Assembly: GCA_963823555.1 (NCBI GenBank)
Contig: CAWGMA010000001.1
Span: 1,120,001-1,184,000, forward strand
Reading direction: 5' to 3'
DNA from: Candidatus Eiseniibacteriota bacterium
GTDB taxonomy: Bacteria; Eisenbacteria; RBG-16-71-46; CAVPCR01
Length of the DNA stretch: 64,000 nt
Of the stretch, positions 1 through 64,000 are shown piece by piece (the stretch's first letter is position 1; each line of letters starts with the position of its first letter). Under the pieces are notes generated by a model. It was not told the DNA's origin. It saw nothing but the letters and a program-made list of their open reading frames with translations, and made no database searches. The position numbers were made by a program, and so were the translations under genes.

Positions 1-545
1 ATGGTCGCGGGCGGCACCTCATAGAAGCGGCGCCCTCCCTCCTCGCGGAGCAGGTGGGGGCCGGGTGGGGTGCCGGGGATCCCATAGAGGTAGGTCTTCA
101 CCGGATAGATGCTCGAGTCATAGGTGAACCCCTCGGCGAAGAGAATGTCCAGCGCCCATCGCGAACGCTCGGTGATGGTCCAGTAGGCGGCGCGAAACCC
201 CATCACCGACTCGCCGGTCACCGTCTCGAGAATGGAACGCGAGCGCCGGAGATCGGCGCGGAACTCCTCCGGGGTCTGGTCATAGACCAGACGGTGGTCC
301 CAGCCATGGCTCGCGATCTCGTGCCCACCGCGCTGGACCGCACGCACCAGGTCCGGGTGGCGCTCAGCCACCGCGCCGAGGACGAAGAAGGTGGCTCGCG
401 CCTGGTAGCGGTCGAGGAGGGCGAGCAGCCGGTGGGTGGGGGCGACAAGGCGATCTTCGAGACCGTCCCGCTCGGCCGGCGAGAGGGAGTAGACGGAGTG
501 GTACCAGTCCTCGAGATCGACGGTGAGGGCGTTCGTCGTGGTCAT
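1..545 (-). CDS. Polysaccharide deacetylase (CE4/NodB-like, exosortase/PEP-CTERM-associated type), 3'-truncated by the window edge
   Basis: Translated by hand from ATG at 545: MTTTNALTVDLEDWYH...RATFFVLG...HEIASHGWDH...GFRAAYWTI...YDSSIYP. Absent from the ORF track because no stop lies in the window. Confidence 0.85.
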   Translation of the reverse strand, partial: MTTTNALTVDLEDWYHSVYSLSPAERDGLEDRLVAPTHRLLALLDRYQARATFFVLGAVAERHPDLVRAVQRGGHEIASHGWDHRLVYDQTPEEFRADLRRSRSILETVTGESVMGFRAAYWTITERSRWALDILFAEGFTYDSSIYPVKTYLYGIPGTPPGPHLLREEGGRRFYEVPPAT

Positions 546-563
546 GAACCGGGATCCCCGCCT

Positions 564-1325
564 TCAGGCCGCGGCCTGGCGTCTCCCGGCCCGGGAGGCT
601 CTGGCCGCGCGGCTCTGCCGGCGCCAGCCGCGCGACAGCTGGGAGAGGCGGAGCACCTGCTTGAGGGCCCGCGGCACCCGCCGGTAGATGTTGACGGGGG
701 CCGGGCGGATCTCGTGCACGGCGATCGGGATCTCGACGATCCTGAGTCCCAGGTACTGGGCGCGGACGATGAGCTCGGTGACGAAGACGTCGCGATCGGT
801 CTCGCAGATCTCGACGATGTCAGCGACCGCCTGGCGGCGGAGCGCCTTGAGGCCATGCGTATCCGTACCACGGAAGCCGACCAGGATCCTGAGGAGAACG
901 TTGAAGACCTGGGTTGCGAGGCGGCGGGCGAAGGGCCGGGTGTCACGGGCGCCCCGAGCCCGCTTCGAACCGATCACGATGTCCGCGCTATCGAGCTCCG
1001 ACAGGGCGAGGCGGATGAAGGTCACATCCCAGAAATCGATCTCGAAGCAGACAAGCACATCCCCCCGCGCCACCCGCATCCCGGTCCGCAGGGCGCCCCC
1101 GTAGTTCGGTTCGTGGTAGTTGAGGATCCGGACACGCGGAACCTCCTGTGCCAGCCTGGTGCCGATGGCCGACGTCTCGTCCTTGCTGCCATTCTCGCAG
1201 ACGATGATCTCGTAGTCGTAGCCCACCGAGTCGAGTTCGCGGACCAGGGCCCGCAACGACTGCTCGAGGATCCCTTCCTCGTTGTACACCGGGATCAGGA
1301 TCGATAGCTGTGGCGGAGCGTTCAT
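564..1325 (-). CDS. Glycosyltransferase family 2 (polyprenol-phosphate glycosyltransferase, Dpm1/ArnC-like)
   Basis: LSILIPVYNEE, IIVCENGSKDET, NYGGALRTG, DIVIGSK motifs. The ATG overlaps the upstream stop (TGATG). Confidence 0.85.
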   Translation of the reverse strand: MNAPPQLSILIPVYNEEGILEQSLRALVRELDSVGYDYEIIVCENGSKDETSAIGTRLAQEVPRVRILNYHEPNYGGALRTGMRVARGDVLVCFEIDFWDVTFIRLALSELDSADIVIGSKRARGARDTRPFARRLATQVFNVLLRILVGFRGTDTHGLKALRRQAVADIVEICETDRDVFVTELIVRAQYLGLRIVEIPIAVHEIRPAPVNIYRRVPRALKQVLRLSQLSRGWRRQSRAARASRAGRRQAAA

Positions 1326-2662
1326 CACTCGACCTCGGCGCTGATGATGCGACCGGCCGCATCCTGACCGCTGTGGATCGCGTCTTCCATTGAACTGTAT
1401 TCCCATGCCCCGTACCGGCCAACACTGAAAATACCGCGGCTCTGCAGGTATCGCTGGACCGCATCCACCGCCCTTCTGCGGGCGTGGTCGTACAGGACGT
1501 AGGCGCAGGGGATCTCGAACACGGCTTCGACGCCGATGCGGTCGCCGCGCCTCAAGATCCCGATCCGCTCGAGATCCGACTTCACCTGCTTGACCACTGC
1601 GGCCTGGTCGATGGGGTGCTCTCCGGAGAATGCCACCTCAGCGGTGACCGAACTGGCGCCGGGAGGCGCGACGTGGGGCGAGGAGTTCGAGGGGAAACCA
1701 AGCCGGTAGAAGCTCCACTCCGGTTCGGGGAAGTAGACCCAGTTGTAAGGTGAAAGCTCGCGCCCCTCGATCCCGAGGTGCACTGAAAGGACTGAATTGT
1801 GCCGCAGTCGCGTCCCCGCGGCGCGGACTGCATCCGGGACCGGGCGCAAGATACTGACCAGCCGGTCGAGGGGCATGGTGCTGATGAGCGATTCGTACTC
1901 GAGGACCGATTCACGGTCGCGGAGTCGCAGCCGGCGCTTGTCAGGGTCGATGGCGATGACTTCCTCACCCAGTCGCAGCGCGCCGGCGCCGGCCGCAATC
2001 GCGCTCGGAAGCACCTGGATTCCACCCTGGATGGGGTACAGAAAGTGCGCGTTGTAGCCGAAGGGGCGGTCGCGCTTGTCGACGAGGGCGCCATCGATGA
2101 CCTCCTCGAGGCTCGGGCGCGGGACGAACCGGCCCATCCACTCGGTCGTCATGTCGCGTGGCGGGATGGTCCACAGCTTGGTGTTGTACGGGATCATGAA
2201 GTGCTTGGCAATGCCGGCGCCGAGGGTCGAGAGGATCCACTCCTCGAAGTTCTGATCAAGACTCTCGACGCTCGTCTGGCTGCCCGTCCCATCGGCTCGA
2301 GAGGCCATCGTCGCCTCGACAAAGCCGAGCACGCACTCCTTGACGACCTCGGCCGGCAGGCCATGGGTGTTGGCCTGAAATGGGTAGGGCGTGTAGATCC
2401 CGTGCGAGTAGATCCAGGCCTTGCGCGTGACCTGGTGGATGTTGTCACCGCAGAGCGACAGGATCCACTCCCGGATCTCGGGATGGCGGAAGTGCAGGAA
2501 GTGGCCTGTGTAGTCGAAGGTGTAGCCGTCGATGATCTCCGAGCGGCAGAGCCCGCCGGGGCGGTGCTCCCGCTCGAGGACAGTGACGTCATCGCGCCCC
2601 GCGCGCCGCAGGTCGTGCGCTGCGGTGAGGCCGGCCAGTCCCGCTCCGAGGATGACGATCAT
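1325..2662 (-). CDS. FAD-dependent oxidoreductase (HemY/UDP-galactopyranose-mutase-like family)
   Basis: N-terminal GAGLAG dinucleotide-binding motif, GGLCRS, FDYTGHFLH, C-terminal GRYGAWEY. Confidence 0.8.
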   Translation of the reverse strand: MIVILGAGLAGLTAAHDLRRAGRDDVTVLEREHRPGGLCRSEIIDGYTFDYTGHFLHFRHPEIREWILSLCGDNIHQVTRKAWIYSHGIYTPYPFQANTHGLPAEVVKECVLGFVEATMASRADGTGSQTSVESLDQNFEEWILSTLGAGIAKHFMIPYNTKLWTIPPRDMTTEWMGRFVPRPSLEEVIDGALVDKRDRPFGYNAHFLYPIQGGIQVLPSAIAAGAGALRLGEEVIAIDPDKRRLRLRDRESVLEYESLISTMPLDRLVSILRPVPDAVRAAGTRLRHNSVLSVHLGIEGRELSPYNWVYFPEPEWSFYRLGFPSNSSPHVAPPGASSVTAEVAFSGEHPIDQAAVVKQVKSDLERIGILRRGDRIGVEAVFEIPCAYVLYDHARRRAVDAVQRYLQSRGIFSVGRYGAWEYSSMEDAIHSGQDAAGRIISAEVE

Positions 2663-2667
2663 GTCGT

Positions 2668-4815
2668 TTACTCGGACCCGGAGCCGCCTTCTCCTGTCGC
2701 GGCGCTTTCGGGTGTCGCCGACGGCTGAGCGGCCGGGAGCGGATTGATGCGATAGAGGGACCAGATGCGATCACGCCCCGTGGTGAAGACGAGTGTCGTT
2801 TGCTCGGCGATGAACTTCTTGCGACGGGCGTTCTCCTCGACGGCCCAGCGGCTCTGGTACACCACATCGGGCCAGCCCGTGCCCATCTTCTCGAGATCCC
2901 ACTCGGGACAGATGACCAGGTATTCCGGGCGGGACTCCCGCTGGGTGACCGGATAGCGCGAGCGGTCCTTGATGTCGCGGTCCCTGTCGATCGAGAGCCA
3001 CCACGGCTTGCTCCAGCTCCACCCGGCGATGATGGCGTCGGGCTCGGTGTTCGTATCCACGAAGGCGACGAACTCGCGATAGGGAGCCCCGATCTCGATC
3101 TCACCACGGTGGATTTCGTCGATCTGGGCGAGGAGCGGGACCGCTGTCTTGCCGATCACGACCAGGGCCAGGGCGCCGAGCAGGCAGCCGCGGAGCGCCG
3201 CCATGCCCGCTGCCGGGCGCCAGCGTTCCGCCGCCTTCCAGCCGTCGACCACGAGCTTCGCCGTGAAGATCTGCAGGAAGGGCATGATGTAGAGGATGTG
3301 TTGCAGGGGCAGATCATAGCTGAAGAGGATCCACCACACGAACCACATCACCGTGAAGACCATGAGATAGAGGGGCACCGGATCGAGCCGCCGCCGCAAG
3401 AGGACGATCGCGTAGGCGATGCCGGGCAGGGTGAGAAACACCCCGAGGATCGACCAGAAGTCCATCTGGGCGAGGGTGACGAAGGGGCGGGCGATGGCGA
3501 AGAGCGACTCCACCTGTCCCTCACCGGTGGAGAAGCCGACGGCGCGCCGCATGTGCTGGTTCCACAGGCGGGAGAGGTGGGCCGTTTCGCCCTGCAGGCC
3601 GAACTGGCTCACCCGCATGATGAAGAACGCGACGGTCGACGTCAGGAGTCCGAGCAGCGGCAAGAGGTATACGCGGCTCGGGAGGCGGCGGCGAGCGAGG
3701 GCCAGGATGCCATAGGTGCCGATCGCCGCCAGGATCGAGAACAGGAAGAGCCACTTGGACTGGAACGAGAGCCCGAAGAAGATCCCGGCGATGTAGAGCT
3801 TCCAGTTGCTCGGGCGTGTAATCGCGGCGCCGAAGAAGATGAGACCCATCATGAGATAGGCGAGTGCCGGGGCCTCGCCCATCCCACCTTCCACGTATCC
3901 GCAGGCGGGTCCGTAGAAGATGTTGGCCGGGTGCAATGTGAAGAAGAGGAGGCCGAGGAGCACGGCCCCACCGCCGTAATGGCGGCGCAGCGCGCCGTAG
4001 CTCAAGAGGAGAAAGAAGACGAAGAAGGCGATCGCGACCGCGTTCGCCACCGCAAAGCGAATGCCGAACACAGCGAAAGCGATGGCGGTGGGAACCAGCA
4101 TCGCCGGTCCGGTCGTGATACGAAACGTGTCCTGGTCGAAGCCCTCGATGCTGCGCAGCGCGTACTTGCCGTAGAGGACCAGGTTCTTCGGCGGCTGCAC
4201 GTTGATGCCTTCGGCATGGAAGAGGGGTTGCACCGATCGGGCCCAGAGGGCCATGCCGATCACGAAGGCGATGAGCAGGATCAGGAAGATCGGTTCGCGG
4301 GCCCGGGAGGGGATGGCGTGGGGGAGGGCACACAGGACGACCCAGATGGCTCCCGCCACGACGCGGGCAAAGCGCCAGACGAGGGCGACCGCGGCGATGA
4401 TGACCGTTTCGAGGCCGCGGTACAGCACGATCGCCCAGTCGGCGGCGATGGCGAGTCCGAGGGCGATGAGGCCAGCGGCGAGGGAGATCGGGCGGAGCGC
4501 GGCCACCTGGCCTGCGGTTCTGGCGCTCAGTTCGCCGTCGGGGCTCAGGTTCGCCGCGACGAAGCGCACGATCGCATCGGCGCTGGCCAGGGCCCCGATG
4601 GCGACGAGCCCAGCGCCCACCACGGCGAGGCCGAGGCGTACGAGGTTGACTGGTAGTCGGGCATCCCAGGCTGAAGCGTCGGCAACAGGAGGAATCGTGC
4701 CATGTCGCACGCCGTCCCTGCTACGTGCCGTTTCCTGAGCCGCCGCGGACCCCGGCCCCCCAGTGGGCTCGTTTCGCGAAGGACTCAATGGACTCCTCGC
4801 GCCGGCATGCTGCAT
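2668..4815 (-). CDS. Multi-pass membrane glycosyltransferase, GT-C fold (ArnT/PMT-like); start uncertain
   Basis: More than 10 hydrophobic segments, ITTGP loop, MGE..A and GLSFQSKW motifs, soluble C-terminal domain. Lies with the GT2 and deacetylase genes. Confidence 0.6.
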   Translation of the reverse strand: MQHAGARSPLSPSRNEPTGGPGSAAAQETARSRDGVRHGTIPPVADASAWDARLPVNLVRLGLAVVGAGLVAIGALASADAIVRFVAANLSPDGELSARTAGQVAALRPISLAAGLIALGLAIAADWAIVLYRGLETVIIAAVALVWRFARVVAGAIWVVLCALPHAIPSRAREPIFLILLIAFVIGMALWARSVQPLFHAEGINVQPPKNLVLYGKYALRSIEGFDQDTFRITTGPAMLVPTAIAFAVFGIRFAVANAVAIAFFVFFLLLSYGALRRHYGGGAVLLGLLFFTLHPANIFYGPACGYVEGGMGEAPALAYLMMGLIFFGAAITRPSNWKLYIAGIFFGLSFQSKWLFLFSILAAIGTYGILALARRRLPSRVYLLPLLGLLTSTVAFFIMRVSQFGLQGETAHLSRLWNQHMRRAVGFSTGEGQVESLFAIARPFVTLAQMDFWSILGVFLTLPGIAYAIVLLRRRLDPVPLYLMVFTVMWFVWWILFSYDLPLQHILYIMPFLQIFTAKLVVDGWKAAERWRPAAGMAALRGCLLGALALVVIGKTAVPLLAQIDEIHRGEIEIGAPYREFVAFVDTNTEPDAIIAGWSWSKPWWLSIDRDRDIKDRSRYPVTQRESRPEYLVICPEWDLEKMGTGWPDVVYQSRWAVEENARRKKFIAEQTTLVFTTGRDRIWSLYRINPLPAAQPSATPESAATGEGGSGSE

Positions 4816-4941
4816 GACGGAGCGCCGGAAGGCGGATCCGCAGCGTCGAGGTGAGGCGGACCACGCAGCTTCGCACTCGCTGTCGCTGCCCACCCCACGT
4901 CCAGTTGGCGACCATGAGGCGGCAGGCGATCGTAGGCGGGT

Positions 4942-4970
4942 ATCTTAGCGGCCCCCCGGGCTGGCCGCAA
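4942..4970 (-). promoter_or_regulatory. Putative sigma70 promoter of the glycan-modification operon
   Basis: Minus strand reads TTGCGG-N17-TAAGAT. Confidence 0.4.
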
Positions 4971-5106
4971 GCCCCGCCAGCCGGACCCCGGCCCCTGCTT
5001 TGGCCGACGGGTCCTCTACGCAGGGGGCTTGAGTTGCGAAACGAGCCGATTTCATGCGAAAATCTATTCCTTGCCGGTCTAGGTCGACCGGCACAGGAGA
5101 CGTCTC

Positions 5107-7119
5107 ATGATGGACGGGCAATTGAACGAGCAGAAGACCAACGGCAGCATGCCCTCCCCGGATCCGGCCGATACGGCGGGCGAGACCGAGGGGCAGCCGG
5201 TGGGTGGTCCCGAATCCGCGATTGCGGGTCCGGAGGCCAGCAAGGAAGGAATCGACGCGGGAGACCCCGCGGCTGTCGCCGCTCCACCCAGCGCGACGGC
5301 TGGAAACCTCGCTGAGAGAGAGCTGCCTGCGGCGGCTGATGCGGCGATGGAAGCGACCACCAGCGTACCGGTGGAAGCGGAGGTCGAAGCGAGAGCGGGC
5401 GGTGCGGAGAACGCCTCCGGTGGCGAGCCCGAGGCTTCCGCTCCCGCCGAGCCGGTGGCGACCGCCAGCAGCGGCACACCGGAGCGGACGGAGGTGCCGA
5501 CTGCGGGCGAGGAGAAACCCGGGACGCCGGCTCAGAAGCCGGAAGCTCCAGAGGAGTCCGACGAGAGCGCGCCCTCGCCGATGGCGGAGCCGGGGTTCGC
5601 CGAACTCCTCGACAAGAGCCTGGAGCGGGTCCGTCCGGTCCGGGCGGGCGACCGGCTGCGCGCGGTGGTGCAACGCATCGAGGACCAGTGGGCGTTCCTC
5701 GATTATGGCGGACCGAGCGAAGCCCTGATCGAGACCCGCGAACTTCGCGATGCTGACGGCAACTTGAAGATCGGGGTGGGTGAACGCCTCGATGTCACCG
5801 TCTCCACTGCGGGCGATCAGGTGATCGTCAATCGCATGGTGCGGGCAAAGACTCGCGACCGGTCGGTGGTCAAGCAGGCCTTCGCCACAGTGGCCACGGT
5901 CGAGGGCAAGGTCACGGGAACCAACAAGGGTGGCTTCGACGTCCTCGTGTCCGGGTTCCGGGCCTTCTGTCCCATTTCTCAGATCGACCGCATCTACTGC
6001 ACCGATCCCCAGTCCTTCGTCGGGAAGACCCTGCCCTTCCGTATCATCGAATACAAGGAGGGTGGACGGCGGATCGTGGTGTCGCGCCGCGTACTTCTCG
6101 AGGACGAACGCAAGAAGGTGGCGGAAGAGACGCGCCGGCACCTCGCTGTGGGTGCGGAGATAGAAGGCACGGTGGTGCGGCTGCAGCCGTTCGGGGCATT
6201 CGTCGACATCGGCGGGATCGATGGCCTGGTCCATGTTTCCGAGCTTCGCCATGCCCGTGTCAGCGATCCCGCCGAGGCCGTCGCGGTGGGGCAGAGGGTC
6301 AAGGTGCGGGTGATCGGGATCGAGAAGCTGGGAGACGAGAAGAACGAGCGCATCTCTCTGTCGGCGAAGGCGCTCGAGTCAGATCCCTGGGGTGGGGTCG
6401 GTGACCAGCTCAAGGTCGGCGATATCGTCCAGGGTCGCGTCCTCCGCCTCATGAACTACGGAGCATTCGTGGAAGTGCTCCCTGGCATCGAGGGCCTGCT
6501 GCACCTGAGCGAGCTCGACAAGCGCGTTCGCCATCCGCGAGAAGCAATGAGCGAAGGCGATGCGGTCGAGGTGCGGATCCTCGAGTTCGACGCCGAGCGC
6601 AAGCGGCTATCGCTCTCGCGACGCCTCGATCCCTCCGCTGAACCGGTTGAAGCCCAACCGCTGAGCCTGGAGGCGGGGATGGCGATCGAGGGCAAGGTGT
6701 CGAACGTGAAGCCCTACGGGGTCTTCGTGCGTATCCACGAACCCAGATCAGGTGCGGATGGCCTGCTGCCGGTCGATGAAACCGGCCTCGATCGCGGCGT
6801 CGACCTGGCCCAGGCCTTTCCGGTCGGGTCCACGGTCGAGGCCGAGGTGCTTCGCATCGATGACCGTGGACGCATCCGCCTGACCAAGCGGTCGGCCGAG
6901 GAAAGGGCGCAGAAGGGCGAGCGCGAGCGCGGGCGACCACGGGGCGAGGGTGCCCGTGGTGCCGGGGAGCGTGGGGCCGAAGGCGGGCGGGGTGGCCGGC
7001 GGGACCGTGAGACCCCGGACGGCGCGGACAGCGACAACGAGCGGCGCGAGTCCAAAGTGGCAAGCGGGTTCGGCATCATGGCCAATGCCTTCAAGCGGGT
7101 GCTCGACGGACGAAGCTAG
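5107..7119 (+). CDS. rpsA: Ribosomal protein S1-like protein: 5 S1 domains, long acidic N-terminal extension, Arg/Gly-rich tail
   Basis: Repeated S1 motifs (GAFVDIGGIDGLVHVSEL, GAFVEVLPGIEGLLHLSEL). AGGAG RBS upstream. May be a paralog. Confidence 0.8.
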   Translation: MMDGQLNEQKTNGSMPSPDPADTAGETEGQPVGGPESAIAGPEASKEGIDAGDPAAVAAPPSATAGNLAERELPAAADAAMEATTSVPVEAEVEARAGGAENASGGEPEASAPAEPVATASSGTPERTEVPTAGEEKPGTPAQKPEAPEESDESAPSPMAEPGFAELLDKSLERVRPVRAGDRLRAVVQRIEDQWAFLDYGGPSEALIETRELRDADGNLKIGVGERLDVTVSTAGDQVIVNRMVRAKTRDRSVVKQAFATVATVEGKVTGTNKGGFDVLVSGFRAFCPISQIDRIYCTDPQSFVGKTLPFRIIEYKEGGRRIVVSRRVLLEDERKKVAEETRRHLAVGAEIEGTVVRLQPFGAFVDIGGIDGLVHVSELRHARVSDPAEAVAVGQRVKVRVIGIEKLGDEKNERISLSAKALESDPWGGVGDQLKVGDIVQGRVLRLMNYGAFVEVLPGIEGLLHLSELDKRVRHPREAMSEGDAVEVRILEFDAERKRLSLSRRLDPSAEPVEAQPLSLEAGMAIEGKVSNVKPYGVFVRIHEPRSGADGLLPVDETGLDRGVDLAQAFPVGSTVEAEVLRIDDRGRIRLTKRSAEERAQKGERERGRPRGEGARGAGERGAEGGRGGRRDRETPDGADSDNERRESKVASGFGIMANAFKRVLDGRS

Positions 7120-7131
7120 GCGCGCTGAGAG

Positions 7132-9003
7132 TTACTCACCCCCGGGAGGAGCCCATTCTCCCGGGGGTATTCTCTTGCCAGCTAGAAGCTCGACCGCGAC
7201 CGCGATGGCCATGAGGATGCCCGCGAGGGCCGCGTCGCGCGGCGACCTGACTGGGGCCGTGGCCAGCTCCGCCAGGCGATCCGCCGCGAAGAGATCATGG
7301 TCGGTCAGGGCCGGGCTCATGATGAGGTTCTGCCGGAGGGGAGCCAGGGGGCCGTCCAGCCAGGCCGGATAGTCGGCCAGCGGTAGCATCCCCTGGAATC
7401 CAAACCGAGAGGCCAGGCGGCCAGCCGAGCGCACAGCCGCGGCGATCGGCCACGGTGTTCCCGGAGGAGCTCCTGTGCGTTGCCATGGGATCCGGGCGAG
7501 CTCGGGATGATGCCGTACGAGGGCCTGAGCCAGCGCCCGTCCGAACCGCCGCTCGGCGAGCCGGAGCTCGGCCATCACGCCCAGGGCTGGCGCCTCCGCA
7601 TAGGGCGTGATCACGGACATGAAGTGGCGGTCGATAGCCAGCCCGGCGGCTGCCAGCCGCCCAACCCGAGTCGCGAGGAGGAACTGCCGCGCCCGGTCGG
7701 GAGCGGGACCCGGGGGCACCGCGGCCAGCGCTCGAACCAGGGCGGCTCGCGGCTGATCGGCGAGATCGGAAGCCATCCTCGGCTGGATGACAGCACTCAG
7801 CTCCCCCGGGCGCAGGATCTGGTTGAAGATCATGAACAGTCGCTCAGGGAGCGGAGGGCCGGGGAAGCTGTAGCGCGGATGCGCGAAGCTGCCGCCGAGA
7901 ACGGCGTCGCCGGCGAATCCGTTCCACTGGTGGGAGGCTCCCTGCCGCATCTCCCAGAGGATGTCCGCGCCATGGAAGTGGAGCGCAGAGACGTGGCCAT
8001 CCGTCAGCGCGGCACAGGGCTCGAGGACGCGTGCGAGGCCGTCCGGCGTCCAGGGTCTCACCTGGTGATCGACACCCACCACGGCGGCTGCACGGCGGGC
8101 AAGCCGCTCGTCGGCACACCCCGGCTGACCAAAGGTGAAGGCCCGGGGGTGGACACCCTGGGTGGCGAGGAGAGCCAGGACGAGACGGGAGTCCAGGCCG
8201 CCTGAAAGGAGGAGGGCAGGACGGTGGTCGGGAGCCAGGATTGATGAAGTGGTTTCGGCCAGGGCGGCGTGAACACGATCCGCGGCCATTGCCAGCGTTC
8301 TCCGCTGAGCCGGCTTGGATGGGACCTCGGTCCGCGTCCGCTCGACCTGAGCGGCGGTCAGCACGAAGCGCGCCCCGGGCGGCAGGGCCTCGACTCCGCG
8401 ATAGAGAGTGTGCTCCGCCAGGAGTTGCCCGAAGGTGAGCATCTCGGAAACACCGATCGGGTCGATGTCCACCGCCGGCGGGAGCTTGGCCAGCGGGAGC
8501 GCCGCGGAGCCGATCGCCACTCCCCGCGGGAGGAGCCGCATGTATAGCGGCCACGCTCCGAGCTGGTCGAGCACGAGCAGGAGACGCGATCCATCGAAGG
8601 CGATCGCCGCATGAGGGCAGGAGGTCAGGGGCCCCGATGGGCCCGGGATCTTCTCTGATCTCAGCGCAGCCAAGAGGGACCTCGCGGCCGGCAGGGCACG
8701 CCCCCCGGCCACAGCGATCGCTAGCGCGCCCTCCTCGTGGAGCAGGGCGGCCGAGCCCAGGTCCACCCCTTCATCCGCACCGGTCGCCGGCCCGGTCCCG
8801 CGGGGCGAGCGCGGCGACCGTTGCTCGGAGGAGATGACCGCAAAGGCACCTCCCGCGAAGTGCGCCCGGGCCAAGTGCTCCCATGTAGCCGACGGGCGCG
8901 AAAGAAGAACGTGCTCGAGATCCGTCGCGCTTCGCCCCGCACTCGATGGGTGATGCGGCGGGACCTCCGGTTCCCAGTGGATGACTGCGAACAGGCCAGC
9001 CAT
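7132..9003 (-). CDS. Asparagine synthase-related protein (N-type ATP-pyrophosphatase) lacking the N-terminal Cys
   Basis: LLLSGGLDSR PP-loop, DQLGAWPLY, LPPG, NGFAGDAVLGG. Begins MAGLF rather than MCG. Confidence 0.8.
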   Translation of the reverse strand: MAGLFAVIHWEPEVPPHHPSSAGRSATDLEHVLLSRPSATWEHLARAHFAGGAFAVISSEQRSPRSPRGTGPATGADEGVDLGSAALLHEEGALAIAVAGGRALPAARSLLAALRSEKIPGPSGPLTSCPHAAIAFDGSRLLLVLDQLGAWPLYMRLLPRGVAIGSAALPLAKLPPAVDIDPIGVSEMLTFGQLLAEHTLYRGVEALPPGARFVLTAAQVERTRTEVPSKPAQRRTLAMAADRVHAALAETTSSILAPDHRPALLLSGGLDSRLVLALLATQGVHPRAFTFGQPGCADERLARRAAAVVGVDHQVRPWTPDGLARVLEPCAALTDGHVSALHFHGADILWEMRQGASHQWNGFAGDAVLGGSFAHPRYSFPGPPLPERLFMIFNQILRPGELSAVIQPRMASDLADQPRAALVRALAAVPPGPAPDRARQFLLATRVGRLAAAGLAIDRHFMSVITPYAEAPALGVMAELRLAERRFGRALAQALVRHHPELARIPWQRTGAPPGTPWPIAAAVRSAGRLASRFGFQGMLPLADYPAWLDGPLAPLRQNLIMSPALTDHDLFAADRLAELATAPVRSPRDAALAGILMAIAVAVELLAGKRIPPGEWAPPGGE

Positions 9004-9290
9004 CCGGCTAATCGTCCATCTGCCGAACCGGGGTCGGCTCGGTCTCGGGCGTGATGGGGCGCGCCCTGCCTCGGCAACAAGGCAAGGACTCTCGAGTCCA
9101 TTGGCATGGGGTTTGTAGGTGGGGCGGCGCACCCTGTGACATCGGCCAACCGCATGTTGCGACGGACCTCGTCATCAGATCCGGAAGGGGGCGCCTCGGC
9201 GTCCTCGCCATAACCTCCGCTCGGGCGCAAAGACCTGTGGATGAGCGGCTTCCGGAAGGTGAAGAAAGCGGCAAACAGACAAAAAAGCCG

Positions 9291-9320
9291 TTGACACCTG
9301 CCGCGTGTGACGGATAAGTT
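9291..9320 (+). promoter_or_regulatory. sigma70 promoter of the dcw operon
   Basis: TTGACA-N18-TAAGTT with an A-rich UP-like tract (CAAACAGACAAAAAAG) just upstream. Confidence 0.65.
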
Positions 9321-9331
9321 CCCGGCGCTTG

Positions 9332-9425
9332 GTGGTGAAAAGTGGGTTTCAACAGGCACCTATTCCCATCAAGTGGGTTCACCGTCCAATATCAGACCAC
9401 TTGTTTGAGTAGTCTCCGTGGTGAA
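9332..9425 (+). promoter_or_regulatory. Probable MraZ-binding GTGG repeats
   Basis: GTGGTGAAAA-GTGGG with 10-bp period (9332, 9342), further AAGTGGGTT (9371), inverted ACCACTT (9396) and GTGGTGAA (9418), all upstream of mraZ. Confidence 0.6.
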
Positions 9426-9458
9426 CTCCTGGGGTGACTCGTCACGATCGAGGTCTCC

Positions 9459-9902
9459 GTGCCGGGCGTATACATCGGGGAAGACCTGCATTCCATCGAC
9501 GCCAAGGGACGCCTCAACGTACCGGCGCGCCATCGCCGGGTCGCGGCCAAGCACGGGGGCCTCACGCTCTGGATCATGCCGGGTTTCGAGGAATGTCTCG
9601 TCATCCTCGATGACGAGGGCTACCACGCATTCGCGGATCGGATTCGAAGCTTGCCCATGAACGCCGAGGAGGCGCGCCTGTTCGAGCGCAAGCTCTACCC
9701 GCGCATCGCCGAGGCGGAACCTGATCAGCAAGGTCGGATCGTCATCCCGGAGAATCTGCGGCGGTATGCCGGTCTCGAGGGCGAGGCTCTCTTGCGCGGG
9801 ACCAACAACCGCATCGAAGTCTGGAATCCGGCTCGCTGGGCGAACTATGAGGCGGCTCACGACCAGTCCATGGCCGAGATTGCCAAGAATCTCATCTTCT
9901 GA
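9459..9902 (+). CDS. mraZ: Division/cell wall cluster transcriptional repressor MraZ
   Basis: Two DxxGR motifs (IDAKGRL, PDQQGRI), IEVW. First gene of the dcw cluster. Confidence 0.95.
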   Translation: MPGVYIGEDLHSIDAKGRLNVPARHRRVAAKHGGLTLWIMPGFEECLVILDDEGYHAFADRIRSLPMNAEEARLFERKLYPRIAEAEPDQQGRIVIPENLRRYAGLEGEALLRGTNNRIEVWNPARWANYEAAHDQSMAEIAKNLIF

Positions 9903-9912
9903 TGGGTGAATC

Positions 9913-10848
9913 GTGGGGCTCCAATCAGCCCACCGTCCGGTCCTGGTCGCCGAGGTGCTCGCGCATCTCGTCACGGACCTGACCGGCAGGTACGTGGACC
10001 TCACGGTCGGGGGGGGAGGACATGCCGAAGCGATTCTCATGGCTCTTGCACCCGCGGGGACACTCCTCGGTGTAGATCGCGATCCGGCACAGGTGGCCTT
10101 GGCCTCCATGCGTCTCGCCCGGTTCGGTGCCCGGGTCGAGGTGGTGGTGGGACGGGCTCAGGATCTTACAGCGATCCTCGCAGTTCGGGGGATCGAGCAG
10201 GTGGACGGCGTGCTGCTCGACCTGGGGCTCTCCAGTGACCAACTAGCTGCGGGCCGGGGATTCAGCTTCGAGGGCGACGCCCCCCTCGACCTGCGATTCA
10301 ACCCCGGCGAGGACCGCGAGACGGCTGCTCAGCTACTGGAGCGGCTCGAGGACACCGAGATCGCCGAGCTCCTCATGAGCTACGGCGAGTTCCCTCGCGG
10401 TCAGGCCCACCGGCTGGCCCGCCGCCTGGTGCAAACCCGGGATCGCGCGCCCTTGGCGCGGGTGGCGGACCTCCGTGCCGCCGTGCTCCCCCTCCTGCCT
10501 CCGGCGCGTCGCGCCCAGACGCTTGCTCGCATCTTCCAGACCTTGCGCATCGCGGTGAACGACGAGCTCGACCAGGTCGAGGGCAGCCTCCATGCCGCAT
10601 CCGATGCGCTGCGCCCGCACGGCGTGCTGTGCGTCATTTCCTACCACTCACTCGAGGATCGCATGGTGAAGCGGTTCTTGAGCCCCCCGGCTCCGCCGCG
10701 ACGCGATCTGCCGCCGCCGCCTGGATGGCCGGTGCCACGTTTCGTTCTGCTCACGCGAGGAGCCGTGCGCCCCTCGCCGGAGGAGATCTCGTTGAACCCA
10801 CGGGCCCGCAGCGCACGCCTGCGTGCGGGCCGGCGGAGGGATGGATGA
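9913..10848 (+). CDS. rsmH: 16S rRNA m4C1402 methyltransferase RsmH
   Basis: HRPVL, DLTVGGGGHA, DLGLSSDQL, ISYHSLEDR, NPRARSARLR. Confidence 0.97.
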   Translation: MGLQSAHRPVLVAEVLAHLVTDLTGRYVDLTVGGGGHAEAILMALAPAGTLLGVDRDPAQVALASMRLARFGARVEVVVGRAQDLTAILAVRGIEQVDGVLLDLGLSSDQLAAGRGFSFEGDAPLDLRFNPGEDRETAAQLLERLEDTEIAELLMSYGEFPRGQAHRLARRLVQTRDRAPLARVADLRAAVLPLLPPARRAQTLARIFQTLRIAVNDELDQVEGSLHAASDALRPHGVLCVISYHSLEDRMVKRFLSPPAPPRRDLPPPPGWPVPRFVLLTRGAVRPSPEEISLNPRARSARLRAGRRRDG

Positions 10849-11426
10849 CAAGCTACCAGCGACCCGGGCGCCGGCCTGGGTTTGGTTCATGGCGGCGCGA
10901 CGCTCTGTTCACCGTCGCGCTCGCCGTTTCGATAGGGCTCATCGTCACGCGCCTCGTGGCCGGTGTCTCCATGCTCGATCAGGCTCAGGCCGTCGGAAAG
11001 CTGGAGCAGGACATCGAGATCCTCGCGCGCGAAGTCGATCGGGAGCACGTGGAGGTGGGGCGTTTGACTGCCTTGTCGCGGATCGAAGGTCGAGCCTTGG
11101 AGCTTGGACTTTCCCGCACCGAATCCGGGGCTGTCAGACTGCTCGCATCCGGCGAGCTCCCCGTGGTACCCGAAGCACGTCCGCTCGGGGCACCCGGAGC
11201 CGGCGCCCGCGGGAGCTGGTTGTTTCGCGTTTGGAATTCGGCGCGAGTGTCGGTCGCGCAGGCCGACATCTCCGCTCGGGAAAGGGCGGGAGCGGTCGTG
11301 GGAGGAGCGGTTCCTGTCGCTCCGGCCGCGGCATCCGCTCTCGCCGCAGGTGGAACTGGCGGCGAGGGCGTTGAGCAGTGCGAGATCTGCCGCGCCATCG
11401 CCGCCGGCAAGAAGGTGAGCCACTAG
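10845..11426 (+). CDS. ftsL: FtsL-like cell division protein with an extended C-terminus
   Basis: Sits between rsmH and ftsI with an ATGA overlap. One TM segment, a coiled coil and the LSRIEGRALELGL motif. Confidence 0.65.
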   Translation: MTSYQRPGRRPGFGSWRRDALFTVALAVSIGLIVTRLVAGVSMLDQAQAVGKLEQDIEILAREVDREHVEVGRLTALSRIEGRALELGLSRTESGAVRLLASGELPVVPEARPLGAPGAGARGSWLFRVWNSARVSVAQADISARERAGAVVGGAVPVAPAAASALAAGGTGGEGVEQCEICRAIAAGKKVSH

Positions 11427-11515
11427 GGACCGGTGGCGGGTCCGACCCCGGTCGGATCCTGGACAGGACCGGCGTTTCGATCGAAGTTCGGCCCAGGGAT
11501 GGGAGATTGTCGGCA

Positions 11516-13795
11516 ATGCGTCTTGTGATTCGCGGTCGCCGCACGGGCCAGAGCCGCAGCCGTGCATTCAAGCGGCGGCATGCCGGGCGGCCGTGGCGAT
11601 CCGTGGTCGAAGGTGCCCTGGAGGCTCGCGGGGGGGTGCTGCCACCCGTGGCCGCGCGCGTCGCCATCGTTCGGATCCTGCTCGTTATCGGGTTCTCGAT
11701 CCTCGTCGTTCGCCTGTTCTGCCTCCAGATTCTCGATCACAGCGACTTCTCGCGCCGCGCCATGGTCCAGCAGGAGCGGCGGGTCCCGGTAGCCGCCGTC
11801 CGCGGTGATGTGGTGGACCGTGAGGGACGCGTGCTGCTCCATACGCTCACTTGCCGCACGCTCGTGGCTCGCCCGGCCGCAATCGCCGATCGGGACGCCC
11901 TGGCCAAGGCGCTGGCTCCGATCATCCATCGTCCGGCGGCGGAGATCCGCCGCTCGCTGTCGAAGCGCGCTCGCCTGATCGAACTGGACAGCCAGGTGGA
12001 CCTCGAGGAAGCCGCTGCACTCGGCCGCTTGCGCCTCGCGGGTTTGAGCATCGAAGAGGCCGGCCGGCGCGTGAAGCTGATCGATGGCTGCGATCTTCTC
12101 GGGGCCGTGAACCGCGACGGGGTTGGTGACGAGGGCATTGAGCGCGCGATGGAGGAGTTCCTGCGCGGGCAGAGCGGCTGGGAGACGCGCTTCACCAAGG
12201 CCGACGGGCGCGTGATTCCGCTGCCGGGTGGGACGGCCAAGCCGGCCACGCCCGGCGACCGCGTCGTCCTGACCATCGATGCCAGCACGCAATGGATGGT
12301 GGAGGACGCGCTGGCTCGAGCCGTGGACGAGCATTCCGCACGCGGTGGATCGGCGGTACTCGTCGAGGTCGAGAGCGGGGAGGTGATCGCGCTCGCTGCG
12401 GTCGGGGCCGCTGGCCCGGGCGCGGGCCGTCGCGCCAACCGCCTTGCACCCATCGAGGACACCTTCGAACCCGGCTCCACCTTCAAGATCGTGACCTTCG
12501 CCGCCGCCCTCGACAAGGGGTTGGTCGACGACAACTCGGTCTTCTTTGCCGAGAATGGCCGCGCCCGGCTCGGCCCTTGCGAGATCCGCGATGTGAAGAA
12601 GATGGGCTGGCTGTGCACGGCCGACGTGATCGCTCAATCATCGAACATCGCCACGGCCAAGATCGGGCTCCAGGTTGGGGCTCAGGATCTCTACGCCGCT
12701 GCCCGCCGGCTCGGCTTCGGCATGCCAACGCACATCGAACTGCCCGGAGAAGTCGGTGGCATCCTGCGCCCGGTCGAGGCGTGGAGTGGACGTTCGACGC
12801 CGACCGTGGCCATCGGCCAGGAGGTGGCGGTGACGTCGCTCCAGATGGTCATGGCCTATGCCGCCATTGCGGGCGGGGGTGAGCTGCGCCGTCCCCGGAT
12901 CGTGCGCGAGGTCATTCGCGCGGACGGCCAAGTCCGCCTGAGCTCCACTCCCGAGGTGGTGCGGCGGGTGATGAGCCCGGAGACGGCGGCGACACTGACC
13001 CGTTACCTGACCCGGGTGGTCGAGCACGGCACGGGGAAGCGGGCCCGGGTGCCGGGGGTCCTGGTCGCTGGGAAGACCGGCACGGCGCAGAAGGCGCGCA
13101 CCGACGGTCGGGGGTATGCTCAAGGGCGGTATGTCTCTTCGTTCATCGGGTTCTTCCCCGCGGATCGTCCCCGCTATGCGCTGACGGTCTCGATCGACGA
13201 GCCCGCCGGAATGCACTATGGCGGGGAGGTGGCGGCGCCCGTATTCCGGGAGGTGGCCACGGCCCTCTTGGGTCCCACGAACCAGGTTCAAGGATTGGAG
13301 CTGGTCTCGGTTCCCGCCGAGCGGAAGGCGGTTGAGGCCGTGGTCCCCGATCTCAAGTTCCTGACCCCGGAAGCGGCGCGGGCGCGTCTGGCCGCCATGG
13401 ACTTGATCCCGGCCATGGTCGCCGATGGCGAGCGCATCTTGACCCAGGAACCCGAGGCCGGTTCCCACGTTCCGGTGCGAACGGTCATCAAGCTCGGATG
13501 CGAGCCGGCTGCCGCGGCGGCCATGCCCGATGTCCAGGGGCTCTCGCTCCGGGAGGCACTGAGCCGCCTCCGCGGCCTGGGCCTCGAGGTGCGAGTGCAG
13601 GGTTCGGGGCGGGTGGTCACCCAGTCCATCGCTCCCGGCACCGAGCTCAAGGCGGCGCGGTTGTGCCGGCTGGTTCTCGATACCAGCGAGCACGGGCCGA
13701 GAGGGCGCCGTCAGCCCACCAGGCCCGCTTCCGAGCGGGAAGTGCCGTCGATCATCGCCGCAGCCGAAGTCGGCGGCGGTGGCCACCACCGTTGA
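11516..13795 (+). CDS. ftsI: Class B penicillin-binding protein FtsI/PBP3 with two PASTA domains; start uncertain
   Basis: RGDVVDREG, EPGSTFK (SxxK), SSN (SxN), KTGTAQK. C-terminal VPDL and MPDVQGLS PASTA repeats. Confidence 0.93.
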   Translation: MRLVIRGRRTGQSRSRAFKRRHAGRPWRSVVEGALEARGGVLPPVAARVAIVRILLVIGFSILVVRLFCLQILDHSDFSRRAMVQQERRVPVAAVRGDVVDREGRVLLHTLTCRTLVARPAAIADRDALAKALAPIIHRPAAEIRRSLSKRARLIELDSQVDLEEAAALGRLRLAGLSIEEAGRRVKLIDGCDLLGAVNRDGVGDEGIERAMEEFLRGQSGWETRFTKADGRVIPLPGGTAKPATPGDRVVLTIDASTQWMVEDALARAVDEHSARGGSAVLVEVESGEVIALAAVGAAGPGAGRRANRLAPIEDTFEPGSTFKIVTFAAALDKGLVDDNSVFFAENGRARLGPCEIRDVKKMGWLCTADVIAQSSNIATAKIGLQVGAQDLYAAARRLGFGMPTHIELPGEVGGILRPVEAWSGRSTPTVAIGQEVAVTSLQMVMAYAAIAGGGELRRPRIVREVIRADGQVRLSSTPEVVRRVMSPETAATLTRYLTRVVEHGTGKRARVPGVLVAGKTGTAQKARTDGRGYAQGRYVSSFIGFFPADRPRYALTVSIDEPAGMHYGGEVAAPVFREVATALLGPTNQVQGLELVSVPAERKAVEAVVPDLKFLTPEAARARLAAMDLIPAMVADGERILTQEPEAGSHVPVRTVIKLGCEPAAAAAMPDVQGLSLREALSRLRGLGLEVRVQGSGRVVTQSIAPGTELKAARLCRLVLDTSEHGPRGRRQPTRPASEREVPSIIAAAEVGGGGHHR

Positions 13796-13805
13796 GGGAG
13801 ATGGG

Positions 13806-15364
13806 ATGCTGGTGAACACACTGCCCAAGCCGGGATCGAATCCGGAGCCGGGAGCGGATGTGGGGGGAGGGCCCCGTGCGCTCCCGTTCTCGGACCTCGC
13901 TCGTGGGCTGGGTGAGCTCAAGGGCCATCCGGATGTCCTCGTGCGCGGGCTGGCGATCGACTCGCGGGCCGTCGTCCCTGGTACCTGCTTCGTGGCTCGT
14001 CGCGGCCTTCATGTCGACGGACATCGCTTCGTTGTCGAAGCGGTGGCCCAGGGGGCGGTGGCTCTCGTGGTCGAGACCGTCGATCCTGACGTCGGCGGCC
14101 TCGACGTGCCGATTCTCAGAGTCGCTGCGGCGGACATCGCGCTCGCCCATCTGGCCTGTCGCTTCTACGCGCATCCGTCGCACGAGTTGAGCGTGGTCGG
14201 TGTCACCGGCACCAACGGCAAGACCACGACGACGCATCTCGTGGCCGGCGCCTTCGCCGCCGGGGGCAGCGATCCGCGATCTTCGGCACGCTGGGCTTTG
14301 GCCATCCATCACGGGAGCTCACGAAGACCGAGCACACGACGCCACCAGCCACGGATTTTCAGCGCATCCTGCGCCAGTTCGCCGACAGCCGGGTCCAGGT
14401 GGTAGCCGCGGAAATCTCCTCTCACGCGCTGAAAACAGCGCGAACGCTGGGTACGCGCTTTGCGGCGGGCATCTTCACCAATCTGACGCGCGATCACCTC
14501 GATTTCCATCGGGACGAGAGCGACTACCTGAACTCGAAGCTCCGTCTCTTCGATCGCGCTGCGCGCGGCGACGAACACAGGATGCTGGCCATCGTCAATG
14601 CTGATGATGCGATGGGATCGCTGTTCGCCGCTGCTGCCCGCCGTTCGGGCGATCGCCTGCTTACCACCTCCATGCGTGCCGGAGCGGATGTGGTGGCCGA
14701 AGAGTTGGCCCTCGGTCCCGCCGGATCCGACCTCTGGGTCTCCCATCCGGCAGGTCGCACGCGGCTCCATCTCGCGCTGGCCGGAACCTACAACGTGGCC
14801 AATGCGCTGGGGGCGTTCGCTGCGGCGATCGGCCTCGGCGTGGATGCCGAGACGGCGGCCCAGGGTCTCGCCGGTGTTGATCGCGTACCGGGACGTCTCG
14901 AGCGGGTCGAGGATGCCGGGGAATTCACGGTCCTCGTCGACTATGCCCACACGCCGGACGCGCTGGCCACGGTGCTGGCCACGGCACGCGGCGTGACCCG
15001 GGGACGACTGATCACGGTCTTCGGCTGCGGGGGCGACCGCGATCGGGGGAAGCGTCCCCTGATGGCCGAAGTCGGGAGCCGGCTCGCCGATCTGGCCATT
15101 CTCACCAGCGACAACCCGCGGAGCGAAGATCCCGCAGCCATCCTCGACGAGATGGTCGCCGGCGTGCCCAGTGGACGGACGGTCGAGATCATCGTCGATC
15201 GCCGCGCCGCCATTGCTCGAGCCGTCGAGCAGGCACGGCCGGGAGATGTCATTGTCATTGCCGGCAAGGGGCACGAGACCGTGCAGATCGTCGGCGATCG
15301 CCGCCTACCTTTCGACGACCGGGAGGAGGCGCGGCGCGCGTTGCGCGCTCGCCGGGCGCCCTGA
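13806..15364 (+). CDS. murE: UDP-MurNAc-Ala-Glu:meso-DAP ligase MurE, interrupted by a 1-nt frameshift near 14262-14266
   Basis: The 5' part has GVTGTNGKTTT. A shifted frame continues AIFGTLG...HTTP...EISSHAL, FTNLTRDHLDFH, VDYAHTPD, GCGGDRD, SDNPR, AGKGHE. Confidence 0.93.
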
Positions 15365-16878
15365 TGGCAGAGAGACTCGTGATGGTGGATCACACGACAG
15401 ACCCCGCAGCGGAGGCGCTTCTCGATCGGCACGATATCGAGATGGCGCTGGCTCCGCTCGGGGCCGAGTGGAGTGCTGATGCCGGTCCATGGCCGCCCAT
15501 CACCGGCGGTGCCCTCGACAGCCGGGTCCTCCGCCCGGGAGAGATCTTCTTCGCGCTGCCGGGCGAGCACGTGCATGGGGCCCGGTTCGTGGTGGAAGCC
15601 CTGGCCCGTGGCGCCGCGCTCGCCATCGTGGCTCGGGGCGATCGGGCCTGGGTGCCCGATGCAGCCGACCCGCGCCGTGTGGTTTGGGTGGACGATGCCC
15701 AGGCCGCGCTGACGGCCCTCGGCCGGACGGCGCGCGCCCGGGCGCGCGATCTCACCGTCATCGGCGTCACCGGTTCCTATGGCAAGACGACGACCAAGGA
15801 CATGATCGCCGCCGTGCTCGCCCCGGCGTTCCCGGTGCACAGGACTCCCGGCAATTACAACAACCATCTGGGTGTGCCGCTGACGCTCCTCGGGCTCAAG
15901 CCCGAGCATCGAGCCGCGGTGATCGAGCTCGGGATGAATGCGCCGGGTGAGATCGCCACGTTGGCCGCACTGGCCGCGCCGCGACTCGGCGTGGTGACCG
16001 GTATCGGGCGGGCGCATCTGGCGGGGTTGGGTTCGAAGGCGGCCATCATCGCCGCCAAGCTCGAGCTGACCGCTGCGCTGGGTCCCCATGGGCTCCTCGT
16101 CATCCCCGCTGATGATCCCGACCTCCTCTCCGCCGCCAAGCGCACCGGAGTGCGGCTACTCACGGTTGGCACGGGATCTTCCAGCGTCCGGCCGGAGCTC
16201 GCCGCGACCTCGATCGCCGTGAATGCGGATGGTGTGAGTTTCCAGCTCCGGGGTCTGGGCCTTGACGGGCTCGGAGTGACCTTGCCGGTCCCCGGACGAG
16301 TGCTGGTCCTGAACGCTCTCCTGGCCCTCGCCGTGGGGGCCACTCTCGGCGTTCCCAGTGCGGCGATGGTGGCGGCGCTGGCGCAGATCCAGCTTCCCGC
16401 CCGTCGCTTCACCCTCCGCCGCGCCGGAGACCTGATCGTTCTCGACGATTGCTACAACGCGAACCCCGAGTCGATGGCCGCCGCGCTCACCATGCTCGGC
16501 GAGCTGGCGGTCAGTCGCCGGATCGGCGTGCTCGGGGATATGCGCGAGCTGGGAGACATCACTCGCGCGGCCCATACGGAGGTGGGGGACCGCGCCGGAC
16601 GGGTGCTCGATCGGTTGTACGTGATCGGGGACGAGGCGGCGACGATGGCGGCAGCGGCCCGGGAGGCCGGCATGGCATCCACGGCGATCGTCATCGCGAA
16701 CGATCGCGATGCGCTGGCGCGGCAGGTCGTCGCCGATCTCGCGGCGGGGGATGGGATCCTCGTCAAGGCATCGCGGGCCCTCGGTCTCGAGGTGGTGGTC
16801 GACTCGATCCTGGCTGCCGAGGCCGGTCGCGCCGCTGACCGCGAGACGGATGGAACGCGGGCGAGGTCGGGAGCGTAA
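15364..16878 (+). CDS. murF: UDP-MurNAc-tripeptide:D-Ala-D-Ala ligase MurF
   Basis: GVTGSYGKTTTK, NYNNHLGVP, ELGMN, DDCYNANPESM, LGDMRELG, VKASR. Confidence 0.95.
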   Translation: MAERLVMVDHTTDPAAEALLDRHDIEMALAPLGAEWSADAGPWPPITGGALDSRVLRPGEIFFALPGEHVHGARFVVEALARGAALAIVARGDRAWVPDAADPRRVVWVDDAQAALTALGRTARARARDLTVIGVTGSYGKTTTKDMIAAVLAPAFPVHRTPGNYNNHLGVPLTLLGLKPEHRAAVIELGMNAPGEIATLAALAAPRLGVVTGIGRAHLAGLGSKAAIIAAKLELTAALGPHGLLVIPADDPDLLSAAKRTGVRLLTVGTGSSSVRPELAATSIAVNADGVSFQLRGLGLDGLGVTLPVPGRVLVLNALLALAVGATLGVPSAAMVAALAQIQLPARRFTLRRAGDLIVLDDCYNANPESMAAALTMLGELAVSRRIGVLGDMRELGDITRAAHTEVGDRAGRVLDRLYVIGDEAATMAAAAREAGMASTAIVIANDRDALARQVVADLAAGDGILVKASRALGLEVVVDSILAAEAGRAADRETDGTRARSGA

Positions 16879-16882
16879 GGCC

Positions 16883-17974
16883 ATGCTCTATTACCTTCTC
16901 TACCCGCTCCACGAGATCGAGGCCCTCTCCTTCTTCAATGTCTTCCGCTATATCACCTTCCGCTCAGCCTACGCGGCGGTGACGTCGCTGACCTTGTGCT
17001 TCCTCTTCGGACCGATGGTCGTCGCCTGGCTCAGGCGGATGCAGATCACGCAGAAGATCCGCCGCGACGGGCCGGAGACCCATCTGGCGAAGGAAGGCAC
17101 GCCGACGATGGGCGGCATCCTCATTGTGGCCGCCATCGTCCTGCCCACCGTGCTGTGGGCGGACATCATGAACCGGTATGTTCTGCTCGCGCTCCTGGTC
17201 ACGGTCTGGCTCGGCCTGCTCGGCTTCATCGACGATTACCTGCACATCATTCGACGTGCTCCCAAGGGACTGCTCGGCCGCTACAAGCTCTTCGCCCAGC
17301 TCCTCCTTGGCATCGTGGTCGGTCTCGTGCTGGTACTGGATCCCGCCGATCCCGCGCTCGCCACCCGGACCAACGTGCCACTGGTCAAGGACATGATGAT
17401 CAACCTCGGGATCTTCTTCGTGCCTTTCGTCGTCCTCGTCCTCACCGGGAGCTCGAACGCGGTGAACCTGACCGATGGCCTCGACGGACTCGCTGCCGGG
17501 CTGGTCGCCTTCGCCGCCGTCGCCTTCGGCGGAATCGCCTACCTGACGGGGCATGCTCGTTTCTCCGAGTACCTCAACATCACCTACATCCCCGGGGCCG
17601 GCGAGCTCACGGTGTTCGCGGCCACCGTGATCGGAGCCGCGGTGGGTTTCCTGTGGTGGAACTGCACGCCGGCCAGCGTCTTCATGGGGGACACCGGCTC
17701 GCTGAGCCTGGGCGGAGGGCTCGCCATCATCGCCATCCTCATCAAACGCGAGCTCCTGCTGGTGCTCGTGGGCGGCGTGTTCGTGCTCGAAGCGGTCTCG
17801 GTCATGCTGCAGGTCATTTCGTTCAAGACCCGGGGGCGGCGGATCTTCCGCATGGCGCCCATCCATCATCATTTCGAGCTCAAGGGATGGGCGGAACCGA
17901 AGGTCGTGGTGCGGTTGTGGATCATTGGGGCTCTGCTCTCCCTGCTCTCGCTCTCGACGCTCAAGCTGCAGTAG
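16883..17974 (+). CDS. mraY: Phospho-MurNAc-pentapeptide transferase MraY
   Basis: KEGTPTMGG, NAVNLTDGLDGL, FMGDTGS, MAPIHHHFE. Confidence 0.97.
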   Translation: MLYYLLYPLHEIEALSFFNVFRYITFRSAYAAVTSLTLCFLFGPMVVAWLRRMQITQKIRRDGPETHLAKEGTPTMGGILIVAAIVLPTVLWADIMNRYVLLALLVTVWLGLLGFIDDYLHIIRRAPKGLLGRYKLFAQLLLGIVVGLVLVLDPADPALATRTNVPLVKDMMINLGIFFVPFVVLVLTGSSNAVNLTDGLDGLAAGLVAFAAVAFGGIAYLTGHARFSEYLNITYIPGAGELTVFAATVIGAAVGFLWWNCTPASVFMGDTGSLSLGGGLAIIAILIKRELLLVLVGGVFVLEAVSVMLQVISFKTRGRRIFRMAPIHHHFELKGWAEPKVVVRLWIIGALLSLLSLSTLKLQ

Positions 17975-18008
17975 GAGTGCGCATTCTGTGGTGGAACAGG
18001 TGATCGCC

Positions 18009-19430
18009 ATGCCAGCCAGGGAGCAAGACGGAACGCCGGCCGCCGCGGTGAACGAGCTCGCGGGCCGGCGCGTCCTGGTTCTCGGCGCCGCGCGCAGCGG
18101 GCGCGCGGTGACCGGGCTGGTGCTGGGCGCCGGAGGGCGGGTCACGCTGGCTGATCGCCGGCGTGATGCGCTCGATGCCGAACAGGTGGCCGAACTCTCG
18201 GCCCGCGGCGCCACCCTCGCCCTTGGACGTGAGGACGAGGAGCTGATCACCGGTCACGACCTCGTCGTGGTCTCGCCGGGTGTCGCCGTCGACCACCCGC
18301 TGGTCGCGGCGGCCCGATCCCTGGGCATCGAAGTGGTCGGCGAACTCGAGCTGGCAGCGCGCCGGGTGCGGGCGCCGCTCGTCGCGGTCACGGGCACGGA
18401 CGGCAAGTCGACGACGGTGACCCTGCTGGGGGCGCTGCTCGGGGCGGCCGGAAGGAAGGCTACGGTAGCCGGAAATGTCGGTCGGGCCCTGGCTCTGGTC
18501 GCCGACGATGTCGGTCCCGACGATGTGCTGGTGGTCGAGGTCTCGAGCTTCCAGCTCGAGACGGTGGACTCGTTCCGCCCGCAGGTGGGCGTTCTTCTCA
18601 ACATCGCTCCCGACCATCTGGACCGCCACCACTCCCTGGCTCATTATCGCGAGCTCAAGCTCCGCCTCTTTGCCCGCCAGCAACCCACGGACGACGCAGT
18701 CGTCCCGGCCGGATTCGGTCCGGTGCCCGGCCGCGGTCGGCGGCTCCTGTTCGGTGTCGATCCGGCGCTGGTCGACCAGGGGGCCACAGTGGTCGATGGG
18801 TGGATCGTGCAGCGGGCGACGGGAGGGGAGGAGCGCATTCTCCCGGCGGCCGATCTCGGCATTCCGGGTCCCCACAATCTCGACAACGCTCTGGCGGCGG
18901 TGGCGGCGCTCATCCGCTACGGCGTCCCGGCGTCCATCCTCGCGGCGGCGCTCGAAGGGTTCCGCGGGCTCCCGCATCGCCTGGAGACGGTGGCCACACG
19001 GGGCGGGGTGCGTTTCGTCAACGACTCCAAGGCCACCAACGTGCACGCCCTGGAGAGCGCCTTGCGTTCGTTCGAGCGCGGCGTCCATCTGATCGCCGGC
19101 GGTCGCGACAAGGCCGGGGACTTCGAATCGGTGTCGCCCTTGCTTGCGGGGCGGGTCAAGAGGGTCTATCGCATCGGGGAAGCCCGGGCTCGCCTCGAGG
19201 TCGCCTGGCCGCAAGTGCCGGGAGAGAACTGCGCGAGCCTCGATGAGGCGGTGGCGCGAGCCGCGAACTCGGCTGAGCCGGGGGATGTCGTCCTCCTGGC
19301 GCCGGGGTGCGCCAGCTTCGACATGTTCCGTGACTTCGAGGATCGAGGTGAGCAATTCCGGCGCCTGGCGCGCGACTTGCCGGGCGCAGAAGCCGTCACC
19401 GGAGCCGGTGAAGGGATGGACCAGCGATGA
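18009..19430 (+). CDS. murD: UDP-MurNAc-Ala:D-Glu ligase MurD
   Basis: VTGTDGKST, EVSSFQL, PDHLDRH, NDSKATN, LAPGCASFD. Confidence 0.95.
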   Translation: MPAREQDGTPAAAVNELAGRRVLVLGAARSGRAVTGLVLGAGGRVTLADRRRDALDAEQVAELSARGATLALGREDEELITGHDLVVVSPGVAVDHPLVAAARSLGIEVVGELELAARRVRAPLVAVTGTDGKSTTVTLLGALLGAAGRKATVAGNVGRALALVADDVGPDDVLVVEVSSFQLETVDSFRPQVGVLLNIAPDHLDRHHSLAHYRELKLRLFARQQPTDDAVVPAGFGPVPGRGRRLLFGVDPALVDQGATVVDGWIVQRATGGEERILPAADLGIPGPHNLDNALAAVAALIRYGVPASILAAALEGFRGLPHRLETVATRGGVRFVNDSKATNVHALESALRSFERGVHLIAGGRDKAGDFESVSPLLAGRVKRVYRIGEARARLEVAWPQVPGENCASLDEAVARAANSAEPGDVVLLAPGCASFDMFRDFEDRGEQFRRLARDLPGAEAVTGAGEGMDQR

Positions 19431-20554
19431 GACCGCGGCCCCGTCTTGACATGATCCTCCTCGGGGCGACGGCCTTCCTCCTCGTCTTCGGTCTCATCAT
19501 GGTCTATTCGGCGAGCATCATCTTCGCCACCGATCAAGGCCGCGAAGCCCACTACTTTGTCGAACGGCAGCTGATCCGCGCCCTGGTCGGCATCGTGGCC
19601 ATGGTGGCTGCCTACCGCGTGGGGCCGGATCGCCTTCGTCAGGCAGCACCTCTGGTGCTGCTGATAGGCGGGGTGTTCCTGCTCGCCCTGCTCCTGCCCG
19701 GGGTCCGTGGGGAGAGCGTGCGCGGGACCTTCCGCTGGGTGCAGCTGTTCGGGCTGAACCTGCAGCCTTCGGAACTGGTGAAGCTGGCCCTGATCCTGCA
19801 TCTCTGCCGTCTTCTCGCTCGCCGGGGCGACGAGGTGCGTACTCGTCAGGGTCTTTTCGCTCCCCTGGCGCTACTCTTCTTCTTTGCTGGTCTGGTCGCG
19901 CTGCAACCGAATCTCGGGACCGCGGCGGCGATCGGTATGACCGGGTTCGGATTGCTCTTCATCGCTGGAGCGCGCGGGCGCCATCTGGCCGCGCTCGCCG
20001 GCATCGGCGTCATGGCTGTGGTCGTCCGCCTTCTTCAGGTGCCTTACGAGCGGAAGCGGCTCGTCGACTTCGTCGACTTCATGGTCCATGGCAAGGGTGA
20101 CCGGCTGGATGCCGGGTATCAACTCGACCAGTCCCTCATCGCTCTCGGCTCCGGCGGCTTCATCGGTAGGGGCATCGGAGCAGGATTGCAGAAGTTTCGC
20201 TTCCTCCCCGATTCCCATACTGATTTCATCTACGCCATTATTGGAGAAGAGGGTGGATTTCTTGCGGCGGTCTTGGTATTGGGGGTCTACGCTGTCGTCA
20301 TCTGGCGGGCCCTGTCCATCGCGGCTGCGGCCGAGGATCGGTTTTCGGCTCTTACCGCAGCTGGCATCGGCGTCATGCTCGCCGTCCATGTGCTCTTGAA
20401 CGTGGCGGTCGTGACCGGTCTGGTTCCGACGACTGGTCTGCCGCTCCCGTTCCTGAGCTACGGCGGGTCGTCCTTGGTGGTCAATCTAGCGGCCGTGGGG
20501 ATCCTCTTGCGGTTGGCGGCGGACCGATCTCGGCTCGCCTCCGCCCGCTTCTGA
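19427..20554 (+). CDS. ftsW: SEDS peptidoglycan glycosyltransferase FtsW
   Basis: QPSELVK, LPDSHTDFI, GLPLPFLSYGGSS. Position in the dcw cluster. Confidence 0.95.
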   Translation: MRPRPRLDMILLGATAFLLVFGLIMVYSASIIFATDQGREAHYFVERQLIRALVGIVAMVAAYRVGPDRLRQAAPLVLLIGGVFLLALLLPGVRGESVRGTFRWVQLFGLNLQPSELVKLALILHLCRLLARRGDEVRTRQGLFAPLALLFFFAGLVALQPNLGTAAAIGMTGFGLLFIAGARGRHLAALAGIGVMAVVVRLLQVPYERKRLVDFVDFMVHGKGDRLDAGYQLDQSLIALGSGGFIGRGIGAGLQKFRFLPDSHTDFIYAIIGEEGGFLAAVLVLGVYAVVIWRALSIAAAAEDRFSALTAAGIGVMLAVHVLLNVAVVTGLVPTTGLPLPFLSYGGSSLVVNLAAVGILLRLAADRSRLASARF

Positions 20555-20580
20555 GGGTGCGGCCGTTGTTCTGGCTCGAC

Positions 20581-21738
20581 ATGCGCGTGCTTATCGCCGG
20601 TGGCGGCACCGGAGGCCATCTCTATCCGGGCATCGCGGTTGCCCAGAAGCTCAAGCAGCGGCGATCCGACTGCGACATCCTCTTTGTCGGTACGCGACGG
20701 GGGATCGAGCAGCGGGTACTGCCGCCGCTCGGCTTTGCCTTTCGGCCGATCGCCGCGCGGGCGCTGCCGCGCCGCCCGACGCTCGAAATGGTGCGGGCCC
20801 TGTGGAGCCAGGGGGTGGGCTTCCTGTCGTCGCTCCTGCTCTGTCTGCGTTTCCGGCCGGACGTCGTGGTCGGTACCGGGGCCTATGCTTCTGCGCCGGT
20901 GGTCCTGGCCGGCTGGGTCCTGGGCAAGCCGACGCTCGTTCTCGAACAGAACCGGGTGCCGGGGCGGACGAACCGCCTCCTCTCGCGCTACGTGAACGAG
21001 GTCCACTTGAGCTTCTCCGAGTCCCGGCGCTACTTCCTGCGCAAGGACAACCTGAGGCTCACCGGCAACCCGGTGCGCGATGGCATTGTCCGGCGGGATC
21101 GGGTCCCGGTCGCCGAGAAGTTCGGTCTTTCGCTGGACAAGACCACGCTCTTCGTGTTCGGCGGCAGCCGCGGCGCACGGCGGTTGAATCAGGCGGTGGT
21201 CGATGCCCTGCCGCTGCTCGAGAAGATCCGCAAGCTCCAGCTCATCGTCCAGACGGGCGAGGAGGATCATGCCTGGGTCCAGGCCGAGGTCGCCAAGGCC
21301 AGGGTTCATGCCGTGGTCGAGCCTTACCTCGATGATATCGCCGACGCCTACTGCATGGCCGATCTCGTCCTGTGCCGGGCGGGCGCGACCACCGTGGCCG
21401 AGATCACCACCTGCGGGCTGGCATCCATCCTGGTTCCCTATCCGCATGCGGCCGACGACCATCAGGTCATGAACGCCGAGAAGCTGGTTGCGCTCGGTGC
21501 CGCCGAGATGATTCGAGACGAGGAGATGACCGGGAAACGTCTATCACGGATCGTCCGCCGGCTGGTGATGAGCGAACATCAGCTCCGGCGGATGGCGGTA
21601 CGGGCGCGGCTGATGGCGCGTCCCGACGCGGCGGCCCGCGTCGCCCAGGCGATCGAACGGCTGGCGGGCGCCCCGCCCGCGAACCGAGCGACCGATCGCC
21701 GGCAGGACCGGGGGCCGCGAGCCGGGGCCCGGGTCTGA
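20581..21738 (+). CDS. murG: Lipid II GlcNAc transferase MurG
   Basis: GGGTGGHLYP, EQN, TGNPVR, FGGSRGA, RAGATT. Confidence 0.96.
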   Translation: MRVLIAGGGTGGHLYPGIAVAQKLKQRRSDCDILFVGTRRGIEQRVLPPLGFAFRPIAARALPRRPTLEMVRALWSQGVGFLSSLLLCLRFRPDVVVGTGAYASAPVVLAGWVLGKPTLVLEQNRVPGRTNRLLSRYVNEVHLSFSESRRYFLRKDNLRLTGNPVRDGIVRRDRVPVAEKFGLSLDKTTLFVFGGSRGARRLNQAVVDALPLLEKIRKLQLIVQTGEEDHAWVQAEVAKARVHAVVEPYLDDIADAYCMADLVLCRAGATTVAEITTCGLASILVPYPHAADDHQVMNAEKLVALGAAEMIRDEEMTGKRLSRIVRRLVMSEHQLRRMAVRARLMARPDAAARVAQAIERLAGAPPANRATDRRQDRGPRAGARV

Positions 21739-21836
21739 GGCTTGCTCGGCCGGGCTGGTCGAGCAGGGAAGGTGTGGGGGACGGGATTCACCACGAACCG
21801 ACGGCGGCAAGCGAGAGGGAGGGAGACCAAAAGACG

Positions 21837-23219
21837 ATGTACCGGTCCCGGCGCATCCATCTCATCGGCATCGGGGGAGTCGGCATGTCGGGTATTGCCG
21901 AGGTGCTGCTCACCCTGGGCTATGAGGTCTCGGGCTCCGATCTCAGGGACAGCGCCTTGATCGCCCGTCTGCGCACCCTGGGCGGACGCATTGCCATTGG
22001 CCATGCGGCGGAGAACCTGGGCGACGCCGACGTGGTGGTCGTATCGACCGCGGTTCCGCGCTCGAACCCGGAGCGGGTGGCGGCCGAAGAGCGCGGGTTG
22101 CCGGTGGTCCCGCGCGCCGAGATGCTCGGGGAGCTGATGCGCACCAAGTATGCCGTGGCCGTGGGCGGTGCGCATGGCAAGACGACCACGACCTCGATGA
22201 TCGCCTCGGTACTCACGGTGGGTGGACTCGATCCCACCGTCGTGGTCGGCGGCCGCATTCGCGCCGCGCAATCCGGGGCCCGGCTCGGCGCCGGACCGTA
22301 CCTGGTGGCAGAGGCCGATGAGTCCGATGGCTCCTTCCTGAAGCTACAGCCGACGGTCGCCGTGGTCACCAACATCGACCGCGAGCACATGGATCACTTC
22401 GGCAGCATGGATGCCCTGCGCAGTGCCTTTGCCTCGTTCATCGACCGTGTGCCGTTCTACGGCGCTTCGGTCCTCTGTGTCGACGATCCCGAAGTGCGGG
22501 CGCTCGCCGCCGGAGCCAGTCGTCGCGTCATCACCTATGGAACGGCTCCGGATGCCGAGTTCCGCGCGGTCGAAATCGAGATGAGCGGGCTCGCCGCGCG
22601 CTACGTCGCACTCAAGGAGGGTTCCCTCCTGGGACCGGTGACTCTCGACATGCCGGGGCGACACAACGTGCTCAACAGCCTGGCGGCGGTCGCGGTGGGG
22701 ACCGAGTTCAATCTGCCCTTTGCCGTCGTGCGCGATGGTCTCGCGCAGTGTGGCGGGGTCACGCGCCGGTTTGATATCCGGGGCGAGCAGGCGGGCATCA
22801 CCGTGGTCGACGACTACGGGCACCACCCGACCGAGATCGTAGCCGTTCTCGAGACCGCGCGCACGGTATGGCCGGGCCGACGCCTCGTTGCGGTGTTCCA
22901 GCCTCACCGCTTCACGCGCACGCGGGATCTCATCCAACGCTTCGGCACGGCATTCGCCGGCGCCGGGCATGTGATCCTGGCGCCGATCTACGCCGCTGGC
23001 GAGAAGCCCATCCCCGGAGTCTCCGCGGCCGGGATCGCTTCTGCGGTGGAGGAGGGGGCGCACGTTCCGGTCACCCTGGTCGAGAACCTGGGTCAGGCCG
23101 GTGATGTGCTGGCTCGGCTGGTCAGGCCGGGGGATGTCGTCATCACGCTGGGCGCTGGAGATATCTGGCGCGTGGGAGAGGCGTGGCTCGCCCAGGCGAG
23201 CGAAGGGGCCGAGGTCTAG
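21837..23219 (+). CDS. murC: UDP-MurNAc:L-Ala ligase MurC
   Basis: IGIGGVGMSG, GAHGKTTT, EADESDGSF, DDYGHHPTE, FQPHRFTRT. Confidence 0.96.
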   Translation: MYRSRRIHLIGIGGVGMSGIAEVLLTLGYEVSGSDLRDSALIARLRTLGGRIAIGHAAENLGDADVVVVSTAVPRSNPERVAAEERGLPVVPRAEMLGELMRTKYAVAVGGAHGKTTTTSMIASVLTVGGLDPTVVVGGRIRAAQSGARLGAGPYLVAEADESDGSFLKLQPTVAVVTNIDREHMDHFGSMDALRSAFASFIDRVPFYGASVLCVDDPEVRALAAGASRRVITYGTAPDAEFRAVEIEMSGLAARYVALKEGSLLGPVTLDMPGRHNVLNSLAAVAVGTEFNLPFAVVRDGLAQCGGVTRRFDIRGEQAGITVVDDYGHHPTEIVAVLETARTVWPGRRLVAVFQPHRFTRTRDLIQRFGTAFAGAGHVILAPIYAAGEKPIPGVSAAGIASAVEEGAHVPVTLVENLGQAGDVLARLVRPGDVVITLGAGDIWRVGEAWLAQASEGAEV

Positions 23220-23259
23220 GGCCCAGGTGGAGGCGAACGAATTGCGACAGGTTGAGCCG

Positions 23260-24189
23260 ATGAGCGGGCGATCGATCGCCATACCGGAAGCACTCCGCCA
23301 CATCCCCGATGTGGAGGCGCTGCCGATGGCCCTGCTCGCTCCGCTGACGACCTTTCGTATCGGCGGCCCCGCGGATGTGGTCCTGATTCCCCACACGGTC
23401 TCCAGCCTCGAGGCCGCCGTGGTCGCCGTCCGCCAGCATGAGCTGCCTCTGCTGCCGATCGGAGCAGGCTCGAACCTCCTGGTGAGTGAGGCGGGGTTTC
23501 GCGGTGTGGCGATCAAGATCGGCTCCGGCCTGTCAGCCATCACCGTGGGGGAGGATCGCCTGCGGGCCGACGCCGGCCGGACGCTTCCGGAGCTCATGCG
23601 TCGAGCTCGCCGGGAGGGCCTCTCTGGGCTGGAGTTCGCCGGCGGCATCCCCGGCTCTCTCGGCGGGGCGCTGCGCATGAATGCCGGCGCCTGGCAGCGC
23701 GAGATGTCCGGTATCGCTGATTGGGTCCGCGGCATCAACCTGGCTGGCGAGGTCGTCCGCCTCGATGCGGCGGAGATCCAGTGGGGCTATCGCACGGCCG
23801 TGTTTCCCGAGCCGCTGGTGATCATCGAGGCGGCGTTGCGTCTGGTTCCCGACGATCCGGAGGCCATCGGGGAGCGCGAGGATGGCTGGCACGAGGCGCG
23901 ACGGCGCACTCAGCCGCTGGGCGAGGCCTCGGCGGGGTGTGTCTTCAAGAACCCACCCGGACAGCATGCCAGCCAGCTCATTGAGGCGGCGGGATTGAAG
24001 GGCGAGCGCATCGGCGGCGCAGTCGTGTCTCCGGTTCACGCCAACTTCATCGTCAATACGGGAGGTGCCACTGCCGACCAGGTCGTGCGCCTGGTCGAAC
24101 GGGTGCGCGAACGCGTGCGCAGGGCGCACGGGGTCGAGCTCGATCTCGAAGTGCAGATGATCGGAATCACCGCTGGCGGAGGAGATTGA
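23260..24189 (+). CDS. murB: UDP-GlcNAc-enolpyruvate reductase MurB
   Basis: TTFRIGGPA, GAGSNLL, GIPGSLGG, MNAGA, SAGCVFKNP, HANFIVN. Confidence 0.95.
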   Translation: MSGRSIAIPEALRHIPDVEALPMALLAPLTTFRIGGPADVVLIPHTVSSLEAAVVAVRQHELPLLPIGAGSNLLVSEAGFRGVAIKIGSGLSAITVGEDRLRADAGRTLPELMRRARREGLSGLEFAGGIPGSLGGALRMNAGAWQREMSGIADWVRGINLAGEVVRLDAAEIQWGYRTAVFPEPLVIIEAALRLVPDDPEAIGEREDGWHEARRRTQPLGEASAGCVFKNPPGQHASQLIEAAGLKGERIGGAVVSPVHANFIVNTGGATADQVVRLVERVRERVRRAHGVELDLEVQMIGITAGGGD

Positions 24190-24192
24190 GGC

Positions 24193-25053
24193 GTGTTCAC
24201 GCGATTCAAGGGGAATCCTCGCGCTTCGCGCTTCACTCGAAGAAGATCGATTGGGGCTTTGTCGCATCGCGACTTGCGGCTGCAATACCATGGTCGAGGC
24301 CCACGCCGGGGCTGGCTCCGGAGAATCGCGCTGGCCCTGTGCGGCGCCGCCGTCCTCGGCGGCCTCGCCTTTCTCGCCAACGCCACCGCCGAGCTCGTAA
24401 GCGAGTCGCAGTTCTTCGCGGTCAAGGGCGTGAAGGTCCGGGGTGCCAGCTATCTCGCCGAGGAGACCATCCTCGCCCAGATCGGGGAGGTGCGCGGCGC
24501 GAGCCTCATCGATGTCCATCCGGAGGAGATCGCGGAGCGTCTGGAGATGCACCCGCGAATCCGCCGGGCCAAGGTCAGCCGGGGGTTCGATCGCCGCATC
24601 CAGGTCGTGCTGGAGGAGCGAGAGCCCATTGCCCTGGTCGAGACCGGGGTGCTGGTGGAGGTGGACGTGGAGGGCTTTATCTTGCCTCCCATCGAGCGTG
24701 CCGGCTGGCCGGATCTCCCGGTGCTGACCGGCGCCGCAGGACGGGTGCCGACCCCGGGGACCCAGCTCAAGTCTCCGGCCGTGCGCGATGCGCTCGATTT
24801 CCTGGCCGACCTCTCCCATGTCGATGCGGAGTTCCTGGACATGATCTCGGAGATGGATCTCCGTCAGAGTCCAATCTGCAGCATCCACCTGGTCGGCAGG
24901 CCACAGGTGATCAAGGTGAATATCGGTTCCATCAGCGCGGCCAAGCTTGCTGGGCTGCGCCTGGTGCTGAAGGACCTGGAAGCACGCGGCCGGACGAACG
25001 TCGAAGTGGATCTCCGCTTCGAAGGCCAGCTCGTGGTTCGCGACCTCACGTAA
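24193..25053 (+). CDS. ftsQ: Cell division protein FtsQ/DivIB
   Basis: Basic N-terminus, one TM, POTRA-like region, EREPIA and VDLRF motifs. Directly before ftsA. Confidence 0.88.
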   Translation: MFTRFKGNPRASRFTRRRSIGALSHRDLRLQYHGRGPRRGWLRRIALALCGAAVLGGLAFLANATAELVSESQFFAVKGVKVRGASYLAEETILAQIGEVRGASLIDVHPEEIAERLEMHPRIRRAKVSRGFDRRIQVVLEEREPIALVETGVLVEVDVEGFILPPIERAGWPDLPVLTGAAGRVPTPGTQLKSPAVRDALDFLADLSHVDAEFLDMISEMDLRQSPICSIHLVGRPQVIKVNIGSISAAKLAGLRLVLKDLEARGRTNVEVDLRFEGQLVVRDLT

Positions 25054-25072
25054 TACTTGGAGGGCAGGGCGA

Positions 25073-26299
25073 GTGTTGGATTCGATGATCTTCTGCGGTC
25101 TCGACATCGGAACGACCAAGGCAACGGCGATCATCGCCGATGTCGGCGATCCTGCCGCCATCCAGATCCTGGGAGTGGGCACCGCCCCCTCCGACGGCCT
25201 TCGGCGCGGGGTTGTCGTCGATCTCGAGCGCACGACGGCGGCCGTGAGCCGCGCCATCGAAGCGGCCGAGCGCATGGCGGGATTCCCCGTGCGCCAGGTG
25301 ACGGCCGGTATCGCTGGTGACCACATCCGTTCCCTCAACTCGCGGGGCGTGATCGCCGTGGCCGGGCGCGACCACGAGATCGGCCCCGGGGACGTGCGGC
25401 GGGTGGTGGAGGCGGCGCGGGCCGTTGCCATCCCGGCCGACAGGGAGATAATCCACGTCGTCCCGCAAGAGTTCGTGGTCGACTCTCAGCGGGGCATCAA
25501 GGAACCGGTGGGGATGTGTGGAGTCCGCCTGGAAGCGGAGGTCCACATCATCACGGGTGCCACCGCGGCCGCCCGCAATCTGACCCGGGCCATCGAGAAA
25601 GCCGATCTCCGGGTCGAGGAACTGGTCCTGCAGCCCCTGGCCTCGGCCCGGGCCGTCCTGTCTCCGGATGAGGAGGATCTCGGTGTGGTTCTCCTCGACA
25701 TCGGCGGTGGGACCACCGATATCGCCGTCTTCCATCAGGGCGCCATCCGGCACACGGCGGTGATCGGACTGGGCGGAGCGAACATCACCTCCGATCTGGC
25801 CATCGGGCTCAGAACCCCTCTGGAGCGGGCCGAGAGGCTCAAACTCGAGGCGGGGTGCGCCATGGCAGCGCTCACGCCGGCCGGCGAGATGGTCGCCGTG
25901 CCCGGGGTCGGTGGTCGCGAGGAGACCCCGATCCCGCGACAGACCATGTCCGAGATGATCGAGCCACGAGTCGAGGAGATCCTGACCTTGGCGTATCGGG
26001 AAGTGAAGCGGACGGGGTGCGCTGATTTCCTGGGCTCTGGCGTGGTGGTGACCGGCGGCACGGCGGCGATGCGCGGCGTCATCGAACTTGCCGAAGAGAT
26101 CTTCGCCATGCCGGCGCGCCGGGGCTGCCCGCACCCGATCGGATCGGCTCCGGTCTCGCTCGATCATCCGATGTTCGCGACAGCAGTCGGCCTCGTGAGG
26201 TACGCCGCGGGGCAAGCCTCAGAAAATTGCCGACCGGTTGAATCTTTGGTTGACAAGGTGGGGACAAAACTCAAGAATCTCGTCGCCCAGTTCTATTAG
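25073..26299 (+). CDS. ftsA: Cell division protein FtsA
   Basis: GLDIGTTK, DIGGGTTD, GVVVTGG, ATAVGL. Confidence 0.96.
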   Translation: MLDSMIFCGLDIGTTKATAIIADVGDPAAIQILGVGTAPSDGLRRGVVVDLERTTAAVSRAIEAAERMAGFPVRQVTAGIAGDHIRSLNSRGVIAVAGRDHEIGPGDVRRVVEAARAVAIPADREIIHVVPQEFVVDSQRGIKEPVGMCGVRLEAEVHIITGATAAARNLTRAIEKADLRVEELVLQPLASARAVLSPDEEDLGVVLLDIGGGTTDIAVFHQGAIRHTAVIGLGGANITSDLAIGLRTPLERAERLKLEAGCAMAALTPAGEMVAVPGVGGREETPIPRQTMSEMIEPRVEEILTLAYREVKRTGCADFLGSGVVVTGGTAAMRGVIELAEEIFAMPARRGCPHPIGSAPVSLDHPMFATAVGLVRYAAGQASENCRPVESLVDKVGTKLKNLVAQFY

Positions 26300-26350
26300 G
26301 GCAGCGAATCCGATGGGTTCGCGGCGAGATCAAGCGAGGAGAATGACTCG

Positions 26351-27532
26351 ATGCCTTTCGAGTTTGATGTAGAGCACAAGCGCTTTGCGACCCTCAAGGT
26401 CATTGGCGTGGGCGGTGCTGGAGGCAATGCTGTAAACCGCATGATCTCGTCGAGCCTGACGGGCGTTGACTTCATCGTCGCGAACACCGATGCCCAGGTG
26501 CTTGCCGAGTCGAGTGCTCTCAACAAGGTCCAGATCGGGCGCAATCTGACCAAGGGCCTCGGCGCCGGCGGCGACCCCGAGGTCGGGCGGCGCGCGGCCC
26601 AGGAAGACGCGGATGCCCTGGCCGAGATCCTCGAAGGGGCGGACATGGTCTTCGTCACGGGCGGCATGGGTGGAGGTACCGGCACGGGCGCGGCTCCGGT
26701 CATCGCCGAGATCGCGCGCGAGCAGGGGGCTCTCACGGTGGCCGTGGTGACCAGGCCCTTCACTTTCGAGGGCCGCCGGCGTCGGCAGCAGGCCGAGCAG
26801 GGTCTCGAGGAGCTGCGCGAGAAGGTCGACACGCTGATCACGATTCCCAACGACCGCTTGCTCCAGGTCGTGGCCCGGGAGACTCCGGTCGAGAGGGCCT
26901 TCGAGGTCGCCGATCAAGTACTGCTCGAGGCCACGCGCGGAATCTCTGACCTGATCACGGTTCCGGGGCTCGTCAATCTCGATTTCGCCGACGTCCGCAC
27001 GGTGATGCAGTCGCGCGGCAACGCCCTCATGGGCACTGGCCGCGGCGCGGGCGAGCGGCGGGCCGCGGAGGCGGCGCTGGCAGCGATCTCGAGTCCGCTC
27101 CTGGACGATATCTCGATCACCGGGGCCGAGGCCATCCTCGTCAACGTCACCGGTGGCAAGGATCTCACGCTGTTCGAGGTGAACGAGGCGGCGTCGACCA
27201 TCCTCGAGGCCGCGGGCGAAGACGCCAACGTGATCTTCGGCGCTGTCATCGACCCGGAGAAGGAAGGGGAGGTCACGGTCACCGTCATCGCTACTGGCTT
27301 CGCCATGAACTTCGCCAGGGAAAAGCCGATCGTGATCGAAATGGCTCAGCCCCGGTCGGCGGCGCGAGTCATCGAGCCGGCCTTCCCCGACGACGCGCGC
27401 ATCCTGGAAACGCCGGCGTGGTCGCGCCGCGCGGTGGCTGGATTCAACCGAGCGCAATCGGCTCCGGCTCCAGCGCCCACGTTGAGCGACAATCTCGATG
27501 TGCCGACGTTCATGCGGAAGCACGCCGAGTAG
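26351..27532 (+). CDS. ftsZ: Cell division GTPase FtsZ
   Basis: [17 protein letters not shown] tubulin signature, NLDFAD, C-terminal LDVPTFMRK peptide. Confidence 0.99.
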
Positions 27533-27583
27533 GAGGTCAAGAGCTGCGGTCGCGGCATTCCGAGCCGCCTAGACATTCGGTTT

Positions 27584-27680
27584 GGGCCCGGTCCCTTGAG
27601 GAGGGAGAAGGCGCGGGTTGGACACGGGGCACGTCCCACCCGGCAACGACTCCATCCGAGGGTTCCGGGCCCTTTCCTTT
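27584..27680 (+). terminator. Long imperfect hairpin followed by TTTCCTTT downstream of ftsZ (terminator or processing element)
   Basis: GGGCCCGG/CCGGGCCC closing stem with nested stems CCCTT/GAGGG, GGAG/CTCC, CGGGT/ACCCG, GGAC/GTCC. Confidence 0.5.
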
Positions 27681-27795
27681 GCTACGAGCAGGGGCTAGCA
27701 GGATGGATCGCTTGGCGGTGGGCGGTGCGGACGATGGGCGGGAAGCGTGACGGGGGGCCGAGGCGGTGAGCAGCCGTGAGGGGTGGAGGATTCCC

Positions 27796-27996
27796 CTAGC
27801 TGCGGTGGGGTGCCTTCTGGACTCGGTTGGAGCGCAGACACCGCGTGCAGACCTTGATCCGGGCCACCCGGCCTTCGATATTGGCGCGAACACGCTTGAG
27901 ATTGGGCCGCCAGACCCGGTGCGATACGTTGTGGGCGTGGGAGATCCGGTTTCCCCCCAGCGAGCCCTTGCCGCAGACATCGCAACGAACAGACAT
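27796..27996 (-). CDS. rpmB: 50S ribosomal protein L28 (zinc-binding form)
   Basis: MSVRCDVCGK...GNRISHAHN...WRPNL...VCTRCLRS. AAGGAG RBS. Confidence 0.96.
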   Translation of the reverse strand: MSVRCDVCGKGSLGGNRISHAHNVSHRVWRPNLKRVRANIEGRVARIKVCTRCLRSNRVQKAPHRS

Positions 27997-28064
27997 GCTA
28001 TCTCCTTGAGCGCCCGGTCCCGCGCGGGCGGACTGCCAAGAATGACGAGGGATGGGCCAACCCG

Positions 28065-30335
28065 ATGAGCCCGATGCCGACCTCAGAGGCGAAAGAGCCT
28101 AGCACCCCGCGCACCGGGCTGGCAAGCCCCGACCCTGGCGCGCCCTCGTCTGGCTCGGGGCCATCTCCTCGACCCGGATCTTCCCTGGCGGGTGAAGGGG
28201 ATGCCGGATCGGCGACCGTGGCGGAGGTCGGGGGGGGCTCGAACCCGCCTGCGGCCCGACCCCGCGGGGGAGGACTCGGCCTCGATGATCCGATCCAGTA
28301 CCTCCGCGGGGTGGGTCCGCGACGGGCCGAGCTCCTCATTCGAATCGCCGTCCGTACGCCCCGCGACCTCCTCCTGACCTTGCCCCGGACCTACTCGGAT
28401 CGAACGCAGATCAAGCCCATCGCCGAGCTGCGGGCCGGCGAGGCCGCCCTCATCATCGGCCATGTGGTCCGGGCGCAAGTCCGTCGTCGCCCGCGGAGCC
28501 GTCCCGACACGATGGCCGTCGTAAGGGATGAGAGCGGGGTCCTGGAGGTCGTGTGGTGGGGTCAGCCGTACATGCTGCGGCTCCTGCGTCCAGGGCTCGC
28601 CGTGGCCCTCTTCGGCGAGGTAGCGGTCTACCGACGGGGATTCACCATGAACTCCCCCGAGATCGAGGTGGTCGAACCAGGAGCCGAGAAGCCGGCCGGC
28701 ATCGTCCCCGTCTATGGCCTGACCGAAGGAGTGAGCCAGCGGACGCTACGTGATCTCGTCCAGCAAGTTCTCCCTCTCGCCCCCGGATTGGAGGAGACCC
28801 TGCCCGATCCCGTGCGTCGTGAGCACGAGATGCCGGGGATCGCCGCGGCGGTGGCGGCGGTGCACGCCCCCGGGTCGCTTGCCCAGGCGGCGGCAGCACG
28901 GCGCCGGTTGGCGTTCGATGAGCTCCTGGAACTCCTCGTCGCCCTCGGCGTCCGGCGCCGCCGGCGCCGACGAGAGCTTCCCGGGTTCGCCCAGAGTCCT
29001 GGACAGCGCTTCGCCGCGGCCCAGGCGGCGCTGCCCTTCTCGCTCACCGCCTCGCAGGAGCGCGTGCTCGGGGAGATCCTCGCCGACATGGCGGTATCAA
29101 GCCCCATGCATCGCCTGCTCGAGGGCGAAGTCGGTTCAGGCAAGACCGTCGTGGCGCTCCTCGCCGCGCTGGCGGCGATCGATTCCGGGCGCCAGGTGGC
29201 GATCATGGCGCCCACAGAGATCCTGGCCGCCCAGCACATGCGGACCGCCCTCAAGCTCCTTCCCGGGGTGCGACCGTTGCTCCTGACCGGCTCCTCAGGA
29301 AGCCGCGAACGACGGGAGCTTCTTGCGTCGCTGGCGCGGGGCGACGGGGAGCTGGCGATTGGTACGCACGCTCTGTTCTCGGCCGACGTCCACTTCCGCC
29401 GCCTGGGGCTCGTCGTGGTCGATGAGCAGCACCGGTTCGGGGTCAGCGAGCGAGTGGCCCTGGCCGAAAAGGGCGCCCTTCCGGACCTCTTGGTCATGAC
29501 CGCGACACCGATTCCACGGAGTCTCGCTCTCACCGTGTTCGGCGATCTCGACCTGAGCCTCATCGACGAGCGACCACCCGGGCGCCGACCGGCGCGAACC
29601 CACGTCGTCGAGACGACGAAGCGCGAGAAGGTGTACGAGTTCGTTGCGGGGCGCCTGGCACGCGGGGAGCAGGCCTTCGTGATCACCCCCCGAGTCGAAG
29701 CGGATCCCGCGAGCGAACTGTCAGCGGCCACCGAAAGGGCGGAGGAGCTTCGCCACCATCCACTCCTTGGCCAGCATCGAATCGGCCTGGTCCACGGCCG
29801 GCTTGACTCGCGCGACAAGGAAAAGGCGATGAGTGACTTCCGCCGGGGTGTCACCCGACTGCTCGTGGCGACGACGGTCGTCGAGGTCGGAGTGGATGTC
29901 TCCACGGTGACGGTCATCCTGATCGAGCACCCGGAGCGCTTCGGGCTGTCACAGCTCCACCAGCTTCGCGGTCGTGTCGGGCGTGGCGATCACGTGGCTC
30001 ATGCCATCCTCCTTGTCGACCCGGATCTCGATCCCGAGGTGCGGAACCGGCTCGAGGCCTTTGCCGGCACCGATGATGGATTTGCCGTGGCCGAGCTCGA
30101 TCTGGCTCAGCGCGGACCGGGCGCTCTTCTCGGCGATGCCCAGCACGGCTTCGGGAGCTTTCGCATCGCCCACCCACTTCGCGATCGCGAGCTCATCGAA
30201 CTTGCGCAGAGGGTCGCCGTCGATCTGGTCGACTCGGACCCGACGCTGTCCCGGCATCCGGCCCTCGCCCGAGCCGTGGAACGGCGCGCGCGAGGGCACA
30301 CCGCCGACCCGGATGACGTGCGGCTGACCGGCTGA
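28065..30335 (+). CDS. recG: ATP-dependent DNA helicase RecG
   Basis: LRGVGPRR, GEVGSGKT, MAPTEILAAQH, DEQHRFGV, MTATPIPR, QLHQLRGRVGRG, RGPG. Confidence 0.96.
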   Translation: MSPMPTSEAKEPSTPRTGLASPDPGAPSSGSGPSPRPGSSLAGEGDAGSATVAEVGGGSNPPAARPRGGGLGLDDPIQYLRGVGPRRAELLIRIAVRTPRDLLLTLPRTYSDRTQIKPIAELRAGEAALIIGHVVRAQVRRRPRSRPDTMAVVRDESGVLEVVWWGQPYMLRLLRPGLAVALFGEVAVYRRGFTMNSPEIEVVEPGAEKPAGIVPVYGLTEGVSQRTLRDLVQQVLPLAPGLEETLPDPVRREHEMPGIAAAVAAVHAPGSLAQAAAARRRLAFDELLELLVALGVRRRRRRRELPGFAQSPGQRFAAAQAALPFSLTASQERVLGEILADMAVSSPMHRLLEGEVGSGKTVVALLAALAAIDSGRQVAIMAPTEILAAQHMRTALKLLPGVRPLLLTGSSGSRERRELLASLARGDGELAIGTHALFSADVHFRRLGLVVVDEQHRFGVSERVALAEKGALPDLLVMTATPIPRSLALTVFGDLDLSLIDERPPGRRPARTHVVETTKREKVYEFVAGRLARGEQAFVITPRVEADPASELSAATERAEELRHHPLLGQHRIGLVHGRLDSRDKEKAMSDFRRGVTRLLVATTVVEVGVDVSTVTVILIEHPERFGLSQLHQLRGRVGRGDHVAHAILLVDPDLDPEVRNRLEAFAGTDDGFAVAELDLAQRGPGALLGDAQHGFGSFRIAHPLRDRELIELAQRVAVDLVDSDPTLSRHPALARAVERRARGHTADPDDVRLTG

Positions 30336-30375
30336 TCGCTCGGTGATCCCACCAGCGCGTTTCGGCCCAAAGCGG

Positions 30376-30391
30376 TGGCGGATTTCTTGCA
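30376..30391 (+). promoter_or_regulatory. Putative sigma54 (-24/-12) promoter upstream of the zinc-ribbon gene
   Basis: TGGCGGATTTCTTGCA: GG-N10-GC with TGGC and TTGCA matching the consensus, in an intergenic region. Confidence 0.6.
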
Positions 30392-30547
30392 TCTCGTCCT
30401 CGTCGGCTCGAAAGACGCCACCCACGCTGATGGGTGCATTCCCCCCAAGCCGCTGCCGCGGATCTGCCGCGTGCGGGCTCCGGTTGCCCGTATCCCTCGT
30501 CCCCGGCCCAACGTGCGCGGCCCCGGCGGCGGGCTGAGGATGATCCA

Positions 30548-31423
30548 GTGCTCGTGGTCTGCCCATACTGCGCCACGCGACACCGCGTGAGCACCGAACA
30601 CATCCCACCGCAAGGTGCACTGGCGCATTGCACGGGGTGTGGGCGTGCCTTCGGCGTGGGTGGGCGCGCGGCTCCGCCCGCGCAACCCCCGGAGGGTCCA
30701 GCGGCGCGGTCCGTCGAGGTCCGGGCGACGAGCCCGGAGAGACGCCAGGCACCGGCACCTGGGCCGGCCCGGCCGGCGCCGCGTCCACCCGAGCCAAGGC
30801 CGAGCCCCGCTCCCAGCGCTGCGAGCCCGGGTTCCGACCCGATCCCCGCCGCCAGGGCGGCGGCGACGAAGCCGGCATCCGAGCCGCGGCCGTCCCCATC
30901 CAGCGGGGAGAGCCCCGCTGCGGATGCTTCAGGGCGTGACGAAGCAGGGGCCAAGCGCCGAGTTCCACCGCGCTCGGCAGCAGCGAGCCCGATCGGTGCC
31001 CACATCCGTCTGAAGGCGCGCACGACCCAGCATCGGTCCCAGAAGCCCATGGCCAGCATTCAACTCAAGCATCAGATGGGCAACGGGGAGCGACCGCTTC
31101 TCGTCACGCATGGCTTCGGACTCGGTGACCAGGTTTCGTCCGGTGACTCGGTGAACCCGAGCGGCGCACCTTCCGATGCTCAGGTCACGCTCTCCGCAGA
31201 GGACCTGAGGCAGATCGCAGAGGACCTGATCACCGCGCTTTGCTCCGCGCATGCCGATCTGGTCGCCGAGGCCCGCGCCGATCATCGCTGGGACGCGCAT
31301 CTCGGCACCCTGGTGCGCGAAGCGTGGAGCGATTATCAGGCGGTGGCCGGAACGCAGGTTTCCGACGCGCACTTTCGGGCCGCGTTGAATCGGATCCTGG
31401 CGGACGGCAGGCCGGTGTTCTAG
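30548..31423 (+). CDS. MJ0042-type zinc-ribbon protein with a Pro/Ala-rich linker and a helical C-terminal domain
   Basis: GTG start after a GAGGA RBS. MLVVCPYC...IPPQG...HCTGCGRAF. Confidence 0.8.
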   Translation: MLVVCPYCATRHRVSTEHIPPQGALAHCTGCGRAFGVGGRAAPPAQPPEGPAARSVEVRATSPERRQAPAPGPARPAPRPPEPRPSPAPSAASPGSDPIPAARAAATKPASEPRPSPSSGESPAADASGRDEAGAKRRVPPRSAAASPIGAHIRLKARTTQHRSQKPMASIQLKHQMGNGERPLLVTHGFGLGDQVSSGDSVNPSGAPSDAQVTLSAEDLRQIAEDLITALCSAHADLVAEARADHRWDAHLGTLVREAWSDYQAVAGTQVSDAHFRAALNRILADGRPVF

Positions 31424-32628
31424 CCGCGCCGCGCCACGGCCACCGGCTCTTCCGCCTTGCGTACATCCGGGTCGGTGAGAACGCGCGGGCGGTGGGCCAC
31501 AGGAGTCGGCCAGTTCATCCCCGAGGCGGAGAGGGCCCGCGCATAGACCTGGATGAGCTTCTCGACCACGTTGTCCCAGGCATAGGTTCTGGCTCGTCGT
31601 CGGCCCGCTTCCCCCATCCTGGCCCGAAGCGTCGGGTTCATGAGGACGGCCGTCAGCGCCCTGGCAAGGCCGGCTGCGTCACGGGGGGGGACGAGGAGTC
31701 CGGTTTCACCGGGCTCGACGACCTGCCGGTACCCCGAGATGTCGCTTGCCACGACGACGCGAGAGCTAGCCATGGCCTCCAGCAGCACGATGCCGAAGCT
31801 CTCGTTGCGGACCGCTGGCGCGCACAGGCAGTCCGCCGCAGCATAGAGACGAGGAACGTTGGCTGCGGAGATCGGGCCGAGGAAGCGGACGAGGTCGGGC
31901 GCCTTGGTTTGCGCTCGTGCTCGGAGTTGTGTTGCTCGCGGCCCATCGCCGGCGATCAGGAGGCGGACACGACCGAGCTCCCGCGCCACCGAGGGCAGGG
32001 CATCGATCAGGTGCTCGAGGCCCTTGCGCGGATCGAGGCGCCCCATGGCGAGCACGGTCGGTACGCCGTCGCGCGGGAACAGCGGCGATATGGTGGGTGA
32101 GAAACGGTCCAGATCCACGCCGTTTGGAATGAGTTCGTAGGGACCGGGGAAGTACTGGCCGACGAAACGGCGCGCCGGCTCGCTGACGGCGACCGGCACC
32201 GTGATCTTGGCGAACTCGCGGGCGAGGGGTGGGCGGAACAGGGCATAGCCGAGATTCGAGCGTGCCGTGGCGTGGAACGTGCCCACGACGGGGCGACCAT
32301 CGGCTGCCTTGAGGGCGGCCAGTGGCAGCATCGGGGCGAGCGGGCAATGAACGTGCACGACATCGAATCGCTCGCGCCGGTAGATGTCCCGGAGGCGATT
32401 CACAAGGCCGATTCCGTACGTGAAGTTGACGGTGGCCCCGTTCCAGGGCACGAGGCGCTGGTTCCCGATGCGGATCACGCCACGTTCTTCCGCCGCCGTG
32501 GAGGCCCCAGCGGTGATCACGGTTACGCGATGGCCACGGTGGCGAAGGCCACGCGCCGTGGCCGCTACATTCTCGGTCACCCCCCCGTAATGTGGGTAGT
32601 AAGCGTGGGTGACGATTCCGATCCTCAC
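31420..32628 (-). CDS. Glycosyltransferase family 4, PimA-like
   Basis: MRIGIV...YGGV, GTFH, IPNGVD, GRLDPRKG, ESFGIVLLEAMA, SDISG. Confidence 0.85.
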   Translation of the reverse strand: MRIGIVTHAYYPHYGGVTENVAATARGLRHRGHRVTVITAGASTAAEERGVIRIGNQRLVPWNGATVNFTYGIGLVNRLRDIYRRERFDVVHVHCPLAPMLPLAALKAADGRPVVGTFHATARSNLGYALFRPPLAREFAKITVPVAVSEPARRFVGQYFPGPYELIPNGVDLDRFSPTISPLFPRDGVPTVLAMGRLDPRKGLEHLIDALPSVARELGRVRLLIAGDGPRATQLRARAQTKAPDLVRFLGPISAANVPRLYAAADCLCAPAVRNESFGIVLLEAMASSRVVVASDISGYRQVVEPGETGLLVPPRDAAGLARALTAVLMNPTLRARMGEAGRRRARTYAWDNVVEKLIQVYARALSASGMNWPTPVAHRPRVLTDPDVRKAEEPVAVARRG

Positions 32629-33554
32629 GCCCAGCCCCTCGTGTCTTGTGCGGCGCGTTGCATGGTGACATCGAGCCGCCCGCGGGTGTGGCGCTCCGGC
32701 GCGGCGCTCCACAGGGGCCGGAACAGGCACCACTGAGTCGGATCGGCGGCGATGGCGGTTTCGAGCGGAGCCAGGAGCTGGCGCATCGCGCTGGCCGAGT
32801 CGGCGCCGGGTTTGACGGGAGCGTGAATGGATGCGTGGAACTCGGCGGGCGCGACGCGCCGCATCGTGGCGGGAAGGAGTGCGGCTCCCGTCGCGCGTGC
32901 GAGGCGGACCGCGCCCCAGGGCAGATGGGCCGGTGCACCGAGGAAGTCGACCGGATTTCCCTGCTGGAAGACGTCGCCATCGATGAGCAGGGCGATGATC
33001 CGGTTGGAAGCGAGTTGCCGGTACAGGGAGCGCATGCCGTCCACCGGCCGGACCACGGCGATGCCGCGTCGCGCCTTGTCACGACGCACCGCGGGAGCCA
33101 GCCGTCCCAGTTGCTCGCCGGTGACCACGGTCAGAGGATAGCCGCTCGCGGCCAGTTCGGCGGCTGCCACCTCCCAGTTGCCCAGGTGGCAGGTGACGAG
33201 AATGGCACCGCGTCCGCCATCCAGGGCCTGGTCGATGTGCTCACAGCCGTCGATGCGTACGGGGAACCTGGCGCCGCCTCCGGCGCGCAGCCACTCGAAG
33301 AGCAGAGCGCCGTGGCTCTCGAAGGTGGCGCGGGCGAGGTCCGAGGGCGAAGGCCAGGCGGCGGCCCGCTGGCGGTGGCCATCCTGGCGAGCGAAGGCCA
33401 GAGCCCGAGCGAGGTTAGCCGTGACGGCCGCGCGCCGGCTGGGAGCGCAATGGTAGTGCAACCGAGCTCCGGCCCGCGCGATGGTATAGCCCAAGCGCAC
33501 GGGAAGGAGCCTGGCGATGGTCCTGAGGGTCGTCCAGCCGAGGGATGTGAGCAT
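32625..33554 (-). CDS. Lysophospholipid acyltransferase family protein (PatA / lipid A acyltransferase-like)
   Basis: GRGAILVTCHLGNWE (HX4E), PVDFLG, GAVRLARATGA, PTQW. The stop overlaps the GT4 start. Confidence 0.82.
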   Translation of the reverse strand: MLTSLGWTTLRTIARLLPVRLGYTIARAGARLHYHCAPSRRAAVTANLARALAFARQDGHRQRAAAWPSPSDLARATFESHGALLFEWLRAGGGARFPVRIDGCEHIDQALDGGRGAILVTCHLGNWEVAAAELAASGYPLTVVTGEQLGRLAPAVRRDKARRGIAVVRPVDGMRSLYRQLASNRIIALLIDGDVFQQGNPVDFLGAPAHLPWGAVRLARATGAALLPATMRRVAPAEFHASIHAPVKPGADSASAMRQLLAPLETAIAADPTQWCLFRPLWSAAPERHTRGRLDVTMQRAAQDTRGWA

Positions 33555-33642
33555 CGCGATGCGGCAGCGTGGTCAGAAGACTTCTCCGGCCTCGCGACCC
33601 CCGTCCCTCGGGGTCCCCGATCGCCGGAGCCAACCGTGCTGC

Positions 33643-33672
33643 ACGCTATGGAGGGGGAGGCAAAGCTGTCAA
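33643..33672 (-). promoter_or_regulatory. sigma70 promoter of the acyltransferase-GT4 operon
   Basis: Minus strand reads TTGACA-N18-TAGCGT. Confidence 0.55.
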
Positions 33673-34161
33673 GCAGTAAGCGCGAGAGGGGGGAGTGCCG
33701 CCTGTCCTGGCTCCTAGTCCGGGCCGGCGGGTTCAGGCCCGCCAGAAGGAGAGCGCGGGATGGTCGATGATCGACCACCGCACGCACCGAGGCGGGAGAT
33801 TCTGGACCGCTCGCCGGCGAATCCTGACCTACTCCGTGTCCTTCCAGGGTGGGGGGCCAGCCGGCGCCCGCCGTTCGACCGGCTCCTCGGCAGATCCCCG
33901 GGTCCCAGCCCCGGAGTAGCCACAGCGCTGCTCGGCGGCTTGAGCAAGCAGGCAATCCGCGCGCAGGGAACAAGTTTCCCAGTTGCCCGTCAACGGACAG
34001 GACAGATAGACTCGGTTTTCGCGACGACAGTAAGCCGCCGACACCCGGCGCGCCCGACGCAACCCAAAGCCCTTCATCGCAGACCTCCGCGCTCGATCGT
34101 CCATCGAAACAGCGCTCACTTCCCGGGCCTCGCAACGGTCGTGCCACACGCGAGGAGGAGC

Positions 34162-34569
34162 ATGGCGAGTCTCAAGATGGTGCGCTGCCAGGTCCGCCGC
34201 GCGGGTTCTCCGGCACCGCCTTCACATCGCTATGTTCCTCTCGACGTCTTCCACCTGTGGCAGTTCCTGATGGAAGTCCGCCACGGTTTCGAGGTCGTCG
34301 GTCCGAATGCCTCGATCTGGATCGATCTCGAAGATCAGAGGGAGATGTCCTTCTCCGCGGGTCAGTTCGAGCGGGTCGACGAGATCTGCCTGCACGTCTA
34401 TTCAGAAAAAGACGGTATGTTCCGCAAGATCTGCCGATACTTCCGGACGGAGGAGAGAGACCGCCTGACCGGCGTTCTCCTTCGCCACTACGCTCCGTAC
34501 GTCTATGAGGATGCCCGCCGCCCCCAAGTCAGCGAGCGCGCAGGCATCTGGATCGTGCGGGAAGCATAG
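34162..34569 (+). CDS. Hypothetical protein (135 aa)
   Basis: Strong GAGGAGGAG RBS before the ATG, typical codon usage and globular composition (MASLKMVRCQV...GIWIVREA). Confidence 0.75.
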   Translation: MASLKMVRCQVRRAGSPAPPSHRYVPLDVFHLWQFLMEVRHGFEVVGPNASIWIDLEDQREMSFSAGQFERVDEICLHVYSEKDGMFRKICRYFRTEERDRLTGVLLRHYAPYVYEDARRPQVSERAGIWIVREA

Positions 34570-34605
34570 CCAGCGGCAATCCACCGGGCGTTGCGCACGC
34601 GCGCC

Positions 34606-34621
34606 AGGCGCGAATCGTGCA
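34606..34621 (+). promoter_or_regulatory. Possible sigma54 promoter upstream of the mglA-like gene
   Basis: AGGCGCGAATCGTGCA: GG-N10-GC, 3 mismatches to TGGCACG-N4-TTGCW. Confidence 0.35.
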
Positions 34622-34736
34622 GACTGCAGGCTCGCTGGCCGGCAAGCCCGAACTCCGAGCATGCCGGTGTTCTCACGCCTTGCGGCGTGTCGCGGGCAGC
34701 CGCCGGCCGAATCCAGCTGAGAGGAGCCAGATCCCC

Positions 34737-35903
34737 ATGGTCGTGGTCAGCTACTCGGGCAAAGAGATCAACGCCAAGATCGTCTACTACGGCCCCGGGC
34801 TGTGCGGCAAGACGACCAACCTCGAGCGCATCTACGAGGCGGTCCCGGCAGCGAACAAGGGCAAGATGATCTCGATGAAGACCAAGGCGGACCGCACACT
34901 CTTCTTCGACTTCCTGCCACTCGAGCTGGGAGAGGTGGGTGGCTTCCGCACTCGCCTCATGCTCTACACGGTGCCGGGGCAGGTCTTCTACAACGCGACA
35001 CGCAAGCTCGTGTTGAAGGGTGTCGATGCTCTGGTCTTCGTCGCTGACTCGGAACGCGGCAAGATGCAGGAGAATCAGGCCAGCCTGGAGAACCTGCGAG
35101 AGAACCTGGAGTCCTACGGCATGGACCTGGACGAGCTCCCGCTGGTCTTCCAGTACAACAAGCGGGATCTGCCGAGCGTCTACACTCGGGAGGAGCTCGA
35201 CCAGGCTCTCAAGCGCGGCGACCGCCCGATGGTGGAAGGGGTGGCGGCGAAGGGCGAGGGTGTCTTCGAGACCCTGCGCCTGGTCTCGGAACTCCTGCTC
35301 ACTCGACTCCGGGCCCGGCTCGGCGCGGCGTCGTCCGCCCCGCGTGGGCGGGAGGAAGACCCGACGGCCTCCCGGGCGGAGCGGCCCACGGCGGCCGGAC
35401 CGATCGCCCAGGCCCCGCCGGTGATGCATCCGGGTCTGCACGGCGGATCCCAGCCCGCTCCCGCCCCGGGGCCGGTTGCATCCGCAGACACCCCTGCTTC
35501 GCCCCCCCGTCCGCGGGTTCCACTGGGCCAGCCGATTCCCCTGGCCCCGCGGCCGGTGTCGGCGGGGGCCCAGCTGGGTCCCAAGGGCCCGCTGCCGTGG
35601 CGTCCCGAGCCCGGTGCCACGCCGCAGCCGGAACCGCACCAGCTCGAGATCGTGCGGCTCGACAGCGCCGTCCAGCCCGAGGACCCGGACGTTCCCGAGG
35701 CATCCTCAGAGCCCCTGGCTGCAGAGGCGGTCCAGAGCGACAGGGAACGTGATCATCCAGCAGCTCCCACACCGGCAGGAACGAACCGCCTCGTGGTTCC
35801 GGTCCGGATCGAACGCGACGACATCGAAGATGTCGAGTCGATCGAGATCGTCCTGCGCCTCGAGATCGGGCAGCCCAAGGCCCGGCGTCAAGTTTCAGGT
35901 TGA
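34737..35903 (+). CDS. mglA: MglA-family small Ras-like GTPase with a Pro-rich linker and an extra C-terminal domain
   Basis: KIVYYGPGLCGKTTNL, DRTLFFDFLP, LYTVPGQVFY, FVADS, NKRD. GAGGAG RBS. Confidence 0.92.
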   Translation: MVVVSYSGKEINAKIVYYGPGLCGKTTNLERIYEAVPAANKGKMISMKTKADRTLFFDFLPLELGEVGGFRTRLMLYTVPGQVFYNATRKLVLKGVDALVFVADSERGKMQENQASLENLRENLESYGMDLDELPLVFQYNKRDLPSVYTREELDQALKRGDRPMVEGVAAKGEGVFETLRLVSELLLTRLRARLGAASSAPRGREEDPTASRAERPTAAGPIAQAPPVMHPGLHGGSQPAPAPGPVASADTPASPPRPRVPLGQPIPLAPRPVSAGAQLGPKGPLPWRPEPGATPQPEPHQLEIVRLDSAVQPEDPDVPEASSEPLAAEAVQSDRERDHPAAPTPAGTNRLVVPVRIERDDIEDVESIEIVLRLEIGQPKARRQVSG

Positions 35904-35929
35904 CCGCCGCGCGTAGCCACTGCTAGCTT
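35900..35929 (+). promoter_or_regulatory. Putative sigma70 promoter for the TPR gene
   Basis: TTGACC-N18-TAGCTT with an extended -10 TG. Confidence 0.45.
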
Positions 35930-36076
35930 GCGCCGCGTAGGGGTTCGTCTCCCGCTCCTGCGCGTCGTTGAGCGTTGTGCGCCGTCATCCCAGGATTTCA
36001 CGCTCCGCCAGGCCAGGCGTCTCGTTGCGGCGGCGCCACACGCAGATCTCTTTCACCCCGATCTGGTGACAACGCC

Positions 36077-36946
36077 ATGAAGCCTTCGGATCCGCTCCTT
36101 CCCGGGGTCGCCGGCGATCGTACCCATGTCGTTTCCACATCCGGGACCGAAAGGCCCGCGGGGACTTCTCCCGCGCCGGGCCAGGGGCCGCAGATCACAC
36201 GCGCCGAGATCCAGTCGGCCTTTCGCGATGGGCTGAACGCGCTCAAGCGCGGGCGCCTTGCCGAAGCGGAGCAGCTGCTCGCTTTGACGCTGAAGCGAGA
36301 TCCGAATCATGTCGCCGCGCGCATCAACCTCGCGCTGGTCGCCGATCGACGTGGCGACCGCGACGGGGCACTGCGCGAGCTGCGTACGGCGGCCCGGCAG
36401 GACGGTACGCGCGCAGAGGCCTATGTCAACCTCGGCGCCATCCTGGCCGAGGCTGGTCGCATGACCGACGCCGCCGACTACTTGAGGCGGGCCAGTCAAC
36501 TGGCTCCCGATATGTTCGAGGTCCACTACAACCTCGGTCTATTGCATTATCGCAACGGGCTCCTCGACGATGCCGTCATCGCTTTCGACCGCGCCCTGGT
36601 CCTCGATCCCGATCGGTTCGAGGCTCTCTTCTACCGTGGATTGATCCTGTCCAAGCGGGGACGAGGGCAGGACGCGCTGGCAACCCTCGAGCGCTGCCAC
36701 ACCCTGTCGCCACGCCATCCTGCCACCCTCTATCACCTCGGCGTGGCCTACTGCCGGGCGGATCGCTTTGCAGAGGCCATTCGCACCCTGGAGACAGCGG
36801 TCCAGCTGGTGCCTGATTGCGCGCGTGCCCACTATTACCTGGGCATCGCCTACGATCGTGCCGGGCGAGCCGGGGACGGAGCCACGGCGTTCCGCCGAGC
36901 GAGCGAGCTCAGAGCGTCGGGTGAAGGCAGCTATCGGGTCGACTAG
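36077..36946 (+). CDS. Tetratricopeptide repeat protein (about 7 TPRs)
   Basis: Repeated 34-aa units (AYVNLGAIL, VHYNLGLL, ALFYRGLI, TLYHLGVAY, AHYYLGIAY). Confidence 0.9.
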   Translation: MKPSDPLLPGVAGDRTHVVSTSGTERPAGTSPAPGQGPQITRAEIQSAFRDGLNALKRGRLAEAEQLLALTLKRDPNHVAARINLALVADRRGDRDGALRELRTAARQDGTRAEAYVNLGAILAEAGRMTDAADYLRRASQLAPDMFEVHYNLGLLHYRNGLLDDAVIAFDRALVLDPDRFEALFYRGLILSKRGRGQDALATLERCHTLSPRHPATLYHLGVAYCRADRFAEAIRTLETAVQLVPDCARAHYYLGIAYDRAGRAGDGATAFRRASELRASGEGSYRVD

Positions 36947-37149
36947 GCGGGTGCGATTGGTCTCAGCGAATCAAGCCATCTTGCCGGCGAACGCGACTGT
37001 TCGCACCGCCCGCCTGCCGTGAACGGATCCACGGCATCCGGTCCCCTTGAAGAATCCATTCTCGCGAGCCGGAGGTCTGGTTGTCGCGAAACCGCCGGTC
37101 CGATCGTATCATTATTGTTGACAGCTAGTTACGGTCATAACTTAAGGCG

Positions 37150-37932
37150 ATGTCTGCGATCATGCCCTACTTGAACTACATCATTCTTGGCCTCGTGCAA
37201 GGCGTGACCGAGTTCCTGCCTATCTCGAGCGATGGCCACCTGGTCCTCCTCGGTCACTGGATCCAGACACCCGGCGATGGCATTGCCGTGGTCATCTTCC
37301 TCCACGCGGGTAGTCTGGCCGCCCTGCTGTGGGCATTCCGCCGCGATCTTCTCGGGATCTTCAGGAGCCCGGAACCAGGGCAGGTGGGCGGGCCGAGGCT
37401 GCTCGGACTCCTCATCCTGGCGACGGTGCCTGTCGTCATCGTCGGGCCCACGCTCTACTCGGCGTTCAGCGCTGCCTTCGAATCCTCGACCCTGGCCGCG
37501 TGGATGCTGATCATCAATGGCCTCATCCTGATCTCCACCCGGGCCTCTCGCGTGGGGAATGCCACGGTCAACGTGGCCACGGCACTGGCCATGGGCTGTG
37601 TCCAGATCTTCGCCCTGCTTCCCGGTATTTCGCGTTCCGCGCTGACCATGTCCACCGGGTTCGCCCTCGGCCGTGACCGGGTGCAGGTGGCTCGCTTCTC
37701 GTTCTTGATGGCCGTGCCGGCCATCGCCGGCGCCAACATCTACGAGATCATGAAGCTCGACTCGATGAGCGGCATCGAACCGCTCGGGCTGGCGATCGGC
37801 ATCTTCACCGCATTCATCTCGGGGCTGATTGCCATCAAGGCCTTGTTGCTCCTGGTGAGGCGAGGCCGCTTCGAGTGGTTCGGCGTCTACTGCGTCTTGC
37901 TGGGCATCCTCTTCATCATCCTCGGCATCTGA
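37150..37932 (+). CDS. uppP: Undecaprenyl-diphosphatase UppP/BacA
   Basis: GLVQGVTEFLPISSDGHL, PGISRS, RFSFLM. Confidence 0.95.
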   Translation: MSAIMPYLNYIILGLVQGVTEFLPISSDGHLVLLGHWIQTPGDGIAVVIFLHAGSLAALLWAFRRDLLGIFRSPEPGQVGGPRLLGLLILATVPVVIVGPTLYSAFSAAFESSTLAAWMLIINGLILISTRASRVGNATVNVATALAMGCVQIFALLPGISRSALTMSTGFALGRDRVQVARFSFLMAVPAIAGANIYEIMKLDSMSGIEPLGLAIGIFTAFISGLIAIKALLLLVRRGRFEWFGVYCVLLGILFIILGI

Positions 37933-38148
37933 GCTTCACCCCACCCGTCTGGTCATCGTTCCTCGTCCCTCGTCTACGTAGTTGGAGGGGATGATGTCTC
38001 CACCGGCCTGGTCTCCGCGCCGTGTGTGTGCTACATTGCCGCGCAACTCGCGGGCCCTCGCCCCGAGCAGCGCAGCATGACAGGCCAGGGTGTCTCGCAC
38101 GCGCGATGGATTTCAGCACGAGTGCGAGCTCTCAACTTGGAGGTTCCC

Positions 38149-39301
38149 ATGGCCGACGACGTGGCGATCGGCCCGGATGTGTGCGGGGAAGTGGTTCCAC
38201 TTCGAGAATCCGCCGCGCGCGCCCTGGCCGAGCTGCTGGCCGATCGCCTGCACCTGGCCGCCATCGCGGTCGCTGCTGATGGCCGCATCGAGCTGGCCAA
38301 TCGTGCCGCCGCAACGCTCTTCGCCACGGCCGAGCACGGCCTCCTCGGCATCCCGGTGACCGACGTGCTTGGCGCGAGCCCCGTGCTCGTCCGAACGCTG
38401 GAGGCGGCCCGGGGTGGCGCCGGCGGCACGCTGGACCTCTCGCCTCAAGGCGACCACGAGCCTGCGTTCCACCTGAGCATCCTCCCGGTTCCCAAGACCG
38501 GCGGTGCGCTCCTCCTCATTGCGGCCCACGCCGCGGCGAGCGCGGAGGAGGATTCGACTCACCGCCTGGCTGCGCTCGGCCGCCTCTCGGCCGGCATGGC
38601 GCACGAGATCCGCAATCCGTTGTCGGGAATCGGCACCAATGCCCAGGTTCTACGCCGGCGTTTCGAGGATGGTGATTCCCGGATTCGGTTCGTGGACTTC
38701 ATCCTCGAAGAGGTCACCCGGCTCGATCGCATCATCGAGGACCTCCTGCGTTTCGCCCGTCCACCCGAGCCGCGTCTGGCTCAGCACGACCTGCGCGAAG
38801 CGATCGCCCGGGTCCTCACCCTGGCGCGAGGACGAATCGACAAGACCGGAGTCGAGGTCGATGTCACCGTGGAAGGCGAGCCCCCGGCCGCCTTTGTCGA
38901 TGCCGATCAGATCGCCCAGGTCCTGTTGAACATCGTGCTCAATGCGGTCCAGGCCATGCCCCAGGGCGGCCGACTCACCATCATCCTCAAGGCCGTCGAA
39001 CGTTTGGCGCCCGTGGTCGGTCGCACCGGTCGCCGGGCAGACGATGGCGCCGCCAGCGGTGGCTCCACGGTTCCCCTGCGCCGCTTCCTCGAGATCGAAG
39101 TCCGAGACACGGGTGTCGGCATCGACCGTGGCGACCTGCCCAAGCTGTTCGAACCCTTCTTCACCACGCGCCCGAGCGGTACCGGGCTTGGCCTTTCCAC
39201 GTCCCAGGCGCTGGTGCGCCAGCATGGCGGAGCAATCAGCGTCGAGAGCGAACTGGGGAAGGGGACGGTGGTCACCATCCTGATCCCCGTGGAGAAGCGA
39301 C

Positions 39302-39315
<14 letters not shown>
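38149..39315 (+). CDS. Cytoplasmic sensor histidine kinase (PAS-like + HisKA + HATPase; NtrB/AtoS-like)
   Basis: AHEIRNPL H-box, LNAVQAM N-box, DTGVGI, FEPFFTT, GTGLGL. Confidence 0.92.
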
Positions 39316-40771
<1,456 letters not shown>

Positions 40772-40802
40772 CCTCCGGCCGCTCAGCGCCGTCCGGCGGT
40801 GC

Positions 40803-40837
40803 GGGCGGTATTTCGCCAGGACCCGTGCATACCGCCC
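40803..40837 (+). terminator. 9-bp inverted repeat downstream of the activator gene (possible terminator, no U-tract)
   Basis: GGGCGGTAT-N17-ATACCGCCC. Confidence 0.3.
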
Positions 40838-40865
40838 TCGGGGCTCGCGTTCTGCACGCCCGGGG

Positions 40866-40903
40866 TGAGCCACCTCTTTCCGGTGCTGGCTCATTTCTGA
40901 TCC
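40866..40903. promoter_or_regulatory. Candidate upstream activator sequence for a sigma54 activator
   Basis: TGAGCCA-N14-TGGCTCA inverted repeat overlapping GGCTCA-TTTC-TGATCC, about 135-170 bp upstream of the -24 element. Confidence 0.4.
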
Positions 40904-41034
40904 CTCCCGGCCTCGCCCTGCCCGCCGCCCCGCTCCCGGAAGCCGATCGCCCGGCGCCCTCTACGGCGCGGAACGCTCGTTCCAGTCGCGGCTTCCGCCT
41001 TCTGTTCAGCCCCCCGGACCCGGCCTCGAGGGCC

Positions 41035-41050
41035 GGGCATGGCCCTTGCA
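41035..41050 (+). promoter_or_regulatory. sigma54 (-24/-12) promoter for the receiver-sigma factor operon
   Basis: GGGCATGGCCCTTGCA versus consensus TGGCACG-N4-TTGCW. Intergenic, next to a sigma54 activator gene. Confidence 0.65.
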
Positions 41051-41116
41051 GCCTGCCTCCCGTGGTGTCTTTCGCCCCAGCCAGGTTCGGCGCCCATCCA
41101 GGGCGGTCGAACCTGG

Positions 41117-41521
41117 ATGACCTCTGCGAGGAAGCGTCCGGTGTCCAAGGTCACCAAGTCCATCCTCATCGTGGATGACGAGCAGGCCACTGCCTGGGCT
41201 CTGGCCGAGGGGCTCAGCGAAGAAGGGTTTGCGATCCGCACCGCCCATTCGGCCACCGAGGCCGAGGCGGCGTTCGCGACCCAGCCCGCCGACCTCGTCA
41301 TCACCGATCTCCGCCTCCCGGATCGCAATGGATTCGAGTTGCTCCTGCGGCTTGGAGTCAATGGTTCGCGACCGCTGGCGATCATCGTGAGCGCGTGGGG
41401 TGGGCCTGAGATCGAGCAGAGCGTGAAACGGAGCGGAGCGCTCGCCTATGTCCAGAAGCCGTTTGATGTCGAGAGGTTGAAGGAAATGGTGGCGGGGGCG
41501 TTGGCCCCGACCTCCCGCTGA
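41117..41521 (+). CDS. Single-domain response regulator (CheY-like)
   Basis: ILIVDDE, ITDLRLP (phospho-Asp), IVSA, QKPF. Confidence 0.9.
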   Translation: MTSARKRPVSKVTKSILIVDDEQATAWALAEGLSEEGFAIRTAHSATEAEAAFATQPADLVITDLRLPDRNGFELLLRLGVNGSRPLAIIVSAWGGPEIEQSVKRSGALAYVQKPFDVERLKEMVAGALAPTSR

Positions 41522-41546
41522 GCGCCCAACCGAGCGAGGAGAGCTC

Positions 41547-42491
41547 ATGTCGCGAACTCTCGAAGCCCAGCTGATCGAAGAGGTCGAAACGCAGAAGCCG
41601 CAGCCGCGCTCGGCTCGCGCCGGGCATCTGCCGCGCCGGTCAGCGGAATCGGCCAAGGCCCCCCGCGAGCATGGGAGCCACGGGAAGCGGGCGAACGGCC
41701 ACCCCGTCAACGGCCACCCGATCAACGGACATCGCCTGAAGGAAGTGGCGCTGCCCGTGAACGGGCGTGGCCGCGAGCGTGAGCGGCAGGTCGAGGATGT
41801 CCTCTCTCGCTACTCGCCGCTCGTCAAGTACGTCGTGGACAAGATCTCAGCCACTCTGCCCAAGACGGTTGATCTCGATGACTTGAACAGCTCGGCGGTC
41901 ATCGGTCTCTATGACGCCTGGGAGAAGTTTGACTCGACGCGGGGCACTAAGTTCGAGACCTATGCCGTGTGGCGGATTCGCGGCGCGGTGCTCGACGAAC
42001 TGCGCGCCCTCGACTGGGCCTCCCGCACGACGCGGCGCAAGGCGCGCCACGTGGAGGAGGTGAGCCGCGACCTGGATCAGAAGCTGGGACGGGCCGCGAG
42101 CGACAATGAAATCGCCGAAGCGCTGGGTCTCGATGTCCAGGAGTTCTTCCGTCTCTCGGATCAGGTGCAGAACGCCATCCACCTCTCCCTCGAGCGACCC
42201 CAGTCCCATGACGAGTCATCCGATGTGATGGGGCTAGGTGAGGCGCTCGAGGCCGAGGACACGGTGGATTCCCTGCAGGTGATCGAGCTCGAAGAGGCTC
42301 GGGCCATCTTGCTCGGAGCCATCAACCATTTGCCCGAGCAGGAGCGACTCGTCGTTGCCCTCTACTACTACGAAGAGCTCACCCTCAAGGAGATAGGGGA
42401 GATCCTCGGCATATCCGAATCGCGGGTGTCGCAGGTGCACACCAAGGCCATTCGCCGCCTCCGCCGGCGAGTGCCGGAGCTCGCGGCCTGA
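41547..42491 (+). CDS. FliA/WhiG-family (sigma28-like) RNA polymerase sigma factor
   Basis: KFETYAVWRIRGAVLDELRALDW, LYYYEELTLKEIGEILGISESRVSQVH. Confidence 0.95.
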   Translation: MSRTLEAQLIEEVETQKPQPRSARAGHLPRRSAESAKAPREHGSHGKRANGHPVNGHPINGHRLKEVALPVNGRGRERERQVEDVLSRYSPLVKYVVDKISATLPKTVDLDDLNSSAVIGLYDAWEKFDSTRGTKFETYAVWRIRGAVLDELRALDWASRTTRRKARHVEEVSRDLDQKLGRAASDNEIAEALGLDVQEFFRLSDQVQNAIHLSLERPQSHDESSDVMGLGEALEAEDTVDSLQVIELEEARAILLGAINHLPEQERLVVALYYYEELTLKEIGEILGISESRVSQVHTKAIRRLRRRVPELAA

Positions 42492-42569
42492 CGCCGCCAA
42501 GCGAGCCAGGACGCGGCTGGGCGTACCCGGCATTGGGTCAAGGTCGATAGAGAACAAGCGAGGGAGAGC

Positions 42570-43904
42570 ATGGCGCGCAGGAATGGACGCGGTTCGAAGA
42601 GTCTGGCAGAGACCATCACCCAGTTCGAGCGCTCGGAGCTCAGGCTCCTGCGCTCGGCAAGCCTGGCCCAGGTCTTGAGTCAACGTGAGGCGGAGCGGCT
42701 CGAAGAACGGTTCACCCAATCGTCTTCGCAGAAGCGGTCATCGGATGTGCTGGCCGCGGCCATCCACCTCAACAAGCTGCTGAGTGCTTCCTTGCGCGAC
42801 GCGGCGGCGAGCGAGAAGCCGGGAGTGCAGCCGCAGTTCGAGGTGCTGGCCGAGATGGCCGGAGCGCTCCGGGGTGAGGCTCGTCCCGCCGACGCCCTGG
42901 TGCAGCTTCTCACGCTCCTGGGTCAGCTCGTTCCCTATACGCGGGCGACCGTCTTCGTCTTCGACGAGCTCAAGCAACGGCTCGATCCGATGGCTGCAGT
43001 GGGGGGTCGCGTGGACCTCATCGAAGGGGTCTCGTTCGAGCTGGGGAGCGGCTTCTCATCGTGGGTCGCCAAGCGCAAGAAGCCGACTCTTCTCACCGAC
43101 CTGCAGCGCCCGGCGGCCGAGGGCGAGGAGCCGCTGCGCTGCTTCATGTCGGTGCCGGTGCTGGTGCACGGCGAACTGGTCGGTGTCCTCAACCTCGGGC
43201 ACCGGGAGGCGCGCGCCTTCGATGAGGATCACCTGCGTCTGGTGAGCGCTGTGGCCTCGTTCCTGGGCGCGACGCTGACGCGGGAGGTGACCGCGCTCAG
43301 GCTTGCCGCGCAGGCGGCCAACGATCCCCTGACCGGAGTTCTCACTGCCAAGCAGCTCGAACGCCGGAGCTATGAGGAGACCGATCGCAGCCGGCGCTAC
43401 GGTGATCCGCTCACCCTCCTGCTGCTCAAGGTGTCATCGTTTCCCGAATTCGTGGCCGCCCACGGTCTGGGCACCGCCGAAGCGATGCTTCGTGAGCTCG
43501 GGTCGGTGCTCAAGTCCACCGTTCGCTGCGTCGATCCGGTCGGGCGCGTCGGTACCGACGAGTTCGCCATGCTCCTCGTGCACACGACGGCACCTGAAGC
43601 CACGGCGGCTGCCGAGCGTCTCGTCGAGGCGGTGAGCCGGCACAGCTTCCCGCGCCGCAAGCGGATCAAGGTCGATCATGCGCTCGCCGCTTTCCCGGAG
43701 GGCGGCGAGGACTTGCGTGAGCTTCTGGCCAGCGCCCGCCAGCGACTGGCAGTGGCGGGCACCACCTCTTCAGCATCTCCGGCTGGCGATGCGGCGAACC
43801 CATCTCAGGCCGCCGCGGCCGGCGAGCCTGGGCATGGCGGCGCGGATCCGGAACGGCCCTTCGGGTCCCTCGATTCATTCGCCGACCAGGAAGACGAGTC
43901 GTAG
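42570..43904 (+). CDS. GAF + degenerate GGDEF (GTDEF) domain protein
   Basis: GAF (FMSVPVLVHGELVGVLNL...FDEDH). DPLTG, RCVD I-site, RVGTDEF. Confidence 0.85.
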   Translation: MARRNGRGSKSLAETITQFERSELRLLRSASLAQVLSQREAERLEERFTQSSSQKRSSDVLAAAIHLNKLLSASLRDAAASEKPGVQPQFEVLAEMAGALRGEARPADALVQLLTLLGQLVPYTRATVFVFDELKQRLDPMAAVGGRVDLIEGVSFELGSGFSSWVAKRKKPTLLTDLQRPAAEGEEPLRCFMSVPVLVHGELVGVLNLGHREARAFDEDHLRLVSAVASFLGATLTREVTALRLAAQAANDPLTGVLTAKQLERRSYEETDRSRRYGDPLTLLLLKVSSFPEFVAAHGLGTAEAMLRELGSVLKSTVRCVDPVGRVGTDEFAMLLVHTTAPEATAAAERLVEAVSRHSFPRRKRIKVDHALAAFPEGGEDLRELLASARQRLAVAGTTSSASPAGDAANPSQAAAAGEPGHGGADPERPFGSLDSFADQEDES

Positions 43905-43934
43905 CAGGGAGAGGGAGAAAGGTCTGATCGCCGT

Positions 43935-45665
43935 ATGAGCACCCCGGCCAGGATCCTCGTCGTCGATGACGAGCCGGACATCCGGGAGATCCTCGAGGAC
44001 TTCCTGACGCCGCGTGGCCATGAAGTGGAGGCGGTGGGGACCGCCGAGGAAGCCCTCGCGCGCCTGGCGCCGGGGCACTTCGCGGCCATGATCCTCGACC
44101 TCAAGCTCCCCGGACGTGATGGGCTTGCGCTCCTGGCCGAGGTCCGTGGGTTGGACCCAGAGCTCGCGGTCATCATCATCACCGGCTATGCCACCGCTGA
44201 CTCCGCCATCGTGGCCCTTCGCCGCGGGGCCGATGACTATCTGCAGAAGCCGTTCGAGCTCGAATCGCTCGCTGCGGCCCTCGAGCGGGCCCTCGAGCGC
44301 CGGCAACTGAAGCGGCAGAACCGCGTCCTCGTCGCCCGCCTCCGGCGCGCCAACAAGAAGCTCGGCCGGCGCGGGCTGGAGTTGCAGGAACGCGTGGCCG
44401 AGGCCACGCGCAATCTGCGCCTGCTGCTCGATCTTGCCCGCGGTCTCGGCAAGGACCTCGATCTGGCGCAGACGCTCCATGGGGTCGCCGAGCGCGCCGT
44501 GGCACTCACGCATGCCCGTCTCGGGCTCGTCTTCCTGCGCACGGCTGCCGGCGGTCGCTTCGAGCTCGAGGCGGCAGCCCCGGCGGGCGGCCTCCCCGAG
44601 CCCGAGGCTTCCTTCGGTCCCGGGGAGGGCCTGGCTGGCCACGCGGTTCTGTTCGGCCGTACCCTGGCCCTGGGTCCCGAGACCGATCCCCTGGAGACCA
44701 CCGATCCGCTGAATGTCTTCGCTCCGGCGAGCGCGCTCGCCGTGCCGCTGGTCTGGGAGGGAACGGCGATCGGAACGCTGGTCCTCATCGACAGCCAGAG
44801 CGAGCGATCGGCGGGAGAGACGGGGGAGACGGCTCTGGTGAGCGGCTTCAGTGCCGAGGAGCAGGATCTGGCGCAGACCTTCGCCGCCCATGCCGCCGTC
44901 GCCATCCGCAATGCCCAGATCTACGAGGAGGCTCGCCGCCTCGACCGACTGCAATCCGAGTTCATCGCCGCGGTGTCCCACGAGCTGCGGACGCCGCTGA
45001 CCAAGATGAAGGCCTCGCTCGAGATCCTGGATACCTACTACGCACCTCAGCTCGATGCCTCGGCCCGGGAACTGCTTACGATCTCCGACGGGGCCGTGCG
45101 CCAGCTGGAGGATCAGATCGAGCTCATCCTCGCCTCGGCCGAGGTCGAGGGCGAGATCCAGCTCGATACCGCCGACATTCCCGCCAGCGAGATCCTCGAG
45201 GAAGCGGTCCGTCGTCTGCTGCCGGTCGCCTCACGCAAGGGCATCCGGATCGATGTCAAGGCGACGCCCGCCGGAGTCATGGTGCGCGTCGACCGGCAGC
45301 GCTTCATCCGCGTGCTGGCCAATCTTCTCTCCAACGCGGTCAAGTTCTCCGAGAACGGAGAGCATGTGCAGATCGAAACCGAGGTGGTCGAGAATCGCGT
45401 GCGCTTCCACGTCATCGATCGGGGCGTGGGTATCGAACCCCGGGATCAGGCCCACATCTTCCGTCGCTTCGCCCAGCTCGACGGCTCGTTGACGCGACGC
45501 GCCGGAGGGACCGGTCTCGGGCTCTCGGTGTCGCGCGCGCTGGTCGAGCGCCACGGCGGTTCGATCACCGTTCTCAGCCGACCGGGAGTCGGCAGCACCT
45601 TCACGGTCGAGGTCCCGGTGGCCGCCGCCAGCGCCGGCAACGAGCGCATCGTCAGCGCCGCCTAG
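43935..45665 (+). CDS. Hybrid sensor kinase REC-GAF-HisKA-HATPase
   Basis: ILVVDDE, ILDLKLPG, GAF, VSHELRTPL, NLLSNAVKF, DRGVGI, GGTGLGL. Confidence 0.93.
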   Translation: MSTPARILVVDDEPDIREILEDFLTPRGHEVEAVGTAEEALARLAPGHFAAMILDLKLPGRDGLALLAEVRGLDPELAVIIITGYATADSAIVALRRGADDYLQKPFELESLAAALERALERRQLKRQNRVLVARLRRANKKLGRRGLELQERVAEATRNLRLLLDLARGLGKDLDLAQTLHGVAERAVALTHARLGLVFLRTAAGGRFELEAAAPAGGLPEPEASFGPGEGLAGHAVLFGRTLALGPETDPLETTDPLNVFAPASALAVPLVWEGTAIGTLVLIDSQSERSAGETGETALVSGFSAEEQDLAQTFAAHAAVAIRNAQIYEEARRLDRLQSEFIAAVSHELRTPLTKMKASLEILDTYYAPQLDASARELLTISDGAVRQLEDQIELILASAEVEGEIQLDTADIPASEILEEAVRRLLPVASRKGIRIDVKATPAGVMVRVDRQRFIRVLANLLSNAVKFSENGEHVQIETEVVENRVRFHVIDRGVGIEPRDQAHIFRRFAQLDGSLTRRAGGTGLGLSVSRALVERHGGSITVLSRPGVGSTFTVEVPVAAASAGNERIVSAA

Positions 45666-45710
45666 GCGAGAGCTCTCCCGGACCGACTCGAGGCCGACTC
45701 GAATCGCCGC

Positions 45711-46448
45711 CTAGCCGCCGCTCGGTCGTGGGGTGCCCTTGCGCAGCACGAGGATGAAGTCGCTGTTCAAGGGATCGATGCGGCCGAGCGACACGATCCG
45801 CCCGATCAGGCCTCCCGCCGACAGGATCGCGTTCAAGAGCGGATGATTCTTGCGCAGGCGGCGCTGCATCAGGGACTCGTAAGCCGAGAAGTACTCGACG
45901 GTGAGCCCCGCCTCCCGGGCGAATCGATGGAGTGCGCGCGGAGTGGTCGCCGGGCGAAGGTAGGTGGGGAATGGCCCCCGGCTCTCGGTTCCGGCCCGCG
46001 ACACGCCCCACAGTCGCCGGTAGGCCCAGACATGGAAGCGATAGGGCGTGAGCTTGGTGATGATCCCCTTGATCGAGACCAGGTTGGGGAGCGCGAGGAC
46101 CATGAGCCCGCCGGCCTTGGTGGCGCGGACCAGGTTGGCGAGGGCCTTCTCGGGCCGCCGCAAGTGCTCGAGCACGTCCCAGCACACGATGACATCGAAC
46201 TGATCGGCCGGCGCATCCCAGGTTTCGAGGTCGGCCACGATCGCTTCCGCGATCCTGTCGTGGCGAGACAGCTGTTCGGCCGAGATGTCGACTCCGACCA
46301 CGTGAGCCGAGCCGAGATCGACGTGGCTGAGTGAGCCGCAGCCGGCCTCGAGCACTCGGGGCTGGCCCGAGCTCGCGCCCAGCCGATCGAGCACCGCTTG
46401 CAGCTTGGCGATCTCGGGGTCGAGATGTCGATGGGCGGGGCCGCTCAT
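45711..46448 (-). CDS. Class I SAM-dependent methyltransferase
   Basis: VLEAGCGS, VGVDIS, FDVIVCWDVLEHL, KAGG. Confidence 0.88.
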   Translation of the reverse strand: MSGPAHRHLDPEIAKLQAVLDRLGASSGQPRVLEAGCGSLSHVDLGSAHVVGVDISAEQLSRHDRIAEAIVADLETWDAPADQFDVIVCWDVLEHLRRPEKALANLVRATKAGGLMVLALPNLVSIKGIITKLTPYRFHVWAYRRLWGVSRAGTESRGPFPTYLRPATTPRALHRFAREAGLTVEYFSAYESLMQRRLRKNHPLLNAILSAGGLIGRIVSLGRIDPLNSDFILVLRKGTPRPSGG

Positions 46449-46467
46449 GCCGCTCTTCTTCTCATGC

Positions 46468-48075
46468 CTACCGCTCGATGCCGATCATGACGCGACCGAT
46501 CACGCCGGAGACGTCGCGTGCGGGGTCGTGATTCGCGTTCGTGACCCAGGCGTTGCCGAGCTCGATCGTTGCGGAGAAGGGGCGGGCCGGGCGGAAACGG
46601 AACGAACCAAGAAGACGCCATTGCCCCTCGACGGTACCCCCGAACTCGCTCGCATCAGCCCCGGTCTCCGCCGGGTCGTCGGGGTCCCAGTAGACGCCCA
46701 GGCCATCCTCGCCGCGGTCGAGGCGCTGGCCGATGACGCCGAGCTCGAGCCCGGGGCGGACTTCGACCGCGCCGCGCAGGTGAATGAGACGGCTGTCGGG
46801 TCCCTCCGGATAACCGAGAGGGAAGTCCTGGTGGGCGAAGTCGGCAGCATAGAAGACGCTGTAGACGTAGCGCCAGACCCGGGTCCACTCGGCCACCAGG
46901 GTGGCCGACCGGCCGCGCACATCCCCCGCGAGAAAGGTCCCCAGCTGGTAGCCGATCCGAGTCGGCGACTGCGAGGTCTCGGTCCCCAGATCATCGATCA
47001 GGAGCTCGCCGTAGATCTCGACACCGGCCCGCGGCTGATAGCTGGCATCGATGTCCCACATCACGTTGTTGCGCACCATCGCGTCGCTTTCCCGCGAGTC
47101 GTTGTCGCGCTCGAGCAAGCGGCCGACGAGTGGGTAGGGGATGATACCCACCAGGTACAGGGGCTCGATCCCATCCGCGTTGTAACGCGCCCCCTCGGCG
47201 AAGGCCAGGCGGAGCTTGCGGTTCACCTGCCAGTTGAGGCGGTGGTAGGCGACGAAGCGGTTCTCGGCCTGGCTGAGGGCGCCGTTGACGATGACCGCAT
47301 GCAGGCGCCGGTCGAGGAAGAAGCGCTCGAGGCGAATCTGCGTGAACGGTCGCGAGGTGGGCGAGATGAGGAGGGAGCCGGTCGTCCCGGGGCCGAAGCC
47401 GATTCGATCGCGACCGAAGTGGATGTCGGCGATGCGCGTGTGCAGCGCGGCGAACACCCGGTCCTGGTAGATGATGATGTCGGAGTCCGGGATCAGCGGA
47501 TCGGCGAACTCGTGGCCGCCTTCGACATTGGCGACGTAGAGGTCGGCGAACAGGTGGAAGCTCGGCCACACCATCCAGGAGATGTTGAAGCCGAAGCGGG
47601 TGGAGTCGGTGAGAACGAAGCCGCGCTCGGGGGCCGCCTCGGCCCGGAAGCCGGCGAACGCCGACACGGAGAGCCGGCTGTCCGTGTCGCCGACGCGGAG
47701 GAGCACGGGCTCGGGGCTCGCCGTCGAGTCGAGCCCGCTCGTCCGGAGCGGGTCGGCGAGCGTCGCACGGGCGCGCCCGAGCGCGGGAGCGCCGCTCCGG
47801 AGGGAGTCCGCCGCCACCGCGCGAGCGAGTTCGTAGGCCGGCTGGGGCCGCGCGGTGAGTCCGGGGACCGCGATCTCGCCGCGTACGACGAGCGTCCGGA
47901 GGTCCTCGTACACCGGGGCCGCGACCGGGACGGGGTCGGGGGCCCGCCCATTCCCGGGCGTGGGCTCATCGCCGGCGTCCGCCGCGCCGGTCAGCGCGGC
48001 GAGGATCAGGGCAGCCATGAAGGGCAAGAAGCGAGCGCGCGCCGAGGCCGCGTTCGCGTCCGGGGGATGGTGCAT
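46468..48075 (-). CDS. Wzi-like (capsule assembly) outer-membrane beta-barrel protein
   Basis: Signal peptide, FGRDRIGFGPG..GSLLIS, YGELLIDD, LGYPEGPDS, amphipathic strands. Confidence 0.7.
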   Translation of the reverse strand: MHHPPDANAASARARFLPFMAALILAALTGAADAGDEPTPGNGRAPDPVPVAAPVYEDLRTLVVRGEIAVPGLTARPQPAYELARAVAADSLRSGAPALGRARATLADPLRTSGLDSTASPEPVLLRVGDTDSRLSVSAFAGFRAEAAPERGFVLTDSTRFGFNISWMVWPSFHLFADLYVANVEGGHEFADPLIPDSDIIIYQDRVFAALHTRIADIHFGRDRIGFGPGTTGSLLISPTSRPFTQIRLERFFLDRRLHAVIVNGALSQAENRFVAYHRLNWQVNRKLRLAFAEGARYNADGIEPLYLVGIIPYPLVGRLLERDNDSRESDAMVRNNVMWDIDASYQPRAGVEIYGELLIDDLGTETSQSPTRIGYQLGTFLAGDVRGRSATLVAEWTRVWRYVYSVFYAADFAHQDFPLGYPEGPDSRLIHLRGAVEVRPGLELGVIGQRLDRGEDGLGVYWDPDDPAETGADASEFGGTVEGQWRLLGSFRFRPARPFSATIELGNAWVTNANHDPARDVSGVIGRVMIGIER

Positions 48076-48081
48076 CGGCGC

Positions 48082-48111
48082 ATGCTAGGGAGGAGGCGAG
48101 AGCGAAGTCAA
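48082..48111 (-). promoter_or_regulatory. sigma70 promoter 6 nt before the ATG of the Wzi-like gene (probably leaderless)
   Basis: Minus strand reads TTGACT-N18-TAGCAT-GCGCCG-ATG. Confidence 0.55.
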
Positions 48112-48160
48112 GCTGGCTGGTGTGTCTCCCGAAGCGCGTAGCTCGTTTTGGGTTGGCGGT

Positions 48161-48190
48161 TTGACCGCCGGAAACCCCGTGTGCTAGCGT
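48161..48190 (+). promoter_or_regulatory. sigma70 promoter of valS
   Basis: TTGACC-N18-TAGCGT with extended TG, followed by a perfect 10-bp hairpin at 48198-48224. Confidence 0.5.
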
Positions 48191-48328
48191 CCCTGAGCGG
48201 GTCCCGGAGGTGCGCCGGGACCCGTCTCGCATCGGGTCGTCACACCGCCCAGAGCCGCCGCTTCCCATCCCCGGCGAGTTTCTTCTCCTGCGCCGACCAC
48301 CCGGCGAGAGGAGCGTTGGGAGTCTCCC

Positions 48329-50995
48329 ATGTCCACCTCCGGATCGATCAAGGGACAGAAACCGGAAGGGGCCTACGCCCCGGGGCCGATCGAATCGCGC
48401 TGGCTCAAGCACTGGCGCGAGCACGATCTCTTCCGCGCCGAGGCGGACTCCGGCCGTGAACCGTTCACGATCCTGATTCCGCCACCCAACGTCACCGGTA
48501 GCCTGCACATCGGGCACTGCCTCAACAACACGACGCAAGATGTCATCATCCGTTACCGGCGCATGCTCGGGCAGGAGGCTCTCTGGCTCCCAGGGACCGA
48601 TCACGCCGGGATCGCCACCCAGAACGTGGTCGAGAAGAAACTCCTTGCCTCCGGCAAGACACGCCACGATCTCGGGCGGGGGGCCTTCATTGCCGAGGTG
48701 TGGCGCTGGAAGGAAGAGCAGCACGACCGCATCCTGTCGCAGCTCGATGCCCTGGGTTGCTCATGTGACTGGTCGCGGGAACGATTCACGCTCGACCCGG
48801 GCCTGTCGCGCGCCGTGCGCAAGGTCTTTGTCGTCCTCTACGAGAAGGGCCTCATCTATCGCGGCGATTACATCGTCAACTGGTGCCCGCGCTGCCATAC
48901 CGCCCTCTCGGACGAGGAAGTGGAGCACGAGGAGACTCGAGGCACCCTGACCACGGTGCGCTATCCGCTCAAGTCGGGGGAAGGTGCGATCGCGGTGGCG
49001 ACCACGCGACCCGAGACCATGCTCGGCGATACCGCCGTCGCCATCCATCCCGAGGACGAGCGCTACCGGCACCTGGTGGGCCAGGTGGCGATCCTGCCCC
49101 TTCTCGGCCGTGAGCTTCCGATCGTCGCCGACGACCATGTCGATCCCGCCTTCGGCACCGGAGCGGTCAAGGTGACGCCGGCGCATGATCCCAATGACTT
49201 CCAGATCGCCGCTCGCCATGACCTGCCCGCGATCAAGGTGATGGACGGCGACGGCCGGATGAACGAGAACGCGGGGCCCTTCGCCGGACTCGACCGCTTC
49301 GAGGCGCGCAAGCGCATCGTGGCGGAGCTCACCGCTGCGGGTGCCATCGTCGAGGTCAAGGAGCACGGGCACACGATCGGGCACTGCCAGCGCTGCGCGA
49401 CGGTGATCGAACCCACCCTGTCGCGGCAGTGGTTCGTGCGCATGAAGCCGCTGGCCGAACCCGCGCTGGCGGCGGTTCTCGACGGACGGGTGGTCTTGAA
49501 GCCCGAGCGCTGGGTCGGTGTCTACCGGCACTGGATGGAGAACGTCCGCGACTGGTGCATTTCGCGGCAGCTGTGGTGGGGGCATCGTATCCCGGCCTGG
49601 ACCTGCGCTGCCTGCAGCCATCTGGTCGTGTCCGAGGAGGATCCGACGACCTGCCCGGCCTGCGGGGGGACTGCGCTCGAGCAGGACGAGGACGTCCTCG
49701 ATACCTGGTTCTCGTCGTGGCTGTGGCCCTTTTCCACCATGGGCTGGCCGGAGAAGACGCGCGACCTCGCCTCCTTCTATCCGACCCAGTTCCTCTCCAC
49801 CGGGCCCGACATCATCTTCTTCTGGGTGGCCCGCATGATCATGGCCGGGCTCGAGTTCATGGGTGAGGTGCCGTTCACCACCGTGAGCTTCCATGCCATC
49901 GTGCGCGACGGCCAGGGCCGCAAGATGTCCAAGTCGCTCGGCAATTCCCCCGATCCCCTGGCCATCATCGCCGAGAACGGCGCCGATGCGCTCCGCTTCA
50001 CGCTCATGTTCCTGGCTCCCACCGGCCAGGACCAGCTCCTGTTCGATGCGGCTCGCATCGAGACCGGGCGCGTGTTCGCCAACAAGCTGTGGAACGCCGC
50101 CAAGCTCGTGATCGGGAACCTGGACCAGGTCACGGCGGACACGCCGACCCCGGCGGCGAGCGACCTGACGCTGGCGGATCGCTGGATCTGGTCGCGCTTC
50201 GCCGCGGCACGGGACCAGGTGGACTCGGGACTCCGGGACTACCGGATCCAGGAAGCGGCCAAGGCGATCTACGACTTCTTCTGGCACGAGTACTGTGACT
50301 GGTACCTCGAGGTGATCAAGGTCCGCCTCTACGGGGAAGATCCCAGGGCGCGGAATACGGCGCGCCTGGTTGCGTACGAGGTGCTGGAGGCGAGCTTGCG
50401 GCTCCTCCATCCGATCATGCCGTTCCTGACCGAGGACCTCTGGCAGCGGTTGCCCCATCGCGGGCTCTCCATCGCGCGGGCACCATGGCCGGAGGCTCGG
50501 GCTCGCGACCTCGAGGCGGAGGCCGACATGGGGTTCCTGATGCAGGCCATCACCGCAGTCCGCACGATCCGCTCCGAGATGAACGTGCCTCCCGGTCGCG
50601 AGGCGGAGGTGATGGCCCATGCCGGCGGTCGCGAGGCGGCGCTGCTCGAGTCGGGCCGGGAACTCATGGCCACGCTGGCCCGGGCGCACATGGTCATCGA
50701 TCCCGCGGCGGCGCGTCCGCCTTTCGCCGCGGCGGCGGTGGTGGGGGATAGCGAGCTATTCGTGCCCTTGAAGGGGCTCATCGATCTCGACCTCGAGCGC
50801 CGCCGGCTCACCAAGGAGCTGGAGCGGGTCACGAAGGAGCATGCCAGCGCCGAGGCTCGCCTTGCCAATGAGCAGTTCCTGGCCCGGGCCCCGGCCGAGG
50901 TCGTGACGCGGGAGCGCGATCGGATGGGGGAGCTCTCGACGGTGAGCGCCAAGCTCCGGCGAACCCTGGCCGCGCTCGGGGAGACGCCGACGTGA
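48329..50995 (+). CDS. valS: Valine--tRNA ligase
   Basis: PPPNVTGSLHIGH, GTDHAGIATQ, WCISRQLWWGHRIP, KMSKS, C-terminal coiled coil. Confidence 0.98.
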   Translation: MSTSGSIKGQKPEGAYAPGPIESRWLKHWREHDLFRAEADSGREPFTILIPPPNVTGSLHIGHCLNNTTQDVIIRYRRMLGQEALWLPGTDHAGIATQNVVEKKLLASGKTRHDLGRGAFIAEVWRWKEEQHDRILSQLDALGCSCDWSRERFTLDPGLSRAVRKVFVVLYEKGLIYRGDYIVNWCPRCHTALSDEEVEHEETRGTLTTVRYPLKSGEGAIAVATTRPETMLGDTAVAIHPEDERYRHLVGQVAILPLLGRELPIVADDHVDPAFGTGAVKVTPAHDPNDFQIAARHDLPAIKVMDGDGRMNENAGPFAGLDRFEARKRIVAELTAAGAIVEVKEHGHTIGHCQRCATVIEPTLSRQWFVRMKPLAEPALAAVLDGRVVLKPERWVGVYRHWMENVRDWCISRQLWWGHRIPAWTCAACSHLVVSEEDPTTCPACGGTALEQDEDVLDTWFSSWLWPFSTMGWPEKTRDLASFYPTQFLSTGPDIIFFWVARMIMAGLEFMGEVPFTTVSFHAIVRDGQGRKMSKSLGNSPDPLAIIAENGADALRFTLMFLAPTGQDQLLFDAARIETGRVFANKLWNAAKLVIGNLDQVTADTPTPAASDLTLADRWIWSRFAAARDQVDSGLRDYRIQEAAKAIYDFFWHEYCDWYLEVIKVRLYGEDPRARNTARLVAYEVLEASLRLLHPIMPFLTEDLWQRLPHRGLSIARAPWPEARARDLEAEADMGFLMQAITAVRTIRSEMNVPPGREAEVMAHAGGREAALLESGRELMATLARAHMVIDPAAARPPFAAAAVVGDSELFVPLKGLIDLDLERRRLTKELERVTKEHASAEARLANEQFLARAPAEVVTRERDRMGELSTVSAKLRRTLAALGETPT

Positions 50996-51085
50996 GTAGA
51001 ACCAGCCCGAACGCCCTGGCTTCCGCTGGCCGATCGGGGATCAAGGCCGGCGCCGGTCCTCGAGACCGCGGCTGCCGGCCTGGAG

Positions 51086-52474
51086 GTGAGTGAGATGTTC
51101 TTCGCTGCTGTTTCGTTTTCCCCCATGCTCACGTTGGCTGGGGTGCTGCTGGCATCGACCATCCTGGGTGTCACGGCTGCCGGCGCGCGCGAGCTCGCGG
51201 TCACGGTCTACAACCAGGATCTGGGTGTGGTGCGCGACACGAGGATGGTCGAGGTCGAGAAGGGGTCATCGACGCTCAAGATCACCGATGTCGCGGCGCA
51301 GATCGATCCCACTTCGGTCCACCTCTCGGGTGACTTGAATGTCATCGAGCAGAACTACGCCTTCGATCTCGCCAGCGCGGAGAAGATCCTCCATCGCTAC
51401 CTGGGAGAGACCGTGGATGTGCTCGCCGAGGAAGGGCGGAGCTACCGTGGCACGCTGCTCGCCTACGACGCTCAGAACCTGGTGCTCGGCGGCTCCGGGA
51501 GTGGTGAGGAGGTGACCATCGTGGCCCGGGAGGGAGTCCACGATATCCGCTGTCCCTCGCTGCCGGCGGGACTCATCCTGAAGCCCACGCTCATCTGGAC
51601 CGTCGAGGGGGGCAAGAGCGGCGGCCACCAGGTCGAGCTCTCCTACATGACGAGCGGCATGAACTGGCATGCCGAGTATGTCGCGGTCGTCGCCGAGAAC
51701 GACAAGTCGATGGACCTCTCCGGCTGGGTCTCGATCGAGAACCGCTCCGGGGCGAGCTACCCCGATGCCAGGCTCAAGCTCGTGGCCGGCGACGTGCACC
51801 GGGCTCCGCAGCCCAGACCGATGTTCGGGGTCGAGGACGCCCGCATGGCGAAGGGGACGCTTGCCGGCGCGCCGCAGTTCGAGGAGCGTGCGCTCTTCGA
51901 GTACCACATCTACGTGCTCGAGCGGACCTCGACGATCGCCGACCAGGAGATCAAGCAGATCTCGCTGTTCGCCCCGGCCCGGGCCCAGGTGACCAAGACC
52001 TACGAGTTCGACGGCCTGTGGGGTGGGGAGGATGTCAAGGTGACGCTCGAGACCGAGAACAAGGAGGCGACCGGACTCGGCATGCCGCTCCCGGCCGGGA
52101 CGGTGCGCGCCTTCAAGGCGGACCAGGACGGCCGGCTCGAGTTCGTGGGCGAGGATCGCATCGATCACACGCCGCGCGGCGAGAAGGTGAAGATCCGGAT
52201 GGGGAACGCGTTCGACATCAAGGCCGAACGCACGGTCATGGACCAGCGCCGCATCTCTGATCGCGTGTACGAGGAGACCGTCGAGGTGAAGGTGCGGAAC
52301 CGGAAGCAAGAGCCGGTCGAGGTCGTGATCGTCGAACACCCGCGCGGGACCTGGGAGATCCTCGACTCGACCCACCCCTACGAGAAGAAGGAAGCGTTCA
52401 AGGTCGAGTTCAAGGTCAAGGCGGCGCCCGACGAGGAGGCGGTCCTCCGATACACGGTGCGGGTGCGGACCTAG
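51086..52474 (+). CDS. Secreted DUF4139/DUF4140 domain protein
   Basis: Signal peptide, [51 protein letters not shown]. Confidence 0.8.
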
Positions 52475-52497
52475 CGCTCTCGCCTGCTGAGCTGGAA

Positions 52498-54501
52498 ATG
52501 AGCCAGAGGGAGCGAGCCGAGTTCAAGCTCAAGGCCGATTACGTGCCCGAGGGGGATCAGCCGCAGGCGATCCGCGAGCTCACGGAGGGGATCGAGCGCG
52601 GCGACACGGCGCAGGTCCTCCTCGGGGTCACCGGTTCGGGGAAGACCTTCACCATCGCCAATGTGATCCAGGCGGTGGGGCGGCCGACGCTCGTCATCTC
52701 TCACAACAAGACCCTGGCAGCCCAGCTCTACGGGGAGTTCAAGAGCTTCTTTCCCGAGAACGCGGTCGGGTACTTCGTCTCGTACTACGACTACTACCAG
52801 CCCGAGGCCTATGTCCCGGCCACCAACACCTACATCGAGAAGGATGCCTCGATCAACGACGACATCGATCGGTTGCGCCTGCAGGCGACGAGCGCTCTTC
52901 TCGAGCGCGACGATGTCATCATCGTGGCTTCAGTCTCCTGCATCTACGGCCTGGGGAATCCCAGCGAGTTCAAGGGCCTCCGGCTCGATCTCAGGAACGG
53001 CCAGACCTACGAGCGCGATGAGATCCTGCACACGCTCGTGGACCTCCAGTACACGCGGAACGACATCGACTGGCGGCGCAGCACGTTCCGGGTCCGCGGT
53101 GACGTGGTGGAGATCCGGCCGGCCTACGAGGAGCATGGGGTACGAATCGAGCTCTTCGGGGAAACGGTCGATCGCATCTCGATCATCGATCCCCTGACCG
53201 GGAAGACGCTCCGCCGCCTCGATCGGCTGGCGATCTACCCGGCCAAGCACTTCGTCACCTCCGGGGAGCGCCTGACCCATGCCATCACCGCCATCGAGGA
53301 CGAACTCGATGAGCGCCTGGGCTTCTTCCAGCGGGAGGGGAAGCTCCTCGAGGCGCAGCGGTTGCGCACGCGCACCAACTACGATCTCGAGATGCTGCGC
53401 GAGATCGGTTACTGCCCAGGAATCGAGAACTACGCCCGCCACCTCTCGGGCCGCGCGGCCGGCGATCGCCCGAGCTGCCTCATCGACTACTTTCCACCTG
53501 ACTTCCTCCTCGTCATCGACGAGTCCCACGTCACGGTGCCGCAGATCGGGGGCATGTTCGAGGGGGACCAATCGCGAAAGCGCACGCTCGTCGAGCATGG
53601 TTTCCGATTGCCGTCGGCCCTCGACAACCGCCCGCTGCGTTTCACCGAGTTCACCGCTCTCGTCGGGCAGCGGATCTATGTCTCGGCCACTCCAAGAGAC
53701 TACGAGCTCATGGATGCAGGTGGCGTCGTGGTCGAGCAGCTGATCCGCCCCACGGGTCTCGTCGATCCCGTGATCGACGTGCGTCCGGTTGAGGGCCAGG
53801 TGGACGACCTCCTGGCCGAGATCCGGAAGCGCGTCGAGCGCCGGGAGCGAGTCCTGGTCACCACGCTCACCAAGCGCATGGCCGAGGATTTGACCGACTA
53901 CCTGGGCGAGATGGGAGTCCGGGTGCGCTACCTCCATTCGGATATCGATGCCATCGAGCGGGTCGAGATCCTGAGGGGTTTGCGTCTCGCGGAATTCGAT
54001 GTCCTCGTCGGCATCAACCTCCTGCGCGAGGGGCTCGATCTCCCCGAGGTGAGCCTGGTCGCCGTGCTCGATGCCGACAAGGAAGGGTTCCTGCGTTCGG
54101 AGACCTCGCTCATCCAGACCGCGGGCCGCGCCGCCCGTAATGTCGGCGGATCGGTCATTCTCTATGCCGATACCGTGACCGGATCGATCGAGCGGGCGGT
54201 CGGCGAGACCAACCGCCGGCGCGCCAAGCAGCTCTCCTGGAACCAGGAGCACGGCATCACCCCGCGCTCGATCCTCAAATCGGTGGAGCAGGTCCGGCTC
54301 ACGACTCGCGTCGCCGACGCGCCGGCGGCCTTTGCCGAGGAGCCCGAGTTCCTGCCGCCCGAGAAGATCGGCCAGCTCACGCGCGAGGAGCTGATCCGCG
54401 AGCTCGAGCGCGAGATGCTGGCCTGCGCCGCCCGCCTCGAGTTCGAGCAGGCGGCGAGCCTCAGGGATCGGATCGAGGAGCTGGAATCCCGCGGGAGCTA
54501 G
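52498..54501 (+). CDS. uvrB: Excinuclease ABC subunit UvrB
   Basis: [41 protein letters not shown]-terminal UVR domain. Confidence 0.99.
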
Positions 54502-54505
54502 CGCG

Positions 54506-57500
54506 TCAGCTCGACACTCCCTTCAGGTTGTCGCCAGGGACGCGATCGATGAGGAGATGACGGGGGTCGATGCCGGCGCTCGACGGCTCCTCATCGACCG
54601 TGATCAGGATCTCGCCGGTGCCGGATGCCAGCTGATGCCGCTCGAGGTGGAGTGGGCGCTCCCTCCGGTCCCCATCCCCGCCGGCGCCGTAGATGCCCAC
54701 CTCGATCCAGTCCCGGTGGTCGATCTCGGTCTCGACCCCGCGGCCGTCGGCCCGCAGCTTGTGCGATTGGTAGGCGATCCGGACCGCGTAACGCCCATCC
54801 GCGGTCCGCTCCACCGTCGCCTTCTCGGTGCGGTTGTCATAGAGGGTGATGGTGTGGAAGAGATCCGTGATGAGGTAGCGGTATTCCTCCGGGGTCGCCG
54901 CCCGCAGTCGGTCCACGAGCTCCGGCGATGTGGCATAGGGTGGCCCTTGGAAGGCGTTCGCTGCGACGAAATCACGGAGGACCGTATTCAGTGCCTCCTC
55001 GCCGATGTAGGTGCGGAGCGCATAGAAGGCGAGGCTGCCCTTGTTGTAGTAGACATAAGGCTGGTTCTCGACCTGCATGAGCGGGAGCTCCTCGTCCCGC
55101 TCCCGGCCCCGGCCCTCGAGGTACCGCTTGAGCTCGTAGGCCAGGAACTGACGCATCTCGTCCCGGCCGTAGTCTTTCTCCATCACCATGAGCGCGCTGT
55201 ATTGAGCCAGGCTCTCGGCGATCATCTGCCCGCCCTGGGCGTGGGCCGGCGTGACCTGGTGGCCCCACCACTGATGGGCGACCTCGTGCGCGGTCAGATA
55301 GAACACCATGTCGATGTTCTTGTCGGAGCGCAGGTCCTCGATGAAGTGGGCGCCTTCGGAGAACGGCACCGTATTGGGGAACGACTGCGCGAAGCGGCGG
55401 TAGCGCGGGAACTCGATGATCCGCATCTGGCGGTGCTGGTAAGGGCCGAAGTTCTCGCTGCAGTAGGCGAGGGTCTTCTTGATGGCCTCGCTCATCCGCT
55501 CGATGTTGTAGCCGTGATCCGGGTGGTGGTAGATCTCGATGGCGACGTCGCCCCAGCGATCCCTCGCCACGGCGTAGCGGCCGGAGAGGAAGGCGTAGAA
55601 GTTATCGATGGGGGCGTCCATCGCGTACTCGAAGCGGCGGCGTCCGGACTCGATCCGCTCTCCCTCGAGATACCCGGGGGCAATGGCGATCTGGTCGCGA
55701 CGGGTGCTGATGGCGGCCGCGAAACGAATCCAGTCCGCATCCGGGGTGAAGAGACTCCGATTGCGGGCAGTCGCGTCGTCGGGAGCCGGCAAGTGGCGGC
55801 TGGGTTCGAGCCCGCGCTTCTTCCGTTCCTTGGTTTCCTCGAGCTCCGCCTCGGAGTCATAGCCGATACGCGGTACGGTGCGGAAGTTGTCGAAGAAGGT
55901 GCCGTTCGCCACGAGCTCGGTGTTGGGATCGTTGTTGACGAAGCCCCGGATCCTCCCGCTCACGGTGAATGCGAGCGGCATCGAATCGCCTGGAGCGAGA
56001 GCGGGCGTGAGCCGGTAGATCCGGTAGCCGATCTCCTCGTCGCCCAGCTCCAGGCTCTCCGCCGGGAGGGCCGGATAGCGCGCTTCGAGATCGGGGTCCG
56101 CGCGCAGGTGAAGCCGGTCGATACTTGCTGTCGAGCGGTTGACCAGGGTGTAGGAGCCGGCGATCTCAACCCCGCGCTCCTCGGGGCGGAGGGCAACCTC
56201 GATGCTGGCCGCGGTCAGGCGCGGCTGGGGGATGCCCTCGTACTGCTTGTAACGCTCCTCATAGGCTGCCTTGAGACGATCTCGTTCCTTCTTCGGGCGG
56301 TAGGGATTGAGGACGTTGGTGTTCGTGAAGATCCAGCTGCCGACGAGGAGGAACCCGAGACCGCATGCGGTGAGCGCCGCCGTGCGCCGGTGGGTCCAGA
56401 ACTTCGCGGCGCGCTTCTTCCAGAGCGGCTGCAGCTGACTCCCGCGCGGCCAGAAGGCGTCGGCGAGAATGATCAGGCCGGTGGCCAGGAAGGCCCAGTA
56501 GATGTTGAACCAGGTGAGCGGCGCCACATAGTGGCCATAGCCGTTCATGTCCGAGTAGATGAAGCTGGGCGTCGTCCGATAGAGATACAGATGATGCTCG
56601 TAGCCGGCATCGGGGAGGAAGTCGTTGGCCAGGAAGTAGACGAGCATGACCAGGAATCCCAGGTAGCGCTGCCGGCAGGCCACCTGGACGAAGAGGGCGA
56701 GGGCGGCCAGCAGGAGCCAGTTGGGAAATGAAATGAGGAAGAGTCCCTTCAGGTAGAGGGCGGGTTCGATCCGGAAGTAACCATGGAGGAGCTGCCAGAT
56801 CACGGTGGTGGCCATCCCGATCGCCAGGGAGACCAGGATGACCATCGCCAGGGCGGCGAGCTTGGCTCCGAGCGGGAGCCAGTTCGGTGTCGGGAGCGCG
56901 TCATGGAGCTCATGGATTCGCTGCCGGCGCTCCCGCCACACGAGCTCGGCGGCATAGAGCACGACGACGATGAGGATGAAGAGGTCATAACCACCGCTGA
57001 TATGGCTCAGCATGCGCTGCGTGACTGGATAAGTGCGGGCGGCATCGACGTTGGGGATGAGATTGCCGAGGAGATTGAGCACCGCGAAGATGATGAGCAC
57101 CAGGAAGGGCAGGCTCTTGAGGATCCCCATGGTCTCCACTCGGGTCTGCCACAGCCACTGCCTGGCGCGCGCTCCCCGATCGAAGCGCGGGGTCAGGGAG
57201 CGGGACGCGTCATCCGGGGGCCGAGCGCCAGGCGATCGCGAAGCGTGCGTCTCGGCCGCCTGATCCGCGCCAGGGCGAGCGCGGCGTTTCGTCCCGTCGA
57301 GCGTCAGGCGATGACGCCACCCCGTGATCGCCACGAGCGCGAGCGCCACCAGGATCCAGACCAGGCGGTTCAGGAGCAAGGGGCCCGCGAGCGGAAGGAT
57401 GAGCGTGTTGCGCTCGGACACGGTCCAGTAGCGGGTGAGGAGATCGAAGGCGCTGCGGCCGAAGGGGTCGACGAGGATGGCCAGGGACTCGCGGTCGAGG

Positions 57501-58093
57501 TCGCCGAGGAAGGCTTGCGAGAAGGCCCAGAGCATCATGAGGCCGATCATGGCCACGTAGGTGACGAGGGCCCGGCGCGTGAGGACGGCGATCGAGAAGA
57601 AGATGGCGCCGGCCAGGAGCATGTTGGGCACAACGAAGACCGCCATGGCGTGCAGGTAGGGGCGAAGCTGGAACGGCAGGATGGCGTCTGGATCCTGCCA
57701 CGGCATGTAACTCGCGAGGACGATGCCGAGGATGGCTCCGCCGGTCGTGAGGACGGCCAGGAGCACGGACGCGAGGTAGCGGCCGGCCAGAAAGGGCCCC
57801 TTGCTGAGCGGGGTGGTGAAGAACAGCTCCTGCATTCCCAGTTCCCGGTCGCGGATGACCACAGAGGCCATGAGGATGGTGACGATGATCATCCCGACCA
57901 TGCCCATGTCGATGAGCAATCGCGTGATGATGTAAGGCGAGTTGCGGGCCACGTTGCCCATCGCGCCGCCGATCTGGACCGAATCGGTGGACACGGCCAT
58001 GAAGGTCATGAAGCAGGACAGAGCGGCGAAGACATAGACCGCCGGTTGCCGCAGGCGGTAGCCCAGCTCGAAGCGAAAGACCTCGGCGAGCAT
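54506..58093 (-). CDS. ABC-2-type permease / M1 family aminopeptidase fusion
   Basis: Two multi-TM halves then a large soluble domain with FAQSF, HEVAHQWWG (HEXXH), ESLAQY and YYNKG. Confidence 0.9.
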   Translation of the reverse strand: MLAEVFRFELGYRLRQPAVYVFAALSCFMTFMAVSTDSVQIGGAMGNVARNSPYIITRLLIDMGMVGMIIVTILMASVVIRDRELGMQELFFTTPLSKGPFLAGRYLASVLLAVLTTGGAILGIVLASYMPWQDPDAILPFQLRPYLHAMAVFVVPNMLLAGAIFFSIAVLTRRALVTYVAMIGLMMLWAFSQAFLGDLDRESLAILVDPFGRSAFDLLTRYWTVSERNTLILPLAGPLLLNRLVWILVALALVAITGWRHRLTLDGTKRRARPGADQAAETHASRSPGARPPDDASRSLTPRFDRGARARQWLWQTRVETMGILKSLPFLVLIIFAVLNLLGNLIPNVDAARTYPVTQRMLSHISGGYDLFILIVVVLYAAELVWRERRQRIHELHDALPTPNWLPLGAKLAALAMVILVSLAIGMATTVIWQLLHGYFRIEPALYLKGLFLISFPNWLLLAALALFVQVACRQRYLGFLVMLVYFLANDFLPDAGYEHHLYLYRTTPSFIYSDMNGYGHYVAPLTWFNIYWAFLATGLIILADAFWPRGSQLQPLWKKRAAKFWTHRRTAALTACGLGFLLVGSWIFTNTNVLNPYRPKKERDRLKAAYEERYKQYEGIPQPRLTAASIEVALRPEERGVEIAGSYTLVNRSTASIDRLHLRADPDLEARYPALPAESLELGDEEIGYRIYRLTPALAPGDSMPLAFTVSGRIRGFVNNDPNTELVANGTFFDNFRTVPRIGYDSEAELEETKERKKRGLEPSRHLPAPDDATARNRSLFTPDADWIRFAAAISTRRDQIAIAPGYLEGERIESGRRRFEYAMDAPIDNFYAFLSGRYAVARDRWGDVAIEIYHHPDHGYNIERMSEAIKKTLAYCSENFGPYQHRQMRIIEFPRYRRFAQSFPNTVPFSEGAHFIEDLRSDKNIDMVFYLTAHEVAHQWWGHQVTPAHAQGGQMIAESLAQYSALMVMEKDYGRDEMRQFLAYELKRYLEGRGRERDEELPLMQVENQPYVYYNKGSLAFYALRTYIGEEALNTVLRDFVAANAFQGPPYATSPELVDRLRAATPEEYRYLITDLFHTITLYDNRTEKATVERTADGRYAVRIAYQSHKLRADGRGVETEIDHRDWIEVGIYGAGGDGDRRERPLHLERHQLASGTGEILITVDEEPSSAGIDPRHLLIDRVPGDNLKGVSS

Positions 58094-58097
58094 GGGA

Positions 58098-58976
58098 TCA
58101 CCTCTCCCCGGCGGCGCCGAGGGCGCGGAAGTAGACGTCACGGAGATCGGGGTGAACGGGCTCGAAGCCCGGCTCCGGGGGGGCGTCGCCATAGACGTGG
58201 ACCACGGTCCTGCCGGCGGTCAGCCGGGTCGAGATCACCTCGTGGCGCTGTCGGGTTGCGGCAAGCTCGGATCGCTCGATGGTCCTCCGCCAGGTCTTCT
58301 GGCGCATGGCAGCGATCGCTTCCTGGGGATCACCCGTCATCAGCACGCGCCCGCGATCGATGATCGCCATCCGGCGACACACCTGGCTCACGTCGTCCAC
58401 GATATGGGTGGAGAGGATGACGATGACGTTCTCGCCGATCTCGCTCAGTAGATCGAGAAAGCGCATGCGCTCCTCCGGGTCGAGGCCGGCCGTCGGCTCA
58501 TCGACGATGATGAGCCGAGGATTGCCCAGGAGAGCCTGGGCGATGCCGAAGCGCTGCCGCATGCCGCCGGAGAACTCACCGAGGTTCTTCCGGCGGACCG
58601 CCCACAGATTGGTCTGCTCGAGCAGTTGATCGACGGCGTCGCGTCGCGCAGCGGCGTTCACCAGGCCCTTGAGCACGGCGAAGTGGTGAAGGAGGACTTC
58701 AGCCTTGATGTGGGGATAGAGACCGAAATCCTGGGGCAGATAGCCGAGCACGCGACGTACGGCGTCCTTCTCCCGGAGAACGTCCGTCGTACCGAGGTGG
58801 ATCGTCCCGCTGTCGACCTCCTGCAGCGTGGCGATCGAGCGCATCAAGGTCGTCTTGCCGGCGCCGTTGGGCCCGAGCAGGCCGAACATCCCCGTGGGCA
58901 CGGTCAGGGTCAGATCGTCGAGGGCGGTGACGCCGCCGGGATAGGTCTTCGTGACATTGCGAATCGTGAGCTCCAT
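58098..58976 (-). CDS. ABC transporter ATP-binding protein
   Basis: GPNGAGKT, FSGGMRQR, IIVDEPT, STH. Confidence 0.95.
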   Translation of the reverse strand: MELTIRNVTKTYPGGVTALDDLTLTVPTGMFGLLGPNGAGKTTLMRSIATLQEVDSGTIHLGTTDVLREKDAVRRVLGYLPQDFGLYPHIKAEVLLHHFAVLKGLVNAAARRDAVDQLLEQTNLWAVRRKNLGEFSGGMRQRFGIAQALLGNPRLIIVDEPTAGLDPEERMRFLDLLSEIGENVIVILSTHIVDDVSQVCRRMAIIDRGRVLMTGDPQEAIAAMRQKTWRRTIERSELAATRQRHEVISTRLTAGRTVVHVYGDAPPEPGFEPVHPDLRDVYFRALGAAGER

Positions 58977-59298
58977 CCTGCCTCCTCGAGCTTCCCCGGC
59001 TGTGGTGCCGGGATCCGGCTCCATGGGCATAGACCGCCGGCGGCGCCGGGTTGTTTCCGCAAAATGGTGTGTGGGAGAGGCGTGCCGCAAGGTCGCACTC
59101 CCGTTGACACGCGATCTCGTGACGTGCCACGCTCCTTGCTCGCCGCGCCCGAGGTTTCGGAGCGCAGCATCCCGATACTTCCAGGCCCGTGTTCCCGGCG
59201 GTGACTCCTGCGTGCTCGATGCGACGCCCACGCCGGGGCGAGCCGATGATGGGCGGCCCGCTTCGCGGCCGCTCCGCCGGCGGGCGGAGGATTGACAC

Positions 59299-60183
59299 GT
59301 GAAGCTCGAGACCATTGCTCAGCCGATCGTCCGCCTCGCGCTCGCCGAGGACCTCGGGTCGGGAGATGTCACCACTCAGAGTCTGGTGTCGCCCACGGCC
59401 CGGGCCCGAGCCCACATCGAAGCGCGTCAACCTGGCGTGCTGGCCGGGCTCGATGTGGCGCGGCTCGCATTCCGGGAACTCGATCCAGCTGCCGTGTTCC
59501 GGTTTGCCGTGCGCGACGGGGCGCACCTGCTTGCCGGGCAATCGGTGGGCAGCATCGAGGCCAAGGCGCGCGCCATCCTCTCCGGGGAGCGCGTGGCCCT
59601 CAATCTGTTGCAGCATCTCTCGGGGATCGCCACCCTCACCGCGCGCTTCGTCGCCGCCCTCGATGGGACGCCGGTCAAGGTGCGCGACACACGCAAGACA
59701 CTGCCCGGGCTCCGGGTGCTCGAGAAGTACGCCGTTCTCGTCGGCGGCGGGCTGAACCACCGCTTTGGTCTCTTCGACATGGTGCTGATCAAGGACAACC
59801 ATCTACCGGCGGTGGGATCGATCACCGGCGCCGTGCGCGCTGTTCGGCGCGCCCATCCGGATCTCGAGATCCAGGTCGAGGTGCGCAACGCCGACGAGGC
59901 CGAAGAGGCGGTGCGGGCCGGGGTGAATCAGATTCTCCTCGACAACATGGATCCCGCCGGGATCCAGGCCGCCCTCGAGCGCATCGATGTGCACCCCGAT
60001 TCCCCCGGCGAGCCCGGGGCTCCGGGTCGACCCTGGATCGAGGTCTCGGGTGGGGTCCGACTCGAGACGGTGCGATCGCTCGCCCTTCCCGGCGTCGATT
60101 CGGTGGCGATCGGCGCCATCACTCACTCCGCCCCGGCCCTGGATCTGGCTCTGGTGGTCGATGCGATCGAGGACTTCGCCTGA
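59299..60183 (+). CDS. nadC: Quinolinate phosphoribosyltransferase
   Basis: ALAEDLGSGDVT, ERVALN, DTRKTLPG, HRFGL, IKDNH, EV, LLDN, SGG. Confidence 0.96.
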   Translation: MKLETIAQPIVRLALAEDLGSGDVTTQSLVSPTARARAHIEARQPGVLAGLDVARLAFRELDPAAVFRFAVRDGAHLLAGQSVGSIEAKARAILSGERVALNLLQHLSGIATLTARFVAALDGTPVKVRDTRKTLPGLRVLEKYAVLVGGGLNHRFGLFDMVLIKDNHLPAVGSITGAVRAVRRAHPDLEIQVEVRNADEAEEAVRAGVNQILLDNMDPAGIQAALERIDVHPDSPGEPGAPGRPWIEVSGGVRLETVRSLALPGVDSVAIGAITHSAPALDLALVVDAIEDFA

Positions 60184-60235
60184 CGCCGCCTCGCGATGGC
60201 CTCCTGGCAGCGCGACCAAGGGAGATGGGGTCGGG

Positions 60236-61015
60236 ATGACCGACTGGGTTCTGGCCGATCCGCTCGATACGCGCATCATAACCGGCTTGCTCACGACCAG
60301 GGTGTTGGGGCGTGAACTCGAACTTCATCGCTCGCTCCCTTCGACCAGCGACCGTGTTCGTGAGCGGGCCGGGGAAGGGGCGCCGGCTGGTCTGGTCGTG
60401 TTCGCCGAAGAGCAGACCCGAGGACGAGGCCGGGGCGGGAGTCGATGGGAGTCTCCGCCCGGGACGGGCATCTGGCTATCGGCGCTTCTCCCGCCCGGCA
60501 TCCAGTCGCCCGGACTCGTGATGCTCGGTGCCGGGGTGGCCGTGGCCCGCGCCGTCGAACGCGTGAGCGGGGTCCGGACCGCGCTCAAGTGGCCCAACGA
60601 CCTGGAGATCGCCGGGGCCAAGCTTTGTGGTATCTTGGGCGAAATGTCGCCGCAAACGGGTGTCGTTCTTGGCATCGGCGTGAACGTGCATGCCGTGCCG
60701 GCGGGGATGGATCGGCACGTGATCGCCCTCGATGACGCCGCTGGGCGTCCGGTGGCTCGCAACCCGCTCGTGGCCGCGATCCTGGGCGATCTCGAGGCGG
60801 TGCTCGACGAGGTCGAAGCCGGTCGCTCGGGGCAGGTCCTTGCCGCCTGGCGCACACTCTGTTGCCACATGGGAGCGCGGGTCAGGATCACGACAGGGGA
60901 GGAGGTTGTGGGCGGCGTGGCGGACAGCGTGAGCTCGACCGGGGCGCTCATCCTCAGGTGCGATGACGGCCGTCTCATGACCATCACCTCCGGATCCCTC
61001 TCGGTCGAGTCATGA
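60236..61015 (+). CDS. birA: Biotin-protein ligase (no N-terminal HTH)
   Basis: EEQTRGRGR, WESP, KWPND, KLCGIL, GIGVN. Confidence 0.93.
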   Translation: MTDWVLADPLDTRIITGLLTTRVLGRELELHRSLPSTSDRVRERAGEGAPAGLVVFAEEQTRGRGRGGSRWESPPGTGIWLSALLPPGIQSPGLVMLGAGVAVARAVERVSGVRTALKWPNDLEIAGAKLCGILGEMSPQTGVVLGIGVNVHAVPAGMDRHVIALDDAAGRPVARNPLVAAILGDLEAVLDEVEAGRSGQVLAAWRTLCCHMGARVRITTGEEVVGGVADSVSSTGALILRCDDGRLMTITSGSLSVES

Positions 61016-61509
61016 AGTGCCCGGCTTGCGGACATCTCGAGGACCGGGTGATCGACTCCCGGGCGACCAAAGAGGGCAGCGCCATTCGCCGCCGTCGTGA
61101 ATGCCTCGCTTGCGGGCATCGGTTCACGACCTATGAAGAGATCGAGACCCGGGTGCTCTACGTCGTCAAGCGCGACGGCAGGCGCGAACCCTTCGATCTG
61201 GACAAGCTGTGGGGCGGGGTCCGGCGAGCCACGGAAAAGCGTCCCATTCCAGCCGCGGTTCTCGAGGCGGCGGTCGATCGTATCGAGACCGCCATTCGCG
61301 CCCTGGGGGTGAGCGAGGTGTCCAGCTCGGCGGTCGGGGAGCGCGTGATGGCGGAGCTGCGCGCGATCGACGAGGTGGCCTACGTCCGCTTTGCCTCGGT
61401 CTACCGCCAGTTCCGCGACGTGAGCCAGTTCATGGATGAGGTCAAGAGCCTGCGCGGCGGGACGGGGGAGCCGGCAGCCGAACCGGCTCCGGACAGGGAG
61501 GCTCGGTGA
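61012..61509 (+). CDS. nrdR: Transcriptional repressor NrdR
   Basis: MKCPAC, IRRRREC, RFTTYE, ATP-cone, AYVRFASVY. Confidence 0.98.
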   Translation: MKCPACGHLEDRVIDSRATKEGSAIRRRRECLACGHRFTTYEEIETRVLYVVKRDGRREPFDLDKLWGGVRRATEKRPIPAAVLEAAVDRIETAIRALGVSEVSSSAVGERVMAELRAIDEVAYVRFASVYRQFRDVSQFMDEVKSLRGGTGEPAAEPAPDREAR

Positions 61510-62354
61510 AGTTGCCGCGCAGCGTCGCCGAGATGCCCTTCCTCGATCACCTCGAGGAACTGCGGCGAGTTCTCATCGACTCCATCATCGCGATCGTGGT
61601 GGGAATGGCCGCCAGCTGGGCCTTCTCCGGCTGGATCCTCGAATACCTGATCGCGAGCACGATGCCCGGCGACATGCCCGTCATCTTCCTGGGGCCGGCC
61701 GAGGCTTTCGGGGCGCGCATCAAGGTCGCCCTGACGATGAGCGTGTTCCTCGTCCTGCCCTTCGTGCTGTGGCGGATCTGGCGCTTCGTCGTGCCCGGGC
61801 TGCTTCGCGAGGAGCGCGCGCTCGTCCTGCCACTGGTCCTGGGGTCCACGCTCCTCTTCTACATCGGGGGAGTGTTCGGACTGTGGGTGCTGGTCCCGGT
61901 CGTCATGCGCATCCTCCTGTCGTTCGGCACCGCGAGCATGGTGCCGAACATCGCCGTTGGATTGCTGCTCACGTTCATCCTGCGCCTGGTCCTCGCCTGT
62001 GGGCTCATCTTCGAGCTGCCGCTCGTGACCACGGCGCTGACCATGGCGGGAATCATCAGCCCGAAGGATCTGTGGTCGAAATGGCGCTATGCCATCTTGA
62101 TCATCTTCGTCATCGCGGCAGTGGTGACGCCCGGGGATGGTCCGTCGATGCTCGTTCTTGCCATACCGGTCACGGCTCTCTACTTCATAAGCGTGGGGCT
62201 CTCCTTCCTGGTGCGGAGGCGAGGGCGCGCGGCGGAAGACTGGAGCGAGGAGCCGGCGATTGCGCCGCAGGCGCCGGCCGGCACGGCGCCGCGGCCGGCG
62301 GATCCACCGGCCGCGGCCGATCGCACCCCCGAGTCAGGCGAGGAGAAGCCATGA
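61506..62354 (+). CDS. tatC: Twin-arginine translocase subunit TatC
   Basis: [34 protein letters not shown]. Confidence 0.95.
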
Positions 62355-63154
62355 GCAGGCGGCGAGTCTCGACTCCGGAGCTGGTTCTGGCGGTCGATGT
62401 CGGCAACACGAGCGCGACCTTCGGTGTCTTTCACGATGAGGATCTGGTGGCGCAGTGGGGGCTTGCGAGCACTGTCGAACGCAGTGCCGATGAGATCGCC
62501 CATCTGCTCCGTGGTCTCGCCGCCGACCGCGAACTCGACCTCGACAAGCCGGCTGCGGGGGTGCTGGCCAGTGTGGTGCCGGCGATGACACGCGAGTTTG
62601 CCGGAGCCCTGACCCGTATGGGGGTGAGATCCCCGCTCATCGTCGACCACACGACCGATCTGGGCATCCGCAATCGCTATCGCGATCCATCGGCGGTCGG
62701 TCCCGATCGGCTGGCCAACGCCGCCGCCGCGCGAGTGCACTACGGCGCTCCAGCCGTGGTGGTGGACCTCGGTACCGCCACCACCTTCGATGTCCTGAGC
62801 GCGCGTGGCGAGTATCTGGGCGGGGTCATTGCACCAGGACTCGTCACCTCCGCCGACGTGCTCTTTCGCCGCGCCGCGCGTCTCCAGCGGATCGAGCTCG
62901 CGCTCCCAGAACGCGTCGTCGGGCGCACGACGGAGGAGAGCATTCGCGCCGGGATCGTCCTCGGCAATGCCATCCTGGTCGACGGGCTGGTGGCGCGCAT
63001 TGCCGCCGAGATCTGCGCCAAGCCGCGCGTCATCGCGACCGGGGGATATGCCGAGCTCATCGGCAAGGCCGCCCGTTCGATCGAAGTCATCGATCCGGCC
63101 CTGACCCTGAAGGGTCTTCTCCTCGCCCATCGTCGGCGCCAGCGCCGCCGCTGA
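62351..63154 (+). CDS. coaX: Type III pantothenate kinase
   Basis: [41 protein letters not shown]. Confidence 0.95.
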
Positions 63155-63166
63155 CCACAAGTCGGC

Positions 63167-63195
63167 TTGCCCTCCACGGCGCAACCCGCTAGGAT
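63167..63195 (+). promoter_or_regulatory. Putative sigma70 promoter of groEL
   Basis: TTGCCC-N17-TAGGAT, with a GAGGAG RBS downstream. Confidence 0.45.
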
Positions 63196-63245
63196 CCTTG
63201 GCTCTTGCTGTATCCCGATCTCGAGCTCGCCACAGAGGAGAAGTC

Positions 63246-64000
63246 ATGGCCAAGCAGCTCAGCTTTGATGTAGCCGCCCGCGAAGCCCTGCGCCGAGGCG
63301 TCGACCAGGTTGCCAACGCGGTGCGCATCACCCTGGGGCCACGGGGGCGCAGCGTCGTTCTCGAAAGCAAGTTCGGTGCGCCGACGCTCACCAGCGACGG
63401 CGTGACGGTGGCGCGCGAGATCGAGCTCGGCGATCCGCTCGAGAACATGGGGGCCCAGCTGATCAAGGAGGTCTCGACCAAGACCCAGGAGGTGGCAGGA
63501 GACGGCACGACCACCGCCACGGTTCTGGCCCAGGCCATCCTTCATGAGGGCCTCCGCCATGTGGGAGCCGGTGCCAACGCCATGGCCTTGAAGCGCGGCA
63601 TCGATCGCGCGGTTCAGACTGTGGTCTCGGAGCTCGGGCGCCTCTCCCAGGAGGTGAAGAGCAGGGAACAGATCACCCAGGTCGCGGCGATCTCGGCCAA
63701 CAACGACGCGTCGATCGGTGACCTCCTGGCCACGGCCATGGAGAAGGTGGGCCGCGACGGCGTGATCACGATCGAGGAAGCGCGGGGCATGGATACGCAT
63801 CTCGATGTGGTCGAGGGCATGCGGTTCGATCGTGGCTACCTCTCTCCCTACTTCGTGACGGATCCCGAGCGGATGGAAGTCGTGCTCGAGGATCCCCTGA
63901 TCCTGATCCACGACCGCCGGGTATCGAGTCTCGAGAGCCTGCTCCCCGTGCTGCAGTGCGCGGCGCGCCTGGGCCGGCCGCTCCTGGTCATCGCCGAGGA
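63246..64000 (+). CDS. groEL: Chaperonin GroEL, 3'-truncated by the window edge
   Basis: Translated by hand: MAKQLSFD...TLGPRGR...[12 protein letters not shown]...[14 protein letters not shown]. Confidence 0.96.

Follow-up and report, generated by a model that had tools for sequence, protein, structure and literature searches.

The window analysed here, a stretch of 64,000 nt from a member of the phylum Eisenbacteria, carries a zinc-ribbon gene, a glycolipid gene pair, a small Cys-rich gene, a gene for a 135-aa protein, an extended mglA and a TPR gene on one side of uppP/bacA, and a set of two-component, sigma factor and GGDEF genes on the other (Table 1). The zinc ribbon matches TIGR02098 above its cut-off. 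A first-pass annotation had listed the zinc-ribbon, mglA, TPR, two-component, sigma factor and GGDEF genes as one plus-strand series. All of them were found on that strand with the domains given, but three minus-strand genes (the GT4 glycosyltransferase, the acyltransferase and the Cys-rich gene, the last of which had been overlooked) interrupt the series.

Table 1. Genes, gaps and sigma54-type sites in the window (coordinates of the 64,000-nt stretch; G022 is a flagellated relative).
Feature	Position	Strand	Remarks
Sigma54-type site ahead of zinc-ribbon gene	30376..30391	+	moderate; 6/8; at least 6/8 in 7/14 loci
Zinc-ribbon gene with MJ0042 domain	30548..31423	+	low-complexity linker, conserved helical C-terminal domain
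GT4 glycosyltransferase	31420..32628	-	
Acyltransferase of the Lipid A/PatA family	32625..33554	-	
Small Cys-rich gene	33829..34077	-	motif YCRxxNR...CP...C...C; opens minus-strand unit
Strong sigma54-type site	34131..34146	-	overlooked in first-pass annotation; at least 7/8 in 15/17 loci
135-aa protein (orf135)	34162..34569	+	family without a name
Weak sigma54-like match	34606..34621	+	5/8; chance level in this lineage
Extended MglA paralog	34737..35903	+	Group 1 GTPase domain, low-complexity linker, conserved C-terminal two-strand motif
Soluble TPR protein, 289 aa	36077..36946	+	
uppP/bacA	37150..37932	+	left flank of ancestral flagellar cluster
216-nt gap, uppP to kinase	37933..38148	.	G022 equivalent is 23 kb with flgF-flgL, fliW, csrA, fliC, fliS, fliD
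Soluble histidine kinase	38149..39315	+	best-hit counterpart is the kinase following fliD in flagellated relatives
REC-sigma54 activator-Fis	39302..40771	+	clusters with first activator of flagellar cluster; loop GSFTSA
0.8-kb stretch	40772..41546	.	G022 equivalent is 31 kb: second kinase/activator pair, flgB to flhG
Sigma54-type site before receiver-fliA-GGDEF-kinase	41035..41050	+	7/8; 7-8/8 in 9/9 receiver-bearing loci
Single-domain receiver, 134 aa	41117..41521	+	
FliA/WhiG-family sigma28	41547..42491	+	ancestral flagellar sigma factor of phylum
GAF-GGDEF protein	42570..43904	+	GTDEF, a decayed active site; RxxD present
REC-GAF-histidine kinase	43935..45665	+	right end of ancestral flagellar cluster

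In flagellated relatives, the regulator genes of the window bracket a full flagellar cluster in identical order, and uppP, the soluble kinase, the sigma54 activator, the receiver, fliA, the GAF-GGDEF gene and the hybrid kinase amount to that cluster minus about 54 kb of structural genes. The cluster is in place in seven relatives: in G022 and G015 a single contig has all of it between uppP and fliA, and in G009, G017, G028, G033 and G038 it is spread across several contigs. In best-hit comparisons, the kinase and activator of the window correspond to the pair that follows fliD, and they fall into a common clade with that pair (support 0.90). No flagellin, FlhA or rod protein was found in our genome, and searches with the structural genes of G022 gave no match; the earlier remark that no flagellar genes lie nearby is correct, and extends to the genome as a whole. 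Both gaps that replace the structural genes fall within one contig. It is likely, from these comparisons, that the structural genes are absent here through deletion; the regulatory genes would then adjoin one another because they are what remains of a deleted flagellar cluster, an origin that the first-pass annotation did not see.

Remnants of the cluster occupy the same place elsewhere in the phylum: a fliW-csrA-flagellin fragment in G008, fliW-csrA-flhG in G016, csrA and flhG in family f10, csrA, fliN, flhG and HDOD in family f9, and an FlgM-like gene in families f4 and f12. FliA was found in 39 of 41 genomes and FlhA is absent in 27 of those 39, but the relatives share kinship and are not independent, so these and the other per-genome counts are overstated. 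The RpoB tree (with weakly supported deep nodes) implies at least five losses of the flagellar cluster inside a 15-genome clade with an SH-aLRT of 100. Sister lineages hold the cluster whole, half-eroded or as regulators only, and regulatory co-option can be followed here as a natural experiment run several times.

FliA of the window matches TIGR02479 with 256 bits (cut-off 190), and its regions 2.4 and 4.2 are almost unchanged. Its dN/dS is close to that of FtsZ, both against G001 (0.064 versus 0.065) and against G003 (0.124 versus 0.139); fliA, the activator and mglA are all under strong purifying selection. The activator has the Walker A motif, receiver Asp and Fis HTH of sigma54 enhancer-binding proteins, but the loop that reads GAFTGA in that class is GSFTSA here; most relatives have GAFTDA. 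For FlgM, which is short and divergent, PF04316 gave no match in this genome and a five-sequence profile had a best E-value of 0.48.

Three GG-N10-GC motifs had been proposed as sigma54 sites. Their coordinates are right, the site before the receiver gene is conserved and the site ahead of the zinc-ribbon gene is moderate, but the match ahead of mglA is at chance level in this lineage. A site of the 41035 class (7-8/8) is expected by chance at 0.0024 per 300 nt, and a site of at least 6/8 follows the activator within 450 nt in 16 of 25 loci. The 5/8 match at 34606 has a chance of 0.13 per 300 nt and is not retained in the four closest relatives (G001-G004); at its position, 7/8 sites are found in eight genomes of families f9 and f12. 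Across the window, GG-N10-GC matches are not above chance (44 versus 36±6 expected at two mismatches). The genome has rpoN, and the sigma54-to-sigma28 step suggested earlier is likely. The genome encodes about 10 sigma54 activators, PilR among them, so pilM and the remaining sigma54 sites may be controlled by an activator other than the one in the window; a common upstream activator site for the sigma54 promoters was looked for and none was found.

Predicted promoters point to targets other than flagellar genes; every regulatory connection given here is a prediction from sequence. When a sigma28 model built from known fliC and csrA promoters was applied (score threshold of at least 13), a site was found ahead of a BON-like gene in 13 of 26 relatives (control 2/250), ahead of mglA in 18 of 31 (recG 0/20, uppP 0/20), and ahead of pilT in this genome, G001 and G002, where it lies outside conserved coding sequence; six of the 12 pilT-upstream matches in relatives are coding artefacts from the pilB end. 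Ahead of pilM, a sigma54 site of at least 7/8 is found in 15 of 29 genomes (control 1/288) and a sigma28 site in seven others. Some site of either type precedes mglA in 26 of the 31 Eisenbacteria loci. Before both pilM and mglA, promoter sites alternate between the two sigma factors. The five loci in which mglA has no clear promoter site belong to this genome and to the four genomes closest to it (G000-G004, with no sigma28 site of at least 13). Scanned genome-wide, neither promoter model exceeds shuffles at high scores. The genome has full gene sets for type IVa and Tad pili, and pilM is present in 41/41 genomes. The footprints suggest pilM, pilT and the BON-like gene as targets, with mglA added in most relatives and not in this lineage.

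The MglA of the window resembles M. xanthus MglA (E-value 7e-73), and G21, R53, TVPGQ and NKRD are invariant in 30/30 sequences. Group 1 MglA proteins have a GxxxxGKT P-loop, an intrinsic arginine by G2, TVPGQ as G3 and NKRD as G4, in a single small domain of less than 240 aa (PMC4316618). The window protein has these motifs but is 388 aa long, with a linker and a C-terminal motif, and not a single small domain; it points to an undescribed extended subfamily that is commoner in the phylum than the canonical MglB-MglA pair. That its gene has no mglB beside it, as first noted, is true locally, but a canonical recR-mglB-mglA locus exists elsewhere in the genome, with mglB directly upstream of the second mglA (C1:2002356-2001329). 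In 11 relatives with an extended MglA, a roadblock protein was not found. The TPR gene lies directly 3' of extended mglA in 20 of the 26 Eisenbacteria loci with enough sequence, and an mglA-TPR-glycolipid arrangement is also seen in one genome outside the phylum. The TPR protein itself is generic: its best matches are consensus TPRs, its 289 aa compare with the 1060 aa that PMC7519303 gives for SgmX, and its neighbors are mglA and uppP, not tamAB as in the Bdellovibrio hub with Bd2492. Two other proteins were considered for known roles: the receiver as RomR, rejected (134 aa, one domain, no RomR C-terminal region), and the zinc-ribbon protein as GltJ/AgmX, also rejected (no GYF domain, no hydrophobic or membrane segment); the two GYF_2 matches of the genome are on a different contig.

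The synteny check proposed earlier came out positive, as mglA and fliA lie in the same orientation and at most 61 kb apart in all 15 genomes that have both on one contig. The housekeeping flanks (ftsZ, recG and valS) are equally syntenic, however, so neighborhood alone does not link the mglA block with the regulatory genes. Parts of the block have been lost separately: mglA occurs without the TPR gene in six loci, the TPR gene without mglA in G015, and orf135 without mglA in G006 and G013. The mglA/TPR half appears to be an older neighbor, in the same regulon in most of the phylum, with its promoter link weakest in this lineage; it would probably act on pilus placement.

In the GAF-GGDEF protein, an RCVD I-site lies five residues upstream of GTDEF, and the metal-binding Asp is lost too. 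The active site is intact in 4/4 genomes with the flagellar cluster in place and decayed in 12 of 15 others, nine of these 12 retaining RxxD. The description of a degenerate GGDEF protein with an intact RxxD was accurate, and by sequence the protein looks like a c-di-GMP receptor.

Taken together, it is quite probable that 38149-45665 holds the regulators of a lost flagellar cluster, and that the sigma54 activator and sigma28 kept there would form a working cascade, which probably now drives type IV pilus and other surface genes. The soluble kinase would phosphorylate the activator, which would open the sigma54 site at 41035 for transcription of the receiver, fliA, GAF-GGDEF and hybrid kinase genes. 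FliA would then read a few promoters, namely those of a BON-like/TPR operon and pilT-pilC, while sigma54 would serve pilM and the Cys-rich/acyltransferase/GT4 unit, and probably also the gene of the zinc-ribbon protein; the GGDEF protein may have turned from cyclase into c-di-GMP receptor. More tentatively, and with rather more doubt than confidence, we suggest that the cascade outlived at least five flagellum losses across the phylum because it had already taken overall control of type IV pili and of a new, extended MglA polarity GTPase (MglB-independent in several families), with the flagellar cyclase becoming a c-di-GMP receptor repeatedly in parallel.

The kept cascade might instead time a developmental or dormancy switch, like sigma54/sigma28 in Chlamydia or WhiG in Streptomyces, with pilus genes only a part of the output. 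Predicted targets do include envelope genes (BON-like, glycolipid pair), but we know of no developmental stage in the phylum, and the footprints are best for pilM and mglA. At C1:634-638 kb, an Hc2-like histone-like gene comes after a paralogous kinase-activator-receiver unit, and Chlamydia sigma28 is reported to read hctB (PMC12282069); the Hc2-like match is, however, below the Pfam cut-off, and the gene stands behind a sigma54 site, not a sigma28 site. We regard such a switch as unlikely. Still less likely is a polar hub like that of Bdellovibrio, where MglA without MglB would bind the window's TPR, receiver, zinc-ribbon and GGDEF proteins. The frequent mglA-TPR pairs, the retained RxxD, the relatives without a detected roadblock protein and the arrangement outside the phylum would fit it. 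The window and the genome share some parts with Bdellovibrio MglA-Bd2492-RomR-CdgA and Myxococcus MglA-SgmX/GltJ as outlined in PMC3983030, PMC7519303 and PMC11135422 (Group 1 MglA, a soluble TPR, a zinc ribbon, a degenerate GGDEF and type IVa pili). The parts list on which this comparison had been based does not hold up, however: mglB is in the genome; Gly21 is kept, where PMC3983030 gives Ser21 for Bdellovibrio MglA; MglA has a 190-aa extension; the receiver and the zinc-ribbon protein lack the RomR and GltJ architectures; and a GltG search of the genome (92.5% complete) gave at best 52 bits over 78 positions against a cut-off of 650. The GGDEF protein moreover derives from the flagellar cluster's cyclase, and mglA, TPR and orf135 are lost separately.

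Two further explanations concern the history of the block. The regulators could be an older stand-alone cassette into which flagellar genes were inserted in one branch, as all seven in-place clusters belong to one clade, and the second, unrelated flagellar systems found elsewhere in some genomes indicate that flagella do move. But flagellar remnants also occupy this place in families outside the clade, flagellar structural genes lie within 10 kb in 51 of 78 FliA loci (mostly of other phyla), and five losses within the clade are required anyway, which leaves this order of events very improbable. We give even less credence to a decaying relic held together just by slow rearrangement: the syntenic housekeeping flanks, the decayed GGDEF active site and the missing FlgM match would agree with decay, but the purifying selection on fliA, the activator and mglA, the near-universal FliA and the conserved promoter sites speak against it.

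Sigma54-dependent hierarchies are familiar from polar flagella, namely FleQ-FleSR-FliA in Pseudomonas and FlrABC in Vibrio. The layout in G022 is similar, with two sigma54 activators between fliD and flgB/fliE, sigma54 sites before rod genes and fliA after flhF-flhG; it differs in that the first activator comes with a kinase of its own, and of the two activators the window retains just this one and its kinase. Flagellar-type sigma factors without flagella are already known, with precedents in Legionella oakridgensis, Chlamydia and Rubrobacter. According to PMC5655016, non-flagellated Legionella retain chiefly regulator genes, and FliA/FlgM of L. oakridgensis outlives the loss of the flagellar regulon and works there; here, a block made up of the sigma54 two-component pair, its promoter, a GGDEF protein and a hybrid kinase is retained throughout the phylum, and no FlgM was found in this genome. 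Chlamydia trachomatis is described as having both alternative sigma factors without flagella and with very small regulons (PMC12282069, PMC7482065), acting late in the developmental cycle with sigma28 under Euo (PMC12282069), whereas here fliA has a sigma54 site immediately before it, and comparison with relatives shows the flagellar origin. WhiG of Rubrobacter radiotolerans, as presented in PMC8325347, is likewise a flagellar-clade sigma with predicted type IV pilus promoters and a c-di-GMP link, but is controlled by the anti-sigma RsiG; the candidates here are the sigma54 tier and the degenerate GGDEF protein. The promoters listed above give testable targets for a sigma28 that lacks any flagellum to build, and the locus counsels caution: the intervening content in relatives should be checked before a gene cluster is called a new module.

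The Cys-rich gene is present in 17 loci (dN/dS of 0.19 against G001) and has no match in a Pfam search. The 135-aa protein also has no Pfam match; the strand/helix order of its structure model (pLDDT 88) is unlike roadblock, and its fold matches include no roadblock, the top ones being ACT-type domains (Z 4.7). It is present in 24 of 41 genomes, and one of the 209 clusters of its family is a fusion with a receiver domain.

The window spans C1:1120001–1184000 of the genome studied (G000), whose closest named relatives carry the label Candidatus Eisenbacteria. In G022, a flagellated relative, a single contig carries a complete flagellar cluster, bounded by uppP and the hybrid kinase gene. It runs flgF to flgL, fliW, csrA, fliC, fliS, fliD, PilZ, a kinase with sigma54 activator A (pair A), a second such pair (pair B), flgB to fliR, flhB, flhA, flhF, flhG, fliA, HDOD, GAF-GGDEF and the hybrid kinase. 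An equivalent cluster is likewise found on one contig in G015, and is divided over contigs in five other relatives (G009, G017, G028, G033 and G038). At the two equivalent places the window has 216 nt against 23 kb in G022, and 0.8 kb against 31 kb. By best hits the window kinase and activator correspond to pair A, with which they share a clade (support 0.90) that excludes pair B; the window FliA groups with Eisenbacteria FliA, which are split from those of other phyla at support 1.0. Neither flagellin, FlhA and rod genes nor counterparts of the G022 structural genes were found in G000 (4.6 Mb, 4 contigs, 92.5% complete), and incompleteness of the genome is ruled out as the cause because the gap sits within one contig. 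We are highly confident that the regulators in the window are the remnant of a flagellar cluster.

The comparison with 40 relatives (15 families) indicates that such losses recur. FliA is found in 39 of the 41 genomes, and 27 of these 39 have no FlhA; aflagellate lineages have retained differing remnants at the same place. In an RpoB tree, aflagellate genomes are scattered among the seven that carry the cluster in place, giving five losses inside a 15-genome clade (SH-aLRT 100; one of the five, in G007, is deduced from absence in an 86% complete genome), or nine in all if the root carried the cluster, deep nodes being weak. This tree omits G020 (too short) and G013, G019, G030, G035 and G036 (no rpoB match), and poorly matching stretches were masked; rpoB is frameshifted in the G000 and G001 assemblies. 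These frameshifts, and the apparent splits of pilB and the Tad ATPase gene in G000, probably stem from sequencing indels, and broken frames in G000 call for caution. Seven further genomes have flagellar genes elsewhere than at this locus (six with a second, distant fliA); a second system elsewhere was observed in G001, G013, G019, G020, G026, G029 and G036, a same-genus relative among them. Outside the phylum, ten loci from genomes labelled Zixibacteria, Ignavibacteria or Calditrichaceae (L079, L082, L083, L089, L095, L101, L104, L113, L137 and L149) carry fliA and csrA (mostly fliW too) with signalling genes and no structural genes nearby, and FlhA was found in none of five such genomes tested. 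The same retention of regulators seems to have taken place in sister phyla.

It is likely that the retained regulators still form a working cascade. The constraint on FliA equals that on FtsZ (dN/dS 0.064 vs 0.065 with G001, and 0.124 vs 0.139 with G003), and the parts of the protein that read promoters have hardly changed. All four genomes flagellated in place have an intact GGDEF motif, which has decayed in 12 of the 15 others; nine of these 12 decayed orthologs retain RxxD, and three orthologs of family f12 lack the GGDEF domain altogether. A search for FlgM in G000 found none.

All genes listed by the first-pass annotation were found, with the domains it gave; the run of + strand genes is broken by three - strand genes, including a small Cys-rich gene that it overlooked. 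Its three sigma54-like motifs all exist, but matches in the window alone are no more frequent than chance, and comparison with relatives ranks the motif at 41035 as strong, that at 30376 as moderate and that at 34606 as weak. A further strong site, also overlooked, is directed toward the Cys-rich gene, the acyltransferase and the GT4, so that the glycolipid pair, previously regarded as interspersed, probably belongs to the sigma54 regulon. The Cys-rich gene, for which no family match was found, persists even in genomes that have lost the adjacent genes, and the sigma54 site ahead of it is among the best conserved. Of 25 loci, 16 also have a sigma54 site downstream of activator A, and such a site lies ahead of flgF in six of seven flagellated loci. 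Searches for a common upstream activator site, and for Rfam families within 30000–46000, found none.

Coordinates of the features discussed (bare numbers, window positions; sigma54 scores, 8-point match to the sigma54 consensus)
Feature	Location	Strand	Observation
sigma54-type site	30376		at least 6 in 7/14 loci
Cys-rich gene	33829–34077	-	four Cys; conserved in at least six families
sigma54-type site	34146–34131	-	at least 7 in 15/17 loci
sigma54-type site	34606		5 of 8; missing in four closest relatives
sigma54-type site	41035		7–8 of 8 in 9/9 loci with this receiver; chance 0.0024 per 300 nt
Paralogous unit	L233:383–4147 (G000 C1:634–638 kb)		kinase, sigma54 activator, sigma54 site, single receiver, Hc2-like gene
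Genes downstream of best sigma28 site	L224:972–6146 (G000 C1:1.481–1.486 Mb)		BON-like, TPR, PEGA, probable lipoprotein
mglA block outside the phylum	L219:1–3585		GT4/acyltransferase, extended mglA (same C-terminal motif), TPR, sigma28-like site
rpoB, G000	C3:544186–547144		frameshifted
rpoB, G001	C4:715181–718919		frameshifted

What the cascade reads now is less certain; we lean slightly towards pilus and surface genes. In genome-wide scans with a sigma28 model (trained on 12 sites that precede fliC and csrA in relatives) and with a sigma54 model, high-scoring matches were not enriched relative to shuffles, and the scans served for candidate picking only. The best sigma28 match in G000, a predicted promoter at C1:1486228, is ahead of a 106-aa gene, whose structure model resembles BON domains (BonA, E 6e-4, TM 0.54). 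This site, outside coding sequence, recurs in 13 of 26 relatives, as compared with 2 in 250 control windows (kin are not independent in this and the other counts across relatives); in G009, G022 and G033 a sigma54 site replaces it. A sigma54 site at pilM is found in 15 of 29 genomes, including G000 (control 1/288), and a sigma28 site in seven others. G000, G001 and G002 share a sigma28 site upstream of pilT, in G000 a predicted promoter at C1:788934; six pilT-upstream hits in f9, f12 and G017 reflect codon patterning at the end of pilB and were rejected as coding artefacts. G000 has both pilus gene sets, type IVa and Tad, in full, as well as a small cheA-cheW-MCP cluster outside the window. 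It also encodes about ten sigma54 activators, PilR among them, any of which could drive the predicted sigma54 sites.

The window MglA is, by its sequence motifs (as described in PMC4316618), a Group 1 GTPase; its GTPase domain is followed by a linker and, at the C-terminus, a conserved motif. At an identity of 63% or above, this extended form occurs in 34 of 41 genomes, with the TPR gene directly after it in 20 of 26 loci, though parts of the block are also lost separately. A sigma28 site precedes mglA in 18 of 31 Eisenbacteria loci (0/20 for recG and 0/20 for uppP) and a sigma54 site in eight others; G000 and its four closest relatives have neither. In f10 (L020, L041, L047, L048 and L061) complementary segments occur within a conserved non-coding part of the mglA leader, possibly a structured RNA. 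The RpoB tree places the L219 genome outside the phylum, and the MglA block may predate Eisenbacteria.

The proposed Bdellovibrio-like polarity module is not supported for G000 when compared with features in PMC3983030, PMC11135422 and PMC7519303. Unlike the Bdellovibrio hub (PMC3983030), G000 has mglB, in a canonical recR-mglB-mglA locus, and its MglA keeps Gly21; the window receiver has no RomR tail, the GYF and membrane parts are missing from the zinc-ribbon protein, and GltG was not found in G000. The truly MglB-less cases are 11 relatives (f8, f13, f14 and f15) with extended MglA and no roadblock/MglB match found. The family of the 135-aa protein has no name and comprises 209 clusters (one member is fused to a receiver); the protein gave no clear fold match, and its reading as a hidden MglB is unsupported.

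Retained flagellar regulators are described in Legionella oakridgensis (PMC5655016), Chlamydia (PMC12282069) and Rubrobacter, in the last of which pilus genes are predicted targets of WhiG (PMC8325347). A search of titles and abstract openings, outside which most subscription papers fall, found no work dealing with MglA or with regulators of the flagellum in Eisenbacteria. New here are the repeated, phylum-wide retention of the whole two-tier block and its predicted link to pili and extended MglA. We also observed a paralogous unit in G000 (L233), whose activator is sister to the clade of the window activator, whose receiver is 39% identical to the window receiver, and whose Hc2-like gene encodes a Lys/Arg-rich protein.
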